Source of the DNA: Corynebacterium amycolatum
GTDB taxonomy: Bacteria; Actinomycetota; Actinomycetes; Mycobacteriales; Mycobacteriaceae
Length of the DNA: 32,000 nt
Direction: 5' to 3' (one strand)
NCBI RefSeq assembly: GCF_049243625.1
Contig: NZ_CP046975.1
The notes under the pieces: model-generated
Seen by the model: only the letters and a program-made list of their open reading frames with translations
Told to the model about the DNA's origin: nothing
Databases searched by the model: none
Translations under genes and position numbers: made by a program
Shown here: positions 1 through 32,000 of the stretch, in pieces
How the letters are laid out: the number at the start of each line of letters is the position of its first letter
How positions within the stretch are numbered: the first letter of the stretch is position 1

Positions 1-206
1 AATGCCGCGCCATGCATATTCGCAGTCAGAGCGTTTAGGCGCAGCTCCAATCGTCCCTCAGACCAGTCATCCGCAATCTCGGTGATACGGATGCCGGTGC
101 CAAACAGCGGCGGCCAAATGTTCAGCAAGAACTTTGCCTTAGCCGGGGACATCTCTTTCTCAGCAAGTTTGTACAGGGTGCGTCGCAGCGATGGACCAAT
201 AGACAT
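1..206 (-). CDS. DUF4442-like hotdog-fold (thioesterase-like) protein; N-terminal part only, gene runs off the left edge
   Basis: A minus-strand ATG (complement of 204-206) opens MSIGPSLRRTLYKLAEKEMSPAKAKFLLNIWPPLFGTGIRITEIADDWSEGRLELRLNALTANMHGAA, which stays open to position 1. The WPPxxGxGIR..EI..D pattern matches my recollection of DUF4442. It is absent from the ORF track because it is truncated. Confidence 0.5.
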   Translation of the reverse strand, partial: MSIGPSLRRTLYKLAEKEMSPAKAKFLLNIWPPLFGTGIRITEIADDWSEGRLELRLNALTANMHGAA

Positions 207-332
207 AACTACTTACATTAGGTGTTGACCGGGCGAACGCGGGCATTATTGTCAGAAAACAAAAGTGTGTCAGCTTCAGCGCATGCTTTACGACGGTTCC
301 CGCGCCCCACCTTTTATTAAGACAGCGACTAT

Positions 333-740
333 TTAGGCAGCAAACCGTTTCGCCAGCGTATTGACGCGCAGAGTGAAGAAATCCCGCAATTCCGCGTAGC
401 GGGAATAACCATAAATCCCGCGGTCAGCTGGGTCATCATATTCCCAGCGCTCAGTCTCTACATCTGGCGCGATGTAGTCCGAAACGTCGATTTTCCCCAC
501 AACAATGACCACATCCGCACTGTCTGCGAGAGACGGCGTGAGTTGATGAGGATCGCCATCGCACCGTGCCCCCACCTCACAGAGCGCACGCCGCGCGTCT
601 TCATCCAGACCGCGGTCATCATCATCGATGCTGATACCTGCTGACAAAACTGTCAAGCCTGGGGCAGCTTGCCGCAGCAGCCCTTCGAGTACGCGTGAGA
701 GTCCCATGTTTGAACTACTGACAAAGAGCACCTCTGACAT
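333..740 (-). CDS. Low-molecular-weight phosphatase / ArsC-fold family protein with a non-canonical P-loop (no Cys)
   Basis: Track ORF 333..821. The likely start is the internal Met (MSEVLFVSSSNMGLSRVLEG...), where family homology begins. VLFV-x-SNxxxSR aligns to the VLFVCxGNxCRS P-loop, and there is a C-terminal DDPADRG (DP acid-loop-like). The upstream 27 codons look like non-coding read-through. Confidence 0.6.
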   Translation of the reverse strand: MSEVLFVSSSNMGLSRVLEGLLRQAAPGLTVLSAGISIDDDDRGLDEDARRALCEVGARCDGDPHQLTPSLADSADVVIVVGKIDVSDYIAPDVETERWEYDDPADRGIYGYSRYAELRDFFTLRVNTLAKRFAA

Positions 741-967
741 GGCTCTATCGTAGAATATTTTTCTCAGAGAAATCACCCCAGCTTGTGGGGTTTTCTGGAA
801 GGTTTTGCAGAAAAATGCCAAAAGCGCCCATAGCGCAGGCCCTTCCCCGAGACCAGCCCTATCGGCGCTTATGACTTAAAAACAAAGTCCACTTTACATG
901 CGCATGCAACCCCTGTGAAGCATGGGGCTAGAGTTGCAGATGTGAACGCTCCGTGGCCTGTGATTTT

Positions 968-1011
968 CCGGCTGTCGGTGTTGCGCTGTCCGGCTGTCGG
1001 TGTTGCGCTGT
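968..1011. repeat. Perfect 2 x 22-bp tandem direct repeat (ccggctgtcggtgttgcgctgt) in a divergent intergenic region
   Basis: Positions 968-989 and 990-1011 are identical base for base. They are followed by two copies of cctatcgat (1012-1020 and 1031-1039), each containing an ATCGAT palindrome. Confidence 0.9.
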
Positions 1012-1253
1012 CCTATCGATGCAATATTCACCTATCGATACGCAGCAGCGTGGCCATAAGTGGAAAGCTCATCCATATGTCGACCGGGACTTCCGACAAC
1101 GTGCGCATAAGTGACAGAAAATTCCCCCGCCCCAGCCCCCGACAGGCATTTGCCCTTTAATCTGCCTTCAAAAGAATCCTTTGCTCCCCGCCCCGGCCCC
1201 CTTAGACCGGATAAAATTGGCGGGGCCAATCGCTCGCGAATAGGAGAATCACC

Positions 1254-2756
1254 GTGACCGACTCTCGCGATATTAAACCTTTTGCAGCCAACCGCAGCTC
1301 CAAAGTGACCTCCATCGGCTCCATCATCGGCGCAGCAGCAGTGAGCGGCCTACTTCTCGGAGGTGTCGGTGCGGGCACCTGCTTGGCAATTCTCGATGTG
1401 CCCGAGCGCTCCGACTACGTCATGAAGACTGCGCAGCGTGAGGTACAGGCTGACATCATGGACCCGGACGATGTGCTCACCCCAGAGGAAGAAGAGCGCA
1501 TGCTTCGCGATGTCTCCCTGATCGCCGCCCCTGACGTGGTCCAAGAGCTGCACTACATGGTCTTTGCCGAGAACAAGGAAAACGTTAATGACTCCGTAGA
1601 GGAGTACCTGCGCGATAACCACCAGGAGCTCATCGGCAAGGATAAGTTTGCTGATGGCCAGGTCTTCGTCGGCGTGGGCCTTGATCCGCGCCAAGCCTTC
1701 GTCTTCGCGGGTGAGGACGTGGCTGCTCAAATGAAGCTACGCAAGAATGACAGCCATCTGAAACAGTCCATCGAAGCAATTAAGCCGGGCGTGCGGGATG
1801 GCAACATTCCTGCTGGCCTCTTTGCTGGCGCAGCGGCTGCAATCGACGTAGACCGTGCTGCGGATACTCAGTACGAGGGCGCAAAAGAGGATCGGATGGG
1901 GGCGGCCGTTGGCCTCGGGGTGGCGGGCCTGAGCGTTGGCGGCGCTGGTGTCGGCCTCGCCGGCGGTATACGCCGCAGCCGACAGAAGCAGGCACAGCAG
2001 GCACGCGAGGACTGGGACTACGTGTCGCAGACCTACACCGATGTGGCGCAACGGCTAAGGGAGATTGATATTCGAGCGCACTCGCTCCAATCAGGACTGG
2101 TGGATGAGCGCCTGCGCCAGGACTGGGAGGGTTTGCGCGATGACTTCCTAGCGATCGATAGCCAGGTTGGTTCCCTCATGTCGATTCCGGCGGATGCGCC
2201 AGATGAGCAATTCCGCTCACGCTCTGAGCTCATCGCCAATGCGCGCCAACTGTGCGAGCGCGTGGAAACCGCTGAGGTCAATATTGAAAAGCTGCACCGC
2301 ATTGAGAACGCTGATGCGGATGCTCGCCGCTATGAACTCTACGAGCTGGGGAAGGATCTGGCACAGGCAGGCTACTTGGCCGCAAGCATCGACTCGACGC
2401 TTGAGCGCCACGCGAAGGAGTTGGAAGATGCCGCCACTGAATTATCCAAGGAACCACACCATCCGCAGTTCATGGAGCGCTACCTAGAACTCTTGGATCG
2501 CTCCGCGCTCTTGTCGGAGCACGTGCAGTCCCAACTGCAGAAGCGCAATGAGGCCGACGAGCGCCCCGAGCGCACGCGCATCTACGACTCTAATTTCTTC
2601 GCTGGCTCCGGCTACCACGGCTACGTGCCCTTCTATGTCGTGAGCACCTGGGATAGCGATGCCACCACTGCCCGCGACAGCTCTTCTAGTAGCGGCGGCG
2701 TCAACAGCGGGTTTAGCTCGGGGTTTTCCGGTTCAGGTGGTTCTTCCAGCTTCTAA
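1254..2756 (+). CDS. TPM-domain (YgcG-like) membrane protein with a long coiled-coil region and a Gly/Ser-rich tail
   Basis: GTG start preceded by aataGGAGAatcacc. It has an N-terminal TM segment, a TPM-like region (LTPEEEERMLRDV...VFVGVGLDPRQAFVFAGEDV) and a second Gly/Ala-rich hydrophobic segment. The C-terminal SSGGVNSGFSSGFSGSGGSSSF is typical of TPM/YgcG proteins. Confidence 0.7.
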   Translation: MTDSRDIKPFAANRSSKVTSIGSIIGAAAVSGLLLGGVGAGTCLAILDVPERSDYVMKTAQREVQADIMDPDDVLTPEEEERMLRDVSLIAAPDVVQELHYMVFAENKENVNDSVEEYLRDNHQELIGKDKFADGQVFVGVGLDPRQAFVFAGEDVAAQMKLRKNDSHLKQSIEAIKPGVRDGNIPAGLFAGAAAAIDVDRAADTQYEGAKEDRMGAAVGLGVAGLSVGGAGVGLAGGIRRSRQKQAQQAREDWDYVSQTYTDVAQRLREIDIRAHSLQSGLVDERLRQDWEGLRDDFLAIDSQVGSLMSIPADAPDEQFRSRSELIANARQLCERVETAEVNIEKLHRIENADADARRYELYELGKDLAQAGYLAASIDSTLERHAKELEDAATELSKEPHHPQFMERYLELLDRSALLSEHVQSQLQKRNEADERPERTRIYDSNFFAGSGYHGYVPFYVVSTWDSDATTARDSSSSSGGVNSGFSSGFSGSGGSSSF

Positions 2757-2852
2757 GCCGGCTTACGGGGCAGAAGGGATGCGGACGTTCTGTTAGACGA
2801 TTTCACCCCTCACGCTACTTAACCCCCTACTTTTCTCCTTTAAACCAAAGAA

Positions 2853-2886
2853 CCCCAGGCCGGAAAACTTCCTGGCCTGGGGTTTT
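2853..2886 (+). terminator. Intrinsic terminator-like hairpin (ccccaggcc-N12-ggcctgggg followed by TTTT)
   Basis: A 9-bp GC-rich stem at 2853-2861/2874-2882 is followed by tttt. It lies about 100 bp downstream of the TPM gene stop and directly abuts the 3' end of the convergent tRNA. Confidence 0.55.
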
Positions 2887-2961
2887 GGAGCCGGAAACGG
2901 GACTCGAACCCGTAACCTACTGATTACAAATCAGTTGCGCTACCAATTGCGCCATCCCGGC
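2886..2961 (-). tRNA. tRNA-Thr, anticodon UGU, with encoded CCA
   Basis: The reverse complement folds by hand as GCCGGGA-TG-GCGC-AATTGGTA-GCGC-A-ACTGA-TTTGTAA-TCAGT-AGGTT-ACGGG-TTCGAGT-CCCGT-TTCCGGC-T-CCA (76 nt). The anticodon loop TT-TGT-AA gives UGU. The acceptor stem has one G-U pair. Confidence 0.92.
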
Positions 2962-3321
2962 AACTTTAAAGCGACCCTTTTGGCGTTAGCCGTCGCTGGC
3001 TCGAAAGAATCAGAGTCAACCTGAGAATCGAACTCAGCTGTGCCGCTGACAGGCGATTGTACAGGTTGGCAAGCAGAAGTTAAAAACGACACCACAGGAA
3101 TACTGCAACCGCACTTCTTGAACACTTTTCTGCACACTAAAAGCCCCGCTCAGATAGGTAAATTCACCCCACCGAAAACGAATTGAGATTCTCCGTCACC
3201 GACGGGGTAGTGTGACTATCGCTAAATCACTGGGGCTATGTTGCTGCAACGCCTCTAGAACTCGTCTTTGCAATAGCGCTGCAACGCACCCCAGGCAGTA
3301 TCGGGGAAAGGAAGTGCCGAC

Positions 3322-4974
3322 ATGCCATTCGATGGTGGCAACAAATCCAACGCCGAAGAAAACTCCGCTGCGAAGGACGATGCCTACGATGCCGAAGCCG
3401 CTGTCGCTTACCCCGCTGACCCCACTGTCTCTTACGACGACACTCCGCAGACCCAGTTTCCTGCAATCGACAATCAGTCCGCCTTCAAGCAGCGCGTGAT
3501 TGATTTCGTTTCCGGCCCAACGGCAACTGTCGACCTAGTGCACTCGACCACTACCCCACTGCCGCTGGCACCGATTGATTATTCCGACCCCAGCCAGGTT
3601 ACGGCCGTACTCGATCTCGCTGCTCGCATCGGAGGACTGCTGCTGGCATGTGGCTCGGGCAACCGCGACACCGAGCTGCAGATTAAGACCGTGACCTCAG
3701 CCTATGGCCTCACCCAGATCCAGGTTGACATCACGTTGACCTCGGTGACGGTCTACCACCTCATCGGTGCCCGCCGCACACCAATTACGGCTATGCGCGT
3801 AGTCACCGCACCAGTGCCCGACTTCGAGCGCTTGCGCCACACGGACCGTGTCATCCGCCGAATTCGCGCGGGCCATCTGAGCCTGGAGGAGGCTATTGAG
3901 GCTATCGACAAGGTCGAGCGTGAGCCCGCAAAATACCGCCTCCGCGTCATCTACGCTGGCTGGGCGTTGCTGGCCTCATCTGTGACAGTGCTACTCGGCT
4001 CTGGTTTCGAGGTCGCTCTCATCGCGGCTGCCGTCACACTGGCCATTGTCATTGTGATTGGCGAGCTTGCCGCCCGCGAGTTGCCCACATTCTTCCAAAA
4101 CGCAGTCGGCGGTCTCATCGCCACACTCTCCGCTGCTGTACTCAATGCAGCACAGGCATACCTTCCCTTTGAAATGCAGCCATCCAGGCTAATTGCCTCG
4201 GGAATCATCGTGATGCTCGCCGGCCTAACCCTCGTGCAAGCACTGCAAGACGGCATCACCGGCGCGCCAGTGACTGGCTCAGCGCGCTTCTTCGACACCA
4301 TGCTGTTGACCGGCGGCATCGTCGCTGGCATCGCGATGGGCATCGAGTTTTCTGGAATGCTGGGCATTCCGCTTCCCGACGTCATCGCGGGCTCCGACCT
4401 CAACCTGGCCCAGGCGACAGTGCGGGTGATAGCGGGAACTACCGCCTCAATCGCATTTGCGTTGGCCTCGAATGCTGGGTTCACTGCGTTGGCAGTGTCC
4501 GGAACGGTCGCCCTGTTGGGGTCAATGACCTACTACTACGTGTTGACTCCGCTGGGAGTTCATCCGGTGACCAGCGCAGGCGCGGCAGCAACACTGATTG
4601 GTCTCATCGGTGGCCTGCTGGCACGACGTTGGTCCATCCCGCCGCTAATTACGGCAGTGGCAGGCGTAACCCCACTGCTTCCGGGTATGACAATCTACCG
4701 CGGTATGCACGCACTGCTGCACGACCACCCGACCAAGGGGTTTACGGCGCTGGCCTCAGCGCTGGGCATTGCGACGGCACTAGCTGCGGGCATTGTCCTC
4801 GGTGAATGGATGGCGCGCAGGCTCCGTCGCCCTCGCGCACTGCGCGAAGACAGTGGCCTGACCCGTCCAATCCGGGCCGGTATGCGTCGCATCCGTCCTG
4901 TGAATCCGCGGAACAAGCCTCGCCGTCCACGCAACTACCGCTTCAAGGGCGGTATGAACCCGCGCGTGGACTAG
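3322..4974 (+). CDS. thrE: Threonine/serine exporter family protein (ThrE; DUF1212 plus ThrE_2 domains) with an Arg-rich C-terminal tail
   Basis: ATG preceded by gAAAGGAAGtgccgac. AVLDLAARIGGLLLACGSGNRDTELQIKTVTSAYGL resembles the ThrE N-domain and is followed by about 10 hydrophobic helices. The roughly 55-aa basic tail reads RRLRRPRALRED...RRPRNYRFKGG. Confidence 0.8.
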   Translation: MPFDGGNKSNAEENSAAKDDAYDAEAAVAYPADPTVSYDDTPQTQFPAIDNQSAFKQRVIDFVSGPTATVDLVHSTTTPLPLAPIDYSDPSQVTAVLDLAARIGGLLLACGSGNRDTELQIKTVTSAYGLTQIQVDITLTSVTVYHLIGARRTPITAMRVVTAPVPDFERLRHTDRVIRRIRAGHLSLEEAIEAIDKVEREPAKYRLRVIYAGWALLASSVTVLLGSGFEVALIAAAVTLAIVIVIGELAARELPTFFQNAVGGLIATLSAAVLNAAQAYLPFEMQPSRLIASGIIVMLAGLTLVQALQDGITGAPVTGSARFFDTMLLTGGIVAGIAMGIEFSGMLGIPLPDVIAGSDLNLAQATVRVIAGTTASIAFALASNAGFTALAVSGTVALLGSMTYYYVLTPLGVHPVTSAGAAATLIGLIGGLLARRWSIPPLITAVAGVTPLLPGMTIYRGMHALLHDHPTKGFTALASALGIATALAAGIVLGEWMARRLRRPRALREDSGLTRPIRAGMRRIRPVNPRNKPRRPRNYRFKGGMNPRVD

Positions 4975-5195
4975 CCGTACCGTGGGAGCATTGTCCACAC
5001 CGCGCGACCTATCAACAACGTGGTAGAATTAGGTTTTTGAATTGTAAGTAGCGCTTAAAGCCGAAACTGCGTCATCACAATCCCATTCCTTCTCCGCTGA
5101 ACTCGGTTGAGCTCAGTGACGGGAGCATATGGCGAGATGGCTGGCAGAAGTAGGTGTATTGGGCGCAATTAAGGCCATGCTTGCCAGGAGGATTC

Positions 5196-5573
5196 GTGCC
5201 ACCGAAGGTCACAGACACTCGCACTGCTCAGAACGAGGCTCTTCACAAGGTCGAAGAAAAGACCGCTGCTGGCGCACGGCGAATTGTGGCTACCTTCGCC
5301 GAGGACTTTTACGATGCCGTCACTCTGATGTGCATGCTCGGAGTGGAGAAGGAAGGCCTGAGCTTCAAGAAGGTTCACGAGGAGTACGAGAAGGAAAACG
5401 CTCCGAAGACCGCAAAGCGCACACGCAAGTCCACTAAGAAGACTGCAAAGAAGTCGGCCAAGAAGGCAGCAAAGAAGACCACTCGTAAGACGGCGAAGAA
5501 GGCTACAAAGAAGGCCGCCAAGAAGACGACGAAGAAGGCTGCTAAGAAGAGCACCAAGAAGGCAGCTAACTAA
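5196..5573 (+). CDS. Small basic protein with a histone H1-like Lys/Ala repeat tail (putative nucleoid-associated protein)
   Basis: Track ORF 5154..5573. I prefer the in-frame GTG at 5196, preceded by ccAGGAGGattc. The roughly 65-aa N-terminal domain is of unknown family. The tail is TAKKSAKKAAKKTTRKTAKKATKKAAKKTTKKAAKKSTKKAA. Confidence 0.65.
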   Translation: MPPKVTDTRTAQNEALHKVEEKTAAGARRIVATFAEDFYDAVTLMCMLGVEKEGLSFKKVHEEYEKENAPKTAKRTRKSTKKTAKKSAKKAAKKTTRKTAKKATKKAAKKTTKKAAKKSTKKAAN

Positions 5574-5587
5574 CGGGGTCACGCAGC

Positions 5588-6064
5588 ATGGGGCGGAGCG
5601 GGAAAAAGGCGGTTGCCACAGTAGCTGTCGTTGCGGCGGTGTCCATGACGGCTACCGCATGCCAGGCAAAGCCGGCAGCGGAGATCGTCGGCAAGCAGTG
5701 GCAGATAACCGCGATTTTTGATGACCCAAACCTGCCCCACGGTGTGCCGGACGGAACGCAGGCACCGACTATTACGCTGGGGCAGACAACATATACTTTC
5801 GCTGATTCCTGTGGCAACGGCTCTGGTTCGCTGCAGTGGAAGGGCGAGGCGGTCGAATTCGGCGCCCCGGAGCAGACTCGCAGTTTGGACTGCTCAGACC
5901 AGGCGCAGACCTATTCGGAGCGCTTCCACAAAATTGTTGCGGGCGAATTCACCTACAAGCAGGACAACAACGGTCTGCGCATGCGAGAGATGAAAGACAC
6001 CAAGCCAGGCGAGGATCGCCGTGGCTGGACTGCGACAACCTCGGGTTACACCGAGGGGCGCTGA
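5588..6064 (+). CDS. META-domain (HslJ-like) lipoprotein
   Basis: Signal peptide plus lipobox (AAVSMTATAC). VGKQWQITAI, SCGNGSGSL and TRSLDCS fit the META-domain pattern (W-x-L, GCN..sG, TrmaC). Confidence 0.75.
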   Translation: MGRSGKKAVATVAVVAAVSMTATACQAKPAAEIVGKQWQITAIFDDPNLPHGVPDGTQAPTITLGQTTYTFADSCGNGSGSLQWKGEAVEFGAPEQTRSLDCSDQAQTYSERFHKIVAGEFTYKQDNNGLRMREMKDTKPGEDRRGWTATTSGYTEGR

Positions 6065-6669
6065 CGCCACTTTTGATCAACAGGCGCATCGATGCCGGGG
6101 TGAGAAACCCGTGCGTAAGAACCGCGGTGGTAAATGAGCGGATTGATTTCTTCACGCTTGCCGATAGCCACAATATCCGCCGTCACAATCCAGTGATCGC
6201 CGCCTTCGTAAACATCGACGACGGTGCAATCAATCCACACGGAGCAGCCGTGCAGTAAAGGGTTGCCCAGCTCAGAGCGGGTCCACTTCCCCGTCTTGAA
6301 CTTTTCTCCATTACTGCGACCGAAGGCTGCCGAGATATCCTCCTGATCCTCAGCCAACACGTTGACGGAGAAACGTCCAGCGTTCCGTATGTGCGGCCAC
6401 GACCGCGAGGTCTTCATGACAGTAAACAGAACCATCGGTGGAGTGAGGCTGAGAGAGGAAAAAGACTGGCAGGCAAAACCGTACGCCTCGCCTTCATCCT
6501 CGGTGGCGATAATGGTCACGCCAGTGGTGAACTCACTCATCGCGCCACGGATAGACATTTCATCCAATTCGACGGGGCCACCAAGTTCGACATGGTCGTC
6601 GCGGGTAGCTTCCGGACTATTGAGAGCCGCAGCTGATCGGTCGGTGCTCGAATTTGTTGAATCTGTCAT
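6046..6669 (-). CDS. Flavin reductase family protein (FMN-binding split-barrel)
   Basis: AMSEFTTGVTIIATEDEGEAYGFACQSFSSLSLTPPMVLF...RFSVNVLAEDQ is typical of PF01613-type flavin reductases. The 3' end overlaps the convergent META gene by 19 bp. A later start at MSIRGAMSEF is possible. Confidence 0.85.
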   Translation of the reverse strand: MTDSTNSSTDRSAAALNSPEATRDDHVELGGPVELDEMSIRGAMSEFTTGVTIIATEDEGEAYGFACQSFSSLSLTPPMVLFTVMKTSRSWPHIRNAGRFSVNVLAEDQEDISAAFGRSNGEKFKTGKWTRSELGNPLLHGCSVWIDCTVVDVYEGGDHWIVTADIVAIGKREEINPLIYHRGSYARVSHPGIDAPVDQKWRQRPSV

Positions 6670-6770
6670 GTAATAGACCTTAATCTGAATCCGAACACAG
6701 TAAAGACGAGGTGGGGTTTACCACCCCAGGAACCTCCGATAGCGCCACGATGTTGTTACCCTCGTGCCCG

Positions 6771-7877
6771 CTACCCGGCTGACGGTACCGACGGCGCTGC
6801 AGTTGTCGCTCCAACGACAAACTCAGTCTCTAGCAAGACGCGCGGAGCGCGACCGCTGTCCTCGTGTGCGGCCTCAAGCTCCTCGGCCAGCGCGCGGCCG
6901 ACGGCAATGCCCTTCTGCCTATTCGGCTGAATCACGGTGGTCAGGTTGTGGAAGAGGGCGCGCTCAATTCCGTCAAAGCCGGTGATGGACAGATCCTCCG
7001 GAACACGAATTCCGTTCTCCTTGGCATATTCCAAGACCGCAATTGCCTGAGTATCGGTAGTGCAGACCACCGCCGTGAGATCTGGGTTGTCGGTCAGCAG
7101 CTGGCGAGCCGCATCGCGGTTGTTCTCGCGGTCATTGAGGTGACGCTCGATGATGGGCACATCTGCCTGCTGAATACCGGCCTCGGCAAGCGCTTCCAGC
7201 GCACCTTCGACACGATTCTTCTGCACCTGGTGATGAGCTTCTGCCAGTCGCTTCTCCGTAACATATCCCGAGTTCGGGGTACGCGACAAGCGCACCGAAA
7301 GGATTCCCACCTTCCTATGCCCCAACTCAGTCAGGTGCCGCACCGCGGGCTTGATGGCCTCACGGTCGTCGATGCCCACAAACGGTAGAGCCGCCGCATC
7401 TGCAGGCTGGTCGCACACGACCGTCGGCAAGCCGCGAGCGCGCACCGCAGCGAGGAACGGATCGTTGTCCGCGACGGAGTAGACCACGAAGCCGTCGACC
7501 ACCGCCTGCCGAATCAGATTGAGATCTACGTCCCCGCCCTCCTCGGAGGAAGCTGGGATGACCAACATGGAGTCGCCCATTTCGCCGAGCTCTTCTGCAA
7601 GGCCGGCGAGAAAATCCACCGACGCAGGGTCTTCAAAAGCGAATGGGAGGTGCTCGGTGAACAGCACGCCGATGGCGCCAACCCGGCGCATGCGCAGACC
7701 CCGAGCCATTGGGTCCGGCCCCGGATAACCAAGCCTCTCCGCCGTTTCCAGGATGTGCTCGCGCAACTTCTCTGAGAGCTGGTCAGGGCGGTTGTAAGCA
7801 TTGGACACAGTCGTGCGCGAGACCCCAAGTTCTGCTGCGATGGAAGCCAAGGTGCCACGACGACGCCGACTTTGCAC
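6771..7877 (-). CDS. LacI family transcriptional regulator
   Basis: N-terminal HTH TLASIAAELGVSRTTVSNAYNRPDQLS followed by a periplasmic-binding-protein-like sugar-binding core. GTG start at 7877. Confidence 0.9.
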   Translation of the reverse strand: MQSRRRRGTLASIAAELGVSRTTVSNAYNRPDQLSEKLREHILETAERLGYPGPDPMARGLRMRRVGAIGVLFTEHLPFAFEDPASVDFLAGLAEELGEMGDSMLVIPASSEEGGDVDLNLIRQAVVDGFVVYSVADNDPFLAAVRARGLPTVVCDQPADAAALPFVGIDDREAIKPAVRHLTELGHRKVGILSVRLSRTPNSGYVTEKRLAEAHHQVQKNRVEGALEALAEAGIQQADVPIIERHLNDRENNRDAARQLLTDNPDLTAVVCTTDTQAIAVLEYAKENGIRVPEDLSITGFDGIERALFHNLTTVIQPNRQKGIAVGRALAEELEAAHEDSGRAPRVLLETEFVVGATTAAPSVPSAG

Positions 7878-8109
7878 GGAATACCGACCCTTCTTGAAAA
7901 ACCAACAGTGACTGCGCGCTCAGCTATCTTCACTCATCTACCTCAGGTAGAAAACCTCAGTTTTATGGAAAAGAACTGCAACGAGCATTACACGCATCTA
8001 ATCGCGGACAACTTTACCCAACGAATGTGCGCGACTGTCATTTCTGCCACTCCGGCAGCGATCCGCCTTGTGACTGGGTCTCCGCAGCCCCTACTATATT
8101 CTTTGAACT

Positions 8110-8130
8110 AAAAGACAACTGTTTTCAATA
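8110..8130. promoter_or_regulatory. Candidate metalloregulator (Zur-like) operator upstream of the metal ABC operon
   Basis: aaaagacaactgttttcaata is an imperfect AT-rich palindrome. The right half GTTTTCAATA matches my recollection of the actinobacterial Zur half-site (TGAAAA-N-TTTTCA type), while the left half is weaker. It lies about 65 bp upstream of the ZnuA-like start. Not validated. Confidence 0.3.
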
Positions 8131-8194
8131 GCGGTTAATACTCAGGAGCTGAATAGAGGAAATAATTCAGCCCGCAACAGGATTGGATACATAT

Positions 8195-9211
8195 ATGAAG
8201 GCACGCTTTTCCACGCGCATCGCGGCGCTAGTCGCCAGCGCCGGCCTCGTCGCAGGTCTCGGCGCATGCTCCAGCAATGATGACAGCGCTACGTCCGCGG
8301 ACAAGTCCGAAGACACCATTAAGGTGGTCACCTCCACCAAGGTCTGGGCGGACGTCGCCGACGCAGTCACCGACGACGAGAAGGTCGCCATCGACCCGAT
8401 TATCGCGTCCAACGACATCGATCCTCACTCCTACGAACCGGCCGCAACCGACATGGCAAAGGTAGAGGACGCCGATATTCTCGTCGCAGGTGGCGGGCAT
8501 TACGACGCATGGCTGACCTCCTCTCTGCGTGACGCAAAGGATAAGGTCATCATCTCTGCGCTGCCGCAGGAAGAGGGCCACAATCACGATCACGATCACG
8601 AGGGCCATGACCATGAACATGACCATGATCACGAGGGCCACGATCACGACCACGAAGGCCATGACCACGACGGCCACGACCACGACCATGGCGACCACGA
8701 AGGCCACGAGCACCACCACGATGGCGAGGCCAACGAGCACGTCTGGTACGACACCGATGCGGTTGAAGAAACTGCAGAGCAGCTCGCCGAAGCTCTGACC
8801 AAGATGGGCGCCAAGGCCGACACCAAGGCTGTCGACAAGGAAATCAAGGACATCGAAGAGGCCAAGAGCAAGCTCAAGGCCGCTAAGGTTGCTCAGGTTC
8901 ACCCGCTGGCCGATGACATCCTGAAGGACACGAAGATCAAGGACATCACCCCGAAGGGCTACCGTCAGTCCACGCTGAATGAGTCCGAGCCGTCGGCAAG
9001 CGATGTCAATGAAATGCTCAAGCTGATCGAGTCCGGCGAGCTGGACTACCTCATCGACTCGCCACAGACCCACGACCAGGTCTCGCAGCGACTCGTCGAG
9101 GCAGCCAAAGCAAAGGGCGTTAAAATCGTCGATGTTTTTGAGTCACCCAGCACTGACCAGTCGTTCTTTGACCTCTACAAGCAAACCCTTTCCGATATGG
9201 AGTCCGCATAA
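8195..9211 (+). CDS. Metal (probably zinc) ABC transporter substrate-binding lipoprotein, ZnuA/TroA family, with a long His-rich loop
   Basis: Lipobox LVAGLGAC. It has the TroA-like cluster-9 fold pattern and a roughly 55-aa loop HNHDHDHEGHDHEHDHDHEGHDHDHEGHDHDGHDHDHGDHEGHEHHHDGEANEH. The track starts at TTG 8183, but ATG 8195 seems more likely. Confidence 0.85.
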   Translation: MKARFSTRIAALVASAGLVAGLGACSSNDDSATSADKSEDTIKVVTSTKVWADVADAVTDDEKVAIDPIIASNDIDPHSYEPAATDMAKVEDADILVAGGGHYDAWLTSSLRDAKDKVIISALPQEEGHNHDHDHEGHDHEHDHDHEGHDHDHEGHDHDGHDHDHGDHEGHEHHHDGEANEHVWYDTDAVEETAEQLAEALTKMGAKADTKAVDKEIKDIEEAKSKLKAAKVAQVHPLADDILKDTKIKDITPKGYRQSTLNESEPSASDVNEMLKLIESGELDYLIDSPQTHDQVSQRLVEAAKAKGVKIVDVFESPSTDQSFFDLYKQTLSDMESA

Positions 9212-9213
9212 CT

Positions 9214-9894
9214 TTGCCCTCACTGACTTTTACTGACGCAGCCGTCGAACCGCTGTGGTCCGGTCTGAATTTGGATATCGAGCCCGGCGAGTTCTTGGCC
9301 ATCCTGGGTCCGAACGGCGTCGGCAAATCCACGCTGCTGACCACCGCCCTTGGCATGCGACGGCTGACTCACGGTTCAGTAAAAGTCGACGGAAACCTGG
9401 GCTACATTCCGCAGCAGCGGATGTTCGAGCCCTCGCTGCCCATTCGGGTTCGCGACCTCGTCGAGCTGGCGGCCGGCAAGAACCGCTCCGCCACCGACCA
9501 GATGCTGGAGTTTGTCGGCGCAACGGGTATTGCGGACCGTCGTGTCGGCACGCTCTCTGGCGGTCAGCAGCAGCTTGTCCGTCAGGCACAGGCGCTCGTT
9601 TCGGCGCCGGATTTTTTGCTTTGCGACGAGCCTCTGCTCTCCCTCGACCCTGCGGCACAACGAACCACGGTCAAGCGCCTGGACCGGCATCGCCGGGAAA
9701 ATGACACGGCAGTCGTCTTTGTCACCCACGACATCAACCCCATCCTGGGCGTCTGTGACCGGGTGCTCTACCTGACGCCGCATGGACATGCGGTCGGATC
9801 GGTCGAGGAAATTATCACCTCAGAGACGCTCTCGGAGCTCTACCAAACCAAAATTGTGGTTGCCCGTGTCGAGGGAAAGTTGGTTATCGCCTAA
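9214..9894 (+). CDS. Metal ABC transporter ATP-binding protein (ZnuC-like)
   Basis: Walker A GPNGVGKST, signature LSGGQQQ, Walker B FLLCDEP. TTG start 2 nt after the upstream stop. Confidence 0.9.
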   Translation: MPSLTFTDAAVEPLWSGLNLDIEPGEFLAILGPNGVGKSTLLTTALGMRRLTHGSVKVDGNLGYIPQQRMFEPSLPIRVRDLVELAAGKNRSATDQMLEFVGATGIADRRVGTLSGGQQQLVRQAQALVSAPDFLLCDEPLLSLDPAAQRTTVKRLDRHRRENDTAVVFVTHDINPILGVCDRVLYLTPHGHAVGSVEEIITSETLSELYQTKIVVARVEGKLVIA

Positions 9895-10766
9895 TGACCC
9901 TACTGGCTCAGTATTTCTCCGACACCGCCGCCCTACTCCAGGTCGGATTCGTCCACAATGCCCTCATTGCAGCAGCACTGCTTGGGCTAATTTCCGGCAT
10001 CATCTCGCCCCTGATTGTCATGCGGCAGATGAGCTTCACGGTCCACGGCACCAGTGAGCTGGCACTCATGGGCGCATCCGCGGCTCTATTACTGGGTGTC
10101 AGTGTCAGCAGCGGCGCCATTATCGGCTCGGTGCTCATCGCAATAGTCCTGGCAGCACTGTCGCTTCGAGGGCGCCAAGATGCGGTTGTGGGCGTGGTTT
10201 TGAGCTTCGGCATGGGCTTATCGGTGCTGTTTATCCACCTCTACCCTGGCCGGACAAGTACCGCGTTTTCACTTCTCACCGGCCAGATCATTGGTCTGAC
10301 TGACACTTCTCTATGGACGATGGCCATCGTCGCGGTCATCGTCGTCGGCGGCGTTGCCTGGAAATGGCGGCCGCTGCTATTCGCCTCCGCTGACCCCATC
10401 ATGGCCGCCGCCTGTGGTGTCAACGTCAAGGCGCTATCGATCTACTTCGCGATTCTCACCGGTCTCGTCGCCGCCCAGGGCGTGCAAATTGTCGGCTCCC
10501 TGCTCGTCATCGCCCTGATTATCACCCCGGGTGCCGCGGCCGCATTCGTCACTGCCTCGCCGGTGAAGGCCATCATCCTGTCGACCATCTTCGCCGAGGT
10601 CGCGGCTGTCGGCGGCATCGTCCTCTCGCTCGCACCGGGCATCCCGGTCAGCGTTCTAGTGACAACAATCGCGTTCGTCATCTACCTGACCTGCTACGCC
10701 ATCGGAACGGTGCAGTCGCGTAAGGCAACGCGTGACGACGTTCAGGCTGCCAAGTGGAGCAAATAG
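9894..10766 (+). CDS. Metal ABC transporter permease (ZnuB-like, ABC-3 family)
   Basis: TAATG stop/start overlap with the ATPase gene. Polytopic hydrophobic protein of typical ABC-3 length and composition. Confidence 0.9.
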   Translation: MTLLAQYFSDTAALLQVGFVHNALIAAALLGLISGIISPLIVMRQMSFTVHGTSELALMGASAALLLGVSVSSGAIIGSVLIAIVLAALSLRGRQDAVVGVVLSFGMGLSVLFIHLYPGRTSTAFSLLTGQIIGLTDTSLWTMAIVAVIVVGGVAWKWRPLLFASADPIMAAACGVNVKALSIYFAILTGLVAAQGVQIVGSLLVIALIITPGAAAAFVTASPVKAIILSTIFAEVAAVGGIVLSLAPGIPVSVLVTTIAFVIYLTCYAIGTVQSRKATRDDVQAAKWSK

Positions 10767-10810
10767 ACACATACGCTTTTCGGAGTGGCTTTTAAAACAA
10801 CAAAAACATC

Positions 10811-10889
10811 GGGCAGCTCCTCGAGTGACGATTGCGGAGAAGGTGCGTCCACCTCCCCTCTCGCCACCGAGGGGCTGCCCGTATTTTTA
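10811..10889 (+). terminator. Long compound hairpin followed by a T-run; probable terminator of the ABC operon
   Basis: gggcagc.cctcg (10811-) pairs with cgagg.gctgccc (-10880) and is followed by gtattttta. An inner ggtg/cacc helix is also possible. Confidence 0.4.
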
Positions 10890-11322
10890 CTGGATTCTCT
10901 AAAAGCAGACTCCAATACCCCCGCTCTTTTTAAGACTGCGAGGCTGCCGAAATGGGGTGACCCGGCAGACAGAAAAACTAACGCTGAGGATGTCGTGGTC
11001 TGACATCTCAGTGACCCAAAAGCTAGCTGTACAAGCCACCGCTAGGTCCGTGAGCATCCCTAAATTACGGCCAATTACGCCCCCATTTCTAGGAGCATGA
11101 TTTGCCCGCCCTCCCCTTCAGGAAACTACGGATAATTTTCTGTTGGAAGTGATAATAACGCCGTCATTTCTGCAGCGCACGCCGGAAATAGAATTATCTT
11201 TAAAGCGCTGAACTACTGGGGGTAGCCATAAGTACCGGCCGCCATTTAGAACGCAAAATACCCCACGTAAACGCCATTACTATGACGAATTGGTAATGGT
11301 GCCTACGGGGGTATCAAATGCG

Positions 11323-12267
11323 CTACTGGCTACTCTTTGCCCGGCGCTGGCGGGCAAACTCACTCAGAGTCACGCCGGCAGCAACGGAAGCGTTGAGCGA
11401 CTCAACCCAACCGGTCATCGGAATGGACATGATGGTGTCACAGGTATCGCGCACCAGGCGCGAAAGTCCCTTGCCCTCGGAGCCGACGACCACAACCACC
11501 GGGGTGGTGCCGTCGTAAGTGTCCAGAGTGTGATCGCCACCGGCATCCAGTCCAACGACCTGGTAACCAGCCTTCTGGAACTGCTTGAGCGAGCGCACCA
11601 TGTTGGTCGCCCGCGCAACCGGCAGACGCGCAGCAGTACCAGCAGAGGTACGCCAGGCGACGCCCGTAATGGCAGCCGAGCGACGCTCCGGAATCACCAC
11701 ACCGTGACCACCAAAGGCCGCCACCGAGCGAATGACCGCACCCAGGTTACGCGGATCAGTGATGTTATCCAGGCAGACGATAAGGCCCGGCTCACCGGTC
11801 TTGGCCACAGAATCAATCAGATCTTCGACAGATGCGTACTTGTACGGCGGAATCTGCAGGCCGATACCCTGGTGCATGGTGTTGCCGGTCATGGTGTCCA
11901 ACTCGTGGCGGGGTACCTCGCGAATCGGGATACCACGGGAGTTAGCAATACGCACTGACTCCTGCAGGCGCTCGTCATTGTCGGTACCCAGCGCCACAAT
12001 CAGCGCGGCCGCTGGCACCTTTGCATGCAGGCACTCCACGACCGGGTTACGGCCAACTACCAGCTCGGTGCCATCCCCCTTGCGCTCATGACGCCCCGAG
12101 TCACGGCGGCGCTTCTCTTTCGCCCGCTTATGAGCTGCGTGATAAACGCGGTCCTCTGCTTTCGGGGTCGGCCCCTTGCCACGCAAGCCACGCTTTTGGC
12201 CACCGGAGCCGCCAACGTTCTTCTTGCTTGCCTTGCGCACTGCACCACGACGACCGTTGCCTGCCAT
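11323..12267 (-). CDS. rlmB: 23S rRNA (guanosine-2'-O)-methyltransferase RlmB (SpoU/TrmH family) with a basic N-terminal extension
   Basis: [36 protein letters not shown] and [18 protein letters not shown] are SpoU motifs. RBS aacAGGAAGcag. It lies 57 bp downstream of cysS, as in M. tuberculosis cysS1-Rv3579c. Confidence 0.85.
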
Positions 12268-12324
12268 AGCTACCTGCTTCCTGTTGTTAATAGTTTTCTT
12301 TAGCCTAAAGCCAGCTTTTCAGCC

Positions 12325-13740
12325 CTAGTCAGCGACAGACCATGCTGGACCATCCGCGGTATCAGTTACCTCGATACCCGCTTCCTTCAGGCGGTCGCGC
12401 ACAGCATCAGCCGTAGCCCAGTCCTTCTCTGCACGAGCCCGGGTGCGTTCCTCCAACTGGTGCTCAACCAGCACACCGAGCGCATGCATTGCTGCATCAG
12501 AACCGGAATCGGAGGTTGCCCACTGCTCATTCAGCGGATCGAATCCAAGGACTGCGGCCATAGCGCGGACAGCACCGGCAATCTCCTTGGCCTTGGTCTC
12601 GTCGCCGTCGGCAAGCGCCTGATTGCCTCCACGAACAGCGTTGTGGATTTCTGCGAGCGCGCGCGGGACAGCGAGGTCGTCGTCGAGCGCTGCTTCGAAC
12701 GCCGGCGTCCACTCACCGATTTCGATATCGCCGAGCTTATCGACGGCACGGTGCATAAACGCCTCGATACGACGGTAGCCCGCTGCCGCTTCCTGCAGAG
12801 CCTCCTCGGAGTACTCCAGCACGGAGCGGTAGTGCGCACTGCCGAGGTAGTAACGCAGCTCAACCGGACGAACCATGGTCAAAATGTGCGGCACAGACAA
12901 AACGTTGCCGAGCGACTTCGACATCTTTTCACCGGACATGGTGACCCAGTGATTGTGCATCCAGTAGCGGGCAAAGCCGTCGCCAGCTGCGTGCGACTGC
13001 GCAATCTCGTTTTCATGATGCGGGAACTGCAGGTCGAGACCGCCACAGTGGATGTCGAACTCCGAACCCAAGTAGTAGGTGGCCATGGCCGAGCACTCCA
13101 GGTGCCAGCCCGGACGCCCATTGCCCCACGGCGTCGGCCAGGAGGGCTCGCCCGGCTTGGCGGCCTTCCACAGCGCAAAATCGTGCGCGCCACGCTTGCC
13201 CGGAGTATTGGTCTCGCCCTGCTCCATCTCCTCAACGCGGTTGCCGGACAGGCTACCGTAGTCGCTGCCTTCAGCCTTGGACCAGGCGTCCACGTCGAAA
13301 TAGACGCTGCCATCGACAGCGTAGGCGAAGCCGTTATCCATCAGACGCTGCATGTACTCCACCATCTGAGTGACATGTCCGGTAGCGCGCGGCTCAACGC
13401 TCGGCGGAAGAACGCCGAGCTGGTTGTAGGCCCAGGTAAATTCGCGCTCAAAGCGGGAGACCCACTCCCACCAAGGGCGGCCGTGCTCGGCGGCCTTATT
13501 CAAGATCTTGTCATCGATATCGGTGACGTTACGCACAAACGCGACGTCATACCCCTTGGCAATCAACCAACGGCGCAAGATATCAAAGGCCACGCCGGAA
13601 CGAACATGGCCAATGTGCGGCTGAGCCTGCGGGGTCGCACCGCACAGGTAAATGGAGGCATGCCCCTCGCGGAGAGGCTCAAAATCCTTCAGTTGGCGGG
13701 TTGCGGTATCGAAGATTTGAAAAGTCACAGCCCCGAGCAT
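12325..13740 (-). CDS. cysS: Cysteine--tRNA ligase
   Basis: HIGH motif (PHIGHVRS) and KMSKS motif ([10 protein letters not shown]), with class-I CysRS similarity along the whole length. The track ORF extends to 13794. I prefer ATG 13740 ([17 protein letters not shown]). GTG 13728 is an alternative. Confidence 0.92.
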
Positions 13741-13760
13741 AGCGGGGAAATAGATACGGG

Positions 13761-13811
13761 TGAAAAAGAGAAAACGGCTAGCGCACACGGGCAATGTGTG
13801 TGCGCTAGCCG
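13761..13811 (-). terminator. Strong intrinsic terminator downstream of carD
   Basis: A perfect 14-bp stem cggctagcgcacac (13775-13788) / gtgtgcgctagccg (13798-13811). On the minus strand it is followed by ttttctcttttt. Confidence 0.75.
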
Positions 13812-13867
13812 TTAACCGGAAAAGTGCAGAAAATCCCTACTGGAAGGAACCGGGGAAGGGAAACGAC

Positions 13868-14443
13868 TTATGCGTCTGCGTCCAGGTCCACCGGCTTATC
13901 GTCGGCTTCATCCTTCTTCTCACCAGCGGCACCTTCCTGTGCCAGTGTGCGGTGACGTTCGATAGTGGCATCGACGCGGGCAAAGACTTCCTCGACCTTG
14001 GCCTCATCAACGCCGTCGGCAAGCGCGAGCTCACCGACGAGAACCTGGCGAGCCTTGCTCAACATACGCTTTTCACCGGCGGACAGACCGCGGTCCTGAT
14101 CGCGGCGCCACAGGTCACGGACTACCTCAGCGACCTTGTTAATATCGCCCGAACCCAGTCGTTCCTGGTTGGCCTTGTAGCGGCGGGACCAGTTGCCGGC
14201 CTCTTCCACATCGGTCTCACGCAGAACGGAGAAGACCTTTAGCAGCCCCTCTTCACCGACAACGTCGCGGACGCCAACCAACTCGGCATTCTTGGCGGGA
14301 ACCTGGATATTCAGATCACTCTGCAGAATTTGCAGTACGAGGTACTGAACGGTCTCACCGTTAAGCTCTCGTTCAATGATGTTTTCGATTTTCGCAGCTC
14401 CGTGGTGCGGATAAACTACGGTATCGCCAATGCTGAATTCCAT
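13868..14443 (-). CDS. carD: CarD family RNA-polymerase-binding transcriptional regulator
   Basis: [22 protein letters not shown]... (CarD_CdnL_TRCF domain) and the W-containing C-domain ([10 protein letters not shown]). The start is taken at the internal Met where homology begins. Acidic C-terminal tail. Confidence 0.9.
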
Positions 14444-14597
14444 GTAATGCACACGCCCTTTCCAACGGCCTTCCACCCTATCATGTCCCCCCATGATTTT
14501 ACGGGTAGTATGAGAACATCTTAGGAAGACACTAAGGTGTTCTTTAAATACTGAAAATCCTATCGCCCATCCTCAAGCTACTGGAGGAAATCTAGTC

Positions 14598-15284
14598 ATG
14601 GCCTTCAAGTCCGTACTTCGCCGCAGCGCCCTCGTCACCGTCTCCGCAGCATCTGCAGTTGCACTTGCTGCTTGTGGCGCCGGTCAGATTTCGCAGACCG
14701 CAAATCAGCACCCGGCTGTCGACGGTGCGATGAACGGCGGCGAAGATGCTGCCGGCAAGGGTGCTGAGAACACCAACTCGGCTCTTGGCTTCGTCAACAT
14801 CCGCGACGCTCACATCCTGGTTGACCCGGAGGCTGGTACCGCTGGTCTGAAGTTCTCCGCCAGCAACCAGCAGCGCGCTGCCGAGTCAGTCTACACGCTG
14901 AAGTCCGTCACCGTTGAAGGTATCGGCGAGGTTGAGCTGAAGAAGGTCGCTGAGACTCCTTCCTTCGCTAAGGCTGCCAAGGGCGAGAACTCCCTACCGC
15001 GTGAGTGCCAGATCGTTGCCGGCCCGAAGTCCGTCATCGATCCGCTGGCTAAGACCGCTAAGGACAACACCGGCTGCATCGCGTACTACACCAATGAGCT
15101 GGACCCGAGCACCCTGGTTGGCGACAAGAGCAGCGCTGCCGGCCAGAACCGCGAGGCCACCTTCGAGTTCACTGACCCACAGGGCCAGACCAACACCTAC
15201 GACCTGGACATCACCATCTCCGCTGACATTCTGGAAGCTGGCGCACCGAACCGCGGTGCTGACGGCATGATTGAATCCAAGTAA
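14598..15284 (+). CDS. LpqE-like secreted lipoprotein
   Basis: RBS GGAGGAaatctagtc. Lipobox ALAACGAGQISQTANQ resembles the LpqE N-terminus as I recall it. Its position between carD and radA matches M. tuberculosis lpqE (Rv3584). Confidence 0.7.
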   Translation: MAFKSVLRRSALVTVSAASAVALAACGAGQISQTANQHPAVDGAMNGGEDAAGKGAENTNSALGFVNIRDAHILVDPEAGTAGLKFSASNQQRAAESVYTLKSVTVEGIGEVELKKVAETPSFAKAAKGENSLPRECQIVAGPKSVIDPLAKTAKDNTGCIAYYTNELDPSTLVGDKSSAAGQNREATFEFTDPQGQTNTYDLDITISADILEAGAPNRGADGMIESK

Positions 15285-15573
15285 GCGCAGCACGGCGCGG
15301 TTCCTGCGCTGTTCACGCGCAGCGCACTATTAGCGCTGGTACAGCGCAGTCCTGTCCCGCAAATAACGCGAGGAGCTTCATCGAGCGGGCATGGGCGATT
15401 GGTCGCTTGATACGGGCCACGGCGGTACAGTCAGTCCTTGACACATGTCATTGACTCTGCCCTGGCCCGTTCTCGCGTATCTGGGGCAATTTTTTAGCGA
15501 CATTTCCCGCACATCCCGCACCAAACGTTGTCGGGTCTGTCGCCCCCTCGTTTGAAGCAAAGGCGGTTGCACC

Positions 15574-17133
15574 GTGGCCAAGACCAAAGACGAAGCCTAC
15601 GAATGCTCGGCATGCGGTTGGCAGGTGTCGAAATGGGTTGGTCAATGTCCCAACTGCAAAGAGTGGGGCACACTGGAGAAGGTCACTATCCGCTCCAGCA
15701 GAGGGAAGTCCGGCTCCACCCTTGAGGACAAAATCGCCACCCGGGCAGCCAAGCAACGTCGCCGGAGTGCTGCCACAACGGAGCCCGGCACGCGAGGTGA
15801 CCGTCGTAAAGCATCTTCCACTTCCGTCGCGGCTGAGAGCCAGCGTTTAGCACAGCGCGCGCTTGACGACGATGCGGAGGAACGTTTCCTCGCCGAGACA
15901 TCCGCAACAGATCGAATCCCCACTTCTTCTTCTGAGCTGACGGCCATTACCGGGATTTCCGCCAAAGCTGCGCACGCGGTGCGCACGGGCATCGGTGAGC
16001 TGGATCGGGTGCTCGGTTCGGGTATTGTGCCGGGTTCGTTGGTGCTCTTGGCCGGCGAGCCGGGGGTTGGTAAGTCGACGTTGCTGCTTGAAGTGGCCTA
16101 TCGCTGCGCGGACGGCGATTTGGGGCCGACACTTTACGTCACAGGTGAGGAGTCGGTCGGTCAGGTGCGACTGCGTGCCGAGCGCACTGGCGCGCTGTCG
16201 GACTCGCTGTACCTGTCGGCGGTGTCGAATATCGAGGACGTCATCGATCTGACGCTAGAGCTCTCCCCCGGTCTGCTCATTGTGGACTCCGTGCAGACGA
16301 TGCGTGCCGACGTCGAAGGTGCTCGCGGTGGCGTTGCTCAGGCCCGCGCCGTAACCTCTGCCCTGGCGGCGTTGGCAAAGGAGACCGGGACTGCGATTTT
16401 CTTGGTAGGGCACGTGACCAAGGACGGCAATGTGGCCGGCCCGCGCACGATGGAACACCTCGTTGATGTGGTACTCAACTTCGAAGGCGATAGACACTCG
16501 GGGCTACGCTTCTTGCGGGGTCTGAAAAACCGCTTCGGCAGCACCGATGAGGTGGGCTGCTTCGAGCAGACCGCGGGCGGTATTGCGGAAGTTGAGGATC
16601 CCTCGGGGCTGTTTTTGCATCACCGAACACCGACCTCGGGAACTGCAATTACCGTGGCCATGGATGGCCGCAGACCGCTGCTGGCGGAGGTGCAGGGCCT
16701 GGTAATCAACACCGAGGCACATAATCCACGACGCAATGTCTCTGGTCTCGACCCGAGGCGCGTGCCGATGGTCGCGGCCGTGCTGACTGAACACGGTAAC
16801 TTCAAGCAGTTGGCCCGCATGGAGATGTACGTGTCCACCGTCGGCGGAATGACGCTGTCGGAGCCTGCCGCGGACCTGGCGATTGCGCTGGCACTGGCCT
16901 CATCCATGACTAAGCGGACCTTCCAGGACAAAACCATTGCACTCGGCGAACTGGGGTTGGCCGGCGAAGTGCGGCGAGTGACCGATTTGGAGTGGCGCCT
17001 TAAGGAAGCTCATCGAATGGGCTTCGACACGGCAATTGTGCCCAGAGGCGCAAAAGGCCCGGCAGGGATGCAGCTGCTGGAAGCAGCCACCGTTGCCGAG
17101 GCCATTGAGCTTGGGTTAGGAGCTAAGCGCTAG
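15574..17133 (+). CDS. radA: DNA repair protein RadA (Sms)
   Basis: Zn-finger CSACGWQVSKWVGQCPNCKEWGT, Walker A GEPGVGKST, the KNRFG motif and a Lon-protease-like C-domain. GTG start. There is an unusually long linker between the Zn finger and the ATPase. Confidence 0.93.
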   Translation: MAKTKDEAYECSACGWQVSKWVGQCPNCKEWGTLEKVTIRSSRGKSGSTLEDKIATRAAKQRRRSAATTEPGTRGDRRKASSTSVAAESQRLAQRALDDDAEERFLAETSATDRIPTSSSELTAITGISAKAAHAVRTGIGELDRVLGSGIVPGSLVLLAGEPGVGKSTLLLEVAYRCADGDLGPTLYVTGEESVGQVRLRAERTGALSDSLYLSAVSNIEDVIDLTLELSPGLLIVDSVQTMRADVEGARGGVAQARAVTSALAALAKETGTAIFLVGHVTKDGNVAGPRTMEHLVDVVLNFEGDRHSGLRFLRGLKNRFGSTDEVGCFEQTAGGIAEVEDPSGLFLHHRTPTSGTAITVAMDGRRPLLAEVQGLVINTEAHNPRRNVSGLDPRRVPMVAAVLTEHGNFKQLARMEMYVSTVGGMTLSEPAADLAIALALASSMTKRTFQDKTIALGELGLAGEVRRVTDLEWRLKEAHRMGFDTAIVPRGAKGPAGMQLLEAATVAEAIELGLGAKR

Positions 17134-17840
17134 CGCATGTTGAACGTGTAGGCGTCAGAGTTGTTGTCACCAATCACGCCGTAGAAGATGTACGACCCGG
17201 AGGGAACTGGGACCCGGTCTTCTTCGGAGCACTTGTTCGGCGCCGAGGTCAGACGCGACCAGGTGGCGGCATAGTTGACTTCCTCGCCCGGTGCCAATAC
17301 CAGTTCACCGTGGCCTTCGGAGTCATTGCAATCCACATCCGACCAGACTCGCTCATACGTTGCCAGGTCGTACACCTCGAAGCGCAACTGCTGCTCATCA
17401 AGGTTCACGCGGCATTCACCGCCGGTGGGATTGTGGACGGTAATCGCCAGAGTCGGCTGCTCATCGCCGTAGTTCGGCTGATCCGAGGTGGCCGTCACCT
17501 GCAGATCTGCAAGGGTACAGTCCTTTTTGCTCGCAAGCGCCGCCTGAGCGTCATCCTTCGCGGAGTCTTCGCCTTCCTTGTCGCCCTTCTTGGCGTCCTT
17601 GTCAGACTTGTCGTTCTCCGAGTCCTTGTCAGACTTAGGCGCGTAAGGTTCCTTGGGCTGTTCCGGAGGAGTCACCTCTTTCCCGTCATCCCTGGTGACA
17701 TTCACCGGTTCAGAATCCTCGCTGTCCCGGTTTACCAGTGCGGAAATACCCCAGCCCAGGAGAACGAGGATGATAACGAGCAACACCGCCGCGGCGATAC
17801 GCCGACGCCGGTAGATTTCTGGAGGCAGCTTATTGGTCAC
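17130..17840 (-). CDS. DUF4232-type membrane-anchored protein (Rv3587c-like)
   Basis: N-terminal TM segment (RRRRIAAAVLLVIILVLLGWGI), an acidic/Lys-rich linker, then CTLADLQVTATSD...LAITVHNPTGGECRVNL (DUF4232 pattern). GTG start 4 nt after the carbonic anhydrase stop. Confidence 0.7.
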   Translation of the reverse strand: MTNKLPPEIYRRRRIAAAVLLVIILVLLGWGISALVNRDSEDSEPVNVTRDDGKEVTPPEQPKEPYAPKSDKDSENDKSDKDAKKGDKEGEDSAKDDAQAALASKKDCTLADLQVTATSDQPNYGDEQPTLAITVHNPTGGECRVNLDEQQLRFEVYDLATYERVWSDVDCNDSEGHGELVLAPGEEVNYAATWSRLTSAPNKCSEEDRVPVPSGSYIFYGVIGDNNSDAYTFNMR

Positions 17841-17844
17841 ACAT

Positions 17845-18477
17845 TTAGGTTAGCGGGTTCTCGCTGACTCCATGGGTAACGACGGTCTCAGCGCGTCCGT
17901 CCTCCAAGCGGTACCGCATACCGACAACGCCTACCTCGCCGGTCTCCAGTCGCGACGAAATCTCCGGAGAGCGATCAATAATGTGATTAACAATCTCGCG
18001 CACGTGGCGACGCTCAAATTCGTCGATTTCAGTCTCGCCATCCTTGCGAGCCGCCAGCAGCGACGGGGTGACCTTTTCAATCAGCACACGCTGGAAACCA
18101 CCCGGCAGTTCGCCACCATCCAGTGCATTCTTCGCCGCAGCCACAGCGCCGCAGGACTCGTGACCGAGAACAATCACCAGCGGAACTCCAAGACCATCAA
18201 CTGCGAATTCCAGCGAAGCCAGCACCGACAGGTCAGTAATCTCACCGGCAGTACGGATTACAAATACATCGCCCAAGCCCTGATCGAAAATAATCTCCAC
18301 CGGAGCGCGGGAATCCGAGCAAGCCAGCACAACGGCCTTCGGCTTCTGCCCCTGCGTCAGCTGCTTACGACGAACCAAGTCCTGGCGAGGATGCGCAGTC
18401 TTGCTCTCGCAGAAGCGGAGGTTTCCGCGCACCATCGATTGCCATACACTCTCAGGAGTCCTCTCAGAATTGCTCAT
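17845..18477 (-). CDS. Beta-class carbonic anhydrase
   Basis: CSDSR and HESCGAV zinc-ligand motifs. The track start is TTG 18492, but ATG 18477 (MSNSERTPE) is preferred. Confidence 0.9.
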   Translation of the reverse strand: MSNSERTPESVWQSMVRGNLRFCESKTAHPRQDLVRRKQLTQGQKPKAVVLACSDSRAPVEIIFDQGLGDVFVIRTAGEITDLSVLASLEFAVDGLGVPLVIVLGHESCGAVAAAKNALDGGELPGGFQRVLIEKVTPSLLAARKDGETEIDEFERRHVREIVNHIIDRSPEISSRLETGEVGVVGMRYRLEDGRAETVVTHGVSENPLT

Positions 18478-18506
18478 AGCTATATTGTGCAACGACTCTG
18501 CTGTTT

Positions 18507-19439
18507 ATGGGAAAGCGAGAATGTAGATTGACCTCTGCAATTAACCAATCCGACGACTTCGACGAACACGTCGATGCCGCCTTACGTGATTGGTATCGCA
18601 CCAACATGCGGCCACTTCCCTGGCGCGAAGAAGGCACTTCACCATGGGCTGTGCTCGTCAGCGAAGTGATGAGTCAACAGACTCCCGTCGCCCGCGTCAT
18701 CCCCTCCTGGCGCGCCTGGCTGGAAAAATGGCCCACCCCAGCCGATTTGGCAGTCGCGCCCAAGGATGAAGTCCTACGTATGTGGGGAAAACTCGGCTAC
18801 CCCCGACGTGCACTCCGGCTGCGTGAATGCGCAGAAAAGATCGTCGAAAAGCACGACGGCGAAGTACCAAGCGACGTGAACACACTGTTAGCCCTTCCGG
18901 GGGTAGGAGACTACACCGCTCGGGCAGTAGCGGCGTTTGCCTTTGGCGTGCGTACGCCGGTGGTGGACATCAACGTGCGCCGCGTACTCCGGCGACACCG
19001 TCAGGGCACGTACCTACCCGGCATCGCCAAACGCGCCGACATGACGCTCGTCGAAGAGTTCCTACCACTCGACCCCACGACTGCGGCCGAGACTTCCGTC
19101 GCACTCATGGAACTCGGCGCTACCGTCTGTCGAACGACACCCGAGTGCGAGGTCTGCCCCATCGCCACCAGTTGCGCATGGATTGCCGCCGGTCGCCCCG
19201 AACCCGAAGACCACGAAATCGCCGCTGCTAAACGGCGTGTGCAGAAGTTCGAAGGCACCGACCGTCAAGTCCGGGGCTTGCTTCTCGACGTGCTCCGCGC
19301 CGCCGACTCCCCCGTCGAACAGGCCACTCTGGATGCGGTCTGGGATGATGCGCATCAGCGTTCCCGCGCACTGTTTTCCCTGCTTGACGACGGACTTGCG
19401 GAGCAAACCTCCGATGGCCGCTTCCAGTTGCCCCGTTAA
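18507..19439 (+). CDS. mutY: A/G-specific adenine DNA glycosylase MutY
   Basis: HhH-GPD motif LPGVGDYTARAV, Fe-S cluster loop CRTTPECEVCPIATSC and a NUDIX-like C-terminal domain. Confidence 0.88.
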   Translation: MGKRECRLTSAINQSDDFDEHVDAALRDWYRTNMRPLPWREEGTSPWAVLVSEVMSQQTPVARVIPSWRAWLEKWPTPADLAVAPKDEVLRMWGKLGYPRRALRLRECAEKIVEKHDGEVPSDVNTLLALPGVGDYTARAVAAFAFGVRTPVVDINVRRVLRRHRQGTYLPGIAKRADMTLVEEFLPLDPTTAAETSVALMELGATVCRTTPECEVCPIATSCAWIAAGRPEPEDHEIAAAKRRVQKFEGTDRQVRGLLLDVLRAADSPVEQATLDAVWDDAHQRSRALFSLLDDGLAEQTSDGRFQLPR

Positions 19440-19501
19440 AGCCGAGGCAATGCTCCGGTAAAGACCAGATTCGAACAAGTGCGTTGCCTAGAATTAGACA
19501 C

Positions 19502-20764
19502 ATGAATGCCACGCCCCATCGACCTCAGCGCCAGCGCTGTCTCTTTGGGGCTAGTAAGCGCAGAATTGCGCTGAGCACAGTGCTTGGAGTTGCTCTTCTG
19601 GGCTCTAGCGTGGGAACGCTCGGTGGTTGCTCGGCGGTGGATGGTCTAGGAGCGACTGGCTTCGGTTCTTCGGATTCTGACTCTTCTACGGTGAAGCGAT
19701 TGCCTCCGGGGCAGGTAATTACGAAGACGCCATTTCCGGTCAATACGCCCGCACGCGCACAGCGGGTCGTGTTTTCCTCCACAGGTGCACGCGACCACCG
19801 CCAGACAGCCGTGTCCGGCACGATTTTGCAGCCCTACGCCCGATGGTCAGAGAAATCCCCGCGCCCACTGGCAGTAATTGCACCTGGAACTCTCGGCATG
19901 GCTGATAACTGTGCCAGTTCGGTCGCCCTGCGTTACGAAGCGCCTCCGACGCCTCCGGCACCTCAGCTGCTGGCACAGGGATGGAATGTTGCCATTGTGG
20001 ACTACCAGGGGCTCGGCACGCCTGGGGTACATCCGTATCTCAACCGTGAGATTGCCGGGAATAACACGCTCGATATGGCGCGAGCGGCTATTGAGACTTT
20101 ACAACTACCTGCAGATACTCCCATTGCGCTGTTCGGCTACTCACAGGGCGGAGGCGCCACCGCTGCAGCCGCCGAGCTAGCCGATGCGTACGCCTCGGAG
20201 CTGAACATCCGCGCTGTTTACGCCGGGGCTATTCCGGCCGATCTCACCGACACTGCACTGCATATTCGCGGCTCGGCGCTGGCGGGGCTCGTCGGTTACT
20301 TCATGAACGGCTTGATTGCAGAGTACCCAGAGACAAAAGAACCGATCGAGCGCATGCTGAGCCCGCTGGGGCAGGATTTCCTGAAGCTCACGGCCGATGA
20401 ATGCATTGGCGCCACTGTCGAACGTTGGCCCCGCAATGACACCAAGGCATTCACGGCCAACGACTTAGGAATAGCGGAAAATCTGCGCTCGCCGGAGCTC
20501 TCCCCCGTCGTTCGGCGCCACGTGGAAGAACAAGCTCTGGGGACAAAGACTCCCAGTATGCCCGTATTCGTTACCCATAACGCATTGGATGATGTGCTAC
20601 CCGTGACGTCGGCACGCGAACTTGTGCAGAAATGGCAAAAGGCCGGCTCCGACATCACCTACGTGGAGGTCGATACTGACCTCGGTGATGGGACGCACGG
20701 CCTTGCCTACGTGCTCACCCACGAAGAGATGCTTGCGTGGGTGAATCAGAAAATGGGGTACTAG
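19502..20764 (+). CDS. Secreted lipase-family lipoprotein (LIP / alpha-beta hydrolase)
   Basis: Signal peptide plus lipobox (GTLGGCSA) and nucleophile elbow GYSQGG. Length and pattern are consistent with the secretory lipase family. ATG 19502 is preferred over the track TTG 19484. Confidence 0.75.
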   Translation: MNATPHRPQRQRCLFGASKRRIALSTVLGVALLGSSVGTLGGCSAVDGLGATGFGSSDSDSSTVKRLPPGQVITKTPFPVNTPARAQRVVFSSTGARDHRQTAVSGTILQPYARWSEKSPRPLAVIAPGTLGMADNCASSVALRYEAPPTPPAPQLLAQGWNVAIVDYQGLGTPGVHPYLNREIAGNNTLDMARAAIETLQLPADTPIALFGYSQGGGATAAAAELADAYASELNIRAVYAGAIPADLTDTALHIRGSALAGLVGYFMNGLIAEYPETKEPIERMLSPLGQDFLKLTADECIGATVERWPRNDTKAFTANDLGIAENLRSPELSPVVRRHVEEQALGTKTPSMPVFVTHNALDDVLPVTSARELVQKWQKAGSDITYVEVDTDLGDGTHGLAYVLTHEEMLAWVNQKMGY

Positions 20765-20788
20765 CGGCGACAACCGCCGCTTTCCTCC
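20763..20788 (+). terminator. Hairpin overlapping the lipase stop codon, between convergent genes
   Basis: agcggcg-acaac-cgccgct followed by ttcctcc. Confidence 0.4.
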
Positions 20789-20803
20789 ATCTAGCAAGTA
20801 CAG

Positions 20804-20980
20804 CTACTTTTTCTTCCAGCGACCACGGAAGGTCAAGCCCTTGCCCAGTCGGACGGTGTAACCGCCACGGCTGTTAATGGTCACCGGACCGATACGCTTC
20901 GAACCAGAGACTCCCGAACCCGAGTAGTTCAGCCACGTGTCCTTGTCCAGGTTCTGCTTCTTGCGAAATTGGATCCCCAT
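20804..20980 (-). CDS. DUF4236-like small basic protein (58 aa); below the ORF-track length cut-off
   Basis: Hand translation gives MGIQFRKKQNLDKDTWLNYSGSGVSGSKRIGPVTINSRGGYTVRLGKGLTFRGRWKKK*. The pattern (MGf.FRK...l..lN.SksGvS.S.....v..n.r.G...t..l.G.Gltyr) matches my recollection of DUF4236. Confidence 0.6.
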   Translation of the reverse strand: MGIQFRKKQNLDKDTWLNYSGSGVSGSKRIGPVTINSRGGYTVRLGKGLTFRGRWKKK

Positions 20981-21240
20981 TTAGTTCTCTCCCTCGGAGT
21001 TATCAGATTCGGTCTCTGCCTCGGCAGTGGCCTGATCGACAGTAGCTTTGATGTCGCCAGATCCAAACGCTCAGGATACCGTCAGCACTGCCGAGAACGC
21101 CCGTCATCTTCCTCAGAATCGGCCAAGGCACCGCCCATCGGCATCAACGTTACCGACCTTGCCCCATATTGGTGAAGGTAACTTCGCCTTGCAGATGCCC
21201 CTTGAACTCGCCGTTCCTGCGCCATAGATGCCTCAATCCG
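20981..21240 (-). pseudogene. Decayed fragment of a clpC 3' end (relic of roughly the last 85 codons)
   Basis: Positions 21083-21212 align by eye to 23960-24087 of the live clpC. About four fifths of positions are identical, with 4 single-base indels. The longest exact runs are tcggcatcaacgtt, ctgccgagaacg and aacttcgccttg. The frame is broken by a TGA. The distal part still reads as an acidic tail, AFGSGDIKATVDQATAEAETESDNSEGEN*. Confidence 0.7.
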
Positions 21241-21314
21241 TTATTTGTGACCGATTCTAATGAGCTCATGAAACCGGCCGCTGCCACGGCATCCCGAACA
21301 ATGACGACAGCTAG

Positions 21315-22148
21315 TTAGTGCAGACCGTCTAAGGATGAGAATGGTTCCTCGGCCACGATGTCATGCAAGGGCACGCGAACCCAAGGTGAATCACTGTGTG
21401 CGAGCAACTCGGTGAGCCGTTGCGATTGGTCTTTCATCGCAGCGGCAACGTCGGGCTCACCATCACTCGCCCAGATCATTCGTCCCCACCAGAAGCTTGC
21501 GGCTACGTCAGCCCACGACACGAAGTAGCGCTGCAACGCCGCCACGGCCTTATCGGAAATCTGAAGGAACTCTTCTGGAGAGATCCATCCCAGCTCCGTT
21601 GCCGCACCACCAACGCTGTGAATTCGGATTATGTCCCATGCGCGAGTAGTGGCGGGCAATGCCGGGGCTGCTGCTTTGGCAAAGTTTTCGGAGCGCAACA
21701 TCCGTACGAGGTAGCGGAACTTATGTTCTGCACCACGCGGATCCACGCCTTGGACAACAAAGAAGTCTTTCAGAAACTCGATCCGCTCCTCCATCTCTGC
21801 CTCGAGCTCGTTCTCAGAGATGTCCTTCACTGCATATGCGAGCGGTAAAAGCAGGTCATTTTCCACATGCTGGTTGCCCTCAAGCAGGGCATCAATAACC
21901 TGATGCGCTTCCTGGGCACCGGTGACCCCCCAGTTTTGCTCGAGAGATGCTTTGTAGTACTTGACCGCCCTTGCGTTGATGTTCTCAACCCCTAGCGGGG
22001 TCGCAAACGCCTTATTGTGCTTGTACGTCATTCCCCACGAGTGGCGGCGCACTTCATCTTTGCTCGGCGCCGGTTCCGGCCACGGGAACTTGGCAAACCT
22101 GTAAAGCGAAGAATCATCAAACTTTGCTGGGGTGAATGTAGGGCTCAT
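21315..22148 (-). CDS. DUF1266 domain-containing protein
   Basis: RAWDIIRIHSVGGAATELGWISPEEFLQISDKAVAALQRYFVSWADVAASFWWGRMIW fits the DUF1266 signature (AWDl.R......g...GYi.e.E.w.......a...F.SW.e.....l.Gr.fW) as I remember it. Confidence 0.7.
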   Translation of the reverse strand: MSPTFTPAKFDDSSLYRFAKFPWPEPAPSKDEVRRHSWGMTYKHNKAFATPLGVENINARAVKYYKASLEQNWGVTGAQEAHQVIDALLEGNQHVENDLLLPLAYAVKDISENELEAEMEERIEFLKDFFVVQGVDPRGAEHKFRYLVRMLRSENFAKAAAPALPATTRAWDIIRIHSVGGAATELGWISPEEFLQISDKAVAALQRYFVSWADVAASFWWGRMIWASDGEPDVAAAMKDQSQRLTELLAHSDSPWVRVPLHDIVAEEPFSSLDGLH

Positions 22149-22278
22149 ATCCTCACAAAGTACCGAGGTTTCGGGGTTGAGTCAGTGTTACTTCACGCAC
22201 CACCCCACACCTGGGGTGAGTTATGTCATAGTACTGAACGTCAGGCGCGGTTTTTATTGTGTTGCTAGTCTCGTGTGC

Positions 22279-22839
22279 ATGACAGGATCCCAGATTGCAT
22301 TGACCGACCGGCCAGATCTCGGTGCCGCACTTGAACGTGCCGGTAATTCCGGGATTGTGCGCACTGCCGCCGTCGCTGTTGTAGAAGGTCTTGGTGTCGA
22401 CGAGATTGTGCTCGAGGCCGCCGCTACAAAAACCAGTGGAGTCGATGGCGCAGCGTTCGTCACCAACCGAAGAATTCTCGTGACCGCCAACAAGAAAGAT
22501 CCGTCTCAATTCGAGTTCCTTGAACTCGACAACCTCGCCAATGTAATCGTTCTGCCTTACAAGGGTGGCTGGGCCGTCGTGGCCCAGCTCTACAACACAT
22601 ATAAAGTGTGGAGCGGTTTCACAGAAAAAGCTGCGAAACGTGTGCAATTTGCTGCCCAGTGGGCCCTGACCGCAGGCCGAGAGGCACGAACGGAGGCCTC
22701 GCGTGCAGTGTCGTCGACGGAGCTTTTTGAGCGATGGAAAGAAAACAAGCACCGTCTCAATCGCAATAGTTTGGAAGAGCTTGCAGGGGCGATGCGCTCC
22801 CTGTATTCCGACATTGATTCACGGTGGTGGACTGAATAA
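22279..22839 (+). CDS. Hypothetical protein (186 aa), family not recognised
   Basis: Track ORF 22132..22839. The first in-frame ATG that does not overlap the divergent DUF1266 gene is 22279 (MTGSQIALTDRPDLG...). TAATG coupling to the next gene supports that it is coding. Confidence 0.55.
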   Translation: MTGSQIALTDRPDLGAALERAGNSGIVRTAAVAVVEGLGVDEIVLEAAATKTSGVDGAAFVTNRRILVTANKKDPSQFEFLELDNLANVIVLPYKGGWAVVAQLYNTYKVWSGFTEKAAKRVQFAAQWALTAGREARTEASRAVSSTELFERWKENKHRLNRNSLEELAGAMRSLYSDIDSRWWTE

Positions 22840-23684
22840 TGATTCGACTTGCATACCCGGGTTCGCCCGACCGCTTTAATGGGGCAGAAGACACATCACA
22901 CATCGAGCAAAACCTGGCTATTGCGGAAAATGGCTATCGCCATTACATCAAGCATGGCTCATTACTAGAAACTGGAGCATCTCCGGCAAATACGACTGCT
23001 ACCTCCAGGTCAAACTCCAGCGCGGGCACGACAGGTGCTCAGACCAGCGGCGCATCGAAAGGTCTCAGTGTAAAGAAGCAGCTATTACTCCTCCCCTTAG
23101 TGATAGCGGGCATCGTGGTGCTAGCGATTGCCTACGTTGCAGCTAAAGACGCGCTCTTTAGTGACAAGTCAGACGAGTCCGCTGCTCCCGCACAGTCCGC
23201 CGCTGAAGCACCTGCCAATCCCGGCGCTTCCAACGGTGGAGCTACCGGTGCCACTGGTGGGGATACCGCTGGCGGCCTCACCCCTGCCGACCACGCACCC
23301 GAACCGATTGCTAGTTTCGTGCGGGCCTGCACAGACTATGAAGTGGTGTTTAGCTACTATGGTGCGGATAGTGCCCCCGCCCCACAGGCAATGGGTACCA
23401 ACTGTTCCGTGGATACTACGAAGGCACCCGACGTTGGTTACGTAGTCTTCACCGATGACCCTGCCGCCACCGCCGCCGTTCGTGACGGCAAGCCCGTCTT
23501 GGATGCCGTTGAGATTCCGGCAGAATCAACGCGCGGTTCCACATTCAAGGCGCAGCGAGTGGAGTCCCTCATCACAGTTGCGGAAATCCTCCCAGAGGAC
23601 CAGGGAATCGTTGAGTACATGATCAAAAATGATGACCCTGAAGTAGCAAAGAAAGCATTGGTCGACCTCGGCGTGGCCAAGTAG
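22839..23684 (+). CDS. Single-pass membrane protein with a low-complexity linker and a C-terminal 2-Cys extracytoplasmic domain, unknown family
   Basis: The start overlaps the upstream stop (TAATG). TM helix LLLLPLVIAGIVVLAIAYVAA, then an Ala/Gly/Pro-rich linker, then a roughly 120-aa domain (FVRACTDYEVVF...GTNCSVD...). Confidence 0.6.
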   Translation: MIRLAYPGSPDRFNGAEDTSHIEQNLAIAENGYRHYIKHGSLLETGASPANTTATSRSNSSAGTTGAQTSGASKGLSVKKQLLLLPLVIAGIVVLAIAYVAAKDALFSDKSDESAAPAQSAAEAPANPGASNGGATGATGGDTAGGLTPADHAPEPIASFVRACTDYEVVFSYYGADSAPAPQAMGTNCSVDTTKAPDVGYVVFTDDPAATAAVRDGKPVLDAVEIPAESTRGSTFKAQRVESLITVAEILPEDQGIVEYMIKNDDPEVAKKALVDLGVAK

Positions 23685-23729
23685 AACTACAACTCTCCGC
23701 GCTTTTAGGAAAGACCGCATATAGACACA

Positions 23730-23779
23730 CTGCCGCCCCAGTTCCTCCTCCCATAATGGAGTCGGAACTGGGGCGGCAG
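23730..23779. terminator. Bidirectional terminator hairpin between convergent genes
   Basis: A perfect 16-bp stem ctgccgccccagttcc (23730-23745) / ggaactggggcggcag (23764-23779). It is flanked by moderately T-rich sequence on both strands. Confidence 0.55.
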
Positions 23780-23810
23780 TGTTCGTTGGTACTGCTAGCG
23801 GCTAAACCTC

Positions 23811-26546
23811 TTAGAGCGGCTGGCCAGCACCCGCACCAGCCGGTGGCGGGTTGTGGCCGTCGTCATCGGAGTCCGAACCGGACTCTAGGTCGGTTCCAGC
23901 GGCGGTGGAACCGCCGTCACCCGGTACATCCGGGGTGATGATATCGGACTCGCTGGTACCAGCGCTGCCGAGAACGTCCTTGTCTTCCTCAGACTCCCCC
24001 AGAGCACCGCCGTCGGCATCAACGTTCCCGGCCTTGCCCTTGTTGGTGAAGGTGAACTTCGCCTTGTCGACGTCCTTGGACTCGCCATCCCAGCCTTCGA
24101 CATCGATGAAGACGGTCTCGCCGAGACCAACCTCACCGTAGAGAATCTTCTCGGAGAGCTGATCCTCAATCTCGCGCTGGATGGTGCGACGCAGCGGACG
24201 GGCACCGAGCACCGGATCAAAGCCACGCTTGGCCAGCAGGTTCTTGGCGCGGTCGGAAATCTCCATGGTGATGCGCTTCTCACCGAGCTGGTCGCTGACG
24301 CGGGCCAGCATGAGGTCGACCATCTGAACAATCTCGGCCTGGCTCAGCTGCTTGAAGACCACAATCTCGTCGATACGGTTCAGGAACTCCGGACGGAAGT
24401 GCTTCTTCAGCTCGTCGTGGACCTTGTCCTTCATCCGCTCGTACTTGCCGTCTTCATCGGCCTCGCCGACGCCCGAGAAGCCCATACCAACAGCCTTGGA
24501 AATGTCGCTGGTACCCAGGTTCGAGGTGAAGATCAGAACCGTGTTCTTGAAGTCCACCACTCGCCCCTGAGAGTCAGTCAGACGACCGTCTTCCAGGACC
24601 TGCAGCAAGGTGTTGTAAATCTCCTTGTGGGCCTTCTCAATCTCGTCGAAAAGCACGACGGAGAACGGCTTACGGCGCACCTTCTCAGTGAGCTGGCCGC
24701 CCTCTTCGTAGCCGACGTATCCGGGAGGAGCACCGAAGAGGCGCGAAGCGGTGAAGCGGTCGTGGAACTCACCCATATCAATCTGAATGAGGGCGTCTTC
24801 CTCACCGAAGAGGAACTCCGCCAGGGCCTTCGACAGCTCGGTCTTACCAACACCGGACGGGCCGGCGAAGATAAACGAACCGGACGGACGCTTCGGGTCC
24901 TTCAGACCAGCGCGGGTACGACGAATAGCGCGGGAGACAGCACTGACGGCCTCTTCCTGACCGATAATGCGCTTGTGCAGCTCATCCTCCATGCGCAGCA
25001 GACGCGAGGACTCTTCCTCGGTGAGCTTGAACACCGGAATGCCAGTCCAGGAAGCCAGGACCTCCGCAATCTGCTCCTCACCAATCTCAGCGATGGTGTC
25101 GGACTCGCCCGCACGCCACTTCTTCTCGCGCTCGCGGCGCTCTTCGCCCAGCTTGCGCTCCTTGTCGCGCAGACCAGCTGCCTTCTCAAAGTCCTGCTCG
25201 TCGATGGCGGCTTCCTTCTGGCGGCGCACATCGGCGATCTTGGAGTCAATCTCCTGCAGGTCAGCCGGGGCAGTCATGCGCTTGATGCGCATGCGAGCAC
25301 CGGCCTCATCGATCAGGTCAACGGCCTTATCCGGCAGGAAGCGGTCGTTGATGTAGCGGTCGGAGAGCGTAGCTGCGGCAACCAGAGCCTTGTCCGAGAT
25401 GGATACGCGGTGGTGAGCCTCGTACTTATCGCGGACACCGCGCAGAATCTCGATAGTGAGATCCACACTCGGCTCCGGCACGTTCACCGGCTGGAAACGA
25501 CGCTCAAGAGCGGCGTCCTTCTCAATGTGCTTACGGTACTCATCCAAAGTGGTAGCACCGATGGTCTGCAGCTCACCGCGAGCCAGCTTCGGCTTCAGAA
25601 TCGAGGCTGCATCAATTGCGCCCTCGGCGGCACCGGCACCAACCAGCGTGTGAATCTCGTCAATAAACAGGATGATGTCACCGCGCTGGTTAATCTCCTT
25701 GAGCACCTTCTTCAGACGCTCCTCGAAGTCACCGCGGTAACGGGAACCCGCAACCAGCGAGCCCAGGTCGAGAGAGTAAAGCTGCTTATCCTTCAGCGTC
25801 TCCGGCACACGACCGTTGACAATGTCCAGTGCAAGCCCCTCCACGACGGCGGTCTTACCAACACCAGGCTCACCAATCAGCACAGGGTTGTTCTTGGTGC
25901 GACGAGAAAGAACCTGCATAATGCGCTCGATTTCTTTCTCGCGGCCAATAACCGGATCCAGCTTGCCCTCACGTGCAGCAACGGTCAGGTTACGACCGAA
26001 CTGATCAAGCACCAGCGAACCCGACTGGTGGTTACCCTCCTGCACACGAGCGCCGGAAGTAGCACCGACCGGACGCTGCTCCGGAGAACCATCGGACTCA
26101 TCGCCCTGGAAACCGCTGAGCAGCTGAATAACCTGCTGACGTACGCGCGGCAGGTCAGCGCCGAGCTTAACCAGGACCTGAGCAGCAACACCTTCGCCCT
26201 CACGAATCAGGCCGAGCAGCAGGTGCTCAGTACCGATGTACTTGTGACCCAGCTGCAGAGCCTCGCGCAGAGAGTACTCCAGCACCTTCTTTGCACGCGG
26301 GGTAAACGGCACGTGACCGCTCGGCGGCTGGGAGCCACGACCAATAATGTCGACTACCTCAGAGCGCACAGCATCCAGGGAAATACCCATGGACTCCAGC
26401 GCCTTGGCAGCTACACCGTCGCCTTCACTAATCAGGCCGAGCAGGATGTGCTCCGTGCCGATGTAATTGTGATTGAGCTCGCGTGCCTCATCCTGTGCCA
26501 GGACGACAACGCGACGTGCTCGGTCCGTAAACCTCTCGAACATCAC
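23811..26546 (-). CDS. clpC: ATP-dependent Clp protease ATP-binding subunit ClpC (ClpC1)
   Basis: N-terminal Clp repeats ([37 protein letters not shown]), two AAA+ modules (GEPGVGKT and GPSGVGKT) and a UVR-like middle region. It ends in a long acidic low-complexity tail. Confidence 0.95.
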
Positions 26547-26689
26547 TGCCCTTTCAAGTGTCTATTTTTGCCGTAATTCAATAAAGGTTGTTTCACCTAG
26601 CTTAAACGCGACGCGACACAGATTAATCCCTATAGCCGTACGCCAGTAGCGAACAGCCTGGTCGAGAGAGGTATCACTGCTCGTACGGC

Positions 26690-26722
26690 AGCAAAAGCTC
26701 CCGGCGGCAATGCCACCGGGAG
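26690..26722 (-). terminator. Intrinsic terminator downstream of the secreted-protein gene, upstream of the clpC promoter region
   Basis: ctcccgg (26698-26704) / ccgggag (26716-26722) with an inner ggc/gcc helix. On the minus strand it is followed by cttttgctg. Confidence 0.55.
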
Positions 26723-26797
26723 GAAACGAATGTTGGAATGAATTACTCCTGCGCGTTAAGCCAAACGCCAGACAAGAAGGAGTATTTGCACGGGATA

Positions 26798-27256
26798 TCA
26801 GTCAGTCTCCATAATCTCCCACTCATACGGAGTCACTTCACCGCGCACCTCGTGGTACGGAGAACTGAAGTACAGGGTGCCATTCTTATTCAGGACCACG
26901 ATCCCGTGGAAGCTGTACTTCTTCCCTTCCTTCAGTCGGAATGGCGGGCGCGAGGCATCCCAATTTCCACCGCTCATTCCGGCTTCCCAACTTCCAGATG
27001 CATCCTCGAGATCAAAGGTGACCAGATTGTGGGCGTTCTTCTTGTTACCCCACTTAGCTGTGGTCTGGCAGCGGAACATGTCCTGATTTACCGACCCACC
27101 ACAGACTACGGTTTCTCCGTCTGTGGAATAGCTGACATAGTCACGGTTGATCTTGGGGTAGTTCGTAGCTGCATCGGCGACGGACGGATTGACAACAGCA
27201 AGCGCAGTGGCGGCAGTGATTGCGGCGGCTACAGCGGAAATCTTCTTGGTGAACAT
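26798..27256 (-). CDS. Small secreted protein (152 aa), family not recognised
   Basis: Clear Sec signal peptide with an AxA site (AVVNPSVADA/ATNY). The roughly 120-aa mature domain has two Cys (VVCGGSVNQDMFRCQ). Confidence 0.7.
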   Translation of the reverse strand: MFTKKISAVAAAITAATALAVVNPSVADAATNYPKINRDYVSYSTDGETVVCGGSVNQDMFRCQTTAKWGNKKNAHNLVTFDLEDASGSWEAGMSGGNWDASRPPFRLKEGKKYSFHGIVVLNKNGTLYFSSPYHEVRGEVTPYEWEIMETD

Positions 27257-27292
27257 GATCTCAGATTAAAAACTCTCGGACACAAAAGAAAC

Positions 27293-27319
27293 GGGAGTTC
27301 TCCCCGGGGAGTTCTCCCC
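27293..27319. repeat. Tandem 13/14-bp repeat gggagttctcccc / ggggagttctcccc with internal dyad symmetry
   Basis: Read directly from the sequence. Each unit contains GGGAG-TT-CTCCC, and the junction is the perfect 10-bp palindrome tccccgggga. It lies 37-63 bp upstream of the secreted-protein start codon. Confidence 0.85.
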
Positions 27320-27487
27320 TAGCTAAACCATGCTGGACTGCCCAAATCTGGACAGTGGTGCCATCAAACGCACCACGATTTATCCGCTTATGTCACCGGC
27401 ACAATGCAGTCAGAGAGCGATGCTGTCCAAAGCAGCACGGTCAGAGCGCATGGCAGTCTGTGACGCACCGAGAATGGATTTATATCA

Positions 27488-27682
27488 ATGGCTTTCAAAC
27501 TATTCAGCTTCCGAAAGACCTTCCGCCCCACCCGCAACTCCCGGGTTACGCTATCGCGTTCTGGCCTCGGATATTCCTATCGCATGGGGCCCGTTCGGTG
27601 GACGAAGAATGCCCGTGGCGGCCGAACCACTACTGTGAACACGCCAATTAAAGGATTGACTTATCGCAAGTACCGTCGTTAA
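27488..27682 (+). CDS. DUF4236-like small basic protein (64 aa)
   Basis: MAFKLFSFRKTFRPTRNSRVTLSRSGLGYSYRMGPVRWTKNARGGRTTTVNTPIKGLTYRKYRR has the same pattern as the 20804-20980 ORF. Confidence 0.6.
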   Translation: MAFKLFSFRKTFRPTRNSRVTLSRSGLGYSYRMGPVRWTKNARGGRTTTVNTPIKGLTYRKYRR

Positions 27683-28479
27683 GCGAGCAGTTTCAAGTCG
27701 TCTGCAGTGACCAATCGTGCTTCGATTGCAGCGACAACTACCAGCTGCAGACGGCTCTTTTGATTAACCCGTTGCCGCTCCTTGCTTGAGACCAGCCCCT
27801 TGCTCAAAGCGGATTCAAAAAGTGCGGTGCGGTAATGCTCGACTGCCTTTGCGGTCTTGCCTCCCAGCTTTCGGCCGGCCTCGGCATCGGTGCATGAAAC
27901 CATAATGGTGTCGATTCGGCCGCGCAGATAATCCTCCGCATATGCAGCGATCAGAGCACGCTGGCGCTCCGGCAGCTCCCCAACCGAGATGGTTTCAGTC
28001 CCGTCAGTTGGCAGCACGACCTTCGCATCGGCGTGCTCAATATCCTGTTTAATCTGAATTTCGTACTGGTCATCCTTGACGGAAAAGCGGATGAAATACT
28101 CCGGGTAGCTCAAATCAAAACGCTGTTGCGGAGCCAGCCGGAATGACCGCGACACCTCCGGAATGTGCACCATTGCAGTCACGTGCTCGCAGTTATTGAG
28201 CAGAAACCACATTCCGGATTCCGCATACACATACATTGCTATGCGGTGCATGTAGCGGTTATCTTCGCCCACTTTGAGGTCGGCGTCACGCCCGATGGTC
28301 AATCCCTCACTCGGATTGGCAACAATCGCATCCCCACACAAATTATCAACCACAAGTGTTGGGAGCGATGTCACGTTGACCAGGCCTTTCTCTCGCACCA
28401 CCAGCCACCAACCGCGAATCAGGAACCCTACCCAACGCTCCTGGGGGAATCGCCCAACGACGGCTGAAGTGACTGGCAT
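27679..28479 (-). CDS. FHA-like domain protein with a C-terminal LuxR/sigma-70-region-4-like HTH (putative phospho-dependent regulator)
   Basis: GLTIGRDADLKVGEDNRYMHRIAMYVYAESGMWFLLNNCEHVTAMV resembles an FHA core. The GR and H residues and the NN/N motif are kept, but the pThr-contacting Ser is replaced. The C-terminus LPERQRALIAAY...SCTDAEAGRKLGGKTAKAVEHYRTALFES looks like a LuxR-type HTH. The fold assignment is unverified. Confidence 0.55.
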   Translation of the reverse strand: MPVTSAVVGRFPQERWVGFLIRGWWLVVREKGLVNVTSLPTLVVDNLCGDAIVANPSEGLTIGRDADLKVGEDNRYMHRIAMYVYAESGMWFLLNNCEHVTAMVHIPEVSRSFRLAPQQRFDLSYPEYFIRFSVKDDQYEIQIKQDIEHADAKVVLPTDGTETISVGELPERQRALIAAYAEDYLRGRIDTIMVSCTDAEAGRKLGGKTAKAVEHYRTALFESALSKGLVSSKERQRVNQKSRLQLVVVAAIEARLVTADDLKLLA

Positions 28480-28525
28480 TCATGATAGTTATCCGAAATA
28501 TAACAAATATTCTCGGCGTTATCGC

Positions 28526-30121
28526 TTAATTCGTCGTGGTTTGCATTGCCCACGCCGCCACCGTGTCATAGGCAGCAGGACAAGGATCGCCTTCACTCAA
28601 AACGACAAATACCGGACGAAGCACTTCGGGACTGGATGGCGCAGAACTTTCCGCCGGCTGAACCAAGCAGTAATTAATCGGCCGTGTTGCCTCGGAACCT
28701 TCGCTGTTCACAGCTTGAAATGAGCCTGACGTTTGTAGGACATCCAGCCGGCGACCATCGGGCTCCATTCGCAGTTTCACCACTTCAGAGCCAGCTGGTT
28801 CAGCCACTGACCGGTTCTTGCTCACGGCATCCAGAATTTCACCCCGCCATTTGTCATTTTCAGCCTCTGCAATCGGCTTCTTCTCATCAATACCGTGGCG
28901 AAATGGCAGCAAGAATTCATCTGCCGAAGCAAACTGCGTCGCGTGATATGCAGCACCGTTGAATGTTCCCATCCGCTGAATCCCCTGCCAGCTCTTCTCA
29001 CCGATGGGGACGTCGCTTAACGACGTAAGGGTCCATCGGTCACCCACCGGAATCCGAGGCCCCTTCGCCAAATCGGGAGCGCGAAGTCGCATCGGTTCCG
29101 CAGAACCTCCGATAGCTACTGGCTGTGCCAAGTGCTTGGCACTAAAGAGACCGCCATCTCCAATGCCGCTACGTTCGGCAACAACAATGCCACCACCAAT
29201 AAGGCCTAGACATGCCACTACGGAGAACGCTGCAAGGGCTTTCTTCCGGTTCTTCGGATTGCGAACCTCGACGGCACCACCATTTAGCGCAGCAATGAGA
29301 TCGCTAATAAACGCATTGCAGGATTCGTAGCGTTCATCGGCGTCAACCGCCAACGCCTTGGCGAAGACCGAATCAACTACCGCACCGAGGTTGGTAACCG
29401 GTCGCTTACCGCAGTGCAATTGCCGCGCACTGGCCGCGTCAGTAGCTGGAAATGCCTTATATCCCTGCAACAGCTCGAATATCGTGCACGCAAACGCATA
29501 CTCGTCACTAGCTGCACTAATGCAACCCTTAGTGAAGATCTCTGGCGCCATGTAGGGCAATGAGCCGGCAACACGATTGGTCACGCCAACACTGTCGATT
29601 TCAGTGGCGGTTGATACACCGAAATCCACAAGCGTCGCGCTTAACACAAGCCCCGACGAATCTCGCTCTACGACGATATTTGATGGTTTTACATCACCAT
29701 GAATCACCGCTGGTTCGTGCTTTGCTAGCCGATCTAGCGCGGTAGCAATCTCCACACCAATCGACATGACCTCGCTCTTATCGAAAGTGCGCGGCGGATA
29801 TTCGGCCAGTTCAGCGCCCAACGAATTACCGCTAATAAGAGTCATGGTGAACCAAAGCAGGTTCCCGGCTCGCCCGCCATCGAACACGGTCACAACGTTG
29901 GGAACGTGAACAGTGGCTGCGATAGAAACCTCGTTCTGGAACAGTGCCTCCATTCGCTTAGAAGCACTGGCCTCTTCCGGCAGTGGGACGATTTTCAGTG
30001 CTTCGTTTCGGCCCAGCTTGGGATTTCGTACTCGAAAAACAGTCCCCATATTGCCGGCACCGATGAGAGCTTCAACCTCGTAGCCCTCAAAAATATCGCC
30101 TACCTGGGGAAGATTAGTCAT
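28526..30121 (-). CDS. Transmembrane Hanks-type Ser/Thr protein kinase (non-RD) with an uncharacterised ectodomain
   Basis: GAGNMGTV (G-loop), EALKIV (VAIK Lys), HGDVKPSNIVV (catalytic loop with G in place of R), DFG and YMAPE. TM segment ALAAFSVVACLGLIGGGIVVA. The roughly 215-aa C-terminal region has no PASTA-like repeats that I can see. Confidence 0.88.
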   Translation of the reverse strand: MTNLPQVGDIFEGYEVEALIGAGNMGTVFRVRNPKLGRNEALKIVPLPEEASASKRMEALFQNEVSIAATVHVPNVVTVFDGGRAGNLLWFTMTLISGNSLGAELAEYPPRTFDKSEVMSIGVEIATALDRLAKHEPAVIHGDVKPSNIVVERDSSGLVLSATLVDFGVSTATEIDSVGVTNRVAGSLPYMAPEIFTKGCISAASDEYAFACTIFELLQGYKAFPATDAASARQLHCGKRPVTNLGAVVDSVFAKALAVDADERYESCNAFISDLIAALNGGAVEVRNPKNRKKALAAFSVVACLGLIGGGIVVAERSGIGDGGLFSAKHLAQPVAIGGSAEPMRLRAPDLAKGPRIPVGDRWTLTSLSDVPIGEKSWQGIQRMGTFNGAAYHATQFASADEFLLPFRHGIDEKKPIAEAENDKWRGEILDAVSKNRSVAEPAGSEVVKLRMEPDGRRLDVLQTSGSFQAVNSEGSEATRPINYCLVQPAESSAPSSPEVLRPVFVVLSEGDPCPAAYDTVAAWAMQTTTN

Positions 30122-30711
30122 CGGTTCCGTTGCCCAGACCCATCGAGATTACCCACCATAATCTGAATCCCAGACTCAGAGCGGCAATCATAATTAGGCG
30201 AAACTTCTTGGCATTCCATCGTCAGTGGCTGACCGTCATACTCAATCTCGATTGTCGTCTGCTTTGGCAGTGTTCCTTGCTCTTGCCGCTGTTTACTGAG
30301 CGCCCGCACTACCTCGTAATATGCTTCACAGTCCATATCGGAGCCCTGGTTTGACCAGGCACTCTGCAGCATCGGGCACGTCGGATCAACGGTCGACGCT
30401 AAGACCTCTGGGTCTACGAACCGATCGTCGGCAGGCGGTGCGATTGTAGTCGAGGTTGGTTCCTGATCATCGCCCACATAGTAGGACGGCGAGACTTCCA
30501 CTTCGGTGCTTTCAGTGGTTTCAAACAACCCGTCGGCGTTATCCTGCTGGTTAGAGCGGAAATTTAGGATCCAGACCACCATTGCCAGGATGACGACAAC
30601 CAGAATGGCGAGCACGAACAGCAGAATCTTCCGATTTCGACCATCAGTATCGGAATTTGCACCGCTGTCAATGTCATCGACGCCCGGGATTAGAGTGCGA
30701 TCGTCGGTCAT
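30118..30711 (-). CDS. Single-pass membrane protein with a 4-Cys extracytoplasmic domain, unknown family
   Basis: The start shares one nt with the Hsp70 stop (TGATG), and the stop overlaps the kinase start (ATGA). TM helix ILLFVLAILVVVILAMVVWIL. The ectodomain carries CPML...DCEAYY...MECQ...YDC. Confidence 0.65.
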   Translation of the reverse strand: MTDDRTLIPGVDDIDSGANSDTDGRNRKILLFVLAILVVVILAMVVWILNFRSNQQDNADGLFETTESTEVEVSPSYYVGDDQEPTSTTIAPPADDRFVDPEVLASTVDPTCPMLQSAWSNQGSDMDCEAYYEVVRALSKQRQEQGTLPKQTTIEIEYDGQPLTMECQEVSPNYDCRSESGIQIMVGNLDGSGQRNR

Positions 30712-32000
30712 CAGTTATCTCCTTGGCTGACAGAAACCTTCATCATCGTCGTGCGAGCAGCCGAAATCTCTTCCTCATTCATCACACCAATGCGCACGTG
30801 GGATTCGATTGAGCGACCCGATGGAACGTGAGTGCCTTCCACGGTAATCATGCCGTCTGCTGCTACAAAGAACTTAACCTGAATTGGCTGACCCTTGGGC
30901 AACGGCGGGATACCTGTCAGCATAGATTCCGATCCACTAATGATGTCATTGAGAGCGACATCTTCGGATGGAACGTCACTGGCCTGCTGATACAGCGTCA
31001 AATCTACTTCCTCTTGGCCATCAGCTACGGTCGAATACTCCCGGACCACCGGCTCAGACAGGGGAATCATGTCATTCTGGTTGACCAGATAGTCGATGTA
31101 CGGGTTGTTCAGATGATCGACAACTCGAATGCCAATCGACTTTGGCAATACATTTGCCACCTTCTTCTCCGACAGCGCGGCTAGCTGCCCGGCGTCAATC
31201 CCTGTCTCAGCCGCGATCTGCGCAATTGACTGCTGTTGGACAGCAGGGCTGGACTCAGCATTAACCACTCCCCCGAGCTTGCTGATCATCGCAGCAAGGG
31301 CAGCACCCTTAGCAACGGCTAGATCAGGCTCAACCAACAGTGGCTTCTTACCCGTCAGACGCTCCACCAGTTTGGTTACGGCGGTCATTCGCGAAGATCC
31401 ACCCACCAGGATGACCTCATCAATTGTCAGTCCCGGCTCCTTTTCCTTTGCCGTCTCCAATACACGGGTCAAAGGAATCTCCGTCTGCTCGAGCAATGGC
31501 GCCGTGACACGCTCCAAGTCTTCGCGGGTAACGGCAATCTTGGCGCGGGAACCAGAGTCACTGGCAAGTCGCACAGTGGCGCTTTCCGCATTACTCAGCG
31601 CCTCTTTACAGTTCACCGTCTGCTCATGCAACTTAGCGACGAAGGTCTCATCGTTTTCCGCCTCCTCGTCACCAGTCTGCTCAATGAATTTATCCAGGAT
31701 AAATTCACCAAGCGCCTTATCCCAGTCAGCACCGCCCAGTCGAGCATCACCGTCGGTGGCAATAACCCGGAAGGTGTTGTCAATCCCCTGCACAATCGTG
31801 GCATCGAATGTACCGCCTCCGAGGTCATACACCAGCAAGGTCTTGTCCTTTAGAGGCTGCTTGGAGTCGTAGTAGAGGGCCGCAGCAACCGGTTCTGCTA
31901 CCAGCTCCAACACATTGAAATTAGCAATCTGCCCTGCGTTGCGAGTTGCCTCGCGCTCCTTCGCACCAAAATATGCCGGCACAGTAATAACTGCCGAAAT
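30711..32000 (-). CDS. Hsp70-family ATPase (DnaK/HscC-like paralogue); 5' end outside the window
   Basis: The frame is open to position 32000 (ISAVITVPAYFGAKEREATRNAG), so the track's Met at 31982 is internal. Motifs are DLGGGTFD, RLGGADWD and ILVGGSSRM. There is an SBD-beta-like region (GIPPLPKGQPIQVKFFVAADGMITVEG). The protein ends about 40 aa later, so I see no helical lid. Confidence 0.88.
   Translation of the reverse strand: MSAVITVPAYFGAKEREATRNAGQIANFNVLELVAEPVAAALYYDSKQPLKDKTLLVYDLGGGTFDATIVQGIDNTFRVIATDGDARLGGADWDKALGEFILDKFIEQTGDEEAENDETFVAKLHEQTVNCKEALSNAESATVRLASDSGSRAKIAVTREDLERVTAPLLEQTEIPLTRVLETAKEKEPGLTIDEVILVGGSSRMTAVTKLVERLTGKKPLLVEPDLAVAKGAALAAMISKLGGVVNAESSPAVQQQSIAQIAAETGIDAGQLAALSEKKVANVLPKSIGIRVVDHLNNPYIDYLVNQNDMIPLSEPVVREYSTVADGQEEVDLTLYQQASDVPSEDVALNDIISGSESMLTGIPPLPKGQPIQVKFFVAADGMITVEGTHVPSGRSIESHVRIGVMNEEEISAARTTMMKVSVSQGDN

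Follow-up and report, generated by a model that had tools for sequence, protein, structure and literature searches.

A decayed clpC 3' end parted from its gene by a three-gene insert in Corynebacterium amycolatum: a probable C-terminal displacement scar

Corynebacterium amycolatum is a common commensal of human skin and the urogenital tract that can act as an opportunist, and the related unfoldase of mycobacteria, ClpC1, is essential and a drug target. Herein, we analyzed a 32-kb stretch of C. amycolatum DNA (32,000 nucleotides of contig NZ_CP046975.1, referred to as the window) that carries clpC on its minus strand. Downstream of clpC lie three genes, a fragment resembling the 3' end of clpC itself (the relic), and a DUF4236 mini-gene. 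Loci with the insert and the relic were termed occupied, and those in which clpC, TAAATG, and DUF4236 follow each other without interruption were termed empty. The features of the locus are as follows.

20804..20980, minus strand: DUF4236 mini-gene, 58 aa (Pfam PF14020, 25 bits against a family cut-off of 27)
20981..21220, minus strand: relic, the displaced native clpC 3' end (last ~79 codons and TAA), a pseudogene fragment
20981-21082, minus strand: part of the relic corresponding to the old native tail, from alignment to native ends
21083-21220, minus strand: part of the relic repeated in the live clpC, from BLASTN
21221..21314, minus strand: 94-nt spacer, right end of the insert, unmatched in L022, L091, and the empty-site strains
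21315..22148, minus strand: module gene 3, 277-aa DUF1266 protein (Pfam PF06889, E 2e-36)
22279..22839, plus strand: module gene 2, called as 186 aa in most genomes (235 aa if read from the mechanical ORF start at 22132), no family match
22839..23684, plus strand: module gene 1, 281 aa, partly of low complexity, one transmembrane helix predicted, no family match
23727..23782, no strand: hairpin with 25-nt arms, 92% complementary, and a 6-nt loop (repeat I1)
23811..23959, minus strand: replacement ClpC tail, last ~48 codons and stop, foreign to the amycolatum/xerosis clade
23951..23964, no strand: perfect 14-nt palindrome CGCTGGTACCAGCG, exactly on the native/foreign junction within clpC
23960..24094, minus strand: 135-bp clpC segment (codons ~W818-G862) repeated in the relic, the native, functional copy
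23811..26546, minus strand: live clpC, 911 aa, with native core and linker and foreign last 48 residues (Clp_N x2, AAA, AAA_lid_9, UVR, AAA_2, ClpB_D2-small)

Two Clp_N domains, two AAA modules, a UVR motif, and the D2-small domain identify the live gene product as a ClpC-type AAA+ unfoldase. Its domain set is as complete as those of other actinobacterial ClpC/ClpC1 proteins, unlike which it has had its last 48 residues exchanged. The clpC core shares 94% nucleotide identity with that of L011, a sister-species genome, and 96-100% with those of conspecific strains, and the clpC neighbourhood with mutY and radA is conserved.

A BLASTN comparison of 20900-21400 with 23700-26600 returned one match, on the same strand, between 21083-21220 and 23960-24094 (112/139 identical, 81%; 5 gap positions; E = 1e-27). 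A Smith-Waterman alignment was consistent with this match, and a repeat search recovered its ungapped pieces D3, D4, D6, and D10. The initial annotation had described the similarity in this orientation between 21083-21212 and 23960-24087 with four indels, which was correct and slightly short. The ClpC-like reading of the relic is scattered over all three frames, in the pieces WRRNGEFKG..EVTFTN, GNVDADG, GGALADSEEDDG, VLGSADGILSV, and ..DQATAEAETESDNSEGEN, the last ending at the stop. As originally read, the stop codon TAA (20983-20981) is followed at once by the ATG of the DUF4236 gene, giving TAAATG. The C-terminal reading ..ATAEAETESDNSEGEN, up to the stop, resembles the native tails ..AAEAE(T/P)ESDNSEGEN (in the fuller reading of empty-site ClpC, ..GAADQAAAEAE(T/P)ESDNSEGEN), and it was confirmed to be both shorter than and different from the tail of the live ClpC. 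The live clpC stop at 23811 is separated from the relic by 2,590 bases that contain three ORFs, in agreement with the earlier estimate of about 2.6 kb and three genes. In strains L007 and L008 the relic similarity begins 9 and 14 nt further 5', so that the 5' edge of the relic is imprecise by about 15 nt (about 21220-21235); similarity of the 94-nt spacer to a 5' continuation of the relic was not significant.

Sites without the insert were collected in two ways. L011 came from a scan with the ClpC C-terminus that took one genome per species, and the empty C. amycolatum strains were reached through look-ups of two other DUF4236 alleles. The clpC-TAAATG-DUF4236 junction was intact in nine C. amycolatum strains (L096-L099 and L101-L105), in L011, and in C. 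xerosis L019. In L011, clpC (895 aa, 94% nucleotide identity to the window) runs directly into TAAATG, DUF4236, the lipase gene, and mutY. Positions 5798-8511 of L011 correspond to window 26673-23960 and positions 8377-11559 to window 21220-18002; the 135 bp at 8377-8511 are aligned twice, once with each window copy, and 2,739 bp of the window (21221-23959) have no counterpart at this site of L011. Likewise, the alignment of L096 reaches window 23960 at its position 6899 and runs on from window 21220 at its position 6765, with 6765-6899 matching both window copies. The breakpoints of L096-L099 are the same as those of the window, their flanks are 93-97% identical, and their ClpC has 894 aa. 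In L101-L105, a ClpC of 892 aa adjoins DUF4236, and the clpC core is 96-99% identical to that of the window. Among occupied genomes, L002 (GCA_054653755.1) has proteins identical to those of the window in 10/10 genes compared, and exact copies of the window DUF4236 protein occur in many assemblies.

Because the native tails of the empty sites read as the relic would once have done, comparison of the sequences indicates that the relic is the displaced native clpC 3' end and that clpC-DUF4236 is the ancestral junction. This junction had been postulated in the initial annotation, together with an insertion near the clpC terminus that brought a replacement 3' end; the empty sites bear out both and set the size of the inserted DNA at about 2.7 kb. 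Related genomes were also checked for an intact frame conserved in the left copy, and none was conserved; uninterrupted junctions were found instead. DUF4236 formerly overlapped the clpC stop and was presumably translationally coupled to clpC; today its upstream neighbour on this strand is the DUF1266 gene, at a distance of 334 nt.

End-to-end alignment of the relic (237 nt, 79-81%) was obtained only with the native clpC ends of empty-site C. amycolatum and L011. The C. lactis clpC end gave 65%, and for other species the first ~50 nt alone could be aligned. With gaps left aside, the relic had 22-23 mismatches in 124 positions of the duplicated part and 10-11 in 49 positions of the old-tail part. 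As this divergence is equal in the two parts, and the old tail is necessarily native, both repeat copies are native-type in origin, and the 20% difference points to decay over time. Of the two explanations initially offered for this divergence, an old event therefore stands, whereas a heterologous incoming copy does not, the relic being native-type throughout.

The live copy at 23960-24094 is 100% identical to the empty-site strain L101 and 92-100% identical to other strains. Similarity to native clpC ends stops at 23960, and foreign coding begins from about 23955, which places the native-to-foreign switch ~32 codons before the native stop (about 23955-23960). The earlier proposal that DNA entered within the last 85 codons of clpC fits the length of the relic (~79 codons), but not the position of the switch, since 45 of these codons are duplicated. 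The palindrome at 23951-23964 is one of two perfect 14-nt palindromes in the 32-kb window, and lies within repeat I3.

The nearest sampled relatives of the new tail are in the C. tuberculostearicum complex, with which 40/43 aa are identical, as against 82% in the core and ~50% nucleotide identity in the adjacent linker. Many Corynebacterium species share its end motif, NPPPAGAG(AG)QP[L/M], which the amycolatum/xerosis clade lacks. That the tail is foreign, as had been suspected, is indicated by the relic, by the empty sites, and by the absence of this tail from the nearest relatives, and agrees with the end of similarity to native ends at 23960.

Four-fold degenerate sites differed from C. tuberculostearicum at 12/27 positions in the tail and at 181/370 in the core. 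Since the tail sites are as diverged as those of the core, the tail similarity reflects constraint at the protein level, and the tail family is under strong purifying selection. The same counts rule out a recent transfer of the tail from C. tuberculostearicum, a candidate raised by 90% nucleotide identity over 80 nt. Either the donor of the tail is unsampled or the transfer is old. Among the matches listed for the ClpC C-terminal 219 aa in the genome scan, no donor genome combined the tail with the same 110-nt flank and the module, and a protein search with the 48-aa tail gave one 56-aa fragment of the C. tuberculostearicum type only.

The 2,739-bp insert (21221-23959) consists of the new 48-residue tail, a terminator-like hairpin, a three-gene module, and the 94-nt spacer. 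The order in its left part is tail, TAAGAGGTTTAGCCGCTAGCAGTACC, hairpin, and 281-aa gene. The hairpin lies between the convergent clpC and 281-aa genes, within a 126-nt spacer unlike anything downstream of clpC in other species; it belongs to the insert and is probably a bidirectional terminator. The 281-aa gene is always found with the other two module genes. The gene of the DUF1266 protein shares the strand of clpC and DUF4236, and a search with this protein gave only 13 clusters of homologues. Searches of the insert proteins with Pfam, NCBIfam, PADLOC, and PHROGs identified DUF1266 only, and no recombinase, defence, phage, toxin, or immunity family. AlphaFold, given an alignment of 7 sequences, produced a model of the DUF1266 protein that was too poor to use (pLDDT 42.6), and nothing functional was found in the literature on DUF1266 or DUF4236.

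The module also occurs away from clpC. Window 21316-23700 matches 9777-12179 of L022 (Corynebacterium sp. HMSC036D02) with 83.7% nucleotide identity, as compared with 76% for the clpC genes of both genomes. Between the window and L022, four-fold divergence was 0.21-0.30 in the module, 0.50 in the clpC core, and 0.63 in MutY; the lower value for the module indicates that it has moved between lineages. In L022, the module is located between a 300-aa gene and a lipase gene, where the close relative C. hiratae (L020) has no module. In L091, a 52%-identical module sits at an unrelated locus beside Tox-REase-5 and GmrSD_C genes. Neither of these modules is accompanied by a clpC fragment.

On this evidence, we consider it very probable that C-terminal displacement in clpC left the scar seen at this locus and that no site-specific recombinase took part. 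The ancestral clpC (892-895 aa) had a short acidic tail and a stop overlapping the DUF4236 start in TAAATG. Foreign DNA of 2,739 bp became joined to clpC ~32 codons before the native stop, and the native end, which was not deleted and still adjoins DUF4236, was shunted downstream along with a repeat of the 135 bp that precede it. Having lost its start, this end decayed by about 20% substitutions and the five shared frameshifts, and the live gene now yields a 911-aa ClpC with a foreign tail. The original join was probably made by general or illegitimate recombination, and not by a site-specific recombinase.

Two routes could have led to this arrangement, and we regard them as about equally probable. 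A circle on which the 135-bp clpC end was followed by the new tail, then the module, and then the spacer may have entered by a single crossover, as proposed for rhs tips, and such an entry would account for the duplicated 135 bp. This route needs an amycolatum-type clpC end on the incoming DNA, so that an unsampled intermediate has to be assumed; the C. tuberculostearicum complex is ~50% identical in the repeated 135 bp. Alternatively, two microhomology joins may have been accompanied by duplication of a 135-bp target, although two illegitimate joins with such a duplication would be unusual.

C-terminal displacement has been described for rhs genes, in which a new tip arrives with its neighbours, the old tip moves downstream along with part of the core, and homologous recombination with a circular intermediate was proposed (Jackson et al. 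2009, PMC2935791). It has also been invoked for cdiA and for the effector-immunity arrays of the Vibrio cholerae T6SS, there through homology-facilitated illegitimate recombination (Kirchberger et al. 2017, PMC5361080). As in rhs and T6SS displacement, the conserved body of clpC has gained a lateral 3' tip together with downstream genes. The former tip is kept as in rhs, shunted with a core fragment and its old neighbour (here 135 bp of core/linker and the native tail), no dedicated recombinase is involved, and the block later spreads by homologous recombination. The incoming tip is likewise lateral and conserved in other lineages, in this case the C. tuberculostearicum complex.

However, clpC encodes a housekeeping AAA+ unfoldase rather than a polymorphic toxin, and in place of toxin domains its tips are short tails of acidic or proline-rich sequence; no toxin-immunity pair was recognized, and there is no evidence of an immunity role for the clpC-linked genes. 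Unlike rhs, clpC also shows one event and one relic instead of an array of dissociated tips, and its displaced fragment is decayed, whereas the rhs fragment is conserved. Homology-facilitated illegitimate recombination (described in PMC3240628, cited in PMC5361080) offers a further likeness, in that foreign DNA is joined beside a conserved anchor gene and a second tail allele, described below, is joined at a 15-nt patch. In its classical form, though, recipient DNA is replaced, whereas here 135 bp were duplicated. The clpC scar represents a known kind of event in an unusual gene, and is a clear, though fairly ordinary, evolutionary scar.

The initial annotation had compared the locus with integrative elements that target gene 3' ends, and the order of gene, new 3' end, cargo, direct repeat, and old 3' end does fit a remnant of an integrase island whose attP supplied the replacement end and which later lost its integrase and most of its length. 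Such islands, prophages, and ICEs also leave a replacement 3' end brought by the cargo, a repeat on the far side, and the old end as a fragment; the live clpC reads into a functional 48-residue tail and stop, and the GC content of the cargo is slightly below that of clpC (0.52-0.55 vs 0.58-0.63). However, no recombinase was found in the insert, in the window, or in the 17 occupied loci with gene calls listed; for the 32-kb window, this refers to Pfam scans of 20 of its ~30 larger ORFs, which agree with the absence of an integrase or recombinase stated at the outset. Moreover, the repeats are 81% identical with 5 gaps and contain no att-like identical core, and both copies are native-type. The cargo amounts to three genes without integrase or excisionase, and in the independent genomes L022 and L091 it occupies other sites without a fragment of the target. 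No other clpC relic was present among the loci checked. An integrase island is thus quite improbable as the origin of the locus; the earlier interpretation was right about the history and wrong about the mechanism.

The decay of the relic was examined across occupied genomes. The relic was present in 15/15 of them (the window, L001-L010, L094, and L106-L108). The five frameshifting indels are common to all occupied strains aligned, some of which have further private indels, and none of the 12 genomes translated keeps a reading frame across the relic. The relics are 94-100% identical among themselves and 79-81% identical to any native end; divergence is about 20% for the relic and 2-3% for the live copy. 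No clpC 3' relic was found in other loci (~80 checked of about 100 fetched), and none outside occupied C. amycolatum. The five common indels, the high mutual identity, and the lack of relics at other loci checked point to a single origin. With its disrupted frame, no conserved ORF, and an approximately neutral rate over the first ~190 nt, the relic behaves as a pseudogene fragment, and the sequences therefore describe it as a scar rather than a gene.

The retention of the relic in every occupied strain could instead mean that it is kept as a functional element, namely a small protein, an RNA, or a promoter or leader of DUF4236. In this regard, the last ~45 nt before TAAATG, which include a GGGAGAG ribosome-binding motif, do not differ from L011, against a background of ~20% (0.8^46 ~ 3e-5 by chance). 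This is consistent with conservation as a ribosome-binding or leader region of DUF4236, and could also be a recombination tract; L007 has three changes in this segment. However, a leader or ribosome-binding role is plausible for the last ~45 nt alone and is already contained in the displacement reading, while the first ~190 nt evolve almost neutrally, no frame is conserved, and indels are strain-specific. The RNA fold of the relic was no better than that of shuffles (z = -0.8), an Rfam scan gave sub-threshold chance matches only, and consensus promoter and terminator scans were at or below shuffle expectation. We therefore assign only a slight probability to a function of the relic as a whole. 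For annotation, the 334-nt "intergenic" region 5' of the DUF4236 gene is better described as a clpC pseudogene fragment, and is not suited to small-ORF or RNA mining.

The displacement is old. Relic and live copy differ at 19% of positions, apart from indels, and since few of these changes fall on the live copy, about 0.16-0.19 changes per site have accumulated on the lineage of the relic. Four-fold divergence of other C. amycolatum strains from the window was 0.03-0.16 in clpC, up to 0.29 in the lipase gene, and 0.03-0.16 in mutY; the values for L011 were 0.20, 0.38, and 0.27, respectively. The relic has thus decayed about as far as the deepest neutral divergence reaches within the species complex, and the insertion, which happened once, is about as old as the deepest splits of that complex.

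The occupied and empty states still segregate: strains of both kinds are intermixed in neighbour-joining trees, whether built from radA or from the clpC core; for example, the empty L096 groups with the window, and the empty L103 pairs with the occupied L007. Compared with L096, the window had 0-6 mismatches per 60 nt in clpC, 8-14 in the relic, 6-10 in DUF4236, 40 in the DUF4236-lipase spacer, and 0-2 in most of the lipase gene. The insert and relic thus lie in a sharply bounded old haplotype block (about 20765-23960), and the interleaving of strains indicates that it has been shuffled by homologous recombination through its flanks. Since the decay of the relic (0.16-0.19) exceeds the flank divergence between the window and some empty-site strains (0.03-0.07 for L101), the block is either an ancient polymorphism or an import from a diverged relative. 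The view that the occupied block is older than the species, drawn from DUF4236 alleles, was weakened by the empty L101-L105, whose alleles are close to the occupied type. In the index, occupied alleles accounted for 1093 + 85 blocks and empty alleles for 483 + 137, roughly two thirds being occupied; these blocks are not genomes.

That the occupied form is ancestral and the uninterrupted junction arose by deletion between the two 135-bp repeats is scarcely credible: such a deletion could take place between direct repeats of 135-222 bp, and occupied alleles are commoner in the index, but deletion would fuse clpC to the relic tail, whereas the empty-site tails are intact, in frame, and free of every relic lesion (the five indels and ~20% substitutions), the outgroups L011 and C. 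xerosis have an uninterrupted TAAATG, and the relic, as a duplicate, requires an earlier native end.

Four occupied strains (L001, L005, L006, and L010) carry a second tail allele, designated type B. Their ClpC has 905 aa and is native up to ..AAAEAE, after which 21 residues follow, and the repeat shared with the relic is 222 nt long. The type-B junction falls in a 15-nt patch with 12 matches, GTCGA[A/C]TCCGAT[A/G]AC, between the native GTCGAATCCGATAAC and the foreign ..GACTCCGATGAC. The GTC codon at this junction is that of native L101-class alleles and not of the foreign tail. Most simply, type B would have arisen later, when an occupied chromosome recombined with a native allele, and the window form would preserve the original junction. 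The reverse order, with type B first, was judged less likely, as an L101-class native allele explains the GTC codon.

We know of no described function for the C-terminal extension of corynebacterial ClpC, and a literature search likewise found nothing relevant. The tail is 93% conserved at the protein level between species with synonymous sites ~45-50% diverged. A bolder reading, which we put forward as unlikely, is that the C-terminal ~45 residues of ClpC are a selected, horizontally exchangeable functional module and not a disposable acidic tail. The two tail types may then exist because the tail works, or is co-selected, with the DUF1266 module that was transferred alongside it; the tail could, for instance, serve as a docking site or regulate the unfoldase. 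If so, the displacement would also have uncoupled the DUF4236 mini-gene from clpC translation.

At clpC, the C-terminus of an essential chaperone has been swapped by lateral transfer without inactivation of the gene, and the states before and after the swap are present in one recombining species. At least three natural ClpC tail variants exist, the native form of 892-895 aa, the foreign form of 910-911 aa, and the recombinant form of 905 aa, and they provide a natural experiment on the role of the tail.

The point at which native sequence gives way to the foreign tail in clpC coincides exactly with a perfect 14-nt palindrome, CGCTGGTACCAGCG (23951-23964), which is one of two perfect 14-nt palindromes in the 32-kb window. 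In L003 and L004, two further strains with the insert and the relic (the displaced 3' end of native clpC), a different inverted repeat was located at this position. The palindrome may have been left behind by the joining reaction, or it may lie there by chance. A third tail allele was found in four other such strains (L001, L005, L006, and L010), whose 905-aa ClpC ends in a native tail to which the final 21 residues of the foreign one are attached. The native-to-foreign join of this allele falls in a 15-nt microhomology patch, and in these strains clpC and the relic share a repeat of 222 nt.

The C-terminal peptide of ClpC, ending in (AG)QP[L/M]*, is kept by many Corynebacterium species (23811-23955 in the window; L012-L018, L020, L022, and L024-L028), whereas the native ClpC tails of the amycolatum/xerosis clade lack it. 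Between the C. tuberculostearicum complex and the window, 40 of 43 tail residues were identical, yet the 4-fold sites had diverged by ~45%. The peptide is a constrained C-terminal module whose function, to our knowledge, has not been described so far.

Within the inserted three-gene module, the DUF1266 and 186-aa genes (21315-22839) of the window and of L001, L005, and L008 were deeply diverged alleles of one species, with a 4-fold divergence of ~0.22, equal to that from the module of another species, Corynebacterium sp. HMSC036D02 (L022). Strains differed far less in the neighbouring 281-aa gene, at 0.02-0.09 for 4-fold sites, and in the relic, whose copies were 94-100% identical in nt. This unevenness suggests allele replacement or diversifying selection in the module interior. 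A distant copy of the module, with a 52% identical DUF1266, lies at an unrelated locus in L091 (1-11166) and adjoins Tox-REase-5 toxin-domain and GmrSD_C genes, neighbours which hint at spread of the module together with conflict- or defence-type islands.

The surrounding DNA was also variable. The secretory-lipase gene (19484-20764) was strongly mosaic across strains, with 87-100% nt identity and a 4-fold divergence of up to 0.29, and the 39-nt spacer (20765-20803) between it and the DUF4236 gene was completely different between the occupied haplotypes and the empty ones of the L096 type. Upstream of clpC, the window carries a variable island (26600-32000) with the following features:

27488-27682, + strand, second DUF4236 mini-gene, 64 aa (E 1e-12)
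28526-30148, Ser/Thr kinase gene
30711-32000, HSP70-like gene
also within the island, ORFs of 198, 266, and 152 aa

This DUF4236 gene scored better than the copy downstream of clpC. Three alternative contexts were found upstream of clpC among C. amycolatum strains:

context 1, the island of the window (DUF4236, HSP70-like, Ser/Thr kinase)
context 2, an AMP-binding enzyme gene
context 3, DsbD/thioredoxin, ECF sigma, and RskA genes

Thus, variable DNA is present on both flanks of clpC. Context 3 is shared by C. lactis and is probably the ancestral upstream arrangement. In C. lactis L100 (4324-6911), clpC was split into two gene calls of 185 and 696 aa, so that the gene is frameshifted or the assembly is in error here; its stop does not overlap DUF4236, which starts 90 nt past clpC.

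Follow-up and report, generated by a model that had tools for sequence, protein, structure and literature searches.

A GrpE/short-Hsp70 pair joined to a receptor kinase and an FHA-domain regulator in a predicted Corynebacterium amycolatum operon

Among the themes described for the GAP1-N2 DO-GTPase "conflict" systems is the pairing of a GrpE with a short Hsp70 (Kaur et al. 2020, eLife; PMC7159879). Conflict is the predicted role of these systems, and kinase-containing themes exist among them (PMC7159879). A different precedent is the PknH-EmbR pair of Mycobacterium tuberculosis, in which a receptor Ser/Thr kinase is accompanied by an adjacent gene for an FHA transcription factor (PMC8636726, PMC9239209). 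Kinase and FHA genes also occur in the Bifidobacterium PFNA cluster, which runs pkb2-fn3-aaa-atp-duf58-tgm-prpC-hyp-fha; no FHA-HTH gene of the family described below appears in that published list (PMC8430577).

The DNA analysed here, referred to as the window, is a stretch of 32,000 nt from Corynebacterium amycolatum contig NZ_CP046975.1 (assembly GCF_049243625.1). A preliminary description of the window proposed that four co-directional minus-strand genes, encoding an "orphan" Hsp70, a small membrane protein, a kinase and an FHA-like regulator, form one unit whose upstream part is cut off by the window end. The ORF coordinates agree with the proposed layout (Table 1), and the junction sequences do contain the reported TGATG, in which the Hsp70 stop and the start of the 197-aa gene share a base, and the ATGA at which the 197-aa stop overlaps the kinase start. 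Since the stop and start codons overlap, the Hsp70, 197-aa and kinase genes are likely to be co-transcribed. The truncation was also correctly suspected, but its extent changes the picture. When the locus was extended past the window, two membrane-protein genes and a divergent GrpE homologue were found directly adjoining the Hsp70 gene on its upstream side. The predicted operon thus comprises seven genes, of which the window contains the 3'-most four, and the Hsp70 is not an orphan.

Table 1. Features at the 3' end of the C. amycolatum locus, in window coordinates
Feature	Position	Strand	Basis
DUF4236 mini-gene, 64 aa, convergent	27488..27682	+	Pfam DUF4236, E=1.1e-12
FHA-plus-helical regulator, probably 231 aa (266 aa in longest ORF)	27679..28374 (longest ORF 27679-28479)	-	AF2, Foldseek
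Probable non-coding spacer, 151 bp, kinase to FHA regulator	28375..28525	-	Start-site evidence; coding in longest ORF
Hanks-type receptor Ser/Thr kinase, 531 aa	28526..30121	-	Pkinase, E=1.5e-31
Single-pass membrane protein, 197 aa, extracytoplasmic 4-Cys domain	30118..30711	-	ORF, TM prediction
Hsp70, C-terminal 429 of 539 codons (first 110 past window end)	30711..32000	-	Pfam HSP70

The reading that we favour, with moderate confidence, is that this operon is built of two separable modules, a chaperone module (A) and a kinase/FHA-regulator module (B), working by the mechanisms proposed below. It would represent a new combination of known kinds of parts, in which module A is tied to membrane proteins and not to GTPases. 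The statement that no characterised system has such a composition was too strong, given the precedents of the GAP1-N2 GrpE/short-Hsp70 pairs and the PknH-EmbR parallel.

A GrpE/short-Hsp70 pair with membrane proteins

The Hsp70 is unmistakable as such, with a match to Pfam HSP70 (PF00012) at E=1.6e-70 for the part within the window and 1.8e-88 for the full 539 aa, the complete gene having been recovered at 7792-9411 of the extended locus (L001). Alignment with DnaK places its nucleotide-binding domain against DnaK residues 3-348 and its SBD-beta against residues 356-481, with the motifs GIDLGTSNS, DLGGGTFD and VGGSSR in line. The protein ends about 17 residues past the SBD-beta alignment and has no helical lid, just as had been noticed from the window, and its interdomain linker carries about 32 extra residues relative to DnaK and has KKVANVLPK in place of VLLLD. 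By its sequence, then, it is a short lidless paralogue. It does not qualify as a DnaK orthologue: its scores of 302 and 293 bits against the DnaK equivalog models (NCBIfam NF001413 and TIGR02350) are less than half of the respective cut-offs of 648 and 822.

Module A consists of this Hsp70, a divergent GrpE of 299 aa and two polytopic membrane proteins of 252 and 433 aa, both Corynebacterium-specific and encoded before GrpE. The 299-aa protein is too divergent to give a significant Pfam GrpE match when queried singly. As a profile with three homologues, it matches PDB GrpE 4ani_A over its full length (E=1e-7); Pfam GrpE (PF01025) is matched by three of these four family members, and the GrpE motif G-x-x-F-D-x-x-x-H reads GDAFDSSIHR. 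These matches identify it as a divergent GrpE homologue.

The housekeeping operon of actinobacteria has the order dnaK-grpE-dnaJ-hspR. The C. amycolatum locus resembles it in having an Hsp70 with intact ATPase and SBD-beta next to a GrpE-family gene. It differs in that the order is reversed, with the grpE-like gene before hsp70, in that dnaJ and hspR are absent, and in the lidless Hsp70 with its altered linker and the divergence of GrpE. None of the seven operon products has a Pfam DnaJ match that would reveal a J-domain protein.

The GAP1-N2 systems provide a nearer likeness. Their Hsp70s belong to the same subfamily (41-45% identity, about 540-555 aa), share the linker insertion of about 30 residues and the lidless end, and are likewise preceded immediately by a GrpE homologue; both settings are actinobacterial and membrane-proximal. 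On sequence grounds, module A is the corynebacterial version of this actinobacterial GrpE/short-Hsp70 paralogue pair. In two of the loci collected for comparison, L007 and L011, the homologous Hsp70 is adjoined by DO-GTPase, GAP1 and FN3 genes, and the cluster in L007 has the order GrpE-Hsp70-FN3-DO-GTPase2-GAP1-DO-GTPase2; in the L011 cluster, Pfam recognised no GrpE. The C. amycolatum locus, in contrast, lacks the DO-GTPase, the GAP1 and the FN3-repeat/J-domain protein (no DO-GTPase, GAP1 (N2/M/C) or FN3-repeat protein lies within 10 kb on either side), and its GrpE is preceded by the two polytopic membrane proteins and its Hsp70 followed by the kinase and FHA regulator. Module A would most likely serve as a clamp, cycled by ATP and GrpE, for a membrane-associated client of its own, a role that we consider more probable than that of a general folding chaperone.

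A receptor kinase and a variant FHA regulator

Between Hsp70 and kinase lies the gene for the 197-aa protein, which has a single TM segment at residues 24-42 and four Cys, in keeping with the TM-anchored 4-Cys ectodomain first proposed. It has no family match in Pfam, NCBIfam or PADLOC and does not resemble the TM protein encoded ahead of the L009 kinase. Among the loci sampled, its orthologues are confined to the closest lineages: 57% identity with the Cys conserved in L015, and 39% over only the C-terminal 114 aa in L020.

The kinase is of the Hanks type (Pfam PF00069), with all catalytic motifs intact (IGAGNMGTVF, ALKIV, HGDVKPSN, DFG and PYMAPE). A single TM segment at about 294-312 separates the catalytic part from an ectodomain of 215 aa, and the enzyme is non-RD, reading HGD where RD kinases have HRD; on all these points the preliminary description was accurate. 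HGD is also found in the kinases of L015, L009 and L010b, and HRD in L010a. The ectodomain diverges faster than the catalytic domain (53% and 72% identity, respectively, with L015), and no relationship to the L009 ectodomain could be detected by comparison.

The last gene of the operon probably starts later than its longest ORF would suggest, at GTG 28374. The homologues all begin some 35 codons further in, this GTG has a GAAAGG Shine-Dalgarno-like site in front of it, the stretch upstream is poorly conserved relative to L015 and contains indels, and residues 1-37 of the longest ORF are modelled with pLDDT below 50. With this start, the gap to the kinase is 151 bp and not the 46 bp first given. 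Scans of the spacer, which were uninformative, yielded no promoter, terminator or operator motif.

Structure prediction on the 266-aa protein supports the FHA-like core. The AF2 model, built on an alignment of 91 sequences, has a pLDDT of 84.8 (above 90 over residues 40-145), and its best Foldseek match in the PDB is Rv1747 FHA-1 (E=2.2e-5, TM 0.76); FHA or SMAD-MH2 folds account for 49 of the 50 matches listed. The family profile also matches Rv1747 FHA-1 in register (E=0.018). This family of 364 representatives, about 240 aa in length, is without a Pfam model: Pfam FHA (PF00498) does not match the window protein at E<=1 and matches only two of 91 members at E<0.01. The variant motif is GR...HR...NxG, with G63-R64 and N95 invariant or nearly so in the family. 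As had been surmised, the pThr-contacting Ser is not conserved; its place is taken by a nearly invariant His78, followed by Arg79. Because of this replacement, binding of phosphopeptides by the domain is not assured.

The other half of the original assignment, a LuxR/sigma-r4-like HTH, is weakly supported. Six helices lie between residues 171 and 264 of the model, and HTH models are matched by nine of 91 family members (two GerE, PF00196, and seven assorted others). When the region was compared by hhalign with sequences of the NarL, GerE and FixJ C-terminal domains, the in-register alignment gave P of about 0.005, against 0.04-0.37 for controls, at a probability of about 7%. The modelled C-terminus is probably a LuxR/GerE-like HTH, and the protein a putative cytoplasmic, phospho-dependent transcription factor partnered with the kinase.

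As with PknH-EmbR, the genes of this actinobacterial pair encode, side by side, a Hanks-type receptor kinase that spans the membrane once and has a sensor domain outside the cell, and a transcription-factor-like protein with an FHA domain. EmbR itself has the architecture wHTH(SARP)-BTAD-FHA, with a C-terminal FHA domain that carries a canonical pThr pocket. In the C. amycolatum protein, by contrast, the FHA domain is at the N-terminus and has His in place of Ser, and the candidate for DNA binding is the LuxR-like helical domain at the C-terminus; no Pfam matches to a SARP-type wHTH or BTAD were found in the regulator or its family. Its kinase differs in being non-RD, and a sequence relationship between the two pairs is absent beyond the domain folds.

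Three components make up module B: the small extracytoplasmic TM protein, which evolves fast, the non-RD receptor kinase and the FHA-plus-helical regulator. If PknH-EmbR is a guide, an envelope or extracellular cue may be sensed by the kinase ectodomain, perhaps with the help of the 4-Cys TM protein, upon which the kinase would autophosphorylate on Thr. The variant FHA domain could then dock on the phosphorylated kinase, or itself become phosphorylated, and DNA binding by the HTH-like domain would change as a result.

Distribution of the modules and alternative explanations

The picture of conservation rests on about ten loci; scans of genomes and metagenomes gave few. All four genes of module A are present in six (L001, L009, L010, L016, L017 and L020), and part of the module is visible at contig ends in L015 and L021. 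The fused seven-gene order occurs with tight gene spacing in L015, L020 and L021, at identities of 62-80% for Hsp70, 41-62% for the kinase and 50-78% for the regulator. Conservation of the fused arrangement is limited to this Corynebacterium sub-clade of C. amycolatum and three further lineages, so the fear that homologues of the genes never co-localise can be set aside. Outside the sub-clade the four window genes do not form the single conserved unit that had been envisaged: in L009, L010 and L016, the kinase module is either encoded on the strand opposite to the Hsp70 core or separated from it by 3-9 kb.

The kinase/FHA-regulator pair is itself a separable module. The two genes are adjacent in all seven Corynebacterium-type instances sampled; in L016, the kinase gene lies about 9 kb downstream of the Hsp70 core and runs off the end of the locus, leaving any FHA partner out of view. 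Distant homologues of the regulator, sampled in two contexts, reside in PFNA-like actinobacterial MoxR clusters, and a kinase directly precedes the gene in one of the two. That context is L022-24, where PP2C and FHA genes belong to the cluster as well; in L014 the regulator gene follows PP2C and FHA genes, and the visible stretch contains no kinase. PFNA and the present locus also share species-specific, fast-evolving kinase sensor domains, though FN3, MoxR, DUF58 and transglutaminase genes are absent from the window.

Within the C. amycolatum sub-clade, module B follows immediately on module A and stop codons overlap start codons at the joins, so that co-expression of the kinase with the Hsp70 machine is expected; the regulator gene retains a 151-bp upstream region of its own. 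A functional link between the modules is plausible though unproven. A stronger version, that a single chaperone-coupled signalling machine unites the membrane complex of Hsp70 and GrpE with the kinase/FHA regulator, strikes us as unlikely. The Hsp70 might keep the kinase or the regulator switched off pending a signal, or the kinase might phosphorylate the Hsp70 module and the FHA regulator read this mark. Such integration would fit the translationally coupled junctions, the retention of the seven-gene order down to 62% (Hsp70) and 41% (kinase) identity, and the presence of a kinase/FHA pair within 10 kb of the Hsp70 core in L009 and L010, where the modules are separated. That said, synteny is high among corynebacterial genomes and proximity by itself counts for little, and the separation in L009, L010 and L016 suggests that linkage may be only syntenic. 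Moreover, the kinase/FHA pair that lies closest to the L009 Hsp70 is paralogous (type B) and not orthologous, and outside Corynebacterium each module has other partners, DO-GTPase/GAP1 for the Hsp70 and PFNA-like MoxR clusters for the regulator.

Somewhat less probable still is a role in anti-phage defence or another conflict, with the locus as a derivative of the GAP1-N2/DO-GTPase systems that lacks the GTPase and whose Hsp70/GrpE and kinase would serve as post-infection sensor and effector. The closest non-corynebacterial Hsp70 homologues do sit in DO-GTPase2/GAP1 clusters (L007, L011), within a class that is predicted to act in conflict and has kinase-containing themes. The Actinoplanes locus also carries a TIR-CHAT-STAND gene, and two dynamin-like (LeoA/LeoBC-like) genes lie upstream in one corynebacterial locus. 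Fast divergence, even from strain to strain, is seen in the extracytoplasmic parts and in the TM part of the 433-aa protein, and the G+C content is, as had been noted, below that of the surroundings, though modestly (0.525-0.55 against about 0.57-0.62). On the other side, no recognisable effector or toxin domain accompanies the locus within 10 kb, where the GTPase, GAP1 and FN3 components are missing too. PADLOC matches are limited to the generic kinase domain: the best model, PD-T4-6 (E=1e-52), covers only the catalytic domain, MAD6, MkoA and PglW models match as well, and the other three window proteins have no matches. Nor is the setting that of a mobile island. The supposed accessory neighbours include genes for products with ClpC, HhH-GPD, AAA_25/DnaB_C/ChlI and Pro_CA domains (Pfam on called genes) in a syntenic chromosomal region; the position by clpC is stable and vertically inherited, and no integrase or transposase was seen.

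Chance juxtaposition of two unrelated modules that share a transcript without any functional relation is improbable: each module does occur independently elsewhere, and module positions vary among species while flanking genes (AMP-binding ligase, 152/169-aa secreted protein, DUF4236, ClpC) are kept, which points to local rearrangements, but selection for co-expression is suggested by the stop/start overlaps and by a fused order that persists in lineages where protein identity is only 40-60%.

The convergent DUF4236 gene, which overlaps the 3' end of the regulator gene by 4 bp, has convergent counterparts close behind the downstream end of the Hsp70 locus in L009, L010, L015, L016, L017 and L021, and marks the 3' boundary of that locus in the Corynebacterium-type loci that extend that far. 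In Gordonia, a 339-aa DUF4236 protein is encoded near a GrpE-Hsp70 pair.

Layout of the operon

The four co-directional minus-strand open reading frames of the preliminary description are present in the window, and two of its junctions can be read directly from the sequence: the Hsp70 stop and the start of the 197-aa membrane protein share one base (aacTGATGacc), and the stop of the latter overlaps the kinase start (ccgATGActaat). The locus is also lower in G+C, as had been claimed (0.525-0.55, against ~0.57-0.62 across most of the window). The Hsp70 frame leaves the window with 429 codons inside it. The exact kinase protein occurs in many assemblies, and the compared loci L001-L006 carry 10 kb of flank per side. 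Database proteins identical to the Hsp70 bear the name Corynebacterium amycolatum, so a Bifidobacterium host was discarded. On the extended contig, three further genes, co-directional and partly overlapping, lie directly upstream of Hsp70: two encode membrane proteins (mem252 and mem433) and one a GrpE homologue. The Hsp70 is thus not the orphan that had been proposed; the transcription unit probably comprises seven genes, and the locus should not be presented as a categorically new four-gene system.

The gap between the kinase and FHA-regulator genes, put at 46 bp, also needs revision. Homologues of the regulator start ~35 codons past the ATG of the 266-aa frame, GAAAGG sits before GTG 28374, the stretch upstream of this GTG aligns poorly and with indels to L015 (a fused locus from an 80%-related lineage), and the L015 gene call is a short form of 235 aa. 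For these reasons the protein is probably 231 aa long and its spacer to the kinase 151 bp. The start at ATG 28479 is likely wrong; cluster P0121 (290 aa) has a different, longer N-terminal extension, so gene callers disagree on the start.

Promoter and terminator scans did not exceed shuffle expectation, the operon's three intergenic regions have no k-mers of 8 or more in common, and no palindrome precedes the FHA-regulator gene. The sole find of Rfam and tRNA scans was an unrelated tRNA-Thr. An AT-rich stretch immediately past the kinase stop holds repeated GATAAC / GTTATA elements (CGATAACGCCGAGAATATTTGTTATATTTCGGATAACTATC); conservation of this stretch does not extend to L015.

Features of the operon, its surroundings and the compared loci
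Feature	Locus	Position	Strand	Remark
tRNA-Thr	window	2886-2961
Secreted protein	window	26798-27256	-	152 aa, signal peptide, 2 Cys, no family
DUF4236 mini-gene	window	27488-27682	+	overlaps FHA-regulator stop by 4 bp
Doubtful N-terminal extension of FHA regulator	window	28375-28479	-
GATAAC / GTTATA stretch	window	28486-28525	-
mem252	outside window	upstream of Hsp70		252 aa, ~3 TM segments
mem433	outside window	upstream of Hsp70		433 aa, cytoplasmic N-domain of ~320 aa and 3 C-terminal TM segments
GrpE-like gene	outside window	directly upstream of Hsp70		299 aa
mem433 C-terminal TM part and GrpE-like gene start	L001	6395-6738
DUF4236 gene	L001	19142-19318
DUF4236 gene	L009	9675-9863
DUF4236 gene	L010	10564-10752
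DUF4236 gene	L016	10456-10647
DUF4236 gene	L017	11661-11858
DUF4236 gene	L008	11107-12126
Two dynamin-like GTPase genes and 318-aa gene	L016	1327-4601
TIR-CHAT-STAND-TPR and short Hsp70 genes	L011 (Actinoplanes)	677-18488
PFNA-like cluster	L022 (metagenomic actinobacterium)	1216-14701
PFNA-like cluster	L014 (metagenomic actinobacterium)	1269-8741

The encoded proteins

The part of Hsp70 inside the window matches Pfam HSP70 at E=1.6e-70, and the full protein has 539 aa. Alignment with DnaK places the nucleotide-binding domain at residues 4-347, with its catalytic motifs intact, and SBD-beta at 387-522; the canonical hydrophobic linker is replaced by ~32 extra residues, and since the chain stops soon past the beta-sandwich there is no lid. 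Its score against the DnaK equivalog, 302 bits, falls below the cut-off of 648. The best matches outside Corynebacterium, at 40-45% identity, are "Hsp70 family proteins" of 540-560 aa from Saccharopolyspora, Lentzea, Amycolatopsis, Gordonia and Actinoplanes; like the C. amycolatum protein, they carry the insertion in the linker and end early.

The 299-aa protein finds, by BLASTP, a 184-aa protein upstream of the Hsp70 of L009 (8e-31) and a Gordonia GrpE-like protein (1e-4). A four-sequence profile that includes it matches Geobacillus GrpE (4ani_A) over the whole length at E=1e-7, covering the G-x-x-F-D-x-x-x-H motif of GrpE, and three of the four members match Pfam GrpE; judged by these matches, it is a divergent GrpE. 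Pfam detects no J-domain in any operon product. The 433-aa family, confined to Corynebacterium, has no PDB or Pfam relatives, and its alignment was read without finding an HPD/J-domain motif. Between two C. amycolatum strains (L001 and L013), identity of the 433-aa protein is 95% or more across residues 1-240 and 85% at 241-280; beyond residue 280 it drops first to 55% and then to 20-45% across the C-terminal linker and TM region. The DNA of this C-terminal region cannot be aligned between the two strains, while the neighbouring Hsp70 is 99% identical; the segment looks allelic, hypervariable or recombined.

The window kinase matches Pfam Pkinase (E=1.5e-31), and its non-RD HGD motif is common to most kinases of the group. 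Neither the 197-aa nor the 266-aa protein has a significant Pfam match, and NCBIfam and PADLOC return only generic kinase matches. Between C. amycolatum and L015, the kinase ectodomain and the 4-Cys TM protein each keep only 53-57% identity, compared with 72-80% for the cytoplasmic parts, a faster divergence that would fit surface-exposed sensing. The window and L009 kinases have unrelated ectodomains. A C-x(n)-[YW]DCR motif that the TM protein before the L009 kinase was suspected to share with the 197-aa protein was dropped after BLASTP showed no similarity between them.

A word-based search with the 266-aa protein returned four clusters; an exhaustive profile search was required to recover 364 cluster representatives, mostly of 225-255 aa and with practically no Pfam annotation. 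An AlphaFold model built on a 91-sequence alignment (pLDDT 84.8) replaced an earlier AF2 model from four sequences (pLDDT 46, no significant Foldseek matches). Its residues 42-145 form a beta-sandwich whose best PDB match in Foldseek is Rv1747 FHA-1 (E=2.2e-5, TM 0.76), and 49 of the 50 matches listed are FHA or SMAD-MH2 folds. The family profile aligns with Rv1747 FHA-1 in register (E=0.018) and retains the GR and NxG motifs. The suggestion of an FHA-like core that has lost its phosphate-binding Ser is thereby upheld, with a nearly invariant His at that position. That said, the LuxR-like HTH proposed for the C-terminus stands only in part: residues 171-264 are helical in the model, but profile backing is weak, with 9 of 91 members matching assorted HTH models (GerE, HTH_36 and others) and a weak, in-register hhalign alignment to LuxR-type domains. 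A C-terminal HTH is probable.

Fused and separated modules

Some 10 loci were sampled in all. Profile scans with the FHA-regulator alignment gave only two loci on genome contigs and four on metagenome contigs. The fused order (mem252, mem433, GrpE-like, Hsp70, small TM protein, kinase, FHA regulator, then a convergent DUF4236 gene) recurs in L015, where Hsp70 is 80% identical, and in L020 and L021, both metagenomic lineages (Hsp70 62%, kinase 41% over its full length, regulator 50-54%). In the latter two, neighbouring genes overlap or lie no more than 45 bp apart; the small TM gene of L021 is unrecognisable. In other Corynebacterium-type loci the modules lie apart. L009, L010, L016 and L017 keep the four-gene Hsp70 core and DUF4236, with the kinase pair at another place: the L009 pair is a paralogue and is encoded on the divergent strand, L010 has the orthologous pair at a distance of 3 kb downstream, with an AMP-ligase gene in between, and a second pair 7 kb off, and L016 has a kinase 9 kb off; the L017 contig ends. 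In each of the seven instances the kinase gene has the FHA-regulator gene next to it. The locus therefore consists of two separable modules whose fusion is clade-specific, and the overlapping codons support co-expression of both in the C. amycolatum clade.

In L016, the dynamin-like GTPase genes just upstream of the Hsp70 core are co-directional with it; the evidence for them is a weak Pfam Dynamin_N match and PADLOC LeoBC/LeoA matches (8e-12 and 7e-9).

The claim that no characterised system has such a composition is not supported, since each block has a known counterpart. In S. erythraea the short Hsp70 lies in the order GrpE, Hsp70, FN3 (SaeA-type), DO-GTPase2, GAP1(N2/M/C), DO-GTPase2; the Actinoplanes neighbourhood repeats this from Hsp70 on, with an extra short Hsp70, a TIR-CHAT-STAND gene and no gene recognisable as GrpE. 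These neighbourhoods represent the "second theme" of the predicted GAP1-N2 GTPase-centric conflict systems, Hsp70 plus GrpE, listed for ~14% of such neighbourhoods (Kaur et al. 2020; PMC7159879), whereas GTPase, GAP1 and FN3 components are all absent within 10 kb on either side in C. amycolatum. The Actinoplanes locus has the look of an island densely packed with conflict systems: its 1846-aa TIR-CHAT-STAND-TPR gene stands between two paralogous short Hsp70 genes, the second of which leads the FN3, DO-GTPase2, GAP1, DO-GTPase2 cluster. The kinase module has its counterpart in mycobacterial PknH-EmbR, a receptor Hanks kinase with an FHA transcription factor. Distant members of the regulator family occupy clusters of the orders PP2C, FHA, kinase, [FHA regulator], FN3, bpMoxR, DUF58 and MoxR, DUF58, TgpA, PP2C, FHA, [FHA regulator], both similar in make-up to the bifidobacterial PFNA operon, whose published gene list has no gene of this family (PMC8430577). 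The PFNA-like clusters of L022 and L014 contain PP2C, FHA, kinase, a giant FN3/cadherin protein, bpMoxR, DUF58 and TgpA.

What appears undescribed is the GTPase-less, membrane-protein-linked Hsp70/GrpE version with its conserved DUF4236 neighbour, the family of helical regulators with a His-variant FHA domain as such, and, for the C. amycolatum clade, the fusion of the two into a single operon.

Possible roles and neighbouring genes

By analogy with PknH-EmbR, an extracytoplasmic signal would most likely trigger kinase autophosphorylation; the regulator would then dock through its FHA domain or be phosphorylated, and its DNA binding would change. In the other module, Hsp70 and GrpE would most likely run a dedicated cycle anchored at the membrane, with the two membrane proteins as its targets or its recruiters. 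A bolder reading, which we consider unlikely, makes the seven-gene operon one self-contained membrane-embedded Hsp70 machine, a GTPase-less GAP1-N2 descendant in which the kinase and His-variant FHA factor sense envelope attack (phage or antimicrobial), gating or gated by a GrpE/Hsp70 clamp on the hypervariable 433-aa protein; if true, such a machine would represent an uncharacterised kind of immune or stress sensor, one built on a chaperone.

The GrpE/short-Hsp70 pair, otherwise known from no setting but predicted GTPase conflict systems, occurs here with membrane proteins and without GTPases, and C. amycolatum, a skin-associated opportunist, offers a simpler setting for the role of a lidless Hsp70 that has a GrpE to itself. 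Domain libraries miss the FHA-plus-helical family (~364 representative clusters, ~240 aa). In the loci examined, its members neighbour Ser/Thr kinases of actinobacteria or belong to clusters with PP2C and FHA genes, some of which are PFNA-like MoxR clusters. To our knowledge, transcription-factor outputs of Hanks kinases are rarely known, and these proteins are good candidates for dedicated ones.

Six further Corynebacterium-type loci also have the convergent DUF4236 gene (62-65 aa) just 3' of the Hsp70 locus; its product is 75% identical between L001 and L009, and it may encode an overlooked component of the Hsp70 module. Close to a Gordonia GrpE-Hsp70 pair lie genes for CD225 proteins and for a DUF4236 protein of 339 aa, and another DUF4236 gene lies behind clpC. 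The secreted protein of the window has a 169-aa homologue (40% identical) beside the kinase module of L010, and moves together with the neighbourhood.
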